Virus record (IMG/VR): IMGVR_UViG_3300042503_000724
Location: 543-64,542 of that record
DNA from: a virus
Taxonomy: Duplodnaviria; Caudoviricetes
DNA length: 64,000 nt
Reading direction: 5' to 3' (one strand)
Within the stretch, counting starts at the first letter, position 1, and each line of letters opens with the position of its first letter. Positions 1-64,000 of this stretch are shown here, piece by piece. A program made the translations under genes and the position numbers. The notes under the pieces were generated by a model. That model saw only the letters and a program-made list of their open reading frames with translations. It did not search any database and was not told the DNA's origin.

Positions 1-572
1 GGCTCAACCTCAATAGGAACCCCACCATTGACATCAAAGGCTGCTTCCATAGGAACAACAGCCTGACCTTCTTGATATCTAATTGCTCTTCTTGCATCTG
101 CTGGAAGATCTGTCATTGTAACAATCTCACCATGCCATCCACCATTTGAAAACTTAGTAACAACCAATCTCATTTGAGTTAAAGGTCCAGTAGACTGTGG
201 AAATGGTCTAACAGACCACTCTATACAAAAGGAATTTTCATTATATCCATATGAAGTATATGCACCTTCTCCAAAAGAAACCCAGTCTTTTCCAGCTATT
301 GATATAGATGGTGTTTGTGGATAGTCCCAATAAGTTCCATCCGCTTTTCCAAATGTTACAGTTGCATTAGTACTATAAAAAATTTGATTATACTCTGTAT
401 TGCCTAAAGTTAAACTAAAAGGTAGGGTCATTGGAAAAGACCCATCATCATCTCCAGTAATTGTAGACATATTGCAAACTAAAGGTGTAGCATGTGAAGA
501 TGTTGCTATAAAGAAAGAGCCCCCCACAAAAAGCAGGGAGCTAACTAAAATGTATGATATAAACCTTTTCAA
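1..572 (-). CDS. Secreted/surface protein with NIDO-like N-terminal motif (runs off the window edge)
   Basis: Not in the ORF track. Hand translation from TTG at 572 (GGGAGAG upstream): MKRFISYILVSSLLFVGGSFFIATSSHA (signal peptide-like), then DDDGSFPMTLPFSLTLGNTEYNQIFYSTNATVTFG; frame open to position 1. Confidence 0.7.
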   Translation of the reverse strand, partial: MKRFISYILVSSLLFVGGSFFIATSSHATPLVCNMSTITGDDDGSFPMTLPFSLTLGNTEYNQIFYSTNATVTFGKADGTYWDYPQTPSISIAGKDWVSFGEGAYTSYGYNENSFCIEWSVRPFPQSTGPLTQMRLVVTKFSNGGWHGEIVTMTDLPADARRAIRYQEGQAVVPMEAAFDVNGGVPIEVE

Positions 573-588
573 CTCTCCCAAGTCTCCC

Positions 589-621
589 TGTTAGTCTAAG
601 ACTAACAAGTTTATTATATCA
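589..621 (-). promoter_or_regulatory. Extended -10 promoter (TGaTATAAT) with palindrome TGTTAGTC-N3-GACTAACA over the predicted start site
   Basis: TATAAT at 613-618 (minus), preceded by TG; perfect 8-bp inverted repeat at 589-607. Confidence 0.6.
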
Positions 622-629
622 CGGTGGGA

Positions 630-761
630 TTATTTAGATAGTTCTTTCCACATTGCCTGGGTATCTTCAATTTTTAATAAGGCTTCAAGCACTGTCATTT
701 GCAACAGTTCTTCTTGGTCAAGACCAATTTTTTCAGCATATCGTAAAATCTTTTGTATCAT
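630..761 (-). CDS. Small hypothetical protein (43 aa)
   Basis: Hand translation MIQKILRYAEKIGLDQEELLQMTVLEALLKIEDTQAMWKELSK; ATGA overlap with the upstream gene. Confidence 0.6.
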   Translation of the reverse strand: MIQKILRYAEKIGLDQEELLQMTVLEALLKIEDTQAMWKELSK

Positions 762-1006
762 TTAAAGTTATCCTTATCATCTTCTAGTAGTCTTTCTTCT
801 ATGCCGTCTGGAACATCATGACCAGCATCTCTATGTTCTTTTATGTGCTTAATCATAGCTGGTGTACTTTTTGTGCGGAAAGATACTCCATTAGTTGAGT
901 GAGCCATTACTGTTTTTGGGGCTAGCATGCATCCCATGCACTCTAAATGCCCTTGCATGTTCATAAATAAATATAGGTCTGAGTGAGAAAGTCTAGCATA
1001 TGACAT
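758..1006 (-). CDS. Hypothetical protein, possible CxxC/HxxxH zinc-binding
   Basis: CMGC ... HIKEH; start overlaps the mgsA stop. Confidence 0.65.
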   Translation of the reverse strand: MSYARLSHSDLYLFMNMQGHLECMGCMLAPKTVMAHSTNGVSFRTKSTPAMIKHIKEHRDAGHDVPDGIEERLLEDDKDNFK

Positions 1007-1401
1007 TATTTTTCACCTTTTCTTTTTTCAAATAACTGAGAAGATATCATCATGTCTGCGGTTGCTTTGTTTACTGCTACACCAGCGTTCCAAAGAGTTG
1101 CCAACCTTAACAATGCTTTTACGTCAGGGTCGTGTGGTTGTGCTTCCAGGGGATCCCAAAAGAAAATAAGAATATCAATTATACCTTCAGATATTGAAGC
1201 ACCAATTTGTTGGTCTCCACCTAAAGGTCCACTTAAAAATTTTGTAATAGGCAATTGCAATTCGTTTTGTAACAAGATTCCAGTATTGCCAGTAGCATAC
1301 AGGTGATGCTTACTAAGAATAGAATGATTAATTTTGCACCATTCTAGTAAATCTTGTTTTTTATTATCGTGAGCAACAAGGGCAATGTGTCTAGTTTTCA
1401 T
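1006..1401 (-). CDS. mgsA: Methylglyoxal synthase
   Basis: All MgsA motifs present: [46 protein letters not shown]-x-ATAD. Confidence 0.95.
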
Positions 1402-1643
1402 TAAATCAAATCTTCTGTTAGGTGGTTAAATTGTGGTAAAGGCTCTAGGTTATCAAATATCCCCATTTGATTATGTGGCACAGCAAGACTATCTTCATCC
1501 TCATAGTCGTCCCATATCGCTGTGTACATGTCTGCATAATCATACAGGGGCTTTTCAACCTTATGTAACAGGTTTAACATTTTGTTAGCAAACCAACGAA
1601 CTACTGGACCAGCATCCTTTTCATGATGTAGTTCAAATTCCAT
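1401..1643 (-). CDS. Hypothetical protein
   Basis: ORF with AGGAGG RBS, coupled to neighbouring genes. Confidence 0.65.
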
Positions 1644-1746
1644 TTCGTTTCCTCCTATCCCAAATATATCTTCTTACATTAACATAACAGTTTAATGCTA
1701 CAAATGTAAGAATAAGAAATTCTGCTACTGAGTGCGTAAGCTTCAT
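1633..1746 (-). CDS. Small membrane peptide (37 aa)
   Basis: Hand translation [37 protein letters not shown]; fills the gap with an ATGA overlap. Confidence 0.5.
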   Translation of the reverse strand: MKLTHSVAEFLILTFVALNCYVNVRRYIWDRRKRNGI

Positions 1747-1931
1747 CTATTGTCCTTTGGTAATGCTTGAATAATAGAATAGAAACATTCAGCAAAGCTG
1801 GCTGCCTCTATAGCAAAATCTTCTATATGTGATTCTTTTGTTCCAATACGACCAGCGACATAATGCTCTAAAGCATTAGTATAAATTTCCATTAAGTCTT
1901 CTGTTGATTTAATTAAATAACTCTTAGCCAT
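1743..1931 (-). CDS. Hypothetical protein
   Basis: Start moved to MAKSYL (TAATG overlap with the upstream stop). Confidence 0.6.
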   Translation of the reverse strand: MAKSYLIKSTEDLMEIYTNALEHYVAGRIGTKESHIEDFAIEAASFAECFYSIIQALPKDNR

Positions 1932-2341
1932 TAAAAATCTCCTGGGGCTACCTGTAAGCAAGTAAGACCAATTTCACGCCACATATCTACTACTTGTTGG
2001 CGATCATCAAGCACACATAAAATATCATAATCAGGTGCAATAAGTTGTTCGTAAATTTCTCGTTTAACAATTGAATCCTGTCTAAAGTCTCCATACTTAC
2101 GCATGTAAAGCTTAATAAATGGTGGGCAGTTTAATGTTAACCACCTATATGTTTCATTAAAGCATGAATCATCACGACCTGAAACAAATATAATTTTATG
2201 TCCAGCTCGCCACAAAGCGTTTACAACTTCAATAACATTTTTGTCTGGAGTATCATGAATAACTTTTGAGTAATCATATATCTCACGATTACTTCTGTGA
2301 GACACCGTTCCATCAATATCTACAATTACTGCACTACGCAT
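1931..2341 (-). CDS. HAD phosphatase resembling the 3'-phosphatase domain of T4 polynucleotide kinase (stand-alone)
   Basis: DIDGT, SGR, MR...D.R.D...K, DDR..VV.MWR..GL.CLQVA.GDF. Confidence 0.88.
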   Translation of the reverse strand: MRSAVIVDIDGTVSHRSNREIYDYSKVIHDTPDKNVIEVVNALWRAGHKIIFVSGRDDSCFNETYRWLTLNCPPFIKLYMRKYGDFRQDSIVKREIYEQLIAPDYDILCVLDDRQQVVDMWREIGLTCLQVAPGDF

Positions 2342-2633
2342 GTCTGTTCCAATTCTCTAAAAATGGATCTTCATATTCATATAAAATTACTGGAGTTAGT
2401 TCGCCCATCCAGGCACCTGCACAATTATATGAAATATATTCTTCTGCTTCCATTACATCCATGCCATCACGCTCAACAAGTATCTGTAGCATCTTTATAA
2501 ACGAGTATGTTGCTAGTGTTGGTTGACCACACCGTCTTGAAAAACCAATAAAGGCATCCTCAAATCCATCCATTAACAGCATCTCTTGATCTGTTTCATA
2601 ATAGACTAAAGTTTCTAATTCTTTTTTGTTCAC
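2334..2633 (-). CDS. Conserved phage hypothetical protein
   Basis: GTG start at 2633 after GGAGG; LMDGFEDAFIG ... EYISYNCAGAWMGELTP. Confidence 0.7.
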   Translation of the reverse strand: MNKKELETLVYYETDQEMLLMDGFEDAFIGFSRRCGQPTLATYSFIKMLQILVERDGMDVMEAEEYISYNCAGAWMGELTPVILYEYEDPFLENWNRHA

Positions 2634-2794
2634 TACCATCCTCCAAGACAGCTTTTTGAGTGTGTGTGTATCCAAAAGTTTCCTTCTAGATGTTTTTTTG
2701 TTGGTGCATAAAGTTCTGTGCCACAGGCACCACAATTATGCAACCATTCTTGTGCAAAAAAATCGTACTGAAATCCTTTTTCGTACTTAATCAT
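2633..2794 (-). CDS. Small zinc-finger-like protein (53 aa)
   Basis: Hand translation MIKYEKGFQYDFFAQEWLHNCGACGTELYAPTKKHLEGNFWIHTHSKSCLGGW; lies downstream of a promoter. Confidence 0.6.
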   Translation of the reverse strand: MIKYEKGFQYDFFAQEWLHNCGACGTELYAPTKKHLEGNFWIHTHSKSCLGGW

Positions 2795-2821
2795 TTAATA
2801 TCCTTGGCTTTGTGTATATCT

Positions 2822-2851
2822 ATAATACACTATGTGGGGTGGGCTTGTCAA
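2822..2851 (-). promoter_or_regulatory. Sigma70/HrdB-type promoter
   Basis: TTGACA-N18-TATTAT. Confidence 0.6.
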
Positions 2852-2853
2852 GT

Positions 2854-3018
2854 TTATTCTTCATAGAGTTCGTAGGCAACAAAGTCTGTATTGTCCACAA
2901 ACTCTTCATGAACTACTCCATCTACAAAGAACTTAATCTTAGAAAAATATGCTCCATAAGAAACAATTTCTCCAACAACTTCCTCTTCAAATAGCCATAC
3001 TAGATTGCCCGATGTCAT
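2854..3018 (-). CDS. Small hypothetical protein (54 aa)
   Basis: Hand translation MTSGNLVWLFEEEVVGEIVSYGAYFSKIKFFVDGVVHEEFVDNTDFVAYELYEE; ATGA overlap. Confidence 0.65.
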   Translation of the reverse strand: MTSGNLVWLFEEEVVGEIVSYGAYFSKIKFFVDGVVHEEFVDNTDFVAYELYEE

Positions 3019-3272
3019 TTTATACTCCTTGGTGGATCGCCCTTGGCTCCATCAAAGTAGCATTTTACACCAAAGGATTCTATTAGCTTTCTAACCATTT
3101 GTAAATATTCCATAAAAGTTTCCATCTGCGGAGCATTCATAGACATAATTTGATTTTCATAAATACGAATAGAAATATACTGATCAAACTCTACAAAATC
3201 CACAACAAGTTTTGGGTATGGTGGCTTAATTTGATGAACTGCAACGGACATTTCTTTTGTAAATTTAGCCAT
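3015..3272 (-). CDS. Hypothetical protein
   Basis: Start moved to MAKFTK; in operon with whiB. Confidence 0.65.
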   Translation of the reverse strand: MAKFTKEMSVAVHQIKPPYPKLVVDFVEFDQYISIRIYENQIMSMNAPQMETFMEYLQMVRKLIESFGVKCYFDGAKGDPPRSIK

Positions 3273-3549
3273 CTGACACCGCATCTAAAATCATAGACCA
3301 TACCTCTTTTGTTTTATGCATATTTTTAGAGGGACTTGGCTCTCCATCTACTAAGTATACACCACCCCAAACTCCCCATTCTGAGTTTGTTGTTCCGTGA
3401 TTAAAACACTCTGCTATAACAGGACACTGCAAACAAATAGTTTCATCAACTGTTTTTGCAAGTATTGGATCTTCTTCATACTTATCAAAAAACATTTCAC
3501 GGTCAATGGCACGACACTTAGCCTTCATCATCCATTCTTCATCTAACAT
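3265..3549 (-). CDS. whiB: WhiB-family Fe-S transcription factor
   Basis: W..KAKC ... MFF ... ICLQCPVIAEC ... WGVWGG; start moved to MLDEEW. Confidence 0.92.
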   Translation of the reverse strand: MLDEEWMMKAKCRAIDREMFFDKYEEDPILAKTVDETICLQCPVIAECFNHGTTNSEWGVWGGVYLVDGEPSPSKNMHKTKEVWSMILDAVSDG

Positions 3550-3748
3550 ACTTTGCTGGCACTTCCCAACCATTTTCATTTGGCTCGTAGGTTTTATAGA
3601 ATCCCCATTTGCCATCCCTTAGCAAACCGCCCTTTGACATTTCTCCAAGAGAGTCTGCCTTCCAGTCTACAATAGTCCAGCCATCCCAGTAAAGACCCTT
3701 GTTTTTTTCTACTATAGCGTGTGCTTCTTCGTAACCAATTATTGGCAT
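3539..3748 (-). CDS. Hypothetical protein
   Basis: ORF with AAGGA RBS; LYWDGWTIV. Confidence 0.7.
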   Translation of the reverse strand: MPIIGYEEAHAIVEKNKGLYWDGWTIVDWKADSLGEMSKGGLLRDGKWGFYKTYEPNENGWEVPAKYVR

Positions 3749-3757
3749 TTATTTTCC

Positions 3758-4135
3758 TTAGTATCTGTAGAATGAGGCTGGAATTTTTAGTTGTTCAGCC
3801 TTACGGATAAGTGCATCATGATTCTTGTCAGGATCTGACTTTGAATTAAATGACACGATGTGGTCAATATTGTAGCTTTCTAAATTTTCTAAAACATCTT
3901 GGTACTTAGCACGAGCGAACTTAGTCCAGATTTTCTTTTGTTTAAACATATCCTCTGACCTATTAATAAACTCTGCCGTATATCCATTTATTCTTCTTGG
4001 TCCTGCGGTTAAGATCTTAATGTGTTTTTCTTGGTATCCGTTTTTGTGTAGGTTTTCTTCAATTGCAACTACAACTCCACGCATAAATGTTGGATAGTCT
4101 CCAAAATCTTTACTACCGTATACTAAAATTTTCAT
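3758..4135 (-). CDS. SLOG/YspA-like (DUF2493-like) protein
   Basis: N-terminal MKILVYGSKDFGDY resembles the SLOG GSRxFxDY motif; degenerate. Confidence 0.5.
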   Translation of the reverse strand: MKILVYGSKDFGDYPTFMRGVVVAIEENLHKNGYQEKHIKILTAGPRRINGYTAEFINRSEDMFKQKKIWTKFARAKYQDVLENLESYNIDHIVSFNSKSDPDKNHDALIRKAEQLKIPASFYRY

Positions 4136-4142
4136 AGCATTC

Positions 4143-5045
4143 CTAATTAACTAGATCAACAATAAACATTTTTCCTGAACGCTTGTGTTCAAGGTATCTT
4201 GACTGGGACTTAATTCTATCATATACTTGAGACATTGACAACCCAGGGCTTAGTTCTTTTACTGCTACCCATTTTGCTGCCATAAGTGCACTGGAGTTTG
4301 ATGTTCCAACAGAGTTTGCTGTTTTATTATTTGGTGCTGCTGCAAACATTGTTCCTAATGCAAAAAAGTCAGTGCTGGCTGAGTTGTTGCTATATAGTGC
4401 TGGAGACATTTGCTTTCCATATGCTGGGTCTGTGGCACCAACAGAAATTGATGATGCAATACATGCAGGAAAGTCTATCTTAGAATAATTATATCCATTT
4501 CCTGTTGGGAAAAATGATGGAATATTCTTTGATGCAAGAGAGTTGATTGCATTTTCAATAGGCACATGCTTTGTGCAAGCATCTCTTGAAACATATGACT
4601 GACTCATATTTACCGCAACAATGTTATAAGTTTGGTGATTCTTGTCTACCCACTCTAGTGCTCTTTGCACAGCAGTCAGTGACGTACTTGCCCTAAGTCC
4701 ATTTGCCGTCATTGGAATAATTCTAATAATAACAAGATTAACATTTGGATTGTTTTGAGTAATTACTGAAGCAATTTGTGTACCGTGATAAAAACCATTT
4801 CTACTAGCTCTTGCTGGATCTAAAGTTGCTGCTCCAACACCTTCCATAAAATTAGTTTTATTTGGACAAGTGTTAAAGTCAAGTACACATACTTCGTGTA
4901 CAATTTTTCCAGATACTGAACTATGCGTAGCGTCAATTCCTGTATCAATTACGGCAATGGTGGGCTTGGTGTTACCCTTTGCTGAAGTTCCTGTAATAAC
5001 CAAAAGCAATGCTATTCCAATAATAGCAATAATACTTTTCTTCAT
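4143..5045 (-). CDS. Secreted subtilisin-like S8 serine protease
   Basis: Signal peptide; catalytic triad motifs IAVIDTG, HGT, GTS; NMS; oxyanion TGN; FPA, SVGA. Confidence 0.9.
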   Translation of the reverse strand: MKKSIIAIIGIALLLVITGTSAKGNTKPTIAVIDTGIDATHSSVSGKIVHEVCVLDFNTCPNKTNFMEGVGAATLDPARASRNGFYHGTQIASVITQNNPNVNLVIIRIIPMTANGLRASTSLTAVQRALEWVDKNHQTYNIVAVNMSQSYVSRDACTKHVPIENAINSLASKNIPSFFPTGNGYNYSKIDFPACIASSISVGATDPAYGKQMSPALYSNNSASTDFFALGTMFAAAPNNKTANSVGTSNSSALMAAKWVAVKELSPGLSMSQVYDRIKSQSRYLEHKRSGKMFIVDLVN

Positions 5046-5074
5046 TTTATTTCCTTTTGTTAGTTGGGATTTAT

Positions 5075-5103
5075 ATTATATCAATTTAATTGTTAGTTGT
5101 CAA
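5075..5103 (-). promoter_or_regulatory. Consensus sigma70-type promoter for the protease gene
   Basis: TTGACA-N17-TATAAT with extended TG. Confidence 0.85.
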
Positions 5104-6103
5104 GCCATTGAGGGTTATTGTATGTCCATTTTACAACCTTGTCAATTGACTCTTCAATTGCCATTGGGTGTGTCCATCCAGACTTAGCAAGATTTTCTCC
5201 ACTTAATGCGTAGTGCATGTCGTGTCCTGGTCTTTCTGTATTTGGATCCACCAAATCATAGTTTAATTGCTTACCTGCTGCGTCTGCAACAAGCTGGGCA
5301 AGTTCTAGATTGCTTAATCTTTTTTCTCCAGCAATATGCATTCTTAATGGCAAATCTGCTTCTCCATACTTTGGAAAGTCCTGCTCTAAGATATGCATTA
5401 GTCCTGAGGCTAAGCTTCTTGCATGTAAATAATATCTGCTTCCAATGTCACCCTTATTAAAATGAACAACAACTTTTTCATTCTTGTAAATCTTTTTCAT
5501 GATCATAGCCATATACTTTTCAGAGTCTTGAGTTTCTCCAATGATGTTCATGCTATTTACAATTCCGACTGGAACTCCATAGGTTCTCCAATAGGAAAGG
5601 GCTATGTCTTCCTGGGCAGCTTTAGATGCTGCATACGGATTACTTGGAAGGTGCAGGTCTTTCCATTCCTTGTTTGTTCTGTGCTTTGATCCTGGACCAT
5701 ATACCTCGTCAGTAGATATGTGCAAAAACTTTTCTACCCCCGTGTGTCTTGCCCAATCAAGCATGTTACACATCAATGATACGTTGTTCATGATAAATGG
5801 AGCTGGGTTTTCAATGCTACGATTGACATGGCTTTCACTTGCACAATTAATTACATAGTCAATCTTACCAAAATCAGCATAGGTTACTGGGGACATTGGC
5901 TGTGCTAGGTCTATACCAACAAGCTTTACTCTTCTCATTGCATCTGGGGAGGAGCTAAATAAATATCCAAGCCTATCTTGAATACCACGATGTTTATAAC
6001 TTACTGGCAAGACAATGCTATTGCAATCTGTAGTTTTTAATATGTGCCTAACAACATGGACCCCCATTAGTCCACTAGCACCAGTAACCATTATTCTTTT
6101 CAT
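5093..6103 (-). CDS. NDP-sugar 4,6-dehydratase (RmlB-like extended SDR)
   Basis: TGASGLMG, ASESHVNRS, STDEVYG, PSNPYAASK, RPGHDMHY. Confidence 0.92.
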   Translation of the reverse strand: MKRIMVTGASGLMGVHVVRHILKTTDCNSIVLPVSYKHRGIQDRLGYLFSSSPDAMRRVKLVGIDLAQPMSPVTYADFGKIDYVINCASESHVNRSIENPAPFIMNNVSLMCNMLDWARHTGVEKFLHISTDEVYGPGSKHRTNKEWKDLHLPSNPYAASKAAQEDIALSYWRTYGVPVGIVNSMNIIGETQDSEKYMAMIMKKIYKNEKVVVHFNKGDIGSRYYLHARSLASGLMHILEQDFPKYGEADLPLRMHIAGEKRLSNLELAQLVADAAGKQLNYDLVDPNTERPGHDMHYALSGENLAKSGWTHPMAIEESIDKVVKWTYNNPQWLDN

Positions 6104-7056
6104 TGCATATCTCCAATAATTTTATCTAATTCCATCCACTGCCGTATACAATTATCTCTTGAAAATCTATTGTTAATGTATTCTATTTGTGGTTTTGGAT
6201 CAAACTTATTTTTTCTAATTTCTTTTATTGCTTTTTTTATTTCTTTTGTAAAAATTTTTACCATTTCTTTTTCACGTTTTTCTATATCTTGAAAAGTTAC
6301 TGGATAATTTTTAATAATTTTTGCAAACCCATTAGTTGTTTCTGGTAATGCACCAGCATCAGTAGTAACTACTTTTACCCCAGCACTCATAGCTTCCATA
6401 ACTCCAATACATGCAGTTTCTTCAAATGTGCAGGGATAAGCATAAATATGAGATTTTTGTAAAGTATCTAAAAGAACTTCTTTTGTACTATCTCCATTTT
6501 TAATAATTCTTTCATCTTGATCAAAAATTACTTTAGCCTCATAACTTATTTCTGATGGGGTCATGCAGTCTTCGCATTCGCAGCAATGAATGGTAAGAGT
6601 AACATCTTTGTCTTTTATTTTATTAAAACATTTTAGTAAAATGTCCAGACCTCTTGATGCCTGAGATATATACATAAGGTTTATTTTGTCTTTTGGCTTT
6701 TCTTTAAACTCAATGGGATCAAACTGATTATTTACAATATAAAATCTATCCTCGTCTATAGCAAAATTTTCTGATAAGTTTTTTTTATGGAACTCCGATT
6801 GAACTAAAAACATGCTGGTTATTGATAAAAAATCTGGGTGTACAAAAAACTTTTCTAAGCTCCATGGCATTCTATAAGCTGGAACGTGGCACCAAACTAT
6901 ATTTTTTGTGTATTCTTTCATATTACCCTCAAGACCAGGAAGAACAATTAAATTACAATCTTTTAAAAAATTTGTTTTTGATAAAACATTTTCATTTACA
7001 AAGCTAGCCATGTTTCCTGTACCTCTGTTTCCAAATCCAGCAAATTTTCCTATCAT
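6100..7056 (-). CDS. GT-B (GT4-like) glycosyltransferase
   Basis: RGLDILL, YAYPCTFEETACIGVMEAMSAG, TTDAGALPET; start moved to MIGKF (ATGA overlap). Confidence 0.88.
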   Translation of the reverse strand: MIGKFAGFGNRGTGNMASFVNENVLSKTNFLKDCNLIVLPGLEGNMKEYTKNIVWCHVPAYRMPWSLEKFFVHPDFLSITSMFLVQSEFHKKNLSENFAIDEDRFYIVNNQFDPIEFKEKPKDKINLMYISQASRGLDILLKCFNKIKDKDVTLTIHCCECEDCMTPSEISYEAKVIFDQDERIIKNGDSTKEVLLDTLQKSHIYAYPCTFEETACIGVMEAMSAGVKVVTTDAGALPETTNGFAKIIKNYPVTFQDIEKREKEMVKIFTKEIKKAIKEIRKNKFDPKPQIEYINNRFSRDNCIRQWMELDKIIGDMQ

Positions 7057-7316
7057 TTTTTTTCCTTCATGGCTTCTGAGTGTATTCCCCACTTACCTAT
7101 TGGACAAGAAGCGTCAGCTAGTTTTGTTTTTTGAGGCATAATACATGCACACTTGCTACACTGGGTAGTTACTTTAATATAAAATGGGCATTCTTTGCAT
7201 ATAGCCATTCTTCTTTCTTGTGCTTTATCAGAGACTCTTTCTTTGTTTGGATTAAAAAGGTCCCAAGGTCTTACTGGTTTTAGAGGTGGAACTTCTAAAA
7301 ATTCATCATCATTCAT
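7053..7316 (-). CDS. Cys-rich DUF6171-like protein
   Basis: RRMAICKECP ... CSKCACIM..KT.L..ASCPIGKW. Confidence 0.7.
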   Translation of the reverse strand: MNDDEFLEVPPLKPVRPWDLFNPNKERVSDKAQERRMAICKECPFYIKVTTQCSKCACIMPQKTKLADASCPIGKWGIHSEAMKEKK

Positions 7317-7325
7317 AATAACTTC

Positions 7326-8264
7326 CTAATAATATTGTTCTGGAATATATTCGTTGTCCTTGTAAAGACCTACAGACAGATTTATTTTAGCATAATTTTC
7401 ATATTTTCTAACATAATCTTTGTTTGAAATTAATTTAATATATCTATTTTGAGAAATGTTGTGAAGAGCTATGTTATTTTTTTCAGATAAATATTGAGTA
7501 AAATATTTTCTTTCTCCACCAAATTCATTCTTAAAATCTGTATAAAAATGAGTAAGAGGTAGTTCCATGTTTGGATAAACCATGTAAAAACCGTTGTTTA
7601 TTAAATTAATTCCCTGAATAATTTCTTCATCATAAAAGAACGCTTCGCTGTATGTTCCTGGATTTTTTGCAAATTCTTTATCACTAAAAGCAAAATTTCC
7701 ATTAAACTTTACACACGGATAAAACTTTTTAGGATACAAAGGATCTCCAAACAAAGGCTTATCAGTCCATTTAGCATAAAAATTATTAAAAAATCCAGTA
7801 ATATAAAATGGGTATCTTGAACGGGAATCTAATATCTTTAATCCATCTGAATCATACTTATAAACTCCAAGATATGCAGTTAAAACAATTTTGTCATGGT
7901 TTAATTCTGATTTTGCTTCCTTAAATAAATCAATTAAAATTTCATCCCAATCTTGTTCAAAGTTTGTATGAGAGTCACATTGCAAAATGTAGTCTTGTCC
8001 AGAATATAAAGAGATTGCTTGCTGTCTTGCAAATCCAGTTCCATATTTTGAAAGATCTTTATTATCAAGCTTGTTGTAAACCATCTTTACATTTTTCCCT
8101 TTAAAAGACTTAGAAAGCTTTTTATATAAAGACTTAGAATCTGAAGTGCAGGGCATTCCAACAAAAATTCTTTCGGGGTACTTTGCTTTTTCAAAAAGAC
8201 CTAATATAGATCTTTCAGTTTCTGTGTCATCCATCGTTGCCGTTGAAACATAAATTGTTTCCAT
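7326..8264 (-). CDS. GT60-like (Skp1 hydroxyproline GlcNAc-transferase-like) glycosyltransferase
   Basis: TIYVS, AKYPERIFVG, G.GFAR, QDYILQCDSHTNFEQDWD, NFAF, FYDEE. Confidence 0.8.
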   Translation of the reverse strand: METIYVSTATMDDTETERSILGLFEKAKYPERIFVGMPCTSDSKSLYKKLSKSFKGKNVKMVYNKLDNKDLSKYGTGFARQQAISLYSGQDYILQCDSHTNFEQDWDEILIDLFKEAKSELNHDKIVLTAYLGVYKYDSDGLKILDSRSRYPFYITGFFNNFYAKWTDKPLFGDPLYPKKFYPCVKFNGNFAFSDKEFAKNPGTYSEAFFYDEEIIQGINLINNGFYMVYPNMELPLTHFYTDFKNEFGGERKYFTQYLSEKNNIALHNISQNRYIKLISNKDYVRKYENYAKINLSVGLYKDNEYIPEQYY

Positions 8265-9016
8265 TATTTTTTATCCTTTTCAAGTTCCTGTTTTATAAAA
8301 TCAAATCTTATTTTTGCTAACTCTGTTTGATCTTCTGAAACATCTATGCTTATGGCTTTTCTATTTAAAAGGTAGGCTTCACAAGCAGTTGTTCCGCTAC
8401 CGCCAAATGGATCTAAGACAATATCTTTTGGCTTAGAAAACATTTCAATAAGTTTTTTTGGAATTTCTGATCTAAAAGAATTTTCAACAAAACCAAGGGG
8501 TTCTAATTTTTTTGTAATTTTATTAGAATTATCTTTTGCTGGGATGTTCCAAATGGCTTCAGAATACTTTCTTACAGAGTATGGGTTGCTATACATAAGT
8601 CCTGGGCTTTTTATAAAATGATATATTAAATGATAATTAAAGTTTACTATACCAAGATTATTTTCTTTTACATTTTCTGACCAATTCCATATAAACGGTG
8701 GATTTGCTAAAAACAAATTCGTTTTTTTTAAAACACTTGAAACGTATTCTGAGTATAACGGCTCTGTATTAGAAATGCAAACAAAAATAGATCCTGTTGG
8801 CTTTAAAACTCGTTCCATTTCTTTTGTTGCAGATAGCAAAGAGCTAATATATTTTTTTGTATTTTTTTCAGAACCTATTTGTTTGGTTGGATCTCCACCG
8901 TAGTAATCAAAATCTAATTGATAAAAGGGGGCTTGAGTAACAATTAGATCTACAGAATTATTTTCTAAATTAATTTTTTTAGAATCTGATGTAATAAAAT
9001 TTACAGTGCTGTTCAT
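8264..9016 (-). CDS. Beta-class N4/N6 DNA methyltransferase-like protein with altered catalytic motif
   Basis: SVDLIVTQAPFY in place of TSPPY/DPPY; RVLKPTGS; intact SAM motif VLDPFGGSGTT. Confidence 0.8.
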   Translation of the reverse strand: MNSTVNFITSDSKKINLENNSVDLIVTQAPFYQLDFDYYGGDPTKQIGSEKNTKKYISSLLSATKEMERVLKPTGSIFVCISNTEPLYSEYVSSVLKKTNLFLANPPFIWNWSENVKENNLGIVNFNYHLIYHFIKSPGLMYSNPYSVRKYSEAIWNIPAKDNSNKITKKLEPLGFVENSFRSEIPKKLIEMFSKPKDIVLDPFGGSGTTACEAYLLNRKAISIDVSEDQTELAKIRFDFIKQELEKDKK

Positions 9017-9675
9017 TATCTAAATTCCTTTTTGGTCCACCAGTTTCTTTTGTATTGACCAAATGGAGGATTAAAAATTTTATAAAAATCTTTTGGTTCA
9101 ACATAGTCTTCATTGTCAATAACTTTACTTTCCCATTTATCTCTTTTAAATGGAATAACCTGAATAATTGGAGTTCCTGCTGGAATTACCCCCTCAAATT
9201 CTTTTTTAATTAAGAATGGAAAATTTACTGTAACTGGGTGTTTGTCTGTATCAACAATTCCAGAAAAAGAATAAAATGGAGAATCTCCCGAATTTAAAGG
9301 ATGAACGAATAGGCAGCTATATCCTTTTGGTGTTTTAATGTTCCAAGGATTTACCCACTTATAGGGCTGTGAATCAAATTCTTCTGGGGCTGGATAGGCT
9401 TCCGTTTGTAAAGGATAGTGCTCTGAAACAAAAGTAATGTCATTTCTTTGACCAAATTTTTTTACCTCCCTTGCTTTGTAAACATCTGAAGGTAAGGTTA
9501 TAATATAACCTGCAGTTAAAGAATCTAATATGGGGACACATTTTTTCATTGTGTGCATTTGTTCTTTTACAACAGAATCTTTTCTCCACCAATTTGGAAC
9601 AGCCTTACTTGCTGGAACTGGATGTGGTATATCAAATTGTGGAAAGACGCTGGTAAATGTAATCTTATTTGTCAT
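9016..9675 (-). CDS. DUF6065-like / dUTPase-fold-like protein
   Basis: TMKKCVPILDSLTAGY; TPKGYS ... SGIVDTD ... GTPIIQVIPFKR. Confidence 0.65.
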   Translation of the reverse strand: MTNKITFTSVFPQFDIPHPVPASKAVPNWWRKDSVVKEQMHTMKKCVPILDSLTAGYIITLPSDVYKAREVKKFGQRNDITFVSEHYPLQTEAYPAPEEFDSQPYKWVNPWNIKTPKGYSCLFVHPLNSGDSPFYSFSGIVDTDKHPVTVNFPFLIKKEFEGVIPAGTPIIQVIPFKRDKWESKVIDNEDYVEPKDFYKIFNPPFGQYKRNWWTKKEFR

Positions 9676-9676
9676 T

Positions 9677-10111
9677 TTATTTATTATCCTTTAAGCTAGT
9701 AATTACTGTTGATCCGCCAGAAATGCAAATTTCGCATTCTCCACAAGCATTTTCTATTAATCCAAAGCAAACTTCTCCTTCTCTAACCATTTTTGATGGG
9801 TTAAAAAATCTTCCATCTATGTATTTCCAACCAACAGCAGGAACATCTCCTGGATCTAAATTTTGACCAATTTCTTCAAAGGAAGGATTTGATAAAAATA
9901 AAGATGCCAAACCAGACTGAGCTCTAATAATTTCTTGAACCTCTTTGTCTAAAACAATAGCAATGGTTACTATTTTTTCTCCAAAAGGTTCTGGTGGAGC
10001 TAAATTATATAGAAGTGACTGCTTATTTTCAAATCTTTTTCTTTTTGAAAACCATGCCTTAATAATATCTAGGGTGCTAAGAATAACTACCCCATCTTTG
10101 TGCTTAGCCAT
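9677..10111 (-). CDS. Hypothetical protein, paralog of 10816..11076, with C-terminal Cys cluster
   Basis: IAIVLDKEV..II ... ASLFLSNPSF ... VGWKY; start moved to MAKHKD. Confidence 0.65.
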   Translation of the reverse strand: MAKHKDGVVILSTLDIIKAWFSKRKRFENKQSLLYNLAPPEPFGEKIVTIAIVLDKEVQEIIRAQSGLASLFLSNPSFEEIGQNLDPGDVPAVGWKYIDGRFFNPSKMVREGEVCFGLIENACGECEICISGGSTVITSLKDNK

Positions 10112-10800
10112 TAACTGTATTCCTTTCTTACCCAAGATCTTTTTTTATAGTATGCTTTTTCACCAGTAATTTTTATATTTTGTTTCGCAACTAGGTCGTA
10201 GTTTTCAGGACTATTTATGGACTTCCAGTGTTTTCTTTTTATTGGAATAATTTGTGCATATGGAGTTCCTTCTGGAATAACTCCATAAAAACCTTCTTTT
10301 AAAAAGAATGGAACGTTTCCATTAACTGAAATTTTATCAGAGTCCATAAAGCCAGACATTGTTGTAAATGGTAAATCAAACCTATTATAAGGATGTGTAA
10401 CAATTGTACTATACCCTCTCGGTGTTTTCCATCCCCATCTATTTGTCCAAACAAAATGACTATCTAGATGACCTGCAGGTCTTGGAATTGTTTTTCCAGA
10501 TTCATATGGTCTTTGGTTTATAAAATCTTGCCATGGACCTGGAGAGTTCCATTCAATGCTTAAAGACCCATCTTCTTTTTTACCAACAAATATATCAAAG
10601 GGTGTTACAAGAAGATATCCAGCAGTTAAAACGTCTAAGAAAGGAATGCATGTTTTTAAGCCAGCACTTGCCTCACTTCCATGTGTAGTAACATAAAATG
10701 TTTCTCCATCTTTGTACCATTGTGGAATCATTTTTTTTGCAGGTACTGGTATGTTTAATGGATAGGTTTTATCCGAACATGTAAATTTTATTAATTTCAT
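10111..10800 (-). CDS. DUF6065-like / dUTPase-fold-like protein (paralog of 9016..9675)
   Basis: LKTCIPFLDVLTAGY; TPRGYS ... SGFMDSD ... GTPYAQIIPIKR. Confidence 0.65.
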   Translation of the reverse strand: MKLIKFTCSDKTYPLNIPVPAKKMIPQWYKDGETFYVTTHGSEASAGLKTCIPFLDVLTAGYLLVTPFDIFVGKKEDGSLSIEWNSPGPWQDFINQRPYESGKTIPRPAGHLDSHFVWTNRWGWKTPRGYSTIVTHPYNRFDLPFTTMSGFMDSDKISVNGNVPFFLKEGFYGVIPEGTPYAQIIPIKRKHWKSINSPENYDLVAKQNIKITGEKAYYKKRSWVRKEYS

Positions 10801-10815
10801 TATTATATAATCTTT

Positions 10816-11076
10816 CTAGTAGTAAAAAGTATCGGTGTCTGGGTCGTAAGTTGGTCTAGAAAAAGTTTTTGTTTCTGGGTTGTACCTCCATCCAACCTTT
10901 GTTTCTCCCTCTTTTACTCTAAGGTAAGTCGGCTGAGACAAATATTGTGCTGCAGACTGACCGTCTACGTTAAGCACTTGATAAACAACATTGTCAATCA
11001 TCATTGCGATATCAAATGGCAACCGTTCTGGTTCTGGAAATGGTCTAACCACTTTAGGTAGTTCTTTTTCTGACAT
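10816..11076 (-). CDS. Hypothetical protein (possible fibre-tip chaperone)
   Basis: IAMMIDNVV..VL ... AAQYLSQPTY ... VGWRY; directly downstream of the Cys-rich tip gene. Confidence 0.65.
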   Translation of the reverse strand: MSEKELPKVVRPFPEPERLPFDIAMMIDNVVYQVLNVDGQSAAQYLSQPTYLRVKEGETKVGWRYNPETKTFSRPTYDPDTDTFYY

Positions 11077-11087
11077 AATTTTATCCT

Positions 11088-12425
11088 TTAAATCTTTTCA
11101 ATTGTAATTTCATCTATTTCATATCCTTGACTTGTTGGGGACGGTTCTACAATTATACCATATGTAGAGGTTAGAGCAACACCACTTGGGGTGTATACCA
11201 AGTCACTTCCAATTTTTGAAGTAAGATCTGCATTTGCATATGGCTCAATTGTTATTTCAGAACCACTTGTAGTTATTCTCATGGAGTTAACTATTGATGT
11301 TCCAAGGCTAGATACCACCCACTTGGTTAGCTCTGTAACAGTTCCTGCAACAGACTTTATGACTCTGATATATGATGGAAAACAGGTTTGACAGTTGCAA
11401 CTAATATTGTTAAAGGACTCACAGCTCCAAGCAGTACAGGTATATGCTGCACAGTTGTAGCTTCCAGAACAAAAGCCTCCAGTACAAGCACTCCATACAC
11501 CAGTTGGTGTAGCTGGATTATTTCCAGTAAAAACGTTATATGGTGTGTTTCCAGTAAATGCATTGACGTTGCCTGGATTAAATATTTGATTGTTTCCGCC
11601 TCGTGTGTTGTAAGATGCAATACTTGAGGCTCTACAAAATCTATTTCCTGTTCTATCACAGGCACTCCATCCAGAGCAAGGACGCACAAAGTTTTGTGTG
11701 TTCCAGGATATACAGTTTCTTGGAACGGGGTTTCTTCTCCATGCCCTACAGTTGTTTCCTGGCAGAGCAACAGGAGGATCTGGAATTGTACAGTTTTGTG
11801 GATTACAATTTCCAGTATTCCAAGCATTACAGTTATAGTTATTTGCATTTCCTCCAGTATTAAATGAATTATATACTCCAGTTGGTGAAGGTGCGTTTGT
11901 GTTGCCTCCACCAGTTGCTGCATTGTATCCTCCAAAAGCAAAGTTTGGATTTCCTGGGGTAGCACTTGTATATTGAGCTGTATTACATGGTCCATTAATA
12001 CAGTTTCCAGGGGTACTACAAAATCCAGTAGTGCAAGGAGTATTTACGGGCAGTGTGGCACATTCTGTACAAGTATCACATTGACAATTTTCTCCATTAT
12101 CAATTCCTGTTGTAACAGCCCACCAATCACCAGTGTCTGAAATCCAAAGGGCTGCACCTGATCCAGGGGTAGTCCCCTTTAACGTAATAACTACATCTTG
12201 ATCAAGTGGAGAATCTGGCATTGTAATAGAAGCAATTGGATATGTGCTAACAGAAGAAGTTGTTTTAGCTTTATTTCCAAAAATAGTAAATACTCCACGA
12301 AGAGCTGTCCATTTACTACCATCTGTTGCCTCTCCAAGTTCTCCTGCATCAGATCTATTAAAATTATCTACGAATACATTACGGACTGCTGATGCAATTG
12401 TTGATAAATTTTTAAACAGGAACAT
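11088..12425 (-). CDS. Putative fibre tip protein: beta-sandwich with a 24-Cys, Asn/Gly-rich mirror-symmetric insert
   Basis: Flanks DNFNRSD..LG...G..W and a beta-rich C-terminus; insert spans aa 114-348; last gene of fibre module 2. Confidence 0.7.
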   Translation of the reverse strand: MFLFKNLSTIASAVRNVFVDNFNRSDAGELGEATDGSKWTALRGVFTIFGNKAKTTSSVSTYPIASITMPDSPLDQDVVITLKGTTPGSGAALWISDTGDWWAVTTGIDNGENCQCDTCTECATLPVNTPCTTGFCSTPGNCINGPCNTAQYTSATPGNPNFAFGGYNAATGGGNTNAPSPTGVYNSFNTGGNANNYNCNAWNTGNCNPQNCTIPDPPVALPGNNCRAWRRNPVPRNCISWNTQNFVRPCSGWSACDRTGNRFCRASSIASYNTRGGNNQIFNPGNVNAFTGNTPYNVFTGNNPATPTGVWSACTGGFCSGSYNCAAYTCTAWSCESFNNISCNCQTCFPSYIRVIKSVAGTVTELTKWVVSSLGTSIVNSMRITTSGSEITIEPYANADLTSKIGSDLVYTPSGVALTSTYGIIVEPSPTSQGYEIDEITIEKI

Positions 12426-12428
12426 AGT

Positions 12429-13106
12429 TTATACCGTCAAATCTCCAATTAAAGCCCAGGTATTAGTAGCTCTTTTAACTAAACTTGCAGCAGACCATTG
12501 TGCTCTTAGTTTGGCTCCAGGAGTAGCGTTTACAGTCACACCTGCTGCTCCAGAGATAGTTGTCTGACCAGCACCTGTTTGAAGCACTGAAATCTGAGTG
12601 CCTATTGGAAAGGCGTGGGACGAATTTAAGGGGATTTCAAGAGTGTTGCCTACTCCAGTAGTAGTATTCATCTCAATCATCTTACCGTCATCTGCCAAAA
12701 CTAACGTATATTTGTAGGAATTGCCAGAATTTAAAGTTGGAGTATTTGTATCAATATGTGAGACAACATTTCCAGCAGAATATACTGTTCCAGTAAAAGA
12801 TGGAGCATTTAAAAGTGCATAGTTGCTTAGTGTAATTGTTGCCCATGAAGCAGTAGTTCCATCAGTTGTTAGATATTTTCCTGAATTTGAAGACTGTGAT
12901 GGTAAAGCATCTAGGGTAGCCCACTCAATTGTAGTTCCAGCAGAATTAACTTTAAGTACTTGGTTTGGTTGTCCAAGCAATCCGTCAACAAGAGTTTCAC
13001 CAAAAACATTAACGTCATCTAGTACAGTTACATCATTATTAGCCAGTAAAGAATCTACTGTTAATGGCTCAGTAGAGTAAAGGTGGTTTAGTTTATTAAG
13101 TCCCAC
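12429..13106 (-). CDS. Short fibre connector protein
   Basis: NSGKYLTTDGTTASW; C-terminal YTLVLADDGK...FPIGTQI...QTGAGQ...WALIGDL domain typical of phage fibres. Confidence 0.75.
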   Translation of the reverse strand: MGLNKLNHLYSTEPLTVDSLLANNDVTVLDDVNVFGETLVDGLLGQPNQVLKVNSAGTTIEWATLDALPSQSSNSGKYLTTDGTTASWATITLSNYALLNAPSFTGTVYSAGNVVSHIDTNTPTLNSGNSYKYTLVLADDGKMIEMNTTTGVGNTLEIPLNSSHAFPIGTQISVLQTGAGQTTISGAAGVTVNATPGAKLRAQWSAASLVKRATNTWALIGDLTV

Positions 13107-13118
13107 GTTTTCCTCCTA

Positions 13119-16055
13119 CTATGCTTGGGCTTCGGTCCAAGAAAGCCTTCCGTTAACTGTAGCAGTTGTTACACCAGAACCAGAAAGGTTTCTAATTGCT
13201 ATTGTTACAATGTCTGGTCCATCTGGGAAAACGTTAAGTTCTGTAGTAGATGCGGTATTTGTTGTACCACCACCAAGAATTGAGTTTCCTAAATCTCTAA
13301 CCAAACCAAGATCTTGCTGAACAACACTTGCTTCACCAGACTGAGTAGATACAAAGAAGGAGAAGATTGGTTCTCCACCAACTAGGGTTGTATTTACTGC
13401 GTGATAACAAACTTGAGACAAACTTGATCCACCAACATTTTCCCAAGTGTTTCCAGTTGCAGTATTAAATCTTGGATTCAAAATAAGTTCTACTAGGAAT
13501 GCTCCTGGGTTTCCAGCAGTTCCTGCAACTAAGCTTAAAACGTCCATTTGTCTTAGTCGTAGCTGCATTCTGTTAATAAGCTCTCTTTCTCCAAAAACTC
13601 CAACAACTCCGTTGTCTACAGATGGAGCAAGTCTTAGGCTAAGAAGAGCAGATCTTGTTGATGAGCTTCTTGGAACAACAACACCAGACTTCATACCTGC
13701 TTGGAATACGAATGACTTATCATCATCGTATCCACCATCCATAATTACAGATGATCCCCAGTGACTTGTTCCAGTAGCATACTGTCTAGAGTATAGATCT
13801 ACTCTTACAGGTGCTGTTGCAGAATATGTAAACGATTGTGCCGTTCCATTTCCACCACCAGTGGCACCAGAAACTGGGTTAATGACTACGTTGCTTAGGG
13901 CTCTTGTTAGACCTGTAAAGGTTGTAGCAGTTTTTCCTGTGTAAGAAACATACTCAATTTCTTGTGCAGTATTTCCAGCCTTTGTAATTGCAAGAGTTCC
14001 AGCTGATGGGAATCCTACAGTACTTGCAACTGACATACTAGTAGCAACATTTGAAAGCGTTGCTGAAAGTTTTGTAACTGGTGCATCTGCTGCTGCCTCA
14101 TAGCGAGAAGGAAGGTTTCCAGAACGCATATAGGCTTCTGTCTTAACATTTGCGTGTGTCATTCTATGGCAATAAACAACCTCTCCACGCTCATCCTTAA
14201 ATCCAAATCTAATTGCACCTGCACCATACCAAGCATAGTCAAGGTAGAACATCTGCATCTTAGCTAAATCAACTGTCACACCTGATGGACCAGTTCCATC
14301 TAACTTATCAATGTTCCAATCAGACTGTGCAACCTTGGTGTCAACAATCTTGCTTACGATTCCACCAGAGGCAATGGTCTGACCACGGTATTCTGGGAAC
14401 ACATAAAGCTCAGTATTACTTGTAATAGACTGAACTTGATAGGTTGCACCTCTAATAGAGATTCTATCTCCTGGGTTTAACTGTTCAGAGAATCTGGTAT
14501 CAGTTCCTGTAATAGTTGGAGACCCTTGTGTTGCTGCAACTATACCAGAAATTTGATCTGTACTAGAACGTCTTACTGCATATAAAGTTTGTCCATCAAA
14601 TTCAAAGAAGAATCCGTTTTGTTCATCAAACATACCGATTCTAGTCTGACCACCGAACCACGATACTGGTGCGACTGTAATTGGGAATCCAGTTGCTGGA
14701 GTTGCAGATGGAACTGAGGATGCTGTGTACTGGAATTCTTTAGGTCCAGTAATTGCTGTAACTGTAAAGGTTCCATTGTATGCTGTTTGATCTGCACCAC
14801 TTACTGTAACCTGTGCACCAATTCCAAGGAAATGTTCGTATCTAGTTTTTACCGTAACGGTTGTGCTAGATGAAGAAATTAAATCAACTGCGAATACTGG
14901 CTTCATCATAGATCCAGTTGAGAACTGAATGCCCTTACCTGACTGGTATCTAAAATATCTTCTTGTCTGTCTTATAATTTTTGATCCAGGAGCAGAAGAA
15001 CCAGTTGTAAACTTCACTCCACCATCAAATGGTCTGTGTACAGATAGTGTTCCTGGTCTACCAGTTAAGGACTTCGCAACAGCAGTGATTGCACCAGATG
15101 GGGCATCAATTACATCGAAAGTGAACGTATTTGTTGTTGGAGTTGTCTTTACTTCCCAAGCACCATTTGGTGGGTTAGAAGAAGCTGCTGTGGTACCAGA
15201 AACATAAATCAAATCTCCGATGCTAAGACCATGAGCATTTGTAGTTGTTGCTGTTACTGTTGTGCTAGAAGCTGTAAATGCAGCACCAGATGAGGTGCTA
15301 AGTGGGATCTCTGATCCTGTGTAATTGTAAGCCTTGTATGCAAATGTCTTTGTTGCATCACGAACGCTTCCGTTAGTAACATTTGCTCTTGCATAGTAGG
15401 TAAAAGTATCATTAGAAACTGTTGTTGTGGAAACGCTTCTTACTAGATACCAACCGTCTGCATTAACATCCAAGGTATCCTGAATGAAGAACTTATCTCC
15501 AACAGAAAGACCGTGGGCTGCAGTAGTTACTACTGTTACAAGTCTAGAAGATCCAGTTCCTGTAATTGAAACAAAAGTGTTTGTTCCTCCAGAAGGCTGT
15601 GCAATTGGTGTTTGAATATCATAAAAGGCTGAAGGCTTGTTGTTTGTAAGACTTAATACTTCCCATTTAGTAGGCTGAGTTCCGTATTCAAAATCGGTAT
15701 CAATTAAAGAAGTAGGTTCGGAAACTCTAAACTTTCCAACAGGATCCATGTATGCTTCATCTGGTTGGAAGCTTTCAGCATACTCATCAACTGTGATTTG
15801 AAGTTTATCTGTAGCAGACATTGCTGCTGTGTTGTAATTAAGAACAACAGTTGTTGTGGCTACGTTGTTTGAGTCAATGGCTGGGGTATAGCTTGTTGCT
15901 TTAAGACTAGGGTCAGAGAAGTTGTAGATGACTTGGTTAGTAGTTACGTTTGTAATTAAAACCAGTCTCTCCCTTGGAATGTGATCTGGGATTACAATCG
16001 TTCGTGTTGACGGAGTGAATGTATAATTCGTCTCGTGAAGTACTTTTCTAGCCAT
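13119..16055 (-). CDS. Large virion structural/fibre hub protein (paralog of 45727..49365)
   Basis: LITNVTTNQVIYNFSDP, SLIDTDFEYGTQPTKWE, RYQSGKG, YMRSGNLP, FPDGPD, WTEAQA; several T..HGL..G repeats. Confidence 0.8.
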   Translation of the reverse strand: MARKVLHETNYTFTPSTRTIVIPDHIPRERLVLITNVTTNQVIYNFSDPSLKATSYTPAIDSNNVATTTVVLNYNTAAMSATDKLQITVDEYAESFQPDEAYMDPVGKFRVSEPTSLIDTDFEYGTQPTKWEVLSLTNNKPSAFYDIQTPIAQPSGGTNTFVSITGTGSSRLVTVVTTAAHGLSVGDKFFIQDTLDVNADGWYLVRSVSTTTVSNDTFTYYARANVTNGSVRDATKTFAYKAYNYTGSEIPLSTSSGAAFTASSTTVTATTTNAHGLSIGDLIYVSGTTAASSNPPNGAWEVKTTPTTNTFTFDVIDAPSGAITAVAKSLTGRPGTLSVHRPFDGGVKFTTGSSAPGSKIIRQTRRYFRYQSGKGIQFSTGSMMKPVFAVDLISSSSTTVTVKTRYEHFLGIGAQVTVSGADQTAYNGTFTVTAITGPKEFQYTASSVPSATPATGFPITVAPVSWFGGQTRIGMFDEQNGFFFEFDGQTLYAVRRSSTDQISGIVAATQGSPTITGTDTRFSEQLNPGDRISIRGATYQVQSITSNTELYVFPEYRGQTIASGGIVSKIVDTKVAQSDWNIDKLDGTGPSGVTVDLAKMQMFYLDYAWYGAGAIRFGFKDERGEVVYCHRMTHANVKTEAYMRSGNLPSRYEAAADAPVTKLSATLSNVATSMSVASTVGFPSAGTLAITKAGNTAQEIEYVSYTGKTATTFTGLTRALSNVVINPVSGATGGGNGTAQSFTYSATAPVRVDLYSRQYATGTSHWGSSVIMDGGYDDDKSFVFQAGMKSGVVVPRSSSTRSALLSLRLAPSVDNGVVGVFGERELINRMQLRLRQMDVLSLVAGTAGNPGAFLVELILNPRFNTATGNTWENVGGSSLSQVCYHAVNTTLVGGEPIFSFFVSTQSGEASVVQQDLGLVRDLGNSILGGGTTNTASTTELNVFPDGPDIVTIAIRNLSGSGVTTATVNGRLSWTEAQA

Positions 16056-16058
16056 TGT

Positions 16059-19000
16059 TTATGCTCCTAATAATATATCCACTGCTTTGAATGGATACCC
16101 TTTCTTTATTGAATTTACGTTTGGTCCAAGCATTAACCTGGCATCAAATGTTGATCCTACTGGTGGTACTTCAGAAAATGCGATGTAGCCATCTGAGTCT
16201 ACCATAAAGCCTTCTCTTGGTAGCATAGATTGCCAGACATATTCTGGAAAGTCCACTGTTTGAATTATACCATTTATTGTTAACAAAAGTCTAAGTGGGT
16301 TGTTAATTGCTACTTGTTGTCCTTGGAATTTTGGAACAAATCTAGAATCCATATCGTTAAACTCATACCTCAAGTCATCCAGTGGAATAATGTCTGGAAG
16401 GTATGGCAAACTGGCAAAAATTAAATCGTCCACATATTCTTTATTTGCTGCATCTGTATCATCTGTAGGAGATGGCACTGTAACATGACCAGTAAATACT
16501 GGATCGTTTGTTCTGGCTATTTCAACATCAATAAAGTCTTTATCAATTGGGGTTGCTGCCCAGGTTCCTGTTGTAACGTATCCAAGAGTACTAATATTAT
16601 TTGGCACACCAGAGTACTGTGCAAAAATTATATTATCTGTTCCAATTTTTATTGCACCACTTGGAGTCGTAGAAGTTCCACCCTGAGAAACAACATAAGA
16701 ATCATTTGCAGAGTTGGTACCTGAAGTAACAAAAACGTAATCTCCATTTTTAATTAGTCCATTTGTTGAAGTATTTCCATTAAAATTTGTAGCCCTTGTA
16801 AGAATAAACGGATCGTCACCGTCACCAGCAAATGTTACAACATAAATACCATTATGCTTTGCGTCAGTCTGATCTTTAATAAGAACTCTTTGACCAGCCT
16901 CTACCTCTGGTCCATCAAGTATCAATGCTCCATCTACATTTCCAGTAAGGGTTGCTCCAACTCCAAGACCGCCAGAAGAATCGCTAGTTCCAGCTGCATA
17001 TGTTGCATTTAGATTTGTTTGGGAAACATAGACCACCTGAGGTTTAACATTAATTCCAGCAGCCAATGCGTCAACATAGCTTTTAGTTGTAGCATGACCA
17101 GAACTTGTTGGAGTTGGCACAGTAACAGTTCCAACAAAATTTGTAGAAGGATAAACAGAAACTGTTCCAGTTGCTCCACTTGTTGAAGAACCAATGTTAA
17201 TATTTGTTTCTGAACCTGATGCCCCACCAGTTCCAATGTTGATTGTTTTTGTAGTTGTAGTAGCATTTCCAAATAAAGTTGCAGTAACTGATCCTGTTGG
17301 AGTGCCTCCAATTGTAAATGTTGTTGCTGCACCTGCAAGGTTAACAGTAGTTGCGGTTGTATTAAATAAGTCTAAAGATGTGCTTGTTGTGACTATTGCA
17401 GGAGTTCTAATTGTAGTGCTTGCACCAGCATCAGTAGATCCCATAATTAATGTTGTTGCTGCCCCAGCAAAATTAACTGTTGTTGCAGTAGCATTTATTA
17501 AATTAAAGGTACTTGTTCCAGATATTAAGGATGTGCTAATTGTTGGGGAAGAACCAGTTATATAAGAATTTGTGTCAATAGACCAGCTGTCTGGTCCAAG
17601 TCTTTTTAATAGACCAACTCCAGAAGTTATTGCTGCAATTGCACTAAGATCTCCGTCAACTGGTTGATATCCAGACAAAGAAGATGATAGTGCATATGTA
17701 CTTGAGTCATAGGACCATGTTCCTGCTGTATTTTTTAGAAGACCAGTGCCAGAACCAAGAGTATTAATTCCTGCAAGATGTGAACTGTAAGCTTGAACGT
17801 CTGTTCCAATTACAAGACCTAAAGATGTTCTTCCAGAGGATGCATCAAGACCTGAAGATCCACCGTCCCATTTATTTCTATCAGTATATGCGGTGTCCCA
17901 ATTAGAAGAATTATTAGTTACTGTAGTGTATGTTGAATCTGTTCCACGAACAACAATTCCAGTTGTTGACAATGCAGAAATATTTGTAAGGTCTAAATCT
18001 TTTGGTTGGTAGTCTGATATGGCATCAGCCTTGGTTAAATATGTAGCTTCTGCTGTTGCTGTTGAGAGCAAGTTACCAAGTTGTGTTTGTATAGAAGATG
18101 TTACTCCATCTAGGTATCCTATTTCTGTAGATGTAACATTTCCAATACTTGTTGTTGATGGAAGAATTACTATGCCAGTAAATGTTGGACCAGATAATGT
18201 AGCATATGCTGTTAGGTCTAACTGTGTGCTTGGAACTTTTCCTGATGGATCATCAAGTGTCGCTACGCCACCTGCAATACCTTTTGCACTCATAGGAATG
18301 TAGCCAGTTGAAGTGTTGCTTATGTCAGAAACTCTTGCAATTGTATCTGGTATAACTGCATCTGAAATTTCTCCGCCAGTAAGTGTTGGCTTTGAGTCTA
18401 GCTGAGTTTGTATAGCAGAGGTTACGCCATTTAAATATCCAACTTCTGTAGCACTTACGTCACCAATTGATGTTGTGGATGGCAAGACAACTATCCCAGT
18501 AAATGTTGGTGCATCTAAAGGTGCAAAACTTGTTGCAACAAACTCTGTTGTTGCAATTCTAGTACTATTGTTTCCAGCTGTAGCAGTTGTTGCTAAGGGT
18601 AAGCCAGTAAACTCTGGACTTTCTAGTGGTGCATAGCTAGAAAGACTTGAATTTAAAGCGTAAGAATTTGTGTCTATGCTAAATGCATCTTCACCAGTTC
18701 TTTTTACAAATCCAGTACCAATAATTTCTGTAATTGAAGTAAGTCCTGGATTATATTCTTGTACATCTAGACCAATGCTACCAGAAGTAAGAAGATCTGC
18801 TTCTGCTGCAGTTTGATTTTTCCATTGAGAGGTTGCACTATCATATGCAAGAACTTCATTGTCTGCTATAGTTCCACTAATTGTTACATCTGTAAGACTG
18901 CTTATATCTGTGACTGCAGAAACCGTTTCATTTATCCACTTTGAAGTTGTGGTATCCCAAACAAGTGCTTGTCCATCTGTTGGGGTTCCAGTAATTACAA

Positions 19001-20060
19001 CATTTGAAAGACTGTCAACTGTATGGTTGTGTGATGTAGAAGACTTGCTATCAATTTGTGTTTGAATGGCGGAAGTTACACCGTCAAGATATCCTATTTC
19101 AGTGTCAGTAACTCCAGATACAACTGTTTGAAGCCCTGCTTCTGCTGCTGTTTGATTTTTCCAAAGACCACTTGCACTATCATAGGAGAGGATTTCATTA
19201 TCTGCTATTGACGCATTAGCTTCAAGAAGTACATCATGAATTTCTTTTAACTCAAAACCATTTTGTACCTTAACAAAAATCTCACCAGTGTTTGCATTTT
19301 TTCTAGTAACAACACCAATAAAAACTAAATGTGCAGGAGCAACAGGCTTGTTTGTAAGACCATAAATTAAATTACCATCTGTACCAAGCCATACTGGATC
19401 ACCCTCTGCACCTGCGGTAGATGTGTCAAGACCTGCTAGAAGACCTTCTGTTACAACTTTAACCAATGCATTGTTTGCTCCGCCAGATTCTAAAAGACCA
19501 ATAGTCTTACTAGATGTTGCTTCGGATGCGTTAGAAGCTTTTGAAACAACCATGTTTGTTCCATTAGAAGAACTTACATATACTGCTTGACCTTTTGCAA
19601 TAGCACCATTTAATCTAACATCATGTTTTAAAACTGCGGTATAGTCTGCAGATGGAGCATTTATTACATCAATATGTAATTCATTAGATGCGTCTTCATA
19701 TGTTACAGAAGCATTGGTGTGGTTTGCGTGGGTAAATAGTGGGGCTACAAAGTCTTGTACCTGCTCTTGTGAAAGGCTTACAACACCGTTTACTTCTACC
19801 CAATAAGTACCATCATAAATATAGAACTCACCAGTATCATTCTTATACCAGGCATCTCCAGTTGCTGGACTTGATGGGGCAGTGGTTGAAACATTAATGT
19901 CTGATCCGCCATCATTACCAACGGGAACCCAAGCACCATTGGCATATACTTTTACTGCATCAGATGTGGTATTGTAATAAATGTCACCTTCAACTGGTGA
20001 GGATGGGTCTGAAGCTAAATTGACCAAATTAATAGGGTTTAAAAACTTTTTACTAGCCAT
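16059..20060 (-). CDS. Long fibre protein (anchor of module 2) with C-terminal adaptor domain
   Basis: Thr/Ser/Gly-rich; P.GD.(W/Y)Y motifs; three TE.GYL.GVTS.IQTQ repeats; C-terminal ~110 aa shared with 49377..53195. Confidence 0.8.
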   Translation of the reverse strand: MASKKFLNPINLVNLASDPSSPVEGDIYYNTTSDAVKVYANGAWVPVGNDGGSDINVSTTAPSSPATGDAWYKNDTGEFYIYDGTYWVEVNGVVSLSQEQVQDFVAPLFTHANHTNASVTYEDASNELHIDVINAPSADYTAVLKHDVRLNGAIAKGQAVYVSSSNGTNMVVSKASNASEATSSKTIGLLESGGANNALVKVVTEGLLAGLDTSTAGAEGDPVWLGTDGNLIYGLTNKPVAPAHLVFIGVVTRKNANTGEIFVKVQNGFELKEIHDVLLEANASIADNEILSYDSASGLWKNQTAAEAGLQTVVSGVTDTEIGYLDGVTSAIQTQIDSKSSTSHNHTVDSLSNVVITGTPTDGQALVWDTTTSKWINETVSAVTDISSLTDVTISGTIADNEVLAYDSATSQWKNQTAAEADLLTSGSIGLDVQEYNPGLTSITEIIGTGFVKRTGEDAFSIDTNSYALNSSLSSYAPLESPEFTGLPLATTATAGNNSTRIATTEFVATSFAPLDAPTFTGIVVLPSTTSIGDVSATEVGYLNGVTSAIQTQLDSKPTLTGGEISDAVIPDTIARVSDISNTSTGYIPMSAKGIAGGVATLDDPSGKVPSTQLDLTAYATLSGPTFTGIVILPSTTSIGNVTSTEIGYLDGVTSSIQTQLGNLLSTATAEATYLTKADAISDYQPKDLDLTNISALSTTGIVVRGTDSTYTTVTNNSSNWDTAYTDRNKWDGGSSGLDASSGRTSLGLVIGTDVQAYSSHLAGINTLGSGTGLLKNTAGTWSYDSSTYALSSSLSGYQPVDGDLSAIAAITSGVGLLKRLGPDSWSIDTNSYITGSSPTISTSLISGTSTFNLINATATTVNFAGAATTLIMGSTDAGASTTIRTPAIVTTSTSLDLFNTTATTVNLAGAATTFTIGGTPTGSVTATLFGNATTTTKTINIGTGGASGSETNINIGSSTSGATGTVSVYPSTNFVGTVTVPTPTSSGHATTKSYVDALAAGINVKPQVVYVSQTNLNATYAAGTSDSSGGLGVGATLTGNVDGALILDGPEVEAGQRVLIKDQTDAKHNGIYVVTFAGDGDDPFILTRATNFNGNTSTNGLIKNGDYVFVTSGTNSANDSYVVSQGGTSTTPSGAIKIGTDNIIFAQYSGVPNNISTLGYVTTGTWAATPIDKDFIDVEIARTNDPVFTGHVTVPSPTDDTDAANKEYVDDLIFASLPYLPDIIPLDDLRYEFNDMDSRFVPKFQGQQVAINNPLRLLLTINGIIQTVDFPEYVWQSMLPREGFMVDSDGYIAFSEVPPVGSTFDARLMLGPNVNSIKKGYPFKAVDILLGA

Positions 20061-21700
20061 AGTAGTTTAATTATATCATTTATGTAGGTTTAAGTATAGG
20101 ATGTTCTACAAGCCATTATAGTTCTGCTTCTGATGCCCAATGAAAAGATATTCCATTTGCGTTAGCACCAGAAGAACTAAGTGCTCTAAACGAGTTTTCT
20201 CCTGAACCATCAAGACTTCCAGTAACGCTTTGCTGGCTAGAGCCATAAGTTTCTCTTGTAACTTTTCCAGAAGCACCAGTCATGGTATCCCAAATAGATA
20301 AAGTTGGGCTTGACTTTCTTTTTGATACTTTATACGGAACAGATGTAACTATGTATCCAGTGGTAGGTGCAGCAGACCCACTAAAAAATGCTCCTACGAT
20401 GGTACTTGTTCCAAGAGCAGTTCCTAAATCGTAAGACTTCTCATAGTACCTTTGGCACAATGCTAGTTCTGTACCAATAGGACGTTGTTCAAACGGGGTG
20501 GCTATAGAACCCTTTTCAACTTGCACACCCCACACATCAAATGTAAAGGTTGCATTTATTGGTAAAGAAAAGAATATGTGTAGCGATGAATCTGGATTAG
20601 TTCCTAATGTTTTTCCAGATAAAGACGGAACGGTAACTGTGTAAGTAAACTTAGTCCAAGAAGTTGTAACCGCTACGCTTGTAGCAACTGTTGTGTACTG
20701 AAAAGAAGATGGTGAACCACCAGAGCCATAAGCTTGACCAATTAAAATTCCAGGAATTGTAGTGTTAGCAGATGTTTTAGCCCAGAATGAAATTACAATA
20801 TTCTGTCCAGCAAAAGTACGGACGTCTTCAATTTTCTGGAGTAAATAGTTATACGTTGCTCCAGAGCCAGCAACAGACTGATTGTATCTTAAAAAGTATT
20901 TTGGTTCGTATTCTGAAATTGCTCCTGCTCCAGGGGTAAAAGATTGCTGAGTGATAAGGCGAGTTGAGCCAGAACCATCTAGCCAAGTTAACCATCTATC
21001 TGCGTTGTAACCACCATTACTTGGAGTAATTGATGTGCCTCGTTGCCAGATATCCATACCACCATTGATAATGGCATTGCGGAAACCACTGATAGGTGTA
21101 GTAGTCATGTTTGGGTACTCTGACAGATCAGCAGAAGTTAAATAGGTGTTAGTGTCTAGTGACCAGGATATCATTCCCATTCCATAGTTTGCAAACTTAA
21201 CTATTCCACTTTGAATAGTAATATTTCCAAATGTACTAGAGAGTGTTGATAAAGCACCATTAAGTGGCTGATATGTAGAACTTGCTGTAGATATATCTAA
21301 TTTATTTCCAAGAGCAGTTGTGATGGTGGATGCATAGTTTGCATCATCTCCAAGTGCTGCTGCAAGTTCATTAAGAGTATTTAATGTTGAGGGTGCAGCA
21401 TCAATTAAATTGGTTATTGCTGTTCCAACATATGTTTCTGTTGCGTATCCAGAAATAGATGCACCTGCAGGAATTGTAACCGTACCAGTAAATGTGGGGG
21501 AGGCTAGTGGAGATTTTGTACCCAACTGTGTTTGAATAGCACTAGTTACGCCATCAAGGTACCCAATTTCAGTGTCTGTTACGTTGGTTACTATTGGCTG
21601 GTATGTGGTTGCTGCGGTAGATGAAGAAAGCTTTGTACCTAACTGAGTCTGAATAGATGATGTAACGCCATCTAAATATCCTAGTTCAGTATCTGAAACA
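18075..21700 (-). repeat. Dispersed peptide repeat TE(I/L/V)GYL(D/N)GVTS(S/A)IQTQ, five copies in two adjacent fibre genes
   Basis: Approximate copies at 18075-18140, 18400-18460, 19050-19110, 21520-21580 and 21640-21700. Confidence 0.8.
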
Positions 21701-21831
21701 TTTGAAACTCTTGGCTGGTAGTCAGCAGTTAGATCAATTCCAATAATTTCCCAAGATGTACCATTATAACGATATCCCTGATATTCATCATTAACTTGTG
21801 GAGCAGGAGAGGTTGGAAAGATAGTTGCCAT
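20116..21831 (-). CDS. Tail/head fibre protein with C-terminal carbohydrate-binding-like domain
   Basis: AAPSTLNTLNELAAALGDDAN fibre motif; FRNAIINGGMDIWQRG ... QVEKGSIATPFEQR..ELALCQRYY. Confidence 0.82.
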   Translation of the reverse strand: MATIFPTSPAPQVNDEYQGYRYNGTSWEIIGIDLTADYQPRVSNVSDTELGYLDGVTSSIQTQLGTKLSSSTAATTYQPIVTNVTDTEIGYLDGVTSAIQTQLGTKSPLASPTFTGTVTIPAGASISGYATETYVGTAITNLIDAAPSTLNTLNELAAALGDDANYASTITTALGNKLDISTASSTYQPLNGALSTLSSTFGNITIQSGIVKFANYGMGMISWSLDTNTYLTSADLSEYPNMTTTPISGFRNAIINGGMDIWQRGTSITPSNGGYNADRWLTWLDGSGSTRLITQQSFTPGAGAISEYEPKYFLRYNQSVAGSGATYNYLLQKIEDVRTFAGQNIVISFWAKTSANTTIPGILIGQAYGSGGSPSSFQYTTVATSVAVTTSWTKFTYTVTVPSLSGKTLGTNPDSSLHIFFSLPINATFTFDVWGVQVEKGSIATPFEQRPIGTELALCQRYYEKSYDLGTALGTSTIVGAFFSGSAAPTTGYIVTSVPYKVSKRKSSPTLSIWDTMTGASGKVTRETYGSSQQSVTGSLDGSGENSFRALSSSGANANGISFHWASEAEL

Positions 21832-21837
21832 ATGTCT

Positions 21838-21846
21838 ATTTTATCA
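21838..21846 (-). promoter_or_regulatory. Extended -10 promoter, leaderless start
   Basis: TGaTAAAAT, 6 nt before the ATG at 21831, no SD. Confidence 0.55.
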
Positions 21847-21866
21847 CCTATTTATGCGTATGGCAC

Positions 21867-22139
21867 CTAGTTATCATATATAATGTATGATACAGGACTG
21901 TTAATTTTGTCATCTAAACTCTTCTGAATTCTAATCTGCTGAATAGCAGTTTCTTCAGCAATTTTTTTAGATTGAAAAACTACTCCCTTTAATCCACACC
22001 TAACCTTAACCCACTCGTTAATCCCAGTTCTTCTTTGAACTGATGCCTTATAGGTTCCTTTTTCAGGCAGGTATGTAATAACTGCACGATACTGATGTTC
22101 TTCTACAAGCATCTCATCTTTTAGTTTGCGATTAAACAT
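21867..22139 (-). CDS. Hypothetical protein
   Basis: ORF coupled to thioredoxin. Confidence 0.6.
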   Translation of the reverse strand: MFNRKLKDEMLVEEHQYRAVITYLPEKGTYKASVQRRTGINEWVKVRCGLKGVVFQSKKIAEETAIQQIRIQKSLDDKINSPVSYIIYDN

Positions 22140-22425
22140 TATCAAACAACGCTTTCTTTAGTGCTGGCTTTGGCTTAGCCCCAACAATATGCTTTAGTTT
22201 TTCTCCACTATTGTATAGCATAATAACTGGGATGCTATTGATGCCAAGTGCTTGTGCAAGTTCTGGACTCTCATCAACATTGATCTTTAGCAAACGAACA
22301 TCCTGCTCTTTAGATAGTTCTTCAATTACAGGTGTTAACATCTTGCATGGTCCACACCACTCAGCCCAGAAGTCCACGAGGGTCTGACCTGACTTAACTT
22401 CTTCAATAAATTCTACTAGATTCAT
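22132..22425 (-). CDS. trxA: Thioredoxin
   Basis: VDFWAEWCGPCK, INVDE, SIP, VGA. Confidence 0.95.
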   Translation of the reverse strand: MNLVEFIEEVKSGQTLVDFWAEWCGPCKMLTPVIEELSKEQDVRLLKINVDESPELAQALGINSIPVIMLYNSGEKLKHIVGAKPKPALKKALFDNV

Positions 22426-22628
22426 TACGACACTACTCCATTGTTTCTCTTGTTTTTTATTTTATATTCTGAAGCTCTACCAGAGGATGTTCCTTTGTAT
22501 GTGGCTTCAATCATTCTACGATTATATAACAGTTCTTTTTCTGCTCTTTCAATCTGTTTGTCCCAGCTAAACTTTTCTTTTTTTGCTCTTGGTTTTCTTG
22601 GTTGTCTTGGCTTTCTTGGTTGTCTCAC
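22425..22628 (-). CDS. Small basic hypothetical protein
   Basis: The longer ORF overlaps tRNA-Thr; GTG at 22628 gives RQPRKPRQPRKPRAKK... Confidence 0.5.
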   Translation of the reverse strand: MRQPRKPRQPRKPRAKKEKFSWDKQIERAEKELLYNRRMIEATYKGTSSGRASEYKIKNKRNNGVVS

Positions 22629-22654
22629 AATATAATCCTTTTGTTTTATTTTAG

Positions 22655-22726
22655 AGCTCCAAGTGAATTCCGAGATCACAACCTATGCTTTACAAGAGCA
22701 TCGCTCTACCGTTGAGCTATTGGAGC
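22655..22726 (-). tRNA. tRNA-Thr(UGU) with atypical T-arm
   Basis: GCTCCAA/TTGGAGC acceptor stem, GCTC/GAGC D-stem, ATGCT-CTTGTAA-AGCAT anticodon arm; T-arm GTGAT-CTCGGAA-TTCAC. Confidence 0.8.
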
Positions 22727-22739
22727 AATTCTTTATTTA

Positions 22740-22946
22740 TTAATACTTATCGTGACTTACTTCGTGTCTATCATCAATGTACTTGTGAATCTTTTTAAGT
22801 ACTCGTGATTTTGAAATAGCAAGTAGTGCTACTGCAAACACAATGTTCCAAAAAAATTCTGCAACAACGTGCTCTAGCCCAAACATTACTTCAAACAACT
22901 CGCTTGTATGTCCTGCATGTTCTGATTCTTCACCTGTGTAAATCAT
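22740..22946 (-). CDS. Small single-pass membrane protein
   Basis: Hydrophobic VVAEFFWNIVFAVALLAIS; His-rich ends. Confidence 0.6.
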   Translation of the reverse strand: MIYTGEESEHAGHTSELFEVMFGLEHVVAEFFWNIVFAVALLAISKSRVLKKIHKYIDDRHEVSHDKY

Positions 22947-23080
22947 CTCTTAATTCCTCGCTTTACATATCCTGTTTTCTTTTTGTTCATAGAACCTGGC
23001 ATATTGTATCCACCTCTTTGTGGTACATTGTTTTTGCGAACCTCTAGGGCTGCAAGAATTTTATCGTGATGTTTTCCCAT
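22943..23080 (-). CDS. Small basic protein (45 aa)
   Basis: Hand translation MGKHHDKILAALEVRKNNVPQRGGYNMPGSMNKKKTGYVKRGIKR; GGAG RBS, ATGA overlap. Confidence 0.6.
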   Translation of the reverse strand: MGKHHDKILAALEVRKNNVPQRGGYNMPGSMNKKKTGYVKRGIKR

Positions 23081-23248
23081 TTAGTTGTTATCTCCATTGT
23101 GTTGTTTTAGGTATTTAATAACTTCTTCTAAAGCATTGTTCCATCCATTAATAAACGCCTGAAATTCTGGTGATTGAACCGCTAGAGCTTCTGCGTGTTT
23201 CATAGGAATAATTTCTTCAATTAAAAAATCTATTTCAATATTTGACAT
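23081..23248 (-). CDS. Hypothetical protein (leaderless)
   Basis: ATG 7 nt after TATAAT; MSNIEIDF... Confidence 0.55.
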   Translation of the reverse strand: MSNIEIDFLIEEIIPMKHAEALAVQSPEFQAFINGWNNALEEVIKYLKQHNGDNN

Positions 23249-23255
23249 AAGAAAT

Positions 23256-23293
23256 ATTATAGCAGAAGCCCCTGACAATTGTCAAGGGGCTTC
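23256..23293 (-). promoter_or_regulatory. Promoter embedded in an inverted repeat (possible terminator/operator after the lysin gene)
   Basis: TTGACA(23280-85)-N18-TATAAT(23256-61); IR GAAGCCCC-TGACAA/TTGTCA-A-GGGGCTTC at 23265-23293. Confidence 0.75.
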
Positions 23294-23308
23294 ACTATTT
23301 ATTTTTTA

Positions 23309-23698
23309 TTAAGATGCAAGAATTGCAGCAGGATCAATGTCCTTGCCAGCACTCCATCTAATGTTATCTCTCATTTCAAAGTGTAGGTGAGGACCTGAAG
23401 AGTTGCCTGTATTACCAGACTCTCCAATATGCTGACCCTTTGTTACTTTGTCTCCAGCCTTAACTAGAGCCTTTGAAAGGTGTGCATAGATTACCCAGCC
23501 ACCTTCAACTTTTTGTACTAACTGTGTACCATAGCTGGCACCCCAGGATGCATTTTCAATCTTACCGTCAGCAACAGCAACAATGTCTGTTCCTACTTTG
23601 CAAGCGTAGTCTACTCCTGTGTGATAGCCCTTGCTCCACATTTTTCCAAGCTTCTTGTAAGGTGTTGTAACCTTACCTCCCACGATTGGTGAACCCAT
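23309..23698 (-). CDS. M23 family peptidase (putative endolysin)
   Basis: HTGVD, YAHLS, GNTGNSSGPHLHFE. Confidence 0.92.
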   Translation of the reverse strand: MGSPIVGGKVTTPYKKLGKMWSKGYHTGVDYACKVGTDIVAVADGKIENASWGASYGTQLVQKVEGGWVIYAHLSKALVKAGDKVTKGQHIGESGNTGNSSGPHLHFEMRDNIRWSAGKDIDPAAILAS

Positions 23699-23751
23699 TT
23701 AGAATCACTCTTTTCCTATAAATTAGGTATTAAACCCAAATCTATTATATC

Positions 23752-23976
23752 CTAGATAGGACTTGAAGACGATCTTTCGTTAATAAAGTCTCTTTCATCT
23801 ATAATTTCATAGGAAAATTTAATAAGAGCATCTTCATTTTTTGTATAGTGATGCCCGCAGAAATATAGCTCTCCTGCTACGCCTTTTACAAGGACAAATG
23901 CTTGAGCACCACACCTGTCACATCTATCTGCTATTAGTAACTTTCGTTCCTGTTTTTCTTCTACAGTTGTTTCCAT
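23752..23976 (-). CDS. DUF7455-like actinobacterial zinc-binding protein
   Basis: ADRCDRCGAQA ... GELYFCGHH. Confidence 0.75.
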   Translation of the reverse strand: METTVEEKQERKLLIADRCDRCGAQAFVLVKGVAGELYFCGHHYTKNEDALIKFSYEIIDERDFINERSSSSPI

Positions 23977-24018
23977 TACATCTCCTTAGATGTTTCTTAG
24001 TTTAATTATACTCTAAAG

Positions 24019-24091
24019 CCCCCAATAAGAGATTCGAACTCCTGACCTAACGGGTAGAAACCGTTTGCTCTATCCACTGAGCTAATTAGGG
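24019..24091 (-). tRNA. tRNA-Arg(UCU)
   Basis: CCCTAAT/ATTGGGG acceptor stem; AACGG-TTTCTAC-CCGTT anticodon arm; TTCGAAT T-loop. Confidence 0.92.
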
Positions 24092-24092
24092 G

Positions 24093-24163
24093 AGCGAATG
24101 GAGAGAATCGAACTCTCACCGTCAGTTTGGAAAACTGAGGCACTACCATTATGCAACATTCGC
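24093..24163 (-). tRNA. tRNA-Gly(UCC)
   Basis: GCGAATG/CATTCGC acceptor stem; TCAGT-TTTCCAA-ACTGA; GAGAG-TTCGATT-CTCTC. Confidence 0.92.
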
Positions 24164-24226
24164 CTGTCAGTTTGCCATGCCACTTAACATGTGGGAGTAT
24201 ATGCAACTGACAAACATATACTGCTG

Positions 24227-24299
24227 CTCCCCAACCTGGACTCGAACCAGGAACATTTAAATTAACAGTTTAACGCTCTGCCAATTGAGCTATTGGGGA
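24227..24299 (-). tRNA. tRNA-Asn(GUU)
   Basis: TCCCCAA/TTGGGGA acceptor stem; TTAAA-CTGTTAA-TTTAA; CCTGG-TTCGAGT-CCAGG. Confidence 0.95.
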
Positions 24300-24307
24300 T
24301 TGGGTAT

Positions 24308-25039
24308 TTAATATTTAAATTCTTTAATCTTACTTGTCTTTAAATGATTATCAACTTCATGTTTTTTAACTGGACTTTCTGCTCTTCCATAATGACCATC
24401 TATTTCTGTTATACCTGCTTGTTGAGATGTTCTATGATTTGCATACATGTCGTATTCTTTTTTAAATTCTGGATAGTCTTCAATTCCTGAAACTAAAGTA
24501 TTAAACTGCTCAACGTATCCTCTTTCTACTGGGAAAAAACTAAACAATGGCTGATCTTTTTCAAATTTAATTTTTCCTGGTTTAATAAACTTAAAGTTAT
24601 AAGTAAATGTAAATGGTAACCAGTCTGTTTCTACAACACCGTCAAGTGGCTGTATTCCATTTGCAATTAAGTTTGGAATACCACGAACATATGTAGAAAC
24701 TCCTGGACTTGTTTTAATAATAAAGTCTGGAATCAAACTTAATATTCCATGACCAAAATTAGTTGCAGTCATTTTAAAGTCTTCATTGCTACTTTCTGGA
24801 GGATTTATTACTGTTACTGAAAGGTCTGACCCCAAAGGTCCACCGTTCCATTCTGCTGTAAAATCCATTGGACATAAAACATACCACCCATAGGTATTTC
24901 CAACATTTAATGGGGTACAACGATAAGCATTGTTGTGTGTTTCATCCATCCATGTTCTTTTTACTTTTGGATTTACTACTTTAAAAAGCTTGTTTTCTTT
25001 GTCAAAGTATCTTAACTCAATTGTTTTTTCGGAATCCAT
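24308..25039 (-). CDS. DUF6065-family protein
   Basis: RTWMD..AYRCTPLNVGNTYGW..CP..F.AEWNGG; FGHGIL; PLDGVVETDWLPFTFT.NFK. Confidence 0.8.
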   Translation of the reverse strand: MDSEKTIELRYFDKENKLFKVVNPKVKRTWMDETHNNAYRCTPLNVGNTYGWYVLCPMDFTAEWNGGPLGSDLSVTVINPPESSNEDFKMTATNFGHGILSLIPDFIIKTSPGVSTYVRGIPNLIANGIQPLDGVVETDWLPFTFTYNFKFIKPGKIKFEKDQPLFSFFPVERGYVEQFNTLVSGIEDYPEFKKEYDMYANHRTSQQAGITEIDGHYGRAESPVKKHEVDNHLKTSKIKEFKY

Positions 25040-25046
25040 AGCCTCT

Positions 25047-25076
25047 ATCTTACACTATTGGCATGACATTTGTCAA
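25047..25076 (-). promoter_or_regulatory. Promoter (leaderless) with TGACAnnTGTCA palindrome over the -35 box; drives DUF6065 and probably the tRNAs
   Basis: TTGACA-N18-TAAGAT-N7-ATG; palindrome at 25064-25075. Confidence 0.7.
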
Positions 25077-25078
25077 GT

Positions 25079-25438
25079 CTATTGGTCGTCTCTTTTTTTC
25101 ATTTCACTCAGCTCCCACAAAAGAAGCCTTTCTTCTTTTGTAAGGTTAGGAATTTCTTCATAGTTTAATGTAACATCAGTTGGAATAATTAGCCATTCTC
25201 CATCTTCCGTCATTGTCATTTCAACGTATCCTTTTTGCCAAACAGAAAATAAAAGCTCATTTGTAAATTCCATATGAGCTTCAAAAATATCTGGGTAGTC
25301 CTCAATTAAATCTTGTGTCATTTTGTAAATTGGCTCGCCATCTTCATCAATGCCAACGCTTTGTATGTAGTTATGTTTGATCATGTAATCCATCATTTCA
25401 TCATACTCTTCACTTGAGAAGTCGTCTGGGATTTCCAC
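25079..25438 (-). CDS. Acidic hypothetical protein
   Basis: ORF coupled to the TerL stop. Confidence 0.7.
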   Translation of the reverse strand: MEIPDDFSSEEYDEMMDYMIKHNYIQSVGIDEDGEPIYKMTQDLIEDYPDIFEAHMEFTNELLFSVWQKGYVEMTMTEDGEWLIIPTDVTLNYEEIPNLTKEERLLLWELSEMKKRDDQ

Positions 25439-27228
25439 TAAACCATTCCTATTCCATTTAAATATCTGAGAATATCATCTGGAGCCTGTCTATTTCTTTC
25501 AAGGTCTCTTTGTAAAATATTATCCCATTCTTTTTGCTTGTTGTCAAGTGCTTGTTGCTTGTATGTGTGAACTTCTATTTCTCTTCCGCCTTGCCTTCTT
25601 GGGGTTAAAGCAATAGCATTATATATTGCACCACAGACAGCATCTGCAAGATCCTTAGATCCCTTTCTTGGGTGATCTACCTTGTCACGAATAATTCTTA
25701 ACTGGAGCAGCTCTTCTACTAGCAATCTAATTGCTGGACCCACTAACCTTTCTTCTGCTACAAGCATTTGCATATCTTCATAATGCTTTTTTGCAACAGA
25801 CAAAGTTTCTGATTTCATTCCACTTGCCTTTAACTCATTCATAATGTCAAGTGAGTTCCATCTATCAAATGTTACAAGTTTAATCTTGAACCCACGGTTT
25901 CTAAGATCTAAAATATAATTTTTTACATCCTTAAAGTCTACAGTTTTATCTGCAGTTGGTGTCCACCATCTAACAGCATCAACAACAACTAATGGGTTAA
26001 TTACATCATAGTCATTAAATGTTGTAATCTTTACAAACTTTTCAACGTGAGCCAAAGCAACTGCACAGTGGTCATGCTTTTGTGCAAGGTCAACGTGAAT
26101 AAAATATTCTTTGTCATCGTCTGGTACAAACCACTCTGCAAATCTTCCGCTCTCATCTATTGCAAGTGATGGCTGATTAAAACATGCTTCAATTTTTTCC
26201 TTTGATCTAAAGAATGCATCCACTGCATCTGGAGGCATACAGGCAAATCTTGACAAAGCATCTGTAGGGTTTGTGTAAAACTGAATCTTAAAATCTTCTA
26301 TTTTTCTTGTTGGATTTATTTCCCATGTTGGTCTGCGTAGGGCAAACACTTTAGGAAACTTGTAGGCACTAATGTGATCTTCTTCCCACTGAATAGTAAA
26401 CTCGTTATTTGAATCTTCAACCTCTAGTGTTTCATCTAGCTTAAAGGTATGTTCACGAATAGTTGTTTCTTTGGCTGCAATCACTGCATCATACCTTTGC
26501 TGAATGTAGTCATTGCGATATCTTGGGAATGATAGCAAAACTACTTTGCCAAAATCTGGGAAACGAGAATCTACAGAGGCACGATACATATCGTAAATTG
26601 CCTGACCAGTTTTTGCTTGATCATGACCCGTTGTGTTATCAATGGCAAAGCCAGAGATCTCATCAAGAATTACACAAAGGACGTTGTACCCCTCCCAGGA
26701 TTCTCTTTCAGAGTGTCCTGAGTGGCAAGTAATTCCCTTATCAAAACTTACCGAACCTGCAGTGTAAGAATACTTTCCTTGAAACCAAGGAGACTTATCA
26801 ATTCTATTTTTTAAACCCTTAAAGAAAACATTCTTTGCTTGCTCAGCATTAATAGCAATATTAAGAATATCGATAGAGTCGCCTGGAGGTTTTCCGTAAT
26901 ACTTTGCAGGATCCTTTAAACATAAAAGAAGATATACCATGTAAGAAACAGAAATGGTTGACATGTAGTCCTTACCAGAACCTTTACCAAGCTGCAATAC
27001 TACTTCATTACAAGTTTGCTTTGATATCTTAGTTCCCTCTTCTTGACCAAAAACATTAATCAAAGTTTCTTTTTTATAAATTTGACTCATTGCTTTAATT
27101 GCAGTGTACTGATAATCAGAAAGCGGTGGTAGACCAAGGTAATCTCTAGAGGTTACAAACTCTTCTAAATTTACTGGCTTCTCGTCAAATTCATCTCCGC
27201 CAAGGAGATCAATCATATCTTCAAACAC
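25438..27228 (-). CDS. terL: Terminase large subunit
   Basis: Walker A LGKGSGKD, Walker B VILDEISGF, LLSFPR; nuclease HVDLAQKHD, TFDRWNS, DHPRKGSKDLADA. Confidence 0.9.
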   Translation of the reverse strand: MFEDMIDLLGGDEFDEKPVNLEEFVTSRDYLGLPPLSDYQYTAIKAMSQIYKKETLINVFGQEEGTKISKQTCNEVVLQLGKGSGKDYMSTISVSYMVYLLLCLKDPAKYYGKPPGDSIDILNIAINAEQAKNVFFKGLKNRIDKSPWFQGKYSYTAGSVSFDKGITCHSGHSERESWEGYNVLCVILDEISGFAIDNTTGHDQAKTGQAIYDMYRASVDSRFPDFGKVVLLSFPRYRNDYIQQRYDAVIAAKETTIREHTFKLDETLEVEDSNNEFTIQWEEDHISAYKFPKVFALRRPTWEINPTRKIEDFKIQFYTNPTDALSRFACMPPDAVDAFFRSKEKIEACFNQPSLAIDESGRFAEWFVPDDDKEYFIHVDLAQKHDHCAVALAHVEKFVKITTFNDYDVINPLVVVDAVRWWTPTADKTVDFKDVKNYILDLRNRGFKIKLVTFDRWNSLDIMNELKASGMKSETLSVAKKHYEDMQMLVAEERLVGPAIRLLVEELLQLRIIRDKVDHPRKGSKDLADAVCGAIYNAIALTPRRQGGREIEVHTYKQQALDNKQKEWDNILQRDLERNRQAPDDILRYLNGIGMV

Positions 27229-27746
27229 TAGAGTGCCTCTGCTTGTCCTGTTATCTTACTTAACCTTGAAGAAACTTGAGGCTTACATTTTTCGCAAGAC
27301 GAAACAACATCTCTAATAATCTCAACAAGCATCTGTTGCTTTTCTTCTGTTTCAATAATTTGTTCTGCTAGTTCGTTGTTGTCTAGCACACCTGCTTTTT
27401 GTAGCATGTCCATTTGTTTTTGTTGAATATCAGCAATTAGTTTTAAGGCTGATGTTTTTTGTGGTAACTGTGCAGTAAGGTCTGCTTGCTCTACTACATC
27501 CCAGGCTTCTTTAATAAGCATTGAGTAGTGCTGATCTGCACCTGCAAGAGCTTCTCTGGCTCGCATTTGAATCTGTCTATCACTTTGAATAACTGTACGC
27601 CACTCATTTAGGTACTCAGTTACTTGGGATCTTTTAAATCCAGTGATTGTAGCAATATCGTTAGGGTTTGTGTTTCCACGAAGGAACTCCTCAACAACCT
27701 TGTTGATTCTTTCCCAACGCTCTGCTAGCTCAATTTCCGCTGCCAT
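27228..27746 (-). CDS. Probable terminase small subunit
   Basis: N-terminal HTH plus helical region, directly upstream of terL. Confidence 0.6.
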   Translation of the reverse strand: MAAEIELAERWERINKVVEEFLRGNTNPNDIATITGFKRSQVTEYLNEWRTVIQSDRQIQMRAREALAGADQHYSMLIKEAWDVVEQADLTAQLPQKTSALKLIADIQQKQMDMLQKAGVLDNNELAEQIIETEEKQQMLVEIIRDVVSSCEKCKPQVSSRLSKITGQAEAL

Positions 27747-28008
27747 TCTTCTTAATCCTTTTCTTCTTAGGTTTAATTATACCCTTTAAATCCCACAAAT
27801 AAAAGGACCTATATCCAGTGGGACCAATAACATCAATCCATTCCATACCAGAATCGGTGTTCTTTACATACTTTTCAAACTTAAAGTCTCCACGAACATT
27901 CTTTATTTTAAGAGGTGTTCCTGGAACAATTAGGTCTTTGCCATGCTGGTGTTCAAACTTTACATCCCAGTTTGGATTATACTTAATTACAGTTTTTGTT
28001 TTAGCCAT
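27730..28008 (-). CDS. Hypothetical protein
   Basis: PGT..KIK..RG.FKF ... EWIDV; SH3-like pattern. Confidence 0.65.
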   Translation of the reverse strand: MAKTKTVIKYNPNWDVKFEHQHGKDLIVPGTPLKIKNVRGDFKFEKYVKNTDSGMEWIDVIGPTGYRSFYLWDLKGIIKPKKKRIKKNGSGN

Positions 28009-28181
28009 TATCTATATCCGCCAGCAGTTGGAGCCCATACAGAAACATTTCCAAGAGTCCAACTCCTAGTAAGAACATTACCACATTTTTCACATTGCTG
28101 ATGGTCTCTATCGTCAACTTTAACATTTGGTTTTTCAATAGAGTTATCACAGGTTACACAAGTGTATTCATAGGTGGGCAT
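28008..28181 (-). CDS. FmdB-family zinc ribbon protein
   Basis: Hand translation MPTYEYTCVTCDNSIEKPNVKVDDRDHQQCEKCGNVLTRSW... Confidence 0.8.
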   Translation of the reverse strand: MPTYEYTCVTCDNSIEKPNVKVDDRDHQQCEKCGNVLTRSWTLGNVSVWAPTAGGYR

Positions 28182-28423
28182 TATCTTCCTTCCAGCCTAT
28201 TAATTTCATCATTAATATAAAAGATTGCCTTTTGCAAATCTTCTATTTGTTTTTTGTCATCCTTAATTCCAGCTCTCCAAAGATACTTAAAAGCATTACC
28301 AATGTTAAAGTTTCTATGACGTGTAATTTGAATGCACTCAACTCCAGATGGATCAGTTGTGTAGTGTGCAGGATGATTTACTTGATCTACCTCAATATGA
28401 AACTTATCCTCATACTCGTGCAT
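28181..28423 (-). CDS. DUF3310-family protein
   Basis: DQVNHPAHYT, ECI, GNAFKYLWRAG.K, EDLQKAIFYI. Confidence 0.88.
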   Translation of the reverse strand: MHEYEDKFHIEVDQVNHPAHYTTDPSGVECIQITRHRNFNIGNAFKYLWRAGIKDDKKQIEDLQKAIFYINDEINRLEGR

Positions 28424-29092
28424 CTAATTTTCCATTCTTCTGTAAAGATCTTTTAAACCTTTTAGTGTACCAATATCCATGTATTCTCCGTCATTTCTAA
28501 CTGCTTGAATATTAAACCTTGATGTTATCCACTCCTGAATTTGTTCTCCTGGATGGTTTCTACTTGGGTCTACATATCTTATCATATTTTTTCGGAAAAG
28601 TAAAGTGCCCCACAAATATTCATAGTCGCAATCATTTGTTTTATCTTTTGAAGCTACTACTTTATTGTCTCGTAAAGATACCTGACCAACTCTTCCTCTA
28701 AGTTCTTCTGGACAATTCCAAACTCCTAAAACTAAGTCTGCGTTGTCTTGATTTTTCATAAGCTCTGAGTAAATGTTCTTTGTTGAATTTAAGATATAAG
28801 TGTCAGGCATTCCAATAAGCACAGTGTCATTATAGTCGCCTATCATAAAATCAATTGCGTCAGACATGGTTGAGGGCTCTCTAACAATAAGCTTTATGTT
28901 CATGTCCATGTTTTGAATAATTGGAACCCACTCAGGTCGTGTTGATACACGAACCTCATCACATACCTCAAGCATTTGATTTACATGCCACTGCAACAAA
29001 CATCTATCATCACTAATAGGCAAACAAAATTTTGGTATTCCACCAATCCTAGATGCCTTTCCTGATGCAGGAAGAACTCCAACTGTAGGCAT
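28424..29092 (-). CDS. Sugar-phosphate nucleotidyltransferase (RmlA-like)
   Basis: GVLPASGKASRIGGIPK..LP, GMPDT, GQV, YMDIGT. Confidence 0.8.
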   Translation of the reverse strand: MPTVGVLPASGKASRIGGIPKFCLPISDDRCLLQWHVNQMLEVCDEVRVSTRPEWVPIIQNMDMNIKLIVREPSTMSDAIDFMIGDYNDTVLIGMPDTYILNSTKNIYSELMKNQDNADLVLGVWNCPEELRGRVGQVSLRDNKVVASKDKTNDCDYEYLWGTLLFRKNMIRYVDPSRNHPGEQIQEWITSRFNIQAVRNDGEYMDIGTLKGLKDLYRRMEN

Positions 29093-29850
29093 TACTCTTT
29101 CCAGTCTTTTGGATCAAACCCATCTTTATAGGATTGGTTTACTAGTGGGTCTGCCTTCCAAGCAATGTATCCTTCTTTGCGACCAGTATCTCCCCAGTAT
29201 AAATGCTGAACGTATCTATCAAGCAAGCACCTTGCCTTGTCTCCAGAAAAAGCAAAGAACCTATTTTCTTGTGCTAGTTTAGACTCATTATACTCTGCTG
29301 CCTTTAATCTTAAGTCACCTTCGTGTGGTGGAAGCCCCATTGAGTTCATTAGGCTATCTGTAAACATTGCAACATCTGTATAGTAATGAACCATGTTAGG
29401 AATGCTCCAGTCCCCCAGCTTTACTCTTTCAACACATAAATCCATTGCATCTTTTAAGAATGGATGACCTGATCTTGCTGCAATAACTTGTGTTGCATAC
29501 CAAGGTGTGTCTCCTTCAATATCAACTACCATTTCATATCCTTGTGGGAACCATCTAGAAATTTTACTAATACAGTTTGTATCTAAGTCTGCATAAACTC
29601 CACCATAAGCATGTAAGATTGCAAATCTCCAAAGTCCAGCTTTCATAACGCCCATTGGCATTTTCATGTAAGTGTCGTAAACCTCTGTGCTATATTCATA
29701 TTTAAAGAAGTGTTCTCTATCTTCTGCACTCATATAGTTGTGCTCCCAAGAAGGATTTTGAGTCACCCAAGAGTTTATTCCTTCTAGTGCATATGCTGGT
29801 AAATCTTCTTTTTTACATTCATAGGTTTGCCAAATATTTTTTTCAATCAT
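29092..29850 (-). CDS. GT32 (Och1-like, DxD) glycosyltransferase
   Basis: MIEKNIWQT, SW..NP.W, WRFAIL..YGGVYADLD, HP. Confidence 0.88.
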   Translation of the reverse strand: MIEKNIWQTYECKKEDLPAYALEGINSWVTQNPSWEHNYMSAEDREHFFKYEYSTEVYDTYMKMPMGVMKAGLWRFAILHAYGGVYADLDTNCISKISRWFPQGYEMVVDIEGDTPWYATQVIAARSGHPFLKDAMDLCVERVKLGDWSIPNMVHYYTDVAMFTDSLMNSMGLPPHEGDLRLKAAEYNESKLAQENRFFAFSGDKARCLLDRYVQHLYWGDTGRKEGYIAWKADPLVNQSYKDGFDPKDWKE

Positions 29851-30011
29851 CGTGACCACTTTCTTTGATTTCTAATTAGGTCAAACTCTACTAAATATCT
29901 ATAGACTGTTTGATGACTAGTCTCACACTCTTTGGCAATTTCTTCAATAGTTTTTCTATCAATAATGTATCTTTTTGTAAGCCAGGTTTTTGACTGATAA
30001 AGTTTTTTCAT
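29847..30011 (-). CDS. Small HTH DNA-binding protein (54 aa)
   Basis: Hand translation MKKLYQSKTWLTKRYIIDRKTIEEIAKECETSHQTVYRYLVEFDLIR... Confidence 0.75.
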   Translation of the reverse strand: MKKLYQSKTWLTKRYIIDRKTIEEIAKECETSHQTVYRYLVEFDLIRNQRKWSR

Positions 30012-30577
30012 GATCTCTCCGTAAGTTTATTATATGCGTAGTAGGCAATTCCAATAGCATCACCAGTGTCGTTATCTGTAACACTTATGTTAAACTTATT
30101 ATTAAAGTAGTCCATTGTTTTTTGCTTTCTATTCTCTCTTATTTTACCCTTATACCAACTATCAGTCTTGTCTGGAAACTGTAGTCTAATGTTAGCCTTG
30201 TCTGCTTTAGTTGGATTATTGTTTCCAATAAAGGATTGCCATTGAATTGGAGCAACAGTAATTACTTTTGTTTCAGGTTTTAGTAGTGCTGCTAATGAAG
30301 CACCAACGATCATAGCAATCTTTAGTCCTGCATCTGCTGACCTAACCATAATTGCAGATTCAACTGCAACGTAATCTGGATCCACCAGTGACGCAATAGC
30401 TTCCGACTTTCTATGAGCATCTTTAACCTTATCATAAATGTCAGCACCTACAATTGGCATCTTTCCAAATTTTACTGGCTTATCATTTTCAAACAAACAA
30501 AATGCTAGTGAGGCAGTTGAAGCATCAATTCCTAAAACTTTATGAGCACTAGACTTTTTTAGTACTGCTAATGACAT
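30008..30577 (-). CDS. RuvC-like Holliday junction resolvase
   Basis: VLGIDAST, VAVES, DTGDAIGIA; start moved to MSLAVL. Confidence 0.82.
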   Translation of the reverse strand: MSLAVLKKSSAHKVLGIDASTASLAFCLFENDKPVKFGKMPIVGADIYDKVKDAHRKSEAIASLVDPDYVAVESAIMVRSADAGLKIAMIVGASLAALLKPETKVITVAPIQWQSFIGNNNPTKADKANIRLQFPDKTDSWYKGKIRENRKQKTMDYFNNKFNISVTDNDTGDAIGIAYYAYNKLTERS

Positions 30578-30839
30578 TTGACATTGCCTCCATCGCCAAG
30601 TATCTTTTATTTTTTTTGTTTTTAGAATCACATACTGAGCAAGTGTCATCAGAGTTGTATCTACTCAAAGTTGATCCGCAACCACAAAGTCTTTCAAGAC
30701 CGTTTAGCCTTGCTTTTTTCTGGTAGTACTTTTCCATAATTCTTTTGTTTGTTGCAATGCGACAGCATTCTCCAGAACAATATTTTTGATTATGAGTTTT
30801 TGCATCAAACTTTAAGTTGCATTCTTTACATACTTTCAT
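30549..30839 (-). CDS. Cys-rich zinc-binding protein
   Basis: CKEC..F....NQKYCS.EC ... CGC ... CSVC. Confidence 0.7.
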   Translation of the reverse strand: MKVCKECNLKFDAKTHNQKYCSGECCRIATNKRIMEKYYQKKARLNGLERLCGCGSTLSRYNSDDTCSVCDSKNKKNKRYLAMEAMSNVISSTKKV

Positions 30840-31612
30840 GCTTGTCTAATTTCTAATGGGACAATTTTGTGTCTTCCGTCAGGCTTTTCAAAACAAACTT
30901 CTTTAACTGGACAATAGGTGCATGGAGCTTTGTCTCCCTTAAATGGACGCTTGATGTTTTTCTTTTCTTCCCAAGCAGCACGAACTTCTTTCATCCAGTC
31001 AAAGATATAGTCTACATAATCTAAGTTTTCTGGTGACATTACCATTGGAATTACAGTAATCTCGTGAGTGTTCTTGTTCTCATACAAAAAGAATCCTTCT
31101 TCCGCACCAGTTACCTTCATGTAAATAAGCAATTGAACTACATGGCTATCTGCACCAGTTGAAGTATCTTTTCTTAGAGTATATTGGTCATCTTTAATTG
31201 TTTTAATTTCTCCAACAATCTCTTCACCCTCAACATCTAAAATTAAATCTATAAAGCCACGAATTGGTGGGCTGTCTAGTTTAATCTCACGCTCTGATTC
31301 TTTTAGATATCCAGTTTTTGCAATAACCTTTTCAAGCCTTGTGTGTGCATCTGTACCGTTATCCATTGCAGCAACGCCTTGAGCGTTAAACGTTTCTTTA
31401 AAATCTGCACCGTCAAAAGCAATTGACCAATATCTAGGACACTTACCGTGACCATATCCAACTGTTGATGGAGAGAAGGTAGTTTTCTTTCTATGAATAT
31501 ATCCAGTTTTTCCTTCTAGGTAAGCTTTTCCAATTGCAAGTCTAAACTTTTTTGCATCCAGTTTTGTGTTTCTTGGCTTCTTTGTTAATGTTCCAATTAA
31601 GTTTCTAGCCAT
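30836..31612 (-). CDS. Cas4-like PD-(D/E)XK exonuclease
   Basis: CPR, GTDAH, GFID, EIKT, QLLIY, CTYCPVKEVC (Fe-S ligands). Confidence 0.85.
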   Translation of the reverse strand: MARNLIGTLTKKPRNTKLDAKKFRLAIGKAYLEGKTGYIHRKKTTFSPSTVGYGHGKCPRYWSIAFDGADFKETFNAQGVAAMDNGTDAHTRLEKVIAKTGYLKESEREIKLDSPPIRGFIDLILDVEGEEIVGEIKTIKDDQYTLRKDTSTGADSHVVQLLIYMKVTGAEEGFFLYENKNTHEITVIPMVMSPENLDYVDYIFDWMKEVRAAWEEKKNIKRPFKGDKAPCTYCPVKEVCFEKPDGRHKIVPLEIRQA

Positions 31613-31941
31613 TATGCACCAAGCCTTGCAATATATTTTAGAGAGTCTACAAGCTTGTCTAATGAGTCACGCATAGAGTAGTACACATGCTTTTTAGTAT
31701 TGTTAATACTTCCAGAAGGTCCCTTTTCTACAGTTGTATACCACGTTGCAAGCATTCCAAACTTTGCACTCATAGCCTGTAACTTGCTAATTAAAACAAC
31801 TGCTTGAACAGATGGAATGTCTGGCTTCATCATAATCTTAACAACAATAGCCATTGCCTCATCAAGGTCTTTATCTTTCATAAACTCGTGAATATCATTA
31901 AACTCAGTTACCTGACTAATATAATCAAGGGTTGATTCCAT
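31612..31941 (-). CDS. Hypothetical helical protein (possible recombination accessory)
   Basis: ORF in recombination operon. Confidence 0.65.
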   Translation of the reverse strand: MESTLDYISQVTEFNDIHEFMKDKDLDEAMAIVVKIMMKPDIPSVQAVVLISKLQAMSAKFGMLATWYTTVEKGPSGSINNTKKHVYYSMRDSLDKLVDSLKYIARLGA

Positions 31942-32230
31942 TTGCTCTCTCCATTAAATCTTCTAGCATTGCCCATTCAATGACTGCTAGTCTTATCTTT
32001 TGTGTTTCTCCAATTGCCAACAGCAATGCTGGAGACTTAGTATTATCAGTTCTTAGTGTGTCAGTTACAATCTTTGCCCAAACATCTTGGTTTAAAGTAA
32101 AACTTTTTCCTGCTTCTTTTACGTCAACAATGAACTCGTCAAGTGATCCGTCACCTTTTTGATATTGACCACGACCAGAATTTTTATGTGCCTTAGCACC
32201 AATTCTTTTTAGTTCACCACGTTCGCTCAC
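31925..32230 (-). CDS. Hjc-like PD-(D/E)XK resolvase/nuclease
   Basis: E..., NSGRG..KGD ... VDVKE. Confidence 0.7.
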   Translation of the reverse strand: MSERGELKRIGAKAHKNSGRGQYQKGDGSLDEFIVDVKEAGKSFTLNQDVWAKIVTDTLRTDNTKSPALLLAIGETQKIRLAVIEWAMLEDLMERANGINP

Positions 32231-32415
32231 AGTTTAATTTCGTTTCTGTGATTGCTAGAACAAACATAAACTATTACCAATTCATCTTCGTTGAGCTTTG
32301 CCTGTCTTAAATGCTCATCACAATCCTGACACATAAATGTTCCAAAAATTGTGTCTACGCCAATATCTGCTTGTCTTTCTGAAGACTTTATAAAATCTTC
32401 TGGGTTAATGCTCAT
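32227..32415 (-). CDS. Small zinc-binding protein
   Basis: CQDC ... CSSNH. Confidence 0.6.
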   Translation of the reverse strand: MSINPEDFIKSSERQADIGVDTIFGTFMCQDCDEHLRQAKLNEDELVIVYVCSSNHRNEIKL

Positions 32416-33413
32416 AACTTGCTGTATACCATGCTTTCTAAAGTATCAAATACTGCTGGATTTTCTTTTACATAGTCAATAACTTTTGCACGACCCTGCA
32501 ATCTTTGATCCATAATAGTATACCAGGCTCCACCACGTTCGATAATGCCCATCATTTCTGCAATGTCAACAAGGTCAGCTACTTTGTCTACCCCCACAAC
32601 ATCTCCTTGGAAATAAAAGTCATAGGACCCACTAATGAATTGTGGTCCTGTTTTATTATAGTCAATTGTCCAGTTTACTGGACGACCAACACGTTGTTCA
32701 ATTAGCTTATCTCCAATGGCAATCTTGTCTTTAATAGAAGATGCCTCTGACTCAGATGACCATAGTTTAATAATTGTGCTTGAGAAAAACTTGACAGCCA
32801 TTCCACCAGTTGGAATATGGGTTGCATGCATTCCTCCAAAACTATTACGTTGCTGTGAAATTAAAACAAGCAATGTATTTTTATTTGCATAGTTCATCAT
32901 TTTTACTGCATGAGTCATGTCTTTTGCCTCTGCACCAATTTGCTTAGTGTTTTCAAGAGACTTTAATTCTTCACCATCTTTTTCAAAATAGATTGCAGGG
33001 AGTAGTGCTGAAATAGAGTCTACAACAACAAGATCAACCCCTGCATTCATCAAGTCAACAACTACGTCTACCATGTCATTTACAGACTTTGCTGCAGAAT
33101 AAATCAATTTACTTGAATCTACTCCAAGCTTTTCTGCCCACTCAGGTGAGTACGATGCTTCAGAATCAATCCAGGCACAGGTCTTTCCTTCTTTTTGTGC
33201 CTCACCAATCATCTGCAAACAGAAAGAAGATTTACCTGCAGACTTATTCCCCCAAACTAAAACTTGACGACCATAACCCAGTCCACCCTTAAGCCCAACA
33301 TTCAAGCTTAAACTTGGAGTAGGCTGTTTTTCAGTTTCTACTTCTGTTGCTTGCTGCACACGCTTTCTTGTCTTTGGATCTAGCCTTGATAAAATATCTT
33401 CCATTGTTGTCAT
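32412..33413 (-). CDS. recA: RecA-like recombinase
   Basis: GNKSAGKS, WIDSE, VVVDSISAL, QIG..A, ISQ.R, TGG, GAWY; start moved to MTTMED (GGAG RBS, TGaTATAAT at 33442-33450). Confidence 0.92.
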   Translation of the reverse strand: MTTMEDILSRLDPKTRKRVQQATEVETEKQPTPSLSLNVGLKGGLGYGRQVLVWGNKSAGKSSFCLQMIGEAQKEGKTCAWIDSEASYSPEWAEKLGVDSSKLIYSAAKSVNDMVDVVVDLMNAGVDLVVVDSISALLPAIYFEKDGEELKSLENTKQIGAEAKDMTHAVKMMNYANKNTLLVLISQQRNSFGGMHATHIPTGGMAVKFFSSTIIKLWSSESEASSIKDKIAIGDKLIEQRVGRPVNWTIDYNKTGPQFISGSYDFYFQGDVVGVDKVADLVDIAEMMGIIERGGAWYTIMDQRLQGRAKVIDYVKENPAVFDTLESMVYSKL

Positions 33414-33447
33414 TTTATATCTCCATCTTGTATAAGCATCTATTATA

Positions 33448-33792
33448 TCATCCCAATACGCCATGCATTTTTGGACGTTGGCTATTAATAATTGTCTTCT
33501 TTGTAACTACATCCTCAAGAGAGTCTTTGGCTTCTCCAGCCATTACAAGACCCTGGTACAAGTCAACTACACGAATAATAATATCCGCTAGCTCTTCTAC
33601 AACCTCTTGTTGTCCCTTTTGCTTTCTAAGTGCTTCCAAGACTTCTGTTGCTTCTGAGTGAATCATTGCAATTTGTTTTGCAAAGAAAATAAATGGGTCT
33701 GCCTTTGGCTCTACATTTTCATACATGTAGTCCCAAAATCCTTTTTCTGTTGCATTGTGATGTACGCTTCTTGCTAAATTATCTAAGTTCAT
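33448..33792 (-). CDS. MazG-like NTP pyrophosphohydrolase
   Basis: IHSEATEVLEALRK ... EELADIIIR. Confidence 0.85.
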   Translation of the reverse strand: MNLDNLARSVHHNATEKGFWDYMYENVEPKADPFIFFAKQIAMIHSEATEVLEALRKQKGQQEVVEELADIIIRVVDLYQGLVMAGEAKDSLEDVVTKKTIINSQRPKMHGVLG

Positions 33793-36700
33793 ACTCTTTC
33801 AAATCCTTTCACAGTGACTGAGCCACTTGATGTTGTGTTTAATACTGGCTTACAAACGCCACCAGGTTTCATCCTAACTAGCGATTCTGCATATGCAGTT
33901 GGAAATACTACGACACTGTATAGTTCTTTATCTTCATCAGCAAGTACTACGTTTGCCATCTTATCTCCCTTTTTTGTTTTTCTTGGAGTAAAACTAATAA
34001 CCATGTATTCTTTATCTCCAAGACTCAATGTTCTTGACATTAAATATTTAATAAAAGGATTTGATGTGTCCTTTAAATCTTCTGGTGTAGCAAAGGCACC
34101 AATTCTATTGTCTGCAATTAAAAAGATGTACATCTTTCCAGCTTCAATAGTAGTTTCTGATCTATCAAAAACTCCAACACTACCTGTCTTGTCTACAACT
34201 TCAATACGACTCCAGCCATCACCACGCTTAATAGCCTTTACCATTCCAATTACAAGGAAGCAACCTTCTTCTTCATATTCTTCAATTGGTCTTGTGTATG
34301 CTTCAATCCATCTAGGAATGTCAGTATGAAATTCTGGGATGTTAAGGTACTCATAAAAATTTTTATTTTCTTCTCCAGTACGTTGGTTATCATTAAATGC
34401 TGCAGCACCAACCTTGTTTAGTGCATCTATTGCACGACTGTTAATACCAGAACCTTTTTTATTTGCATGCTCCATAAACTCTTCATAAGAATAGAAGGGT
34501 CTTTTATCAACAATCTTCTTGCTAATATTTTCAGAAATGTATTTAATATTTCCTAGACCAAACCTAATTGACTTTTCTTCTAGGGTAAAGTCTAAGTCTG
34601 ATTCATTAATGTGAGGAAGTCTAATTTTAATTCCCATACGCTTAGCTTCAATTAGATAGTCTGTGCGAGTATCTTTATCTTTTTCATTCTTAAGCAAAGA
34701 ATACATAAACTCATGTGGGTAGTAACGCTTAATCCATGCAGACCAATATGAAAGCATAGAGTACGCAACAGCGTGAGACTTGTTAAAAGAATACCCAGCA
34801 TGAGCTTCAAAGTCGTGCCATAAAGACTCTGCTTGTTTTTCTGTAATGTGCTTTGAAGCACCCTTAACAAATTGATCCTTAAACTTATCAAACTCTTTAG
34901 CATCTTTTTTCTTACCAATAATTTTACGAACCTTGTCTGCTTCTGCCATAGACATTCCACCCAAATGCACACAAGCAAGCATTACCTGTTCCTGATACAA
35001 GATACACCCATAAGTATCTTTTGTAAAATCTTTTACAATATCGTGCAAATATTTTACTGGCTTCTTACCTTTTTTGCGAGCAATATATTCTGCACCAATT
35101 GTATTCATGGCACCTGGACGAACTAAAGCATTTGAGGCAGCAAGTTCATCAAAGTTGTACACACCCATTTTTACAAGCAGGTTTGTATAGGGAGTTGTTT
35201 CTGCTTGAAATACACCCTTAGTAAATCCTGCAGTTAAGTCTGCATACACTTCTCTATCTGTTAAATCAATCTTTCTTAGATCTAGTTTAACTCCCTGTCG
35301 CTCTTCAATCATATCCATAGCATCATGGATTACAGTCAGTGTCTTTAGACCAAGTGCATCAATCTTAATTAGACCAATGTCTGCAGCCTGTTCCATATCT
35401 ACTGCTACTACTTGAACACGATCATCTGATTGCGTATCCTTGCGAGTTTCCATTGGAGCATATTTTGAAATATTATCTTTAGCAGCAACAATACCAGCAG
35501 CATGCATTCCTGTTCCACGAACACGCCCACGAAGCCTTTCTGCGTACTTGACTACTTCTGGATACTTCTGTCTAAACTCAGCAGTGGATTTATCGCTAAT
35601 AAAATCATCCCATGTTTCAACACCCTTAAGTGCCTTATTAACTTCGGGCAAAGGAATATGGAAAACACGAGCAACGTCTCTTACAACACCCTTATCCTTA
35701 AAGGTTAGGAATGTAGCAATAGATGCAACGTGCTTGTATTGCTCAGCAAGGTAGTCCTTTACTTGACCACGCTTTCTATCTTCATAGTCAGTATCAATGT
35801 CTGGAAAGTCGTTACGCTCTGGATTAATAAATCGAAAGAACAGTAAACCAAATTTAATTGGATCAACTTCTGTAATTTCAAGTGCATAGCAAACTAGAGA
35901 ACCTGCTGCAGAGCCACGACCAGGACCAACAAAGATATTGTTATTCTTTGACCAGCCAATCATATCTGATACAACAAGAAAGTAAGAAGAAAAGTTTTTA
36001 GACTTAATAATTTCAAGTTCTTCTTTGAGCCTATCCAAATAAACTTTGTCTTCTCCAAACCCACGCTTTATCAAACCCTCCATAGCTAATCTTTCAAGCT
36101 CTGAGTTAGGGTCTTTGTGGTCAACTGGAAGTAGGTCTAGATTTTCTTTTAAGTCATAGGAGCCAACTTTAGAACTAATCTCCATAGAGTTTTCATAAAG
36201 ATCATCCCTATCAATTCCTTGGTCAATCATTTTGTCACGAACAGTTTTATGATCCATTAAGAATATGTCTAGGTCCTTAAACGACATAAAGCGATCACCA
36301 TATAGGTAGTCCAGTCTTTCAATTAAGTCTTTAATCTTTCTACTATCATCAAATGTCGCTTCCTTTAAAACCTTTGGGTGCGTTCCAAGAATAAGCATGA
36401 TTTCTTCTGCAATCTTATCTTCTGGAGAAGCATAGTGACAGTCTAAAGTTACAGTACTTTTAACTCCCATATCATCTGCTAGTTTTAACATCTGTAAATT
36501 AAGCTCTGCAGGATTATGTGGCTGGAGTTCCATGTAAAAGTTATCTTTAAATACTTGCTTGAACCAATCTGTATGTCGTTTTGCTGCATCCATGTTGCCA
36601 TTTTGAATTGCCTTAGCAATAATGCTATTCATACATCCAGACAAAACAATTAAATCTTTTGAGTTTTCTTGCAGCACTTCAAAGTCAATACGGGGCTTAC

Positions 36701-37052
36701 TAAAGAATCCGTCATTCCACCCAATCTCTGAAAGCTTTGACAGGTTCTGCAAACCATTTTCATTTTGTGCTAAAACAATTAAGTGATTGTAAATTTGATC
36801 CTCGTCTGCACGATCTTTTCTTGCTCTTTTGTCCAAACGATCTGTTGTAAAATATGCCTCTAATCCCAAAATAGGTTTTACAGAACTGTTCTTTGCAGCA
36901 ACTAATAAATCTCTGTGACCACTTAAAGTACCATGATCAGTAATAGATATGGCACCCATACCAATCTCCTCTGCTCTTTTAAGCAGTTCTTCTGGAGAAG
37001 AGAAGCCGTCTAGTAGGCTGTAGTAAGAATGTGAATGATGATTGTGAAACAT
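33789..37052 (-). CDS. dnaE: DNA polymerase III alpha subunit
   Basis: PHP HSYYSLLDG/TDHG, GPGRGSAAGSL, PDIDTD, HAAG, KIDALGL, YSFNKSH; no intein evident. Confidence 0.97.
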   Translation of the reverse strand: MFHNHHSHSYYSLLDGFSSPEELLKRAEEIGMGAISITDHGTLSGHRDLLVAAKNSSVKPILGLEAYFTTDRLDKRARKDRADEDQIYNHLIVLAQNENGLQNLSKLSEIGWNDGFFSKPRIDFEVLQENSKDLIVLSGCMNSIIAKAIQNGNMDAAKRHTDWFKQVFKDNFYMELQPHNPAELNLQMLKLADDMGVKSTVTLDCHYASPEDKIAEEIMLILGTHPKVLKEATFDDSRKIKDLIERLDYLYGDRFMSFKDLDIFLMDHKTVRDKMIDQGIDRDDLYENSMEISSKVGSYDLKENLDLLPVDHKDPNSELERLAMEGLIKRGFGEDKVYLDRLKEELEIIKSKNFSSYFLVVSDMIGWSKNNNIFVGPGRGSAAGSLVCYALEITEVDPIKFGLLFFRFINPERNDFPDIDTDYEDRKRGQVKDYLAEQYKHVASIATFLTFKDKGVVRDVARVFHIPLPEVNKALKGVETWDDFISDKSTAEFRQKYPEVVKYAERLRGRVRGTGMHAAGIVAAKDNISKYAPMETRKDTQSDDRVQVVAVDMEQAADIGLIKIDALGLKTLTVIHDAMDMIEERQGVKLDLRKIDLTDREVYADLTAGFTKGVFQAETTPYTNLLVKMGVYNFDELAASNALVRPGAMNTIGAEYIARKKGKKPVKYLHDIVKDFTKDTYGCILYQEQVMLACVHLGGMSMAEADKVRKIIGKKKDAKEFDKFKDQFVKGASKHITEKQAESLWHDFEAHAGYSFNKSHAVAYSMLSYWSAWIKRYYPHEFMYSLLKNEKDKDTRTDYLIEAKRMGIKIRLPHINESDLDFTLEEKSIRFGLGNIKYISENISKKIVDKRPFYSYEEFMEHANKKGSGINSRAIDALNKVGAAAFNDNQRTGEENKNFYEYLNIPEFHTDIPRWIEAYTRPIEEYEEEGCFLVIGMVKAIKRGDGWSRIEVVDKTGSVGVFDRSETTIEAGKMYIFLIADNRIGAFATPEDLKDTSNPFIKYLMSRTLSLGDKEYMVISFTPRKTKKGDKMANVVLADEDKELYSVVVFPTAYAESLVRMKPGGVCKPVLNTTSSGSVTVKGFERV

Positions 37053-37068
37053 TTATCTCCAATAATAG

Positions 37069-37112
37069 TTGGGGGCAGTAAGATTATATCCTACTGCCCC
37101 CAAGTCTGTCAA
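37069..37112 (-). promoter_or_regulatory. dnaE promoter with the -10 box at the centre of a 12-bp perfect inverted repeat (also possible terminator of ssb)
   Basis: TTGACA(37107-12)-N18-TATAAT(37083-88); arms TTGGGGGCAGTA/TACTGCCCCCAA at 37069-37103. Confidence 0.8.
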
Positions 37113-37113
37113 A

Positions 37114-37770
37114 TTACCACTCAGAGGAGGTAGATACTGAATCGTCTGCATCTAGACCAGAGTAGAATGACTCTTGGTCTGCATACTTAACCGAACGAAT
37201 TGCAGTTTTTTCTAATTCATATTGCTCAACAGATGACCAGTCAAATGCTGTTTCATCTACTACTAGTGGGAACAAGGCATAGCTTGTCTGCGTACCTGTA
37301 CCTGAACGCTTTAAACGCCATGTAAGGTTACTGATAGCACCTGTATCACTTGCATATTCAATTAGTGTTTGTGTTGTTACTGACTTAGGACCAACGCCCT
37401 GTGACCAAATTGCGGTGTACTGTTCTCCAGTACCATCATCAACTAGTACGTTTGCATAAAGTCTTAGACGAGCTTTCCAGCCAGCCTTTGGATCTCTACG
37501 GTGCATTTCGCAACCATGACAGCGACCTTCTTCTTCCATGCTGCATACAGCCTTACGGCGATAGTCTTTTGGATTTGTGTGTTCTGCGACTACAATTGCT
37601 AATCCACGAGATGTGTCATAGTTCTTTGAGTCTGGATCAACTTCGTTAACAAAACGAAGCTTGATTGATTGTCCATCTTCTAGCTTTAGCCATCGGGCTT
37701 TTGGACCGTCAGATCCCTTTGGCTTGTCAATGTGACTCTTGATTGCATCAAGACCCTGAATGATACCCAT
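37114..37770 (-). CDS. Single-stranded DNA-binding protein (gp32-like)
   Basis: WLKLEDGQS..LRF, H..C..C..C zinc motif, KRSGTGTQTSY, acidic tail; located between primase and polymerase. Confidence 0.75.
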   Translation of the reverse strand: MGIIQGLDAIKSHIDKPKGSDGPKARWLKLEDGQSIKLRFVNEVDPDSKNYDTSRGLAIVVAEHTNPKDYRRKAVCSMEEEGRCHGCEMHRRDPKAGWKARLRLYANVLVDDGTGEQYTAIWSQGVGPKSVTTQTLIEYASDTGAISNLTWRLKRSGTGTQTSYALFPLVVDETAFDWSSVEQYELEKTAIRSVKYADQESFYSGLDADDSVSTSSEW

Positions 37771-37820
37771 ATATTTCTCCTAATATTTGATTCTATAAGT
37801 GAATCTGTTGTTTTATTATA

Positions 37821-38771
37821 TCAGAGTTGTAGAGCAATGTCAAACTCTGATAGTATTTTGTACGAACTTAATATTTGTTCGTCTGTCATATCTCCAATGT
37901 CTTTTACGCCATCTGGAAAACTCATATTTGATGTTGGAATAGATACGTTGCTTGAAATATTTTTTCTTAACGTGCTTCCTGCATCGTCTTGGTCCATTGC
38001 TAAAATTAATCTAGAAACATACTTGTTAATTAATTGTATTTGCATCTTGCCAAGATTTGCACCTAGCGTTGCTACTGCTGGAATTCCTAATTGCCACAAC
38101 CTAATTGCATCAAAGGATGACTCTACAATTACAACCTCTTTATGTAAAACATTATTTAAGTTAAACAAGATCTTATTTCTTGGAGTTCCCGTAGAGTTTT
38201 TAAAGGTCTTTCCTTCAATTGATCTACCAACAAATCCAACACAGATTCCAGTGTTAGAATAAACTGGGACAGTAACCATGTCTTGTTTTTCAGAGTACCC
38301 TAGCTTAAAATTTTTGATTGAATCTAAATTAATTTTTCTTGATTCAAAATATTCTATTGCACGAGTATTTTCTAGTAGTGTGGAGTGAAGTCTTTCAATT
38401 GTGTTTAAATCAAATTCAACAAACTCTGGTTTTTCTTCTACTGCTTTATCAATTACATCTACAAAGTCTATAGATTTTTCTGCAGCAGAAATAACACGCA
38501 TTGCTTCAAAGTAGTTTCTTGATGTTGTACGCATAATTAAATCTAATAGCGTTCCGTTTTCCCCACAAGAAAAACAGATGAACAATCCTTTTTCTTTATC
38601 TACTTCACATGCTGGAGTGTGTACGTTGTAATGAAATGGGCAGTATACAAGAAAGTGAGTGTCTAACTCAGTTCCTATTGAGATTCCGCAGACTTTGACA
38701 ATTTCTCTAATCTGGTCTTGCTGGTATGAATCGCTGGTATAAGCCTGTTTCCTAAAACTCCCTTGTAACAC
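37821..38771 (-). CDS. dnaG: DNA primase (CHC2 zinc finger + TOPRIM)
   Basis: CPFH...CFSC, GFVGR, VESSFDA, ATLG, DQDDAG, KDIGD. Confidence 0.9.
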   Translation of the reverse strand: MLQGSFRKQAYTSDSYQQDQIREIVKVCGISIGTELDTHFLVYCPFHYNVHTPACEVDKEKGLFICFSCGENGTLLDLIMRTTSRNYFEAMRVISAAEKSIDFVDVIDKAVEEKPEFVEFDLNTIERLHSTLLENTRAIEYFESRKINLDSIKNFKLGYSEKQDMVTVPVYSNTGICVGFVGRSIEGKTFKNSTGTPRNKILFNLNNVLHKEVVIVESSFDAIRLWQLGIPAVATLGANLGKMQIQLINKYVSRLILAMDQDDAGSTLRKNISSNVSIPTSNMSFPDGVKDIGDMTDEQILSSYKILSEFDIALQL

Positions 38772-39010
38772 TTTGCCTTAGCCTTTCCTACATAAATTCC
38801 GTAACGAGTTATTTTAAAATCAAACGATGTTCCATTATACGACAAAGAGAAGACACTTTCAAGTTCCAGGTGTGGAACATATCCTCTTTCCTTCATATAA
38901 TGGTCTAACAGTATGTCATATTCTTTTCTTAGACGCATAGTATCTGACTCATCTGCGATGTTACCATCTAGAGAAAAGTCTTTAATTTTCTTGTGTCCAA
39001 CGAAATCCAT
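38675..39010 (-). CDS. Hypothetical protein (leaderless candidate)
   Basis: TATAAT 6 nt upstream of ATG; overlaps the primase 5' end. Confidence 0.65.
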   Translation of the reverse strand: MDFVGHKKIKDFSLDGNIADESDTMRLRKEYDILLDHYMKERGYVPHLELESVFSLSYNGTSFDFKITRYGIYVGKAKAKCYKGVLGNRLIPAIHTSKTRLEKLSKSAESQ

Positions 39011-39024
39011 ACCTCAATTATAGA

Positions 39025-40260
39025 TTAGGTTGAGTCATCACTTGGGTCATATACTTCTGAAAACTTTCCTTTATCAAAGTCTGCTACCATTACGAAGTCT
39101 CCCAAAAATCCATGACGATTTTTTCTAAACGCCACTTCAAGAGCATCGCTATTTGCTTTACGACCCATTGCAAGAACCCAGTCAGCATCGTAAGCAATTT
39201 GTCGTGACCAAGCCACCTGACCAAGCTGTGGTACAGACTCCAAATCTGAGGCATCATCGGGCGTAGCAGAGGCGATTGCAACAACTGGTATCTGTTCTGA
39301 GATAGCCAATAATTTAAGCTCTCTAGATAGATTCTTTATTTTAACAGTCTCATTTTGAGAAGATCCAGAATTGTCTGTCATAAGTTGTAAGTAATCAATA
39401 AATACAATGTCTGGCTTATACTGGTCAATCTTGGCTCTTACAACATTTGGATTTACTTCGCTTCCACCGTCATTAGAGATAATCTTAAATGGTGGTTTGC
39501 CTTCTAAGTTTTCTTTTGCCCAAGCCTTAAACTCATCTTGATTTACACGACCAGAACTTAAGGCACGATGTGACCATTTACCATCTCCAATAATTGCAAA
39601 AATTCTATTACGAACTTCCTGCTCTGTCATTTCTAAAGAAAGGATCATTGGGGTGCGACCATTCTTCCAAGCCTGAACAGCAAAATAAAGTGCTAACCAA
39701 GACTTACCAATTGCAGGATACGCAAGAAGAACTCCAAGTTGTCCCTTAGAAATTCCCATTGGAAGACAAACATCAAATGATGCAATGTTAGATCGAATAC
39801 CTACATCACCATTCATTGCTGCTTCTCTTTGTTTATCAAAGTATGCGATAGCATCATCAACATCTGTTACATCAATGTCTCTTACCTTTGCAGTAATTCT
39901 TGATAGAGAAGAAATATCTGAGTTAAGAGAAGACAGTGCCTTATTAGACTCATTGTCTTGTAAAAGTTGTGCAGCCTTCTTTACAGTTGATCTAAGAGAT
40001 TCGTCAAGAAAGGTTTCCTTCAATCTATTAACGTGATAAATCGTTGGTCCAGAATCATTAGACGGTTCAAAGTCTCTAAACCTAGTTGCAATAAGATTCT
40101 TGTCTGGAATTTGACGAGTCTCGTTATAGTATTCTTTTATAAAGTCCCAAACATCTGACGTGCTTTTAAGCATTGAGTCAATGTTGTTTTCAAATAGCAC
40201 ATGAATATCTTTATTCTTGCAAGCAGCTGTAATAACATCTACTTCCTCACGCATTCCCAT
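39025..40260 (-). CDS. dnaB: DnaB-like replicative helicase
   Basis: AYPAIGKS, SLEM, FIDYLQLM, SRELKLLA, AYDAD, KNRHG. Confidence 0.93.
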   Translation of the reverse strand: MGMREEVDVITAACKNKDIHVLFENNIDSMLKSTSDVWDFIKEYYNETRQIPDKNLIATRFRDFEPSNDSGPTIYHVNRLKETFLDESLRSTVKKAAQLLQDNESNKALSSLNSDISSLSRITAKVRDIDVTDVDDAIAYFDKQREAAMNGDVGIRSNIASFDVCLPMGISKGQLGVLLAYPAIGKSWLALYFAVQAWKNGRTPMILSLEMTEQEVRNRIFAIIGDGKWSHRALSSGRVNQDEFKAWAKENLEGKPPFKIISNDGGSEVNPNVVRAKIDQYKPDIVFIDYLQLMTDNSGSSQNETVKIKNLSRELKLLAISEQIPVVAIASATPDDASDLESVPQLGQVAWSRQIAYDADWVLAMGRKANSDALEVAFRKNRHGFLGDFVMVADFDKGKFSEVYDPSDDST

Positions 40261-40582
40261 TTAGATACTCCTCACGCAATTTTGCTGTTTCTTTTCTACG
40301 CTCTAGTCTTAGGCGTTCGTCACGTTCTTTTTCTTTTAAAGTTGAAATAATGGTGTCTACATTGTTGTAAAACCAAGCAAGGGGATGACCCTCTTTCTGT
40401 AAAGTAAAGTAGTATTCTAAAGCCTTGTCTATTTGGTCCAACTGGTAATCTTCAATAATTGAAACCGCTGCCCATTTTTCTTTGTACTTGTTTATGTTTG
40501 GCTTTATGTTATATTTCTTTTCATACAACTTTGCATAGTTGTTTAAGAAAATATATGCTAGCTTTGCTTTATCCGCTGTCAC
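40247..40582 (-). CDS. Hypothetical protein (possible helicase loader/initiator)
   Basis: ORF directly upstream of dnaB. Confidence 0.65.
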   Translation of the reverse strand: MTADKAKLAYIFLNNYAKLYEKKYNIKPNINKYKEKWAAVSIIEDYQLDQIDKALEYYFTLQKEGHPLAWFYNNVDTIISTLKEKERDERLRLERRKETAKLREEYLNGNA

Positions 40583-40791
40583 TTTTTAAGGTCCTGCTCT
40601 ATCTCTTGAACCTTTTCCATTAATTTATTTTCTACAAAAGAGTATACCCTGTTCATGGCTGAATCAACGTTGCCATCTGTATCTCTTACAAAGTCTTCTA
40701 CACCTAATTCAACATGTACGCTTTCGTAGTTTCCTAAGTTTCTAACAAACTTTAGGTTAACTCTAACCGTTGTTGTTTCCTTTTGACTCAT
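40579..40791 (-). CDS. Hypothetical protein
   Basis: NLGNYESVHVELG motif; start moved to MSQKET. Confidence 0.7.
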   Translation of the reverse strand: MSQKETTTVRVNLKFVRNLGNYESVHVELGVEDFVRDTDGNVDSAMNRVYSFVENKLMEKVQEIEQDLKK

Positions 40792-41053
40792 TACTGTCTC
40801 CCTGGCTACTTGTAAAACCAATCATACCATATCTTGACGATTTGTCAAAATCCTTTTCTTCCGAAAGAAATCTAGAAAGTGTTAGCCAACCTTCAACTGC
40901 ATTAATTAAAGAGTCTACATCTTTCTTTTTTGTTGCAATTTTTGATGCCTGTGCTAATGTTTCTGCTGCACCAATCAATGCAGTATCTTCTGAAAGCTCA
41001 GAACCAATAAACTTTTCTAGTTCTGTCATTTTTATTTTTTTATGTCTAGCCAC
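40763..41053 (-). CDS. Hypothetical protein
   Basis: GTG start overlapping the upstream TAG. Confidence 0.55.
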   Translation of the reverse strand: MARHKKIKMTELEKFIGSELSEDTALIGAAETLAQASKIATKKKDVDSLINAVEGWLTLSRFLSEEKDFDKSSRYGMIGFTSSQGDSNESKGNNNG

Positions 41054-41553
41054 TAGAACTCCTCTGCTTTCCAAATAGGAACATAGGTTCCATCTTCTTT
41101 TCTTACATATAGCATTTGCCTAAGATTTAATTTTGCTTCTAGTTCTTCACGACTTGGAACCCTTGAAGATATTATCATGCCGTCTTTTCTGGGTCTGCCT
41201 ATGTGAACTCCAGCAAAATATTCTCTAAACTCAAATATATTTTCTGTAGAAAAATAATATGTAGACTTATTGTTTGACCATATCAGTTTTGGTTTTGAAA
41301 CAAGACCGTTCTTCATAGCAAACCTAAGTCTATCTGGATGCCTATTTAAAGATCTTGAAACTTCGCCTATTCTATAACAAGGTTTTTTAAATTCTTTATA
41401 ATCATGATAAGAAAATGTTGCTTGAGTTTTTGTTTCCATATTAAACAAATAAACAATACCTTTTGGTCTATCTATTCTAACAACATGGTGCACGTCACCA
41501 TTTATAAAGCACTTTTTCTTAACAGGCTTTATTGTCCCATTGACGAGTACCAT
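41053..41553 (-). CDS. MerR-like HTH DNA-binding protein
   Basis: YRIGEVSRSLNRHPDRLR ... G.V..P ... YYFS. Confidence 0.65.
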   Translation of the reverse strand: MVLVNGTIKPVKKKCFINGDVHHVVRIDRPKGIVYLFNMETKTQATFSYHDYKEFKKPCYRIGEVSRSLNRHPDRLRFAMKNGLVSKPKLIWSNNKSTYYFSTENIFEFREYFAGVHIGRPRKDGMIISSRVPSREELEAKLNLRQMLYVRKEDGTYVPIWKAEEF

Positions 41554-41720
41554 TTAAATTTCTTTTCCTTTTCTAAAAGCCACAAAGGAAATGTGCCATA
41601 ATTTGCAGGGTTGTTAAATATCCATCTTTTCCCACAGGAAAAACAAAACATTTCAATGTGAGAGTCAGTAGTAAATACTCTATCTACTAAGACTCTACCA
41701 CTGCATACCTTACACCACAT
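41529..41720 (-). CDS. Small zinc-ribbon protein (leaderless)
   Basis: CKVC ... CFSCGKRW; TATAAT 6 nt before ATG. Confidence 0.7.
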   Translation of the reverse strand: MWCKVCSGRVLVDRVFTTDSHIEMFCFSCGKRWIFNNPANYGTFPLWLLEKEKKFKWYSSMGQ

Positions 41721-41740
41721 TATTAAATTATAGCCTAAAG

Positions 41741-42550
41741 TTATACCTTAAAGAACTTACCATCTACTATACAAGAGTAGTCAGGAGAGACGTGTACTAG
41801 CTGAATATGAGGGTAGTTTCCATTTTCAATATGTGCAATTGCAAAAGCTTTTTGCCAGTTATGATTATTTGTATACATCATTCCTGTAGACTTTTCATCA
41901 CACATATGACCAATTTCGTATCCACGCAAAGTTTCTCCTAGTCCACCGTTTCTTAACTCATAGGTGTTAAAGTAAACACCTGCACGATGAGAGTGACCAC
42001 GAATAAGAGATACCCCAAAGTTATCTACATCTTTACGAACAGACTCTCCTGCATTTTGCGAAATGGCATTTCCATGATGAACATGGATATCTCCAAAGCG
42101 ATGAGCAGGTGGCTGATTATAATAAATATAATCGTAACCAAGGCTGTCTAAATTCCATAGTGCCTCTGGAGTTGTTGCCTCTACATATTCTGGAAGCTTT
42201 TTATCAATGTATTCAAATACACGAATGTCATGGTTTCCAAGTGCTGAAAACAACTGTGCATTTTTTGCTATTTTTCGTGTCTTGGTATAAAAGTCTCTTG
42301 CTAGTTTTGCTTCATGTCGCATAAGGGGCATAATTGCATTTCCGTTATCATCCTTGTGCATCTTTAAAAACTCTGCTGAGCGACCTTCTGTGTACTTGCT
42401 ATAGCAAGCCTGATCATCAGTGTCACCTAGATAATCAACTACGTCTGGCTTAAACCATCTCATGACCTTAAACCATAGCTCAATCATCTTATCATCTTGA
42501 TATGGGAATTGCTGGTCTGATGACAGCATCCACTTCAAATCGTTTGTCAT
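41741..42550 (-). CDS. Calcineurin-like metallophosphoesterase
   Basis: SDQQ, LGD..D, GNHD, HHG, GHSHR. Confidence 0.88.
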   Translation of the reverse strand: MTNDLKWMLSSDQQFPYQDDKMIELWFKVMRWFKPDVVDYLGDTDDQACYSKYTEGRSAEFLKMHKDDNGNAIMPLMRHEAKLARDFYTKTRKIAKNAQLFSALGNHDIRVFEYIDKKLPEYVEATTPEALWNLDSLGYDYIYYNQPPAHRFGDIHVHHGNAISQNAGESVRKDVDNFGVSLIRGHSHRAGVYFNTYELRNGGLGETLRGYEIGHMCDEKSTGMMYTNNHNWQKAFAIAHIENGNYPHIQLVHVSPDYSCIVDGKFFKV

Positions 42551-42601
42551 TAAAAACTTTCTGTTTGGGCATAGATATGGCTATGCTTGTATTAATAAAA
42601 A

Positions 42602-42630
42602 AGTATATCACTTTAATATACGGATGTCAA
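42602..42630 (-). promoter_or_regulatory. Sigma70-type promoter heading the replication module
   Basis: TTGACA-N17-TATACT with extended TG; small GCATAG/CTATGC hairpin in the leader. Confidence 0.8.
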
Positions 42631-42638
42631 GTATCTGA

Positions 42639-43091
42639 CTATTTCTTTTTTCCAATTGCAATATAGTTTACTGTAACTGTTTTGTCAGCGGTAAATAGGT
42701 CTCTATCATTTACTAACATTACTGTCATTTTAAATGATGCTGCTCTAATATTTGAAACAGAAACAGATGCTCTTGCTGGTCTACCAGTTGAATCCGAAAA
42801 GGTTGGAGTCGCAACAATAAAAACATTGTTATCAGCAAACGGTATAGAGAAGTTAACGTTTCCTTCTACTAATGCCTGTGAAGCTGCAGCTTGAGTTTGA
42901 AATGATCCAGTTTGAACTTGAATAGGAGTGTTACCTGCAAGACCTGGACCATAAAATTCAACCACTCTTTGTGCTGCTTGGCTAGATGATGATGAGCTAG
43001 AATTAGAATTTTTTAATTCATTAATTTCTGCAACTAGTTGATTTAGCCATTCTGTTGTAATTGGCATTCCATCGCTAAGTCTAGTTGCCAT
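42639..43091 (-). CDS. Minor virion protein with C-terminal small beta-sandwich (H-lectin/gp53-like)
   Basis: VNFSIPF....IVATP ... VNYIAIG C-terminus. Confidence 0.6.
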   Translation of the reverse strand: MATRLSDGMPITTEWLNQLVAEINELKNSNSSSSSSSQAAQRVVEFYGPGLAGNTPIQVQTGSFQTQAAASQALVEGNVNFSIPFADNNVFIVATPTFSDSTGRPARASVSVSNIRAASFKMTVMLVNDRDLFTADKTVTVNYIAIGKKK

Positions 43092-43248
43092 TGCTTTCAC
43101 CCTTTAGAGAAGCAATCTCTGCATCTTTTCCAGCAAGTGCTTCTGTTGCCTGTGCCTTAAGTACAGCCATCTGTTTTTCATACTGGCTTGTAATTTGACC
43201 AATACGATTTTGTAGTTCTTGAACTACTAGTTCTAAAGTTGTTGACAT
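43081..43248 (-). CDS. Small coiled-coil protein (55 aa)
   Basis: Hand translation MSTTLELVVQELQNRIGQITSQYEKQMAVLKAQ...; AAGGAG RBS; TGcTATAAT at 43273-43281. Confidence 0.7.
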   Translation of the reverse strand: MSTTLELVVQELQNRIGQITSQYEKQMAVLKAQATEALAGKDAEIASLKGESNGN

Positions 43249-43288
43249 TATGTCTCCTTATGTTTGACTTCTATTATAGCACTAAGTA

Positions 43289-45343
43289 CTATTTATTTCC
43301 AGTTATACTCATTGCTATGGCACTTGTTATTGTGTAGGCTTCCTGAAGAGACCATTCAACAATCAATCTTCCATCATCAAAGTTTGCAACTGATCCTGTT
43401 CCAGTAAAAATTACAGAGTTTACATTTGATAATTTTAAGTAATCATAATAGGCTTTAGAAACAAAGCTTTTTGTTCCAACCCCAGCAACTGTTGTAGTAT
43501 TAAAGAAATAAATTAAACTTGGGTCTGTAGTTCCAATGTGGATAGTTATACCTTTTGAAGTAGAAGTATCTTTGTAGAACCTAAAGGTTGCAGCATCAAG
43601 TCTTGCTGCTGCTGGAAGATCTGTTGAGCTTGTAATTGGAGTATAGAATACACCAAAGTATTGTTTAGTTGTTGTTTCTACTACAGTGTAGTCTACTCTT
43701 TCTGTTACATATCTTCCAGGTGTTCCAGGAACATATTCTCTTCTTGCAGGAACCCATCTTCTAGGTCTTGTATTGGTCCAGTATCCAGGAACAGTTATCC
43801 AATATCCTGGTCTTCCTGGCTGCCAAACTCTCATAAGTCTACTCTTAACTACGTTTGCGGAAGAAACAGTTACTCCTACGCCAGCCTTAGTGGTTGAGTA
43901 AGTACTCCATGTATCATTAGAAAAAGATCTTCCATCATAAGGATCGAAGTATGAAACAGTAGTTCTAAGCCTTGTAGATTCTGTAGAGGTGTAATTTTTA
44001 TCTGTTTGTGCCACCCATCTTTTTCCAGTTTCTGCTGCCCTGCCTGTTGAAACTGAAATTTCATTTGAGTAGGCACTTGATGCCTCATAAATTGTTCCAG
44101 CAGCACCCCTTGCCCTAATCCTAATTTTATAATCTGTTTCATCTGCAAGATTTACTATATATTCAATTCTGTTTGCATCTGCTATAGTTGTTGTTGCTAT
44201 TGCTATATCATCACTAAACGTTCCGTATGCTCCACCTTCGATTTGAATAAAGTATCTATCTGCATTTACAACGTCTGTCCACTGTAACTTAACACTGTTG
44301 TGGTCAGTAGATACGCCCTTTAAGGATATGTTTCCAAGAGTTGGTGGAGTAGATACAAAATTTATAGAGTTTGATGCACTAGATTGCTGTGCCGTTGCTG
44401 GATCATTGTCTGGTGCTATGGTTAAAATATTATTTTTTGCCACAACATAATAGGCATAGTCTAGTCCTGATGAATCTGGAAGTGGCGTGTAGGTTTCTTC
44501 CATTCCACCACTTGGAGTAACATTGGCATGTAGAACAAAAGATCCCGTTCTATTCCTATAAATATCGTATGAAGTTGCTCTTCTATCTTTTGTCCATGCA
44601 ATTGTTATTGTTCCTGCTGTTTCATTTTTAAACTTAACAGTTACTACTGGTGCATCTGGAACTTTAATTGGAGTTGCTCTAGTTAATTGAGAAGAAGATA
44701 TTCCTGGATTGTTTGATGCGTCAAGAGAGTTTACAAAAAACTTATAGTTTGCTTCTCTATTAGTTGATATAGTTTTTGTATTCTTTTTATAAATAGTAAA
44801 AGATAGTCCAGAAGCAGTGGTAAAAGTCCAATCAGTATACAAGGTTAACTTTGTATTGCTTTCAATAGACTTTACTTTTCCAATATATGTGGGTGTTCCG
44901 CCAATAGTTGCAAACAATATTTCATCCACAACTATTTGTGAAGTAAAACTTGTTCCTGTTCCTGTTACAATTGAAGACAATATATTTAATGCTATTGTTC
45001 CAGTTCCAGTTAAAGTAACTTTGTTTTGAGACGATAAGAACTGAAAATCATTTGTTTGTTGAGTTACTACTGGATCTAAATATGTTCCTTGCGGGGTTTC
45101 AGATACAAATACTGAATATGTTTCTGCTGTAGCATTTGGATCCCATTCAAGTACTACCTCATCTGCAGTTTTGCTTTTAATTTTAAAGTTTTGAATTGTA
45201 TTTAATGCTGGAGAAAATACTTCTTTCCATTGTCCATTTACTTTTGCATAGGCAGACTTTACTTGCTTCCACTCACCATTTATTTTTGTGTATCCTGTTG
45301 AAATGGGAGTCCATTTATCTTTTACTCCAATGTATCCAGCCAT
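43289..45343 (-). CDS. Fibre tip protein of module 1: FN3-like domains plus Arg/Trp/Pro hairpin insert
   Basis: N-terminal K.NG.WK repeats; FN3 patterns (LEWD..ATAETY; Y.I.IRA); WQPGRPGYWITVPGYWTNTRPRRWVPARREYVPGTPGRY. Confidence 0.75.
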   Translation of the reverse strand: MAGYIGVKDKWTPISTGYTKINGEWKQVKSAYAKVNGQWKEVFSPALNTIQNFKIKSKTADEVVLEWDPNATAETYSVFVSETPQGTYLDPVVTQQTNDFQFLSSQNKVTLTGTGTIALNILSSIVTGTGTSFTSQIVVDEILFATIGGTPTYIGKVKSIESNTKLTLYTDWTFTTASGLSFTIYKKNTKTISTNREANYKFFVNSLDASNNPGISSSQLTRATPIKVPDAPVVTVKFKNETAGTITIAWTKDRRATSYDIYRNRTGSFVLHANVTPSGGMEETYTPLPDSSGLDYAYYVVAKNNILTIAPDNDPATAQQSSASNSINFVSTPPTLGNISLKGVSTDHNSVKLQWTDVVNADRYFIQIEGGAYGTFSDDIAIATTTIADANRIEYIVNLADETDYKIRIRARGAAGTIYEASSAYSNEISVSTGRAAETGKRWVAQTDKNYTSTESTRLRTTVSYFDPYDGRSFSNDTWSTYSTTKAGVGVTVSSANVVKSRLMRVWQPGRPGYWITVPGYWTNTRPRRWVPARREYVPGTPGRYVTERVDYTVVETTTKQYFGVFYTPITSSTDLPAAARLDAATFRFYKDTSTSKGITIHIGTTDPSLIYFFNTTTVAGVGTKSFVSKAYYDYLKLSNVNSVIFTGTGSVANFDDGRLIVEWSLQEAYTITSAIAMSITGNK

Positions 45344-45717
45344 TATTGATACACGAACCAAATATCACCATCTAGTCCATCTGTACTAAGTGGTGCTCTC
45401 TGAGAAATTGTTGTTCTTCTAAATGCAGAAACAAGAGTATTTATTGAATTAGCTTTATCAACAGCACTAACTATAGTTGAGCTGGCTGAGGATATATCTA
45501 ACCATGTAGGCTGTTTCCATTCAACAGTAAGTCCGTTATTTGTTAGATAGTATCCTGAATTATTTGAACTAATAGATAAACTATTTGTAAGACCTGATGC
45601 ATCATTTATAACAACGCCAGGACTTTCAAAGCTTAGAATTTTAAAAGGCTCTTGGCTTGTAATACTTGAAGTTCTAAGAGGAGTTTTAAATGAATGAATA
45701 ATTTTGTCTGCAGACAT
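45343..45717 (-). CDS. Short fibre connector protein (counterpart of 12429..13106)
   Basis: DKIIHSFKTPL, NNSGYYLTNNGLTVEW, C-terminal AP...GLDGDIWF. Confidence 0.7.
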   Translation of the reverse strand: MSADKIIHSFKTPLRTSSITSQEPFKILSFESPGVVINDASGLTNSLSISSNNSGYYLTNNGLTVEWKQPTWLDISSASSTIVSAVDKANSINTLVSAFRRTTISQRAPLSTDGLDGDIWFVYQ

Positions 45718-45726
45718 TTTTGCTCC

Positions 45727-48700
45727 TTATGCTTGGGATTCAGTCCACGAAAGCTTTGCGTTAATAAACTTGGAACCAGATGTTTCTAGGTTTGTTGCAA
45801 CAATTGTTAAAACATCTGGACCATTAGGGAATCCTGGAGTTGAAATACTTCCATTTCCACTAAGAATAGATGTTCCAAGCTCTCGTGTTGAACCAAGGTT
45901 ATATGTAGAAATTCCATATCCACTTCCTGAATTTTCTGTGTAGAAAGAGAATATGTTGTCTCCTCCAGTAATAGTTGCTGCCGTTCCATGATACAAAACT
46001 TGAGCTAAAGATCCAGAGCCTACAGAAGTATATTCCCAGCTATCTGGATATGTTAGTGTTGATGATCCATTTGCTGAACTCCATCCAGAATCACTAATTG
46101 TAGATGGATTTAAAAACCCTTCTATAAGGAATCTACCATTTGCAGATGTTTGAATTTCTCTTAAAATTAATTGCATTGTATTAATAACGTCTCTCTTGCC
46201 AAAGTTTCTAGCAATTCCATTATCAACAGATGGTGCTATTCTAATACTTAGTAGGGCATTTGATGCACCTGCAGCAACTGAAAGTCCTGCACCTCTCATT
46301 CTAGCATTAAGCTGGAAAGCTTTATCTTCGTCAAATGTTCCGTCCATGATTACGGAAGATCCCCAGTGGCTTAGAGAAGGGGCACAGGTTTGTGTAATTA
46401 CTTGAACTGAAACCTGACCATCTGTTCCAGTTCCATTTTGAATAGATGAGTCTGGGCTAAACGATACTGTGTTGGCAGTTCCCTGCAAAGCAATTGTTGA
46501 AGATATGCTGTATCCAACAGTTGCAATTGTATTCGTAGAGGTATATCCGTAAGGAACATTTGTTCCGTTTGAATCTTTATTTGGAGAGTCTGGAACTTCC
46601 CATGTCTTTCCATTAAACACACTTGAAATTGTTAAGCTTTGTCCATCTGCAGCAGGATTTGCAGCACCACCAAGCTCTAGAGATGTTGCAACTCTTCCAA
46701 GTTTTGTTCCATCTGCAGCAAAGATAACATTTCCTTGCTGAATACCAGCAGTATTAAAGTTTGTACTTGCTCCTGCAAACAGCTTCATCCTATCTGTATA
46801 GGCTCCAGAACTATATGTTCCGTTTCTAAACGATCCTACCCCAACACTTCCTTGGCTAGTAATAAACTGAGTTACTCTTCTTTGAATTGTAATTGGATAT
46901 CCGCCAACCTTAGCATTATACGATCCAACTGCTGTATAAGAAACAATTTCAGTATTTGTCTTATCACTAATCAAAAGGTAGCCAATAATATCTGTTGAGT
47001 TTCCAGATGGTGCAGTAGTTCTCCAACCTTCAATATCTTTTACATACATTACGGTCTGACTAGAATTTAAAGGTGTTCCAGGAACATCTGCTGCTGTTGG
47101 GTTACTTGTTTGTGCCAATGGAGTTCCTGGAGAAGAGACTAAAACAGTTGTTGGACCAAAGTTAGAAACTTCGTATCTAGCAGGAAGGTTTCCAGAACGC
47201 ATATAGGACTGACTATTTAAATTGTTATTTGGAATTCTATGACAATAAACAATATCTCCGTTTGTTGCTCTTAATCCATAGCGAATAAATCCAGAGCCAT
47301 ACCAAGAATAATCAATATAAAGCATCTGCATTTTTGTTGGGTCAATAATATATCCAGAAGGTCCTGTTCCATCTAGTCTGTCAATGTTAAATTCATTTTG
47401 TGGAATTCTAACTTCTTGGACTTTGTATACCTTTACATTTCCTCCAACAGTTTGTCCTCTATAGGCTGGAGAAATATGCATGGTTGTGTCGCTATCAATA
47501 TTTACAACTCTATAGGTCATGCCTTTAATTACAATGTTTTGGTTTTTCTCTATTTGCTTTAGAAATAGCGTTGAAGTTCCAGTCACAATAGAGCTGTCTT
47601 TAGTTACAGATACTGTTCCAAAAATTGGTTTATTAGAAAATCTTCTACAAGCAAACAGCTTTTGACCATCATATTCAAAGTACATTCCGTTTTGATCATT
47701 GAATAAACCAAGTCTTGTTGAAGATCCTGCCCAATTTGTTACAGTAACAAGAGCATTGTCTCCACTTGGATTTCTGTTTGTAGTGCTAATTGCTGTTGGA
47801 ATTGTAGTTTCAAAGCTAAAAGTATTTTCATCAACAATGCCAGTTACTAAAAAGCTTCCATTGTATGGGTTTGCATCAGTTCCAACAACTTGCACACCAC
47901 TAATTGTTACTCTAGCATTTTCCTGAAGACCGTGATCCTGTACGGTTTTAACGACAATTGTAGCATCTCCAACAGTTGTGTTTGAATAAATTTCAGTAAT
48001 GTCATAGCTTGGAGTTAACTTAGTACCTGTAGAAAATTGAATTGCCTTTCCTGACTGATATCTAAATGTTCTTCTTGACTGTCTTACCTGCTGAACATTT
48101 ACAACGTTGTTTCCAGTTGCTAAAAGTACTCCACCATTATATGCCGTGTGTTGAACATAGGCATCTGGCTTACAGTAAAGCTTTGATCCAGAGACTGTTG
48201 CTGCTGGAGAAATATTTGTTACGGTATCTCCAGTTACGGTAAAGTTAAAGATTTTTGGAGTTGGTGTGGCAGATACTACCCAAGATCCGTTTAAGAATGT
48301 GTTAGTAGTTGCACCATTAATAAGAATTGGAGTTCCTGGAATTAATCCATGTGGATTTGGAGTTGTTACGGTTGCAACGGATCCTGCAACTTCAACCGTA
48401 AAGGAAGAAGACCCTGGAACATTTGCTCCATCAAATAAGTCTCCACCATAAATGCTAGTAAGGTTGCTGTCTTTAATTGAATCATTTCCAACACGACCAT
48501 TTGCAAGATATGTAAACATTTTATTTACATCAACTGTTGGAGTTCCATTAGTAAATGTTGTAATTGCTGATCCTGCAATTGAAGTTGCTACCATAAATGA
48601 ATTAGCTAAAACTGTCTTAACATAGTAAACAGTACTTGTTGATACGCCAGAAGTGCTTGCAGCACTAAATCTAATTGGTTGGTTTGCTGAAAGTCCGTGA

Positions 48701-49365
48701 GCATTTGCGGTAAACACACCAGCAGAAACACCTGTAATTGACGGTGCAGCTGGCTTTGTTACAATAAACGTTCCTTCGGCTGCATCATTTGTTGTTTCTT
48801 GAATACTAACAACGCTGTTTGAAACAAGACCATGATCTGATTCAGTCAATACATATACTCTTGACTTTCTTGCAGTTGTAGTTCCGTCTCCAACAATATC
48901 TGCTACAGCTAAAGAGTTTCCGCCAGTACCCTTTGAAAAGAAAGATGGGTAATTGGCTACCAAGGAAACAGTTTCCCATTTAGAAGGTTGGGTTCCGTAT
49001 TCAAAATCTGTGTCAATTAAAGACTGTGGGTTTGCAACACGCATCTTACCAACAGCATCAACTAGCAAGTCTGACGGTGTAATTTTTTCATCGTACTCTT
49101 CATAAACAATTTGAAGCTTGTCTTTAGAGTCCATTTCATTACAGTTGTAATTTAATACAATTGTTGTTGTTGAAGAAGATGCTGATCCTGCAACGGTGTA
49201 AGATGTGGCATTTAAGTCTGGGTCTGAAAAATTATAAATTACCTGATTTGTTGTTACGTTTGTAATCAACATTAGGCTTTCTCTTTGAATTACTCTTGGG
49301 AGAATAATTTTATCCTCAGAAGGTATGAAAGTATAATACGTTTCCTGCATTACCTTTTTAGCCAT
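45727..49365 (-). CDS. Large virion structural/fibre hub protein (paralog of 13119..16055)
   Basis: Same motif series as its paralog, ending WTESQA. Confidence 0.8.
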   Translation of the reverse strand: MAKKVMQETYYTFIPSEDKIILPRVIQRESLMLITNVTTNQVIYNFSDPDLNATSYTVAGSASSSTTTIVLNYNCNEMDSKDKLQIVYEEYDEKITPSDLLVDAVGKMRVANPQSLIDTDFEYGTQPSKWETVSLVANYPSFFSKGTGGNSLAVADIVGDGTTTARKSRVYVLTESDHGLVSNSVVSIQETTNDAAEGTFIVTKPAAPSITGVSAGVFTANAHGLSANQPIRFSAASTSGVSTSTVYYVKTVLANSFMVATSIAGSAITTFTNGTPTVDVNKMFTYLANGRVGNDSIKDSNLTSIYGGDLFDGANVPGSSSFTVEVAGSVATVTTPNPHGLIPGTPILINGATTNTFLNGSWVVSATPTPKIFNFTVTGDTVTNISPAATVSGSKLYCKPDAYVQHTAYNGGVLLATGNNVVNVQQVRQSRRTFRYQSGKAIQFSTGTKLTPSYDITEIYSNTTVGDATIVVKTVQDHGLQENARVTISGVQVVGTDANPYNGSFLVTGIVDENTFSFETTIPTAISTTNRNPSGDNALVTVTNWAGSSTRLGLFNDQNGMYFEYDGQKLFACRRFSNKPIFGTVSVTKDSSIVTGTSTLFLKQIEKNQNIVIKGMTYRVVNIDSDTTMHISPAYRGQTVGGNVKVYKVQEVRIPQNEFNIDRLDGTGPSGYIIDPTKMQMLYIDYSWYGSGFIRYGLRATNGDIVYCHRIPNNNLNSQSYMRSGNLPARYEVSNFGPTTVLVSSPGTPLAQTSNPTAADVPGTPLNSSQTVMYVKDIEGWRTTAPSGNSTDIIGYLLISDKTNTEIVSYTAVGSYNAKVGGYPITIQRRVTQFITSQGSVGVGSFRNGTYSSGAYTDRMKLFAGASTNFNTAGIQQGNVIFAADGTKLGRVATSLELGGAANPAADGQSLTISSVFNGKTWEVPDSPNKDSNGTNVPYGYTSTNTIATVGYSISSTIALQGTANTVSFSPDSSIQNGTGTDGQVSVQVITQTCAPSLSHWGSSVIMDGTFDEDKAFQLNARMRGAGLSVAAGASNALLSIRIAPSVDNGIARNFGKRDVINTMQLILREIQTSANGRFLIEGFLNPSTISDSGWSSANGSSTLTYPDSWEYTSVGSGSLAQVLYHGTAATITGGDNIFSFYTENSGSGYGISTYNLGSTRELGTSILSGNGSISTPGFPNGPDVLTIVATNLETSGSKFINAKLSWTESQA

Positions 49366-49376
49366 TTATTTCCACC

Positions 49377-52300
49377 TTATCCTAATGCTACATCCGCTGC
49401 TTTGAACGGATATATCCTTGCTGTTTTATTTTTTACTGGTCCTGGAAAAACTCTTACATTAATAGTTGATCCAAGTGGAGGGGATTCAGAAAACTTTATT
49501 CTTCCTTCTGTGTCCAGTGTAAATCCTCTGTAGGATAAAAGACCAGACTGCCAGACATATTCTTTGTTTTGAATAAATCCTGACTGAATTACTCCATTTA
49601 ATGAAACTACTAGGTTTAATGGGTTTTTAACAGTTACGTCTTTGTAGTTATACTTGGGCGTAAATGTGTTTCTTCTACCATTAAAAGAACTAGAAAAATC
49701 ATCTAGCTCAATTATATCAGAATAAAATCCAATTACCTCTCCTGTAACTTCTAAATCTTTAACTTTTAGCTTATTTCCGTATGGATCAATAGTAATTGGA
49801 GCTACGTCTGGCTTTGAGGCTCCAATCCAAAGGGAATAGTTTTTGTCAAAGCTTATAATTTTTCCACTAGGGAAAGAATATGCAACTACTCCAGGATCTA
49901 TAGATGTTGGTAGCTTGTCTGGGAACACTGCCTGATAAGTAAATTGATTAGATGCTGGAACATCTATAATTTCAAATTCTCCAACAAAATCGTCTGATAG
50001 GTACGAGGTTTCTCTGAACCCTGTAACAGTTACTGTTTTTCCAACCACAAAGTTATGATTTGTACTGGTAGTAATTGTTACTTTATTATCTGTTGCAGAC
50101 AAACTTGATACAACGTAAGAGGTGTAGGTTCTAGAAAAAGCTGCTGCTGTTGGACTTGGTTCTGGAGTCTTAGGAGCATAGTTTAAATATCCATCTCCAT
50201 ACAACACAATTCCTGTTGCATCTTCTTTATCTTCTACAATATTTCTATCATTATCAACAAATCCAATAATTGGAAAGTACCCATCGTTCAATGGTTCAAA
50301 AAGTTTGTTATATTCTGTGCTTGTTGAATCTACTGGAATATTTGATAGGTAGAGGTTTTCTCCAGTTACCATGTTTAGCAAAGAAAGTTTGGTTGAGTTT
50401 GTAGGATAAATATAAACGTTATAAAAATATTCTCCAGGATTTGCTGTATCTTCAGAATAAGTTGTTTCAATTTTAGATATTTCAATAGCCGTACTATTTT
50501 CTTCTCCAACAAAAGTTGTAAGGTATGAAGAATTTTTAACATATGTTTTTGGCAAGTAGGTTGGAGTAACATATGTAACAGACCCACCATTAATAAATCC
50601 ACCAATTTCATCAACGGTTCCGTCACCATTAGAGTCTGAGTTTTCTCCAAGTATTGGACCTGGAACAGAATCTGTAAGTAGTTCATAGGTGTTTTCTGTT
50701 GTTCTTGGTAAAACTCTAGCTCCAAATGTAGCAAAGCCAGAAGTTTCTGAATCCTCAATAGAAAATATTGGTAGGCTTAATACAAGGGAAGCACCTGAAG
50801 CAGAGTATGTAACTGCTGGAGCAAAAGTGTTATCTGAATAATCTGTTAACACATTTTGTTTTTGTGCAGTAATGGTTACGCTTGTAGTTGTTACTGTTTT
50901 AACATAGTAGGTTGTATTTGACAATATTCCAGTCAAAAAGGATCCAGAGTCTGCAAGGAATATTTCGTCAAATCTAATTTCGTCCCCAACTTGATATTTT
51001 GTATCTGCTAAATCTATTGGGATTGCTGTAAGATTTGTTCCAGCTAAACTAATTTTTTCTGGATTTTCAATGTCTGTGTAGAACTGAGTCCTAATTATTG
51101 TTTCAAATTTATAAGCATAAAAATTTTGATCTTTAATAAAAATAGTAATATTTGGATTTTCATATAAGGATAATTCTGTATCACTTATAACACTATCAAC
51201 GTTTCCAACAAAATATCTTCTTGTGCCTTCAACAACATATATTGAATATCCTCGTCTAAGTTCTTGGGTAAACTTGGTTCCACTACCAGTTACAATCTTG
51301 GTTCTTTGATTTGCTGTAATTTTACCAGTTACTGTTGGAAGACTACTTACTAGTTTTCCAACTCTAATTGGTGCACTTTGAGTAATATTTTCAATTGGGT
51401 TTGAATGAAATCCAGATTGCAGATAAGCCGTAGCATTTGATGTTCCAGAAAAAAGACCTCCAGAGCCAGCAACCCAACCAAAATCATTTCCACCAATTTG
51501 TGCAGAGTTTGCAAATACATCAGAACCACGGATTCTAGATCCGATAATTTCTGTAGAAGATATTGTTGCATTAGACATTAAAGGTGCTGTAAGAGTTAGC
51601 TTATTGTCATACCATCTTAGATAGTGTGTTGCGTCTCCAATTTTAAATCCATTTGTTGTGGAGTACCAATAATTATTTGCATCTAGTCTTATACCAACAC
51701 CACCAAGACCATATCCGTTTGCTGTGCTAGGAGAAGATAACGGGTCATGGTATCCGACACCCATTGCATTTGTAACTAGAGGAACTGGAGTAAGTGCACT
51801 AGACTCAATGTATCCTCTTAGGATACCGTTAATTTTAAGAACTGAACCTGTAGGGTTCCAGCTAAGACCAGAACCAAGAGAAAACTTTCCAGTTCCTTCT
51901 GCATAAAATGGAGCAGACTCAAACCCACCAGTTCCAATTTGAATGTTTGTTAGTGCATCTGTAGTTCCACCAGTTAGCTTAATCTTATTTGTTCCAGTAC
52001 CAATATTTACTGTATTTGTAAATGTTCCACCAGTAGCATTAATAATTGCATTTACATTTAAATCAGTTCCGTCCCAGTAAATATATTTATCTGCAGATCC
52101 AACTCTAAACTTTCCTTCATCGTTTTTATTCCAGTATTGAAACTCATCAACAATTATAGACTCTGCTTCTAGGGATCCACTAATGCTTACGTCTCCGTTT
52201 TTAAATACTTTGAATACGTTTCCAAATTGAACAACAGCATCTTCTGGATTTACAACATAGTCTGGGTTCTTTAAGAAGTATTTATCTCCCCATGGATTGC

Positions 52301-53195
52301 TACTACTATCAGTTCCTCCAGCTTTAATAACGCCCTCTGCAATTATCCAACCGTCTTCTCCACCAAGATATCCAGTGTCTGCTTTAATATCTCCAGTTAC
52401 AGAAAATAAATCTACGTCTGGATTCCAAGAAATTCCTTTAAATACTTCGTCAACTATGCCTCCAGCTTTAAATGTTCCATCTGCATACCAGTAATTGTTT
52501 GCATCAACCCTAATTCCATCATCGCCATCTACTGAGACATTTGCACCAAGCCTCATGTCTCCACCATTAATGGTTACATATCCTTCAAAATTTCCTGCTG
52601 TTGCATCAATTATTCCACGAACATGCAAGTTGTTAAAGATTGCATTTCCTTCGCCACTAATAATCCACCCTTTAGATCCAACTGCTCTTTGTGACCAATT
52701 TTCTTTTGCTGCATACACCTTATTGCTTGGAAAACCATTAGAGTCTAAGGTTGTATTTACAGTATATGTTTTTGATTCTCCAGTTGGTAAAATATAGTCT
52801 ATAAAAACTTTAGTTGGCTGACCTTCTAGTGGATGACCAGGACTATAAACAAAAGATTTACTTAAATCTATTTCTCCAGATTCATCATTAACGGCTAGAG
52901 ACCCTCCGTAATAATTTCCATCATCTATTCTTATTTGTGTTACAAGTCTTAAATCCTCAGAACCATATTCATCTGTAACTAAAAAATATTGACCAATCTC
53001 TAAATTAAACTTTCCATTAACAGAGTCATATAGATAAATTTCTTCAGCATACTTTGGAATATTTCCGTTAAAATTTCTAGACGCAATATTGTCATTTAGC
53101 ATCCTTAAAGTATCTGCATTTGGATCATAGAATCCATACATTGCAGATACTGGACCAGTTGGTGGAAATACCGTAGTTGTACTATTTCTAGGCAT
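49377..53195 (-). CDS. Tail fibre/central fibre protein (anchor of module 1) with C-terminal adaptor domain
   Basis: GWIISGEGNAIFNNLHVRG, D.NNYW repeats; C-terminal DIIELDDF...YPFKAADVALG; start moved to MPRNST. Confidence 0.78.
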   Translation of the reverse strand: MPRNSTTTVFPPTGPVSAMYGFYDPNADTLRMLNDNIASRNFNGNIPKYAEEIYLYDSVNGKFNLEIGQYFLVTDEYGSEDLRLVTQIRIDDGNYYGGSLAVNDESGEIDLSKSFVYSPGHPLEGQPTKVFIDYILPTGESKTYTVNTTLDSNGFPSNKVYAAKENWSQRAVGSKGWIISGEGNAIFNNLHVRGIIDATAGNFEGYVTINGGDMRLGANVSVDGDDGIRVDANNYWYADGTFKAGGIVDEVFKGISWNPDVDLFSVTGDIKADTGYLGGEDGWIIAEGVIKAGGTDSSSNPWGDKYFLKNPDYVVNPEDAVVQFGNVFKVFKNGDVSISGSLEAESIIVDEFQYWNKNDEGKFRVGSADKYIYWDGTDLNVNAIINATGGTFTNTVNIGTGTNKIKLTGGTTDALTNIQIGTGGFESAPFYAEGTGKFSLGSGLSWNPTGSVLKINGILRGYIESSALTPVPLVTNAMGVGYHDPLSSPSTANGYGLGGVGIRLDANNYWYSTTNGFKIGDATHYLRWYDNKLTLTAPLMSNATISSTEIIGSRIRGSDVFANSAQIGGNDFGWVAGSGGLFSGTSNATAYLQSGFHSNPIENITQSAPIRVGKLVSSLPTVTGKITANQRTKIVTGSGTKFTQELRRGYSIYVVEGTRRYFVGNVDSVISDTELSLYENPNITIFIKDQNFYAYKFETIIRTQFYTDIENPEKISLAGTNLTAIPIDLADTKYQVGDEIRFDEIFLADSGSFLTGILSNTTYYVKTVTTTSVTITAQKQNVLTDYSDNTFAPAVTYSASGASLVLSLPIFSIEDSETSGFATFGARVLPRTTENTYELLTDSVPGPILGENSDSNGDGTVDEIGGFINGGSVTYVTPTYLPKTYVKNSSYLTTFVGEENSTAIEISKIETTYSEDTANPGEYFYNVYIYPTNSTKLSLLNMVTGENLYLSNIPVDSTSTEYNKLFEPLNDGYFPIIGFVDNDRNIVEDKEDATGIVLYGDGYLNYAPKTPEPSPTAAAFSRTYTSYVVSSLSATDNKVTITTSTNHNFVVGKTVTVTGFRETSYLSDDFVGEFEIIDVPASNQFTYQAVFPDKLPTSIDPGVVAYSFPSGKIISFDKNYSLWIGASKPDVAPITIDPYGNKLKVKDLEVTGEVIGFYSDIIELDDFSSSFNGRRNTFTPKYNYKDVTVKNPLNLVVSLNGVIQSGFIQNKEYVWQSGLLSYRGFTLDTEGRIKFSESPPLGSTINVRVFPGPVKNKTARIYPFKAADVALG

Positions 53196-54393
53196 TAGCG
53201 AATGCCGCCTCTTTGGACCAAATAATTGCTTCGGGATCTGAAACTCTTGGCTCTGAGTTTTCGCTCTGCAACCATCCACCTTCCCAGTTTCCAGTTACAG
53301 TATTTTTCTTATATCTTGCAATAGTAAAATAATATTTTTTAGAGGTATTGTCGTAATCTACTACTTGAGTAGCTTCATTAAATACAGCCCTATTTACATT
53401 TAAGAAAGTTTTATTTAAACTTACTCCATCTTTTCTTGCATTTCCATTTCCATCATAGTCATAAATCTCTTGCATCATGGCTGCGTTGCTTAACTGAATT
53501 GGATTATTAATTGCAACAAAACTAGAATGATCTGGATTGTGCCAAGTTCCTCTTGTTAAATTTTTATAAGCAAAAACTGGAATATCAACAACTCCTCCAG
53601 GAATATTTCTAATTAATGGAAATCTTTCTGGTAAAGAAATTGTTACATTAAATTCCTTATAAGTTCCTGTTGGTGTTCTTGAGCTTGCATCGGTGTGTCC
53701 TGTATAAACAGTTCCAGTAGCAGCATTTGGTTGGTTGGTTCGTGTTTTTAAAGCTCTTCCGTCAAGAAAGAACTGAAACCATCTATTGCTAGAACTGTCT
53801 GGTCTTTGATTTGACTTAGTTCCAACCTTTGAGTAAATGTGTCTATTGTGTCCTGCTCTTCCAGAACACCAATCGTTAGCAGTTAAAGCTCTTGTATTAA
53901 CTTTATATACACCGTCAGCAGCTAAAACTATGGAGGTTACTGTAGAGCTAGCAACTGTATCTATATAAGTAGATTTTTTATCAATGACTCTGTAGTCAAA
54001 AGTGTCATAATAAGCATGATTATTTACATAGTCAGATATTCCAGAAACCCTAATTATGTCTCCTTTTCCAACCCTAGAAGAAAAATTAGATCCAGAACAA
54101 AAAAATCTATAATTTCTTTCATCGTCTACGGCTGACCAATTAGTTATTGTAAACGTGTCTGCTCTTGCATTTATTGCATTTGTTACAATTGGATTTAAAG
54201 AATATCCTCTATCAACAGGTATTTCATTTACTCCAATAGGAGTATAGGCAGAAATTAAATCTGGTGCCGTTGGAGCAACAAACTCAATTGATGGCAATTT
54301 AATTGGGTCAGTAGAGTTAGATAGGGCAGTTATAACCATTCTATATCTTGTTCCAGGAATTAAACCTCTGACGTATCCAGTAAGATCTGCCAT
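53188..54393 (-). CDS. Minor tail protein
   Basis: Position in the tail operon; GLIPGTRY FN3-like start; start moved to MADLTG. Confidence 0.65.
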   Translation of the reverse strand: MADLTGYVRGLIPGTRYRMVITALSNSTDPIKLPSIEFVAPTAPDLISAYTPIGVNEIPVDRGYSLNPIVTNAINARADTFTITNWSAVDDERNYRFFCSGSNFSSRVGKGDIIRVSGISDYVNNHAYYDTFDYRVIDKKSTYIDTVASSTVTSIVLAADGVYKVNTRALTANDWCSGRAGHNRHIYSKVGTKSNQRPDSSSNRWFQFFLDGRALKTRTNQPNAATGTVYTGHTDASSRTPTGTYKEFNVTISLPERFPLIRNIPGGVVDIPVFAYKNLTRGTWHNPDHSSFVAINNPIQLSNAAMMQEIYDYDGNGNARKDGVSLNKTFLNVNRAVFNEATQVVDYDNTSKKYYFTIARYKKNTVTGNWEGGWLQSENSEPRVSDPEAIIWSKEAAFANA

Positions 54394-54394
54394 T

Positions 54395-55393
54395 TTAAAC
54401 CGCCTTATTAAACCCAAAACTTAAGTAATATTCAATGTCTAGGGACTCTGAGGCAGATTTAGTAATTACATTTTCACTACCAAGAACAGTTCTAGATACC
54501 ATTCCATATGTTGTATCTACATTTAAATTATCATTAATTCTAATTGCATCAATAATTACATCTGCAACTTCGGCTTTAATTTCTATAGCATTTATGTTTC
54601 CCCATCCAAGTGTGCTAGGTCCAAATCTACTAAAAGCACTTCTTAAAATATCCTTAAATCCATAAGTATGTCCAGAGGCTGCAGTAAATTCATATGAAAA
54701 ATAATTTGCATCATTATATAAAAACTTTAAAATAATTTTTGGAGTCTCTGTATTTTTTTTAGAATAAGCAATTGATATAAAGTCTTCAATGTTAAATGCA
54801 TTTTGACCAGAAGATGTAAACTGATCAAAGTTTTTATTTATTCTTAATGTTTGATCCTTTTTTAAATATAGTGCGGTTGAGCCAACTCTAAATCCTCCAG
54901 TAAAGCCAGTTGGTGAGGTAGAAACATATCCAGATGTTTCAACAGGGTTTCCAGAAACAGGACCAATTGGCTGTCCATTATTTAACCAACCATCTGTTGA
55001 CGTTCCAGATACCAAAGAAAGTTCTGAAAAAGCTCTTTCTTCATCTGGATTGCTTGGAAATATTCCAAGTTCATAAATTGTAAAGGCATCAGCACTAGAT
55101 GGGATAGTTCCTCTAAAAACCATAGCATCGTAGTTTCCACTATTGTCTAAGAATGCTAAGCGAACTGGAATGCTGCTTACAGAAAATCCAAGTCTAGTAT
55201 CTGGGATAAGACCATTACTATCTGCAGTCTGATTTGCTGTTGAAGAAATGCCAACCTGAATGTTTCCACCAATACTTGGTATTAAACCCATCAAAGCTTT
55301 TAAAACAATTGAACGACCAGCAACTGTCATTTGATTTTCTTTTTCTGCTACTAATTTTCCATCTTTATAAATTCTGTAAATTCCCTGCATCAT
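54395..55393 (-). CDS. Minor tail/baseplate protein (leaderless)
   Basis: NQMTVAGR, IYELGIF, TKS.SESLDIEY; TGgTATAAT 6 nt before ATG. Confidence 0.7.
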   Translation of the reverse strand: MMQGIYRIYKDGKLVAEKENQMTVAGRSIVLKALMGLIPSIGGNIQVGISSTANQTADSNGLIPDTRLGFSVSSIPVRLAFLDNSGNYDAMVFRGTIPSSADAFTIYELGIFPSNPDEERAFSELSLVSGTSTDGWLNNGQPIGPVSGNPVETSGYVSTSPTGFTGGFRVGSTALYLKKDQTLRINKNFDQFTSSGQNAFNIEDFISIAYSKKNTETPKIILKFLYNDANYFSYEFTAASGHTYGFKDILRSAFSRFGPSTLGWGNINAIEIKAEVADVIIDAIRINDNLNVDTTYGMVSRTVLGSENVITKSASESLDIEYYLSFGFNKAV

Positions 55394-55410
55394 AAACAAA
55401 TTATACCACT

Positions 55411-56163
55411 TTAACTGACATTATAGCATTCTATTCTGTATACAACATCGTATCCAAAGCCTTGTAGCTCTGGAAGTTTTAGCTCTAAATCATATACGGA
55501 TGCTCCGCCTTGTATTCTTGGCATACCTCCTTGAAAATTTAAATTTTCCTTTTTTATTCCAAATTTAGCAAGTTTTGTACCAGAAGGAACTAGGTCTCCA
55601 ATTTGATTTGCAACTAGATTAATTACATCATTTAACCTATCTCTAATTTGAAGCTCTGTAAGTTCTACCTCTGACCTTGACCTAATTATGTTGGAAACAA
55701 CTGCAGTTGATCTTTGAGAGGCATCATCTGACTCAAGCATGTAGGATGCAATCCTATTAATGCTTGTAAAGTTATATGCAAATAAAAGACCTTCAGCACT
55801 TGAAATTAATCCTAGCGTAAGCCTTTCAATTTCTTTAATATATGCTTCTTGAATGTTAGGAGTTATTGCTTGACCAGAGCCAAGAGGTATTTGTATCTGA
55901 GATACAGGAACGTTTGGTCTTGGATCTACTTTATCTTTCTTGTTCTTATCTCCACTGCCACCTTTTCCACCTTTTCCACCTTTGCCACCTTTAACATTTA
56001 AAGTTGAACTTGGGTCAAATCCAGGATAGACGTATGCTGGCTTCCTATCTTCTCTTGCATTTGCTCTATTTGGGTCAGGTCGGTTTCCAAGCCTTTTATT
56101 TTCTCTTGCTGTTTCAGCATCGATCTTTTTTTTCTTTTTTAATGAATCTGCATATTCTCCCAT
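55411..56163 (-). CDS. Hypothetical tail-region protein
   Basis: ORF with basic N-terminus and GGK repeats. Confidence 0.6.
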   Translation of the reverse strand: MGEYADSLKKKKKIDAETARENKRLGNRPDPNRANAREDRKPAYVYPGFDPSSTLNVKGGKGGKGGKGGSGDKNKKDKVDPRPNVPVSQIQIPLGSGQAITPNIQEAYIKEIERLTLGLISSAEGLLFAYNFTSINRIASYMLESDDASQRSTAVVSNIIRSRSEVELTELQIRDRLNDVINLVANQIGDLVPSGTKLAKFGIKKENLNFQGGMPRIQGGASVYDLELKLPELQGFGYDVVYRIECYNVS

Positions 56164-56164
56164 A

Positions 56165-59100
56165 TTACAACATCTCTCTTAACTCAACCGACATAGAAAT
56201 ATCGTCTGGTGTAGCGGTGTAGTTTATTCTAGATAAAATATATGTTTTATCTCCATCTTGTTCCACGCAATATCCTCTAGACTTATAAAATACCTTTACT
56301 TTATCTCCAAGTTGAAGTAGTGGGTTTGGAAAAATCTCAGCCGTAATAACAACTTTTTCTTTTGATGCTTTTTTGGCTACCCAATTTGCTAGCTTTTTAG
56401 CCATGTTAATTCCAGATATATATGTTCCAGAAATATTGTAAGACTGCTCACCATAGAGTTTCCTATTAATTTCTAGCTCTTGATTTTTTCTTTCTTCAAT
56501 ATCTAATGAATTAATATAGTCATCAATTCTTACTTCTCCTCCACCTAACTTGTCTAAAAGAATTCCACTTATATATACTGGTACAGAACTTCCAGAGTCA
56601 ATTCTTACCGTTGCACCTGCAGTACAATAAATCCAAAACTCTCCTCCAAATGAAGTATACTTAAAGTCTTTAACCAAATAATCTGGAATAATTCTACCAA
56701 GTTCTATTAATTGAGCAGAAAATGTTGGATACTGAAATCTTGCTTCAATTTTTCTTGCTTCTCTAACCAAGCAGCCAAAGTCATCATAGAATAAAGGATA
56801 GTTTCCTCCACCGTATGCATCGCTTACAGAAGATGTAATTACTCCACGATCAATTGCTTGATCGAAAGAATACGGAACTGGGGCAGAAAGGATTGGGTGA
56901 TTTATTCCAATGTCTACACCTTCTACTGTTGCGATTGCATAAAAGTATTCAAAAATTGCTGCGGAGTCATCTCTAACAAACATAGATACATCTTGTCTTG
57001 GAGGAATATACCCTGCTTCTCCAACTTTAGCATCGTCAATTGCAGTAAACACTAATATGTCTTCAAAATAAACGTCAAAGGCTCTGTAAGATGTTGACTC
57101 GTATGTAACTATATCTAAACTAAATGTTGTTCTCCATCCATCAGAGTCTGACAAGGCAGTATAAGCTGGAAGAACTCCTTCTTCTCCAAATTTTGCAGCA
57201 TTAACTCTAGCAAATCCAACGCCAAGCAATGTTGGTGTTCTATCACTACCTGTAACTTTATAAAATTTAATATTGTTACTTTCTGGCTTATCTGCTTCAA
57301 ATGCATCTCCAGAAGTAGAAACTTCAAGGAAGTATCCGTTTGTTCCACTTGTGGTTGAAGAATTGTAAAGACCTATTCCAGCAAAAGTTGAATTAGAAGA
57401 TGACTCAAGTATTCTCATTTTTGCACCAACTCTTGTTGGATTAAATCCTGCTGACTGTTTAAATCCTGTTAAAAATTGTTGACCTGCATCTCTAATAATA
57501 ATTTGATCACTTGGTGGTAAATTTAGCGTTGAAGAAGATGTAGCATTAGACGGTGGTCCAATTAACTTTGCATAGCCAGCATTACTAGAAATATACTGAT
57601 TCACTGAAGAGTCTCCAGTTGAAACTTTTTGTTGAGTAAGTAAATTTAAAGTTGCAGAAATTGTTGTTGGCTGGCTTGAAGAATACAGCTTTGTTGCAAA
57701 TGCATTCCACGAAACGGCATTACCAACAGATGCAACATGTTCAGAAACTCTTGTATCATTAAATCCTCTACCAGTTCTTGAAACTGTATATTTATATTTT
57801 TCATTAGTAAGTCCTGGGTCTGAAACCACAGACATTTCTAAGTCAACAATAAGTCCAACTGGAATAAAGTCTGCTCCTGATGGTGCCTTTAAAATATCTG
57901 TTAATTTTTCTTCTTCTGAAAAATAAATAATCAGGTCTGTTGAATACCCTCTTCTTGAAACCTTGTATAAAACTCCATTAAATTTAACCGTTTCGTCATC
58001 AATCACAACGTAGCCGTTATACTTTCTGTGGAAAGAAGATGTTAAAGTATCTTCTGCCATAAAAATTGTCAAGTCTTTCTTTTGATTTTCAGTAAGACTG
58101 GCATAGGCTTCTCTTATTGCTTGAAGTTCTGTGTCTGCCTCATATTGAATTTTTGTACCACTACTACTAAAATAACTTAATCCATTCGAGCCACCCAAGT
58201 TTCTTTGTAGTGATCCAACACCCAAATATGAATCTAAGTCTGTATTGGCTGGCTGCCAAACAATATGAGGAACAAAGGATAAATTTCTATTTAAATTTAC
58301 TTCACTAAATCCAGTCAATTTAGTAACATTGGTAATATCTGTTTCGTCTCCTCTTTGCAGTGCTTCTTTTACTAAATTAAGTGGCTTTTTTTCTATACCA
58401 AGATGATCATAAGCTACTTCACCTGAAGTAATTGGTGGAATTATTGAATCTTCAAAACTTTCAATATTACTTATGTATTTGTTGTTTAAATAGGCATATT
58501 CTGCGTCTCCAGAAGATAACTCTCCAATGTCTCCGACAAGCCAATAGTCATGTAGGTTTGTTTTATTTGCTACAGCCTCTTTTGTCATTGCAATTAAATT
58601 ATTAAAACTATCAAAAAATATTGATAGTTGTGTAGACTTAGCAATTTCATTTAACACTTCTGCAACTGATTGTTCTTTTCTGCATCTAAAAAAGTCAAGG
58701 GATATGTCTTCATAATCATACTCTTCCCCTTCTTTACTTTTATAGAATCCAAACTTATTATATCCAGCATTATCTAAAACAATTTTAATAATTGCAGATA
58801 CTTTAATTCCATCTCTTGATGCTAAAAGCATGTCTGGGGCTGGCTTATCTTTTAAGAAACGCATTGAATCTTCTAGTGAAACAGAAACTTTCCAGTTTGA
58901 CTCTTCGTCCCAAGACTCTACATACAGTACTTTAACTGGAACATATTTAGTTGTAGGTCCAGAAGTTATAGCATTTAATATTGTAAATTTTACGTTTGGC
59001 TTTAATATGTCATCTAATATAGAGTTCATGTTTTTATTGCTAATTAAATTATCTTCATTAAATAGCTCTATTGATCCAGTTGAAGAAACAATAGATCCAA

Positions 59101-60382
59101 CTGGTAGTCCAAGAGAAGCATCTCCAATAGTAGTATCAACAGAAAATGATTCTGTATATCCAGTAAAATCAACTACTAGTCTTGGGGAAATTTCAATAAT
59201 ATCTAAAGTTGCACCTTCTTTTGACATTGTTTGTGCAGAAAATCTAACTGCAGTAATTAGCTCAACGTCTAGACCAGTTATTCCATCATTTGGAATATTA
59301 AAAGATGTTAGTGCATTTTCTTCTTCAACTGCACCTGCTAAAGACCATGACATTGATCCACTGACTTTTTTACCAGTTATTCTAACTATGCCATCAGATA
59401 GCGATGGTGTGTCTACAAACTTAATACTTGCAGCAGCAAGGTTTCCAGTGAGGTTTTTATCTAGCACAACAAGACCATCTTGTTTTACTTCTGCTACATA
59501 AGTTTCTGTTGGAACATTTGTTGTTGACCCAACCTGTACAACTCTCATTCCAACATAGATTCCTGAACTGTCTGTTAGTGTTATGTTTTTTGAACCACTT
59601 GTTCCAGTAACTGTTTTAGTTTTAGCCACCGCAAGACGAGTGTCATCATCTTCTGAATAGATTGTTGACCAAGTTGTTGATCCAGATTTTAAAACCTGAA
59701 TAGTAAAATTTTTAGCATATCCATTTACAGTTTGAGTTTTAATAGTAATCTTGTTTGTTTTTAAGGGTCCTTTCTCAACTACATCATAAACAATAAATGC
59801 ATTATTTCCTTTCATTTTAAAATCTGATCCAGATTTTCCAATAAGTTCATGAGTAATAGCTGGTGTATTTTCATTAGCAACTGCAGAGTTTGGCTTACAG
59901 TATCTAAAAGAATTCCAATACTTAAATCCTTGACTATCTGAAAGAGGGTATAGCCTTACTGGAGATTGTAAAACATTATAAGATTTTACTGTTTTTGAAT
60001 CTTCAATAATTATTGAAGATGTTTGAGATCCAATTCCATAAATAATTCCAGGATCAGGTCTGTCTGCTTCAACTACATTATATAGACTACAAAGCTTTTT
60101 AACAGTCTTTTCTTCTCTTGATATAGATGAGTCATCTACTCTTACTACAGTATAAAACCCTCCGTTATCCCATCCACCTACATCTGTTGTAACAAATGTT
60201 TTTGAGTATGTTGGGTCGTTAGATCCACTTGACTTAGCATCAATATATACTGGATATGATCCAACATAGTTAATTTTATAATATGAGTTATGGTTCCATT
60301 CTGCTAAAATTTTATGTTTTGAAGATATTGTAGATTCGTTTTTATAAATTGAATCGATTGCTGTTAGTCCTGTAGTTAGCAT
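56165..60382 (-). CDS. Large minor tail protein (baseplate hub/Tal-like)
   Basis: Second gene after the TMP; LDIIEISPRL, LPVG, SIFFDSFNNL, PNPLLQLGDKV. Confidence 0.75.
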   Translation of the reverse strand: MLTTGLTAIDSIYKNESTISSKHKILAEWNHNSYYKINYVGSYPVYIDAKSSGSNDPTYSKTFVTTDVGGWDNGGFYTVVRVDDSSISREEKTVKKLCSLYNVVEADRPDPGIIYGIGSQTSSIIIEDSKTVKSYNVLQSPVRLYPLSDSQGFKYWNSFRYCKPNSAVANENTPAITHELIGKSGSDFKMKGNNAFIVYDVVEKGPLKTNKITIKTQTVNGYAKNFTIQVLKSGSTTWSTIYSEDDDTRLAVAKTKTVTGTSGSKNITLTDSSGIYVGMRVVQVGSTTNVPTETYVAEVKQDGLVVLDKNLTGNLAAASIKFVDTPSLSDGIVRITGKKVSGSMSWSLAGAVEEENALTSFNIPNDGITGLDVELITAVRFSAQTMSKEGATLDIIEISPRLVVDFTGYTESFSVDTTIGDASLGLPVGSIVSSTGSIELFNEDNLISNKNMNSILDDILKPNVKFTILNAITSGPTTKYVPVKVLYVESWDEESNWKVSVSLEDSMRFLKDKPAPDMLLASRDGIKVSAIIKIVLDNAGYNKFGFYKSKEGEEYDYEDISLDFFRCRKEQSVAEVLNEIAKSTQLSIFFDSFNNLIAMTKEAVANKTNLHDYWLVGDIGELSSGDAEYAYLNNKYISNIESFEDSIIPPITSGEVAYDHLGIEKKPLNLVKEALQRGDETDITNVTKLTGFSEVNLNRNLSFVPHIVWQPANTDLDSYLGVGSLQRNLGGSNGLSYFSSSGTKIQYEADTELQAIREAYASLTENQKKDLTIFMAEDTLTSSFHRKYNGYVVIDDETVKFNGVLYKVSRRGYSTDLIIYFSEEEKLTDILKAPSGADFIPVGLIVDLEMSVVSDPGLTNEKYKYTVSRTGRGFNDTRVSEHVASVGNAVSWNAFATKLYSSSQPTTISATLNLLTQQKVSTGDSSVNQYISSNAGYAKLIGPPSNATSSSTLNLPPSDQIIIRDAGQQFLTGFKQSAGFNPTRVGAKMRILESSSNSTFAGIGLYNSSTTSGTNGYFLEVSTSGDAFEADKPESNNIKFYKVTGSDRTPTLLGVGFARVNAAKFGEEGVLPAYTALSDSDGWRTTFSLDIVTYESTSYRAFDVYFEDILVFTAIDDAKVGEAGYIPPRQDVSMFVRDDSAAIFEYFYAIATVEGVDIGINHPILSAPVPYSFDQAIDRGVITSSVSDAYGGGNYPLFYDDFGCLVREARKIEARFQYPTFSAQLIELGRIIPDYLVKDFKYTSFGGEFWIYCTAGATVRIDSGSSVPVYISGILLDKLGGGEVRIDDYINSLDIEERKNQELEINRKLYGEQSYNISGTYISGINMAKKLANWVAKKASKEKVVITAEIFPNPLLQLGDKVKVFYKSRGYCVEQDGDKTYILSRINYTATPDDISMSVELREML

Positions 60383-60933
60383 TAGACTTCCACCAAGCTA
60401 ATAGACACATCCCATAAATCATTATGTTGCCCTCTTTTTACAATAGAAAAATCAAAATCGTCAAAGAAAACATTGTACTTTTCAACATTAGTTACTGAGT
60501 TTCCTGTCACTGATGCGTCATATACTAATAGCATCCAAAAATCTGAAAAGTTTGCTTCGTACCAAGCTTTAATGTCTTGACCAGCACCAAAACCATCTGA
60601 AGTAATTTTATTTGAAAGACCATCTGAAACTGCTGGAGTTGGTCTTGTTTTTCTAGAAGGAAGAGATTCCCAAGAAGTACTAAAGGTCATCTTGTCTGCA
60701 ATATGAACAGAACGCATTGTTCCATCAATCATTCTTCTCTTAGACTCAAGTCTTTGTGGTACTACTGATAAAGAAGACCTATTGTCGTCAGTTAAATATA
60801 GCACTTGTCCAGAACCAAAGTCCCATAATCCGTTTGGAACACCACTAGTTAATTGTGCAACTGGGTTAGATGTAGAAAATATAATCAATGATGGCTTTGA
60901 GTATGCTCTACTTAATAGTGCTGGATCTGCCAT
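60382..60933 (-). CDS. Distal tail protein-like
   Basis: Immediately follows the TMP; R.E...RMIDGTMRS.HIADK, W..LPSR, WDVSISLVEV. Confidence 0.7.
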   Translation of the reverse strand: MADPALLSRAYSKPSLIIFSTSNPVAQLTSGVPNGLWDFGSGQVLYLTDDNRSSLSVVPQRLESKRRMIDGTMRSVHIADKMTFSTSWESLPSRKTRPTPAVSDGLSNKITSDGFGAGQDIKAWYEANFSDFWMLLVYDASVTGNSVTNVEKYNVFFDDFDFSIVKRGQHNDLWDVSISLVEV

Positions 60934-63900
60934 TAGCTACTCCTCCCAAAACTTCTTCTATCTTCTTCTCTGCTAATAGCAGTAACAATTTTTTGTGCAA
61001 TCTTATTTGGATCCATTGAAGGACCAGATGCATCAACGCTAATGTTGTAGGTGTTACTGCTAGATACCATTGTACCACTATCTATTGGAGAAATGCCAGA
61101 TATTGATGGCATACCAAACTTTAACTCTGCAATTCCATCTTTTAATTGTTGAGTAAGCGGTTTTGTTAATACAATTTCTCCCTTGTGAAGATTAGCAAGA
61201 CCATCTGACATTGTTTCTCCACCAATTCTCATTCCTGGAGGATTTTCTCCATTCTTAAGGGCAGACCATTCAAAGTGCAAGTGTGGACCAGTTGAGTTTC
61301 CTGAGTTTCCAGAGTATCCAATTAGATCTCCAGCACTTACGGATCCATCTTTTCCAAATTCATTTAGGTGAGCGTATAAAGACTCTGTTCCGTCCGAATG
61401 TTTAATTGTTACAAATCTTCCAAAAGAAGAATTTCCTCTATTTCTTTGACTTGCAGTTCCTGAAGCCATTGCATACACTGGAGTTCCTGTTGGAGTTTTA
61501 TAGTCAATAGCTGTTGCGTATCTTGCACTATGCTGTTTTCCACTTGGATATAAACCTCTTGCACTAATTGGAAAAGCTTGTCTAAGAATTTTTGCAACTG
61601 CTCCAAGTTTTTCTGGAATAGATGATGGAAGACCAGATCCTCCACCGTCATTATTTTCTGGCTCCTCATTAATGCTTTCTGAAGCTTTTTGAACAAGTGC
61701 ATTTGCTATTGTTGTTGCACCAATTCTTTGCCCCATAGATCCAGTTATTGCTCCAGCTGAAGCAATTGCAACTCCTCCAACACGATCCCCATTATTAATT
61801 TTATCTAAAGTTCCCTTGCCAATTCTTTTTACAGAATCTGCCTTAACCACATATTCTCCATTTGAAAGACGTGCTGGAATAGAGTCCGAAGTTGAAGTTC
61901 CTGGACCAGAAACATAGCCACCATCTGCATAGGTTCCAGTTCCATCTTTTGCTGCTGGATTATTTTTTCCTGCTTTAGGCAAACTATTTTCAATTAACTC
62001 TTTTAAGCTTGTAGGATCTAAATCAAATTCTTTAGCTGCTGCATCTATTTGTTGATTAAATACTCCAGAAAATCCACTAGTAAATCCTTCTGCAAGCCCC
62101 TTCATAATTGCTTGAGACTCTGCTGGCATGTTTGAAGCAACAGTAGTTATAGCTGTAGCATATTCAGAAAGGTCTTTTCCAAGTTTTTCTCCAACTGGTG
62201 TATTTATAAAATCTTCTAGAGCAGATTTTGCTGAGTTAAACTTATTTAGCTCGTCAGCCTTGTTTTTTTGAATTTGAATAGATTCTTTATTTAATGCCTC
62301 CATTCTATTGTCGTGACGCTCAGATTCCTTATCCATTAGCTCCTGGTTAGCATCTAATTGATCTTGTAGTGTTTGAGTTTCAGCATCTGCTTTTTCTTTA
62401 ATACTATCAATAGTTTTTTCAATATCAGTAACTCTTGCGTCAGTAAGGTCTTCAATTTTTTTAATTTCACTTTGTTGAGCATTTTCTTGTGCAGAACTTG
62501 CCATTTCATCTCTTGCTTGAAGGAAACCAATAACATCTCCACTAGCCAATGCATTAAGACCTCCAAGTGCAGTTTGTCCCTGACTAGCTAAGAAAGAAGA
62601 TTCTTCTTTTTGTGATTCAAGAGCCTTTAAGTATTTTTCTGAGCTTTCTTCAATAGCATCTATTTCTTTTTCTTTTGATTTTATTTGCTCGTCTGCAGCT
62701 CTTTGAATTCCTTTAATTTCTTTTTGAATAGCCTTATTTCTTTTTTCCATATTTTTTTGGAAATTTTTAGTTCTTTCATTTTCTGATTCTTGTGCAGATT
62801 CATTATTTGCAATCAATTGATCGTAGTAGGCTGTTCTTGTCTGGATTTCAGCATCGATCACACTTATTGCTTCTTGGACGTTAGAATTAATTTCAATATC
62901 GATTCTTTTTTGTGTTTCTACTGCAGCAATTTGTTGTTGTAGACCAAATGCTTCATCTTTTGAGTTCTTTAAATCTGCAATCAACTGAGTTAAATCAATG
63001 TTCATAGCTTCTGCTTGTAAAAGCAGCATTTGATTTTTTATTCCTTCTGCTTCAGAGTCAGCTGACACCAATGCATCTTTTAATGTTAAAACAAATTTTG
63101 AATCGTCTGCATATCCAAGCTCTTTAGCTTTATCTAAATTAGCTTGCTGCAAGGCTTGTGTTGTTTTTCCTATATTAGTTCCTGTTTCTTCTGCATTTGC
63201 ATAAACCTGGTCTACTGTTGTTGAAAGCATATTAAAACCTTTAATTACATCTGGAGATGTAAGTGCTGCATTTAATGCCCCAGTTATTTGACCAGTTAAG
63301 TTTTTAAAATCTTCTTCTCCAGATAGTTTTGTCATTTCTGGCTGTGGTGCCACAGGTATTGGTATTGGTTGTTCCCCAAGAGGAAGGGTATTAGCGTCAT
63401 TAAGCAGTGCGTTCTGAACTGCGGTTTTGCTTGAAACTTGCATAAACAAATTATCAATATTTAAAGTTACAGCTTCTTCAACTAGCTTTGTAGCATTAAT
63501 TTCTGTTGCTCTTTGATCTACATTTCCATTTTTATCTAAAACTGTTGCAGAATCCATTTGTCCTTGAATTGATCTTAAGGAATCCATTTTTCCACTTGCT
63601 TGAGCAAGAACTGCAAGAATTTGTTGAGCTTGATCTGCGGTAAATCCTTGCTGCAACATTCTTCCATATTGACCAAGATAAATTGCTGCAGGATCTTCAG
63701 AATTTTTTAATTGCTCAACAATCTTTTGATTTTCTTCTTGCTGTAAAACTGTTTCTTTAAGTGCTGGATCAACTGCTGCAGCAGATGCTCCCTTTGAGAA
63801 TCCCATTTCTTTTGCAAGTTTAATATTTTCTTGCATTGCTGCATTAACGGATTTTAGTTCAATACCAAAATATTGTGCTGCGTTTGTTTGACTTGCGTAC

Positions 63901-64000
63901 AGTGCTTCTCCTGCTTTACGAGCATTAATAAGAGACTGTTGATACTTGTTATATGCAACTGTTAGAACGGCAAGACCTGCCATAATTCCAATTGTCAGAG
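60933..64000 (-). CDS. Tape measure protein (5' part outside window) with C-terminal M23 peptidase domain
   Basis: Long Ala/Glu/Lys/Gln helical region; YADGGYVSGPGTSTSDSIPARLSNGEYVV; AIDY, YAHL, STGPHLHFE; frame open to the window end. Confidence 0.9.
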   Translation of the reverse strand, partial: LTIGIMAGLAVLTVAYNKYQQSLINARKAGEALYASQTNAAQYFGIELKSVNAAMQENIKLAKEMGFSKGASAAAVDPALKETVLQQEENQKIVEQLKNSEDPAAIYLGQYGRMLQQGFTADQAQQILAVLAQASGKMDSLRSIQGQMDSATVLDKNGNVDQRATEINATKLVEEAVTLNIDNLFMQVSSKTAVQNALLNDANTLPLGEQPIPIPVAPQPEMTKLSGEEDFKNLTGQITGALNAALTSPDVIKGFNMLSTTVDQVYANAEETGTNIGKTTQALQQANLDKAKELGYADDSKFVLTLKDALVSADSEAEGIKNQMLLLQAEAMNIDLTQLIADLKNSKDEAFGLQQQIAAVETQKRIDIEINSNVQEAISVIDAEIQTRTAYYDQLIANNESAQESENERTKNFQKNMEKRNKAIQKEIKGIQRAADEQIKSKEKEIDAIEESSEKYLKALESQKEESSFLASQGQTALGGLNALASGDVIGFLQARDEMASSAQENAQQSEIKKIEDLTDARVTDIEKTIDSIKEKADAETQTLQDQLDANQELMDKESERHDNRMEALNKESIQIQKNKADELNKFNSAKSALEDFINTPVGEKLGKDLSEYATAITTVASNMPAESQAIMKGLAEGFTSGFSGVFNQQIDAAAKEFDLDPTSLKELIENSLPKAGKNNPAAKDGTGTYADGGYVSGPGTSTSDSIPARLSNGEYVVKADSVKRIGKGTLDKINNGDRVGGVAIASAGAITGSMGQRIGATTIANALVQKASESINEEPENNDGGGSGLPSSIPEKLGAVAKILRQAFPISARGLYPSGKQHSARYATAIDYKTPTGTPVYAMASGTASQRNRGNSSFGRFVTIKHSDGTESLYAHLNEFGKDGSVSAGDLIGYSGNSGNSTGPHLHFEWSALKNGENPPGMRIGGETMSDGLANLHKGEIVLTKPLTQQLKDGIAELKFGMPSISGISPIDSGTMVSSSNTYNISVDASGPSMDPNKIAQKIVTAISREEDRRSFGRSS

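Follow-up and report, generated by a model that had tools for sequence, protein, structure and literature searches.

In an uncultured lake phage, a Cys-rich tail-fibre tip gene heads a run of putative helper and glycosylation genes

The window analysed here, a 64,000-nt stretch of DNA from an uncultured lake phage, contains a run of ten minus-strand genes, of which a tail-fibre tip gene (11088-12425) is the first and an RmlB-like gene (5093-6103) the last. The initial annotation had described a tight run behind the tip, with overlaps or gaps of 15 nt or less, and both the coordinates and the strand agree with it: counted from the tip gene, the junctions are 11, 15, -1, 1, -1, -1 and 9 nt, an overlap, and -4 nt. 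Through the overlaps of 1-4 nt, the cluster genes are translationally coupled. The run is closed, as had also been proposed, by a strong sigma-70-type promoter (5075..5103, minus strand) that precedes an S8 protease gene (4143-5045). This promoter has the consensus TTGACA-17-TATAAT, with a TG before the -10 element, 12/12 hexamer matches and a 17-nt spacer, and at 5103..5075(-) it lies 30 nt ahead of the S8 start codon. In the region as a whole, promoter-like sites were at chance level (38 found versus 36.7 expected).

The genes from position 10800 down to 6100 have a GC content of 0.285-0.36 versus 0.38-0.41 in the fibre genes, and the AT-richness formerly noted by eye is thus confirmed by computation. 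Third-codon-position GC is equal in the cluster genes (0.18-0.23) and the fibre genes (0.175-0.24); the AT-richness therefore reflects amino-acid composition and, as a new point of this analysis, gives no indication of foreign origin. No membrane segment was found in the cluster proteins (top 19-residue hydropathy 1.62), and in the hydropathy scan a signal-like N-terminus was found in the S8 protease only. In agreement with the initial annotation, no prolyl hydroxylase is recognisable: PF13640 had 0 matches in the 64.5-kb record, and PHROGs revealed no 2OG-Fe(II) hydroxylase among the 62 window ORFs scanned.

The tip protein (11088..12425, minus strand), encoded by the final gene of the fibre gene series, has 445 aa with 24 Cys and no match in Pfam or PHROG. 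In an alignment of eight relatives, both the N-terminal and the C-terminal end, each about 110 aa long, proved conserved, whereas the insert between them is hypervariable, with many Cys, Gly, Asn, Ser and Thr residues. With the tip family profile, 596 cluster representatives were recovered at E<=1e-3, most of them through two matching segments.

Directly behind it lies the gene of E (10816..11076, minus strand), a small protein of 86 aa without a match among Pfam and PHROG families. Its AF2 model (pLDDT 84.8) is a chaperone-like beta-sandwich for which the structural comparison gave a single match exceeding Z 2.6, chain a of 7YPX; the next match has Z 2.6, and the Mu fibre-chaperone complex 5YVQ is among the matches with Z 2.5. 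The superposition covers 55 residues at an rmsd of 2.4, within chain residues 1-60, with a Z of 6.0, which falls under the stated level of the structure-comparison tool, where a shared arrangement can be due to chance. This chain is described as the Pam3 tail-fibre chaperone gp25, and the matched stretch as its fibre-binding N-terminal domain. The resemblance of the E model to this domain is newly recognised here and, with the co-occurrence at tip loci given below, suggests that E is likely a fibre chaperone akin to Tfa and Pam3 gp25, of which only the fibre-binding beta-sandwich is left. The 'folding helpers' postulated in the initial annotation would fit E. Unlike gp25 and TfaMu, E lacks trimerising helices at its C-terminus, and its profile showed no similarity to P2 gpG (probability 0.3%).

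The second copy, E2 (9677..10111, minus strand), is extended at its N-terminus and ends in a Cys-rich tail, which the alignment showed not to be kept in a divergent clade. E and E2 are 27% identical and have a core motif in common, as expected of the paralogs they had been taken for. Since a relative (L082) has a stop in the upstream TTG-frame codons, the start of E2 is most likely the ATG at 10111, giving 144 aa rather than 152 and overlapping the upstream stop codon by 1 nt.

Two DUF6065-like proteins are encoded on the minus strand next to the E genes: copy a (10111..10800, 229 aa) and copy b (9016..9675, 219 aa), which are 33% identical. Their label stands on PHROGs (phrog_7084 at 1e-46 and, for copy a, 4.6e-35) and not on Pfam, where PF19541 scored 18.6 (cut-off 26.6) on one copy and did not match the other at all. 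The AF2 model of copy b (pLDDT 71.2) has a dUTPase fold: the top 22 VIA matches all belong to the dUTPase or dCTP deaminase superfamily (Z 9.8-5.8; next Z 4.8), and the best Foldseek match is 3ecy at 7.7e-4. Its GxxDxD and Q motifs align with chlorella virus dUTPase at an E of 1.6, which alone is not significant. The columns C, D, G, W, P-G-S, D and G-T-P are invariant in the family; the invariant Cys and the other enzyme-like conserved residues may point to an activity. In dUTPases, Arg residues of motifs II and IV bind phosphates, and at the positions aligning to these motifs no Arg is conserved in the DUF6065-like family. The dUTPase fold of such proteins was noted already by Iyer et al. 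2010 (PMC2938197), in a passage of that paper.

Apart from one small Cys protein, the remaining genes, all on the minus strand, are predicted to form a decorating layer. The methyltransferase (8264..9016, 250 aa) belongs to the N6_N4 family (PF01555 at 7.2e-26, 91.9 bits), and its motif IV is indeed altered, as had been reported: in the alignment it reads QAPF, whereas solved N4-C and N6-A DNA methylases have SPPY. This subfamily is present in 12/46 tip loci, 11 of them with GT60, and the first position of motif IV is Q, A or H in all 12 relatives (QAPF, QIPF, APPF, HPPY). The absence of the canonical catalytic motif from all 12 related loci is a new observation of this analysis. The next gene encodes a GT60-like GT-A glycosyltransferase (7326..8264, 312 aa), a family call upheld by PF11397 at 2.7e-22 (80.2 bits versus a cut-off of 21); a DSH motif (DxH) and a downstream His are kept in 6/6 aligned relatives, and Phmmer found no solved structure at E<=0.1. 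It is followed by a six-Cys protein of 87 aa (7053..7316), for which the DUF6171-like label is backed by phrog_13558 at 1.6e-14 and is sub-threshold in Pfam (PF19668, 23.0 versus a cut-off of 27, 1e-4). A GT4-type GT-B glycosyltransferase (6100..7092, 318-330 aa; PF13692 at 8.7e-10 with 39.4 bits, PF00534 at 3.8e-8) probably starts at the ATG at 7056. The last gene (5093..6103) encodes an NDP-hexose 4,6-dehydratase-like SDR of 336 aa (PF01370 at 1.7e-39, 136 bits), the RmlB-like protein, whose best NCBIfam match is dTDP-glucose 4,6-dehydratase TIGR01181 (172.8 bits, 9.4e-51; cut-off 365).

The neighbourhood was compared in 46 distinct tip-family loci from viral metagenomes, each with at least 3 kb downstream; they include four loci of the window's own lineage and are not phylogenetically independent. 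The proposed co-occurrence was found for E (42/46), the DUF6065-like gene (40/46) and the DUF6171-like gene (44/46), with all three together in 37/46. In 78 control phage loci (1.05 Mb) searched with identical profiles, E, tip, DUF6171-like and GT60 had 0 matches. Consistent with linkage, the genes from the tip to GT4 have diverged jointly among close relatives, at 56-89% identity between flanks at 93-99%. These results show that a core layer accompanies almost every member of the tip family, namely the tip adhesin, one or two E proteins, one to three dUTPase-fold proteins and the six-Cys DUF6171-like protein. An exclusive tie of DUF6065 to Cys-rich tips is refuted, as the family occurs without tips in 78/78 loci of other phages; it also lies in the auxiliary-gene region of Synechococcus phage Sf-CH8.

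Any glycosyltransferase was found in only 21/46 tip loci, and none within 9 kb in the other 25; glycosylation is therefore not the core function. At the identical position the family varies by clade (GT60, GT4, GT2 or GT61, with different sugar-nucleotide enzymes), GT4 being found in 5/46 loci. In a divergent clade, GT61 and a fused HAD/sugar-1-phosphate nucleotidyltransferase are at the corresponding place; this clade has another tip paralog, poor in Cys, that is accompanied by DUF6065-like, E and GT60 genes of its own. In 14/19 loci GT60 is placed between the DUF6065/E genes on one side and DUF6171 on the other, and in two tip clusters (L103 and L122-L124) the DUF6171-like domain is joined to the GT60 C-terminus as one ORF of 476-480 aa. 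Judging from the gene arrangements, the linkage of the sugar enzymes to the tip set is supported by this family swap in place, by GT60 inside the set and by the fusion. Of the dedicated glycosylation line put forward in the initial annotation, the tip-linked helper set and the sugar enzymes linked to it are thus retained, while the glycosyltransferases are optional. Other tip loci carry P4H-type 2OG oxygenases (5/46), a sulfotransferase (1) and an APS kinase (1); a passage in Iyer et al. 2010 (PMC2938197) predicts collagen-like or tail-collar proteins to be the targets of hydroxylases and sulfotransferases encoded with them.

Together, these features could indicate a two-layer tail-fibre-tip cassette, in which core helpers and an optional decorating layer act on the tip, a reading to which we give slightly less than an even chance. 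The decorating layer would here consist of the GT60-like and GT4 enzymes, the NDP-hexose 4,6-dehydratase-like enzyme and the methyltransferase with its non-canonical motif, and its sugar-transferring enzymes would probably decorate the tip. All cassette proteins would be soluble and act in the cytoplasm. E would hold the unfolded, low-complexity Cys/Gly/Asn/Ser/Thr insert of the tip, and the DUF6171-like protein would bring GT60 to this insert. Before the trimeric tip is added to the fibre, GT60 may then prime, and GT4 extend, an O-linked glycan with a 6-deoxy sugar that is possibly methylated. Against this reading, tips with and without glycosyltransferases showed no difference in Ser/Thr (median 0.242 versus 0.259, p 0.13), nor did they differ in Pro (p 0.30) or in length (p 0.36).

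That glycosyltransferase presence is not tracked by tip composition would also be expected if the enzymes were unrelated cargo (morons) at the end of a tail-fibre operon, with only E, and perhaps the DUF6171-like protein, serving the tip. The 25/46 tip loci without any glycosyltransferase point the same way, as does the RmlB-like gene, which is 90-99% identical among relatives and lies outside the divergence pattern of the tip-to-GT4 genes. Such cargo is nevertheless a doubtful explanation, given that different glycosyltransferase families recur at one position, that GT60 lies within the helper set in 14/19 loci and is fused to DUF6171 in two, that the unusual methylase subfamily recurs in 12/46 loci (11 with GT60), and that the genes are coupled through 1-4-nt overlaps. 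Modification of host envelope glycans by the sugar enzymes and the methylase, rather than of the virion, is also unlikely, albeit a little less so; it could hide the receptor, preventing superinfection or the loss of progeny to cell debris, and the enzymes would stay with the tip gene as the receptor and the protein binding it vary together. In the cyanophage literature (PMC12801897), such glycosyltransferase and epimerase genes are read as host-surface modifiers. Optional enzymes (21/46) whose family changes between clades are what tracking of host glycans would produce, and in close relatives the tip-to-GT4 block diverges as a single unit (56-89% identity between flanks at 93-99%). However, the cluster has no membrane-anchored priming transferase, flippase, polymerase or other protein with a membrane segment, GT60 sits among the helper genes in those 14/19 loci and, in two tip clusters, forms one ORF with the tip-linked DUF6171-like domain, and the two tip paralogs of one genome each have their own glycosyltransferase.

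It is improbable that the cluster modifies phage DNA, with the dUTPase-fold proteins acting on the nucleotide pool, the methylase and glycosyltransferases on bases, and the dehydratase supplying sugar. The methylase does fall in PF01555, a family of DNA methylases, and can be aligned with DNA methylases of known structure, the DUF6065-like proteins share the dUTPase / dCTP deaminase fold, and DNA-glucosylating phage glycosyltransferases are known, according to a passage citing earlier work; against this, motif IV is non-canonical in 12/12 related methylases, the Arg residues of dUTPase motifs II and IV are not conserved, the genes lie between the fibre tip and chaperone-like genes in 40/46 loci, and the cluster is apart from the replication genes (30-42 kb of the window). 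Still more remote is the possibility that the set makes a small product from a peptide, the precursor being E2 or another small protein. Metabolite synthesis was proposed for the Syn9 dioxygenase/halogenase array, which includes a dUTPase-fold protein, in a section of Iyer et al. 2010 (PMC2938197), and E2 has its Cys-rich tail; yet the divergent clade does not share this tail, the fold of E matches that of a fibre chaperone domain, and peptide ligase, cyclase and exporter were not seen among the window ORFs scanned.

The two-layer cassette has partial counterparts in known systems. In Dictyostelium, the hydroxyproline of cytoplasmic Skp1 is glycosylated through a prolyl hydroxylase and the GT60 enzyme Gnt1. 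The GT60-like protein likewise appears to be a soluble GT-A enzyme with a DxH motif and PF11397, named 'Glycosyltransferase (GlcNAc)' in Pfam, and P4H-type 2OG oxygenases occur in 5/46 tip loci; unlike the Skp1 system, the 64.5-kb record holds no hydroxylase. Phage-encoded glycosyltransferases reportedly glycosylate mycobacteriophage virions, with capsid and tail-tube proteins as the reported targets. There, as here, glycosyltransferase genes adjoin structural genes, and a WhiB-like gene at 3265-3615 of the window indicates that the host is probably an actinobacterium. The present case differs in involving a fibre tip with its own helper set and other glycosyltransferase families.

The dUTPase fold and invariant Cys of the DUF6065-like family recall the Syn9 tandem dioxygenase/halogenase array, where a dUTPase-fold protein also has a conserved Cys, as described in part of Iyer et al. 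2010 (PMC2938197), and long-form relatives lie between two 2OG oxygenases in T4-like marine contigs. Unlike the Syn9 protein, the window-lineage family is shorter (219-230 aa), duplicated and accompanied by a fibre tip, E and the six-Cys protein, with no dioxygenase. The order of the tip and E genes is like that of Pam3 gp24-gp25 (7YPX), Mu S-TfaMu (5YVQ) and P2 H-G, in each of which the gene for the distal fibre or adhesin is immediately followed by a small one. In Pam3 gp25, the N-terminal beta-sandwich, on which the E model superposes (Z 6.0), is described as binding the distal, glycine-rich part of fibre gp24, and the distal part of the client is glycine-rich and of low complexity here as well. 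In contrast to the small proteins of these pairs, E ends without a trimerising helical domain; it is not detectably similar in sequence to P2 gpG, and it occurs in two paralogs alongside dUTPase-fold and six-Cys proteins.

The Cys-rich tail-fibre tip gene (11088-12425) heads a run of ten minus-strand genes, all of which were found at the positions claimed in the initial annotation. It is followed by the gene for the small protein E (10816-11076), a DUF6065-like gene (copy a, 10111-10800), the E paralog E2 (9677-10111), a second DUF6065-like gene (copy b, 9016-9675), and genes for a methylase (8264-9016), a GT60 (7326-8264), a DUF6171-like six-Cys protein (7053-7316), a GT4 (6100-7092) and an RmlB-like SDR (5093-6103). 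The successive junctions measure 11, 15, -1, 1, -1, -1 and 9 nt, followed by an overlap and finally by -4 nt. The second E gene is present as proposed, but it most likely starts at the ATG at 10111 and encodes 144 aa, because the relative L082 has a stop within the upstream extension. The family labels were accurate for the GT60-like protein, the methylase, the GT4 and the SDR, which score above their Pfam cut-offs; the two DUF labels fall below theirs, with strong PHROG matches. At the end of the run, a perfect TTGACA-17-TATAAT promoter with a TG extension (5103..5075) was indeed located between the stop of the RmlB-like gene and the start of the S8 protease gene. The AT-richness noted by eye was also real, since the genes from 10800 to 6100 have a GC content of 0.285 to 0.36, versus 0.38 to 0.41 in the fibre genes. 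At third codon positions, however, GC does not differ between these genes and the fibre genes, so the dip mirrors Lys/Asn/Ile-rich enzymes versus Gly/Ala/Thr-rich fibres and not foreign DNA, and low GC as a mark of horizontal origin was ruled out.

A tip profile built from eight tip relatives was searched against IMG/VR and gave 245 candidate stretches, of which 92 were confirmed and 80 kept, corresponding to 79 distinct loci. The tip HMM matched 76 of the 79, which formed 51 clusters at 90% tip identity, and exclusion of five clusters whose downstream DNA was shorter than 3 kb left 46 counted loci; these are not independent lineages, and four represent the window's own group. The suspected co-occurrence of tips with their helpers was borne out: on the same strand and at most 6 kb downstream of the tip, E was found in 42/46 loci, a DUF6065-like gene in 40/46 and a DUF6171-like gene in 44/46, with all three together in 37/46. 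GT60 lies at most 9 kb downstream on the same strand in 17 of the 46. As a control, the same HMMs were applied to 1.05 Mb of sequence from 78 other phage loci, retrieved through their DUF6065-like gene, and E, the tip, DUF6171-like and GT60 each scored 0/78. An exclusive bond of DUF6065 to tips did not hold, as these control loci place the superfamily without tips in other lineages. The tip family comprises 596 cluster representatives among 1.84 billion proteins. DUF6171-like genes are present in 73 isolate phage records, and both of those inspected (Syn9 and PSS2) adjoin fibre or tail genes; a nucleotide search of the cluster against isolate phages gave a single 126-nt match.

The order tip, E, DUF6065-like, E2, DUF6171-like is kept in the divergent clade L085 to L088, whose tips are 30-42% identical, and there a GT61 and a HAD-nucleotidyltransferase follow the helper genes where the window has its own enzymes. 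Across the closest relatives, identity is 56-89% from the tip to GT4, versus 90-99% for the fibre genes alongside and for the RmlB-like gene, which places a cassette boundary after GT4 and ahead of the RmlB-like gene. One tip-linked functional cassette very probably spans the genes between 12425 and about 6100. Loci L085 (13502-16625) and L087 (17155-20275) also carry a second tip paralog almost without Cys, with an insert rich in Tyr, Thr and Ser. This Cys-poor paralog is followed by its own DUF6065-like gene, a short E (54 aa) and a GT60, with no six-Cys gene.

A structure search with the model of E (45 sequences, pLDDT 84.8) gave chain a of 7YPX at Z 6.0 (rmsd 2.4 over 55 residues, chain residues 1-60), which is below the level that the tool calls safe; the next row had Z 2.6, and a TfaMu complex was in the same list at Z 2.5. 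Foldseek likewise ranked 7YPX chain a first (E-value 0.048, probability 0.99). According to passages of the 7YPX paper, this 162-residue chain is gp25, the chaperone of the Pam3 fibre gp24, and the N-terminus of TfaMu is the closest structural relative of the gp25 N-terminal domain. The predicted model of E superposes, suggestively, on the N-terminal fibre-binding beta-sandwich of these Tfa-type chaperones and, as in their case, its gene is directly downstream of the fibre gene, with an 11-nt gap after the tip gene. Unlike Pam3 gp25 and TfaMu, E is devoid of the C-terminal helical trimerization domain, and only short strands follow residue 50. Comparison of E with P2 gpG by hhalign gave a probability of 0.3%, and its best match to Pfam and PHROGs had an E-value of 0.006. 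All 58 homologues of E are unnamed or "hypothetical" but one, whose automatic name is unrelated. An 86-aa protein of marine T4-like loci, considered as a relative of E, proved unrelated. The E2 proteins bear clade-specific segments that look metal-binding, namely, in the window, a C-terminal tail rich in CxxC (9677-9770) and, in the L085 clade, a His-rich stretch ahead of the core (L085:9054-9440).

The DUF6065-like genes are distant relatives of DUF6065 and not members by the curated test, since copy b scores 18.6 with PF19541 against a cut-off of 26.6 and copy a has no match. A third DUF6065-like paralog type in related loci reaches 186.7 bits, and PF19541 is found on 12-21% of members in the Atlas neighbours. 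With the model of copy b (39-sequence alignment, mean pLDDT 71.2), the best 22 rows of the VIA structure search were dUTPases, dCTP deaminases and viral dUTPase-derived proteins (Z 9.8-5.8, next row Z 4.8), and Foldseek agreed on the superfamily (7.7e-4). The predicted fold of the DUF6065-like proteins is the jelly-roll of the dUTPase/dCTP deaminase superfamily. This assignment is not new, as it had been made in a passage of Iyer et al. 2010 (PMC2938197). The fold search ruled out a 2OG oxygenase or cupin, either of which would have filled the missing hydroxylase role.

Residue D142 and the Cys C46 are invariant in the DUF6065-like family, and 90% or more of the sequences retain G139, D144 and Q172. 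Motif III (GxxDxD) and the Gln of motif IV align with GVIDSD...AQ of a chlorella virus dUTPase, at an E-value of 1.6 that is insignificant alone. In dUTPases, phosphate-binding Arg residues are found in motifs II and IV, and a motif V is located at the C-terminus. In the DUF6065-like proteins these Arg residues are not conserved (the motif II position is K, R, D or P, and motif IV reads G-T-P), and the Gly-rich motif V was not found in the C-terminus, which is poorly modelled. The dUTPase-fold proteins are enzyme-like. A complex prediction for copy a with E scored 0.00, which bears neither way on binding. Cellular homologues were found at three loci only, all on MAG contigs, so that their bacterial context is unreadable. 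In marine T4-like contigs, a longer DUF6065 form (~300 aa) has a 2OG-Fe(II) oxygenase on either side and is located upstream of the neck and terminase genes. In L035 (9256-11534) and about 70 similar marine loci (L003-L077), this long-form dUTPase-fold gene has a C-terminal "PPECPxH" extension and is flanked by a P4H-type and an Oxy_5-type 2OG oxygenase; a 523-aa protein encoded two genes upstream of the trio has a faint GT8 match (E-value 0.0047). The DUF6065 superfamily gene of Synechococcus phage Sf-CH8 is among its auxiliary metabolic genes, while that of haloarchaeal virus HF2 adjoins the tail module on the opposite strand.

The enzymes that accompany the tips are optional and exchangeable. 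In the 46 loci, the remaining 312 ORFs with a length of 70 aa or more formed 150 clusters, and 93 representatives were scanned with Pfam, the other 57 clusters being short singletons and one 84-aa two-locus cluster. A glycosyltransferase of any kind was found in 21/46 loci and an N6_N4-family methylase in 12/46, 11 of these 12 with GT60. GT4, a 4,6-dehydratase-type SDR and a P4H-type 2OG oxygenase each occur in 5/46. Present in 3/46 each are a Polysacc_synt_2 SDR, GT2 (plus one of a second type), a second GT4 type, GT61, a HAD fused to a sugar-1-phosphate nucleotidyltransferase, and thioredoxin; a sulfotransferase and an APS kinase occur in 1/46 each. Glycosyltransferase, sugar-nucleotide, methylase and 2OG oxygenase genes are all absent from 19 of the 46 loci. 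With both strands counted, GT60 was found in 19 loci and lies between the DUF6065/E genes and DUF6171 in 14 of them. The GT60 of the window matches PF11397 (GlcNAc transferase) over residues 50-279 with 80.2 bits (cut-off 21), and no solved structure was matched by sequence at an E-value of 0.1 or lower. A DxD/DxH motif is the defining feature of the GT60 family; here the GT-A metal-binding motif is the D-S-H in "LQ[CV]DSHT", with a conserved downstream His, in 6/6 aligned relatives. The RmlB-like SDR has TIGR01181 (dTDP-glucose 4,6-dehydratase) as the best of 16 SDR models, a full-length match whose 172.8 bits do not reach the equivalog cut-off of 365.1. A thioredoxin-like gene (22132-22425, minus strand; phrog_22, 3.3e-12) is located directly upstream of the window's fibre gene series, and in L148 (6911-7186), L149 and L151 a thioredoxin gene lies inside the helper set, beside the six-Cys gene. 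A possible role of the thioredoxin is to deal with the tip's numerous cysteines.

The proposed roles of these proteins start from E and E2, which are best read, on the predicted model, as chaperone domains that bind the fibre and serve the low-complexity, Cys-rich tip insert. Speculatively, the dUTPase-fold proteins could supply the trimeric platform missing from E, since characterized dUTPases are homotrimers. The six-Cys protein may be an adaptor or metal-binding partner of GT60, because it is tip-linked and in some phages fused with it: in L103 (11850-13280), L122 (11874-13316), L123 and L124 the two are one ORF, with GT60 at residues 9-321, the DUF6171-like part at about 403-473 and a His/Cys-rich linker between. 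The sugar enzymes, all soluble, would most likely assemble a short O-glycan that includes a 6-deoxy sugar, carried by the tip or by an adjacent fibre protein. The whole chaperone and glycan reading, with the tip as acceptor, is put forward tentatively, its chances being a little short of even. The tip maturation and glycosylation cluster first proposed is partly supported, its linkage being borne out. Against the tip as acceptor, 25/46 loci are without a glycosyltransferase and tip composition is alike with or without one. Ser/Thr, Pro, Tyr and length did not differ between the two groups, and Gly was slightly lower where a glycosyltransferase is present (p 0.008, uncorrected, 7 tests).

Four rival explanations are less likely. 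The enzymes could modify host glycans, or could be unrelated cargo genes. The cluster could also modify DNA. The methylase matches PF01555 (91.9 bits, cut-off 26.7) and has the SAM-binding motif I DPFGGSG, and the altered motif reported for it is real: it reads QAPF where solved N4-C and N6-A DNA methylases read SPPY. Canonical motif IV, (D/N/S)-P-P-(Y/F/W), is absent in 12/12 related-locus methylases, which have QAPF, QIPF, APPF or HPPY, the first position being Q, A or H in all 12; from these sequences, the subfamily may have left DNA as its substrate. Alternatively, the set could make a peptide metabolite. A further reading, which we consider unlikely, is that E, the dUTPase-fold and the six-Cys proteins are dedicated machinery for chemical editing of a phage adhesin at its receptor-binding surface, with exchangeable tailoring enzymes acting on tip loops. 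By analogy with the leader-peptide-binding domain of peptide natural-product pathways, the chaperone-like domain would present the hypervariable, low-complexity tip loops. Tailoring would then fall to glycosyltransferases, hydroxylases, sulfotransferases, a methylase whose target has shifted from DNA to protein, and a dUTPase-fold enzyme that catalyses a new, non-nucleotide reaction. Host range would accordingly depend on post-translational chemistry as well as on sequence.

The cluster represents a widespread and undescribed form of the fibre-plus-chaperone arrangement in which the enzyme layer is exchangeable. Receptor-binding tips determine the hosts that a phage infects. If chaperone-like proteins of their own do mature a widespread family of tips, which exchangeable sugar, methyl, hydroxyl or sulfate enzymes then decorate, a layer would be overlooked when host range is predicted from sequence or fibres are engineered. 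Three function-less families, the DUF6065-like (dUTPase fold), DUF6171-like and E proteins, also gain testable roles. A full-text search gave no paper on "DUF6065" or "DUF6171", and nothing comparable was among the matches listed for glycosylated tail fibres and phage-encoded glycosyltransferases.

The source record is a 64.5-kb linear viral contig, about 60% complete by estimate and almost wholly covered by the window; the phage is uncultured and known from this metagenome contig alone. The minus strand carries 66 of the 69 called ORFs. A PHROG scan identified a tape-measure protein that includes a peptidase domain (60933-63983), the large terminase, and big fibre-like and virion structural proteins. 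It also showed a replication module, which occupies 30-42 kb and encodes a DNA polymerase, a primase, a DnaB-like helicase, a UvsX-like recombinase and a Cas4-like nuclease. A WhiB-like regulator gene (3265-3615, minus strand; phrog_472, 6.4e-16) suggests, as a sequence marker, an actinobacterial host. WhiB genes serve as a marker for phages of actinobacteria, which are common in lakes, according to a passage of PMC10914622. A 978-aa structural protein is 42-46% identical to Synechococcus phage proteins. A T4-like cyanophage origin, considered from this identity, was rejected because the window differs in gene content, with its tape-measure gene, WhiB-like gene and different replication module.

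The large virion structural protein family (phrog_5838, 4e-235) is represented a second time in the window, together with a further fibre-like protein of 1300 aa (45727-49365 and 49377-53279, minus strand), so the phage seems to bear two fibre gene sets about 30 kb apart. The S8 subtilisin-like protease (4143-5045, minus strand) has a signal-peptide-like N-terminus and its own perfect consensus promoter, and among tip loci it is confined to the window's own lineage (4/46). In Synechococcus phage Sf-FR1, a subtilisin-like protease is likewise annotated next to the homologous structural gene.
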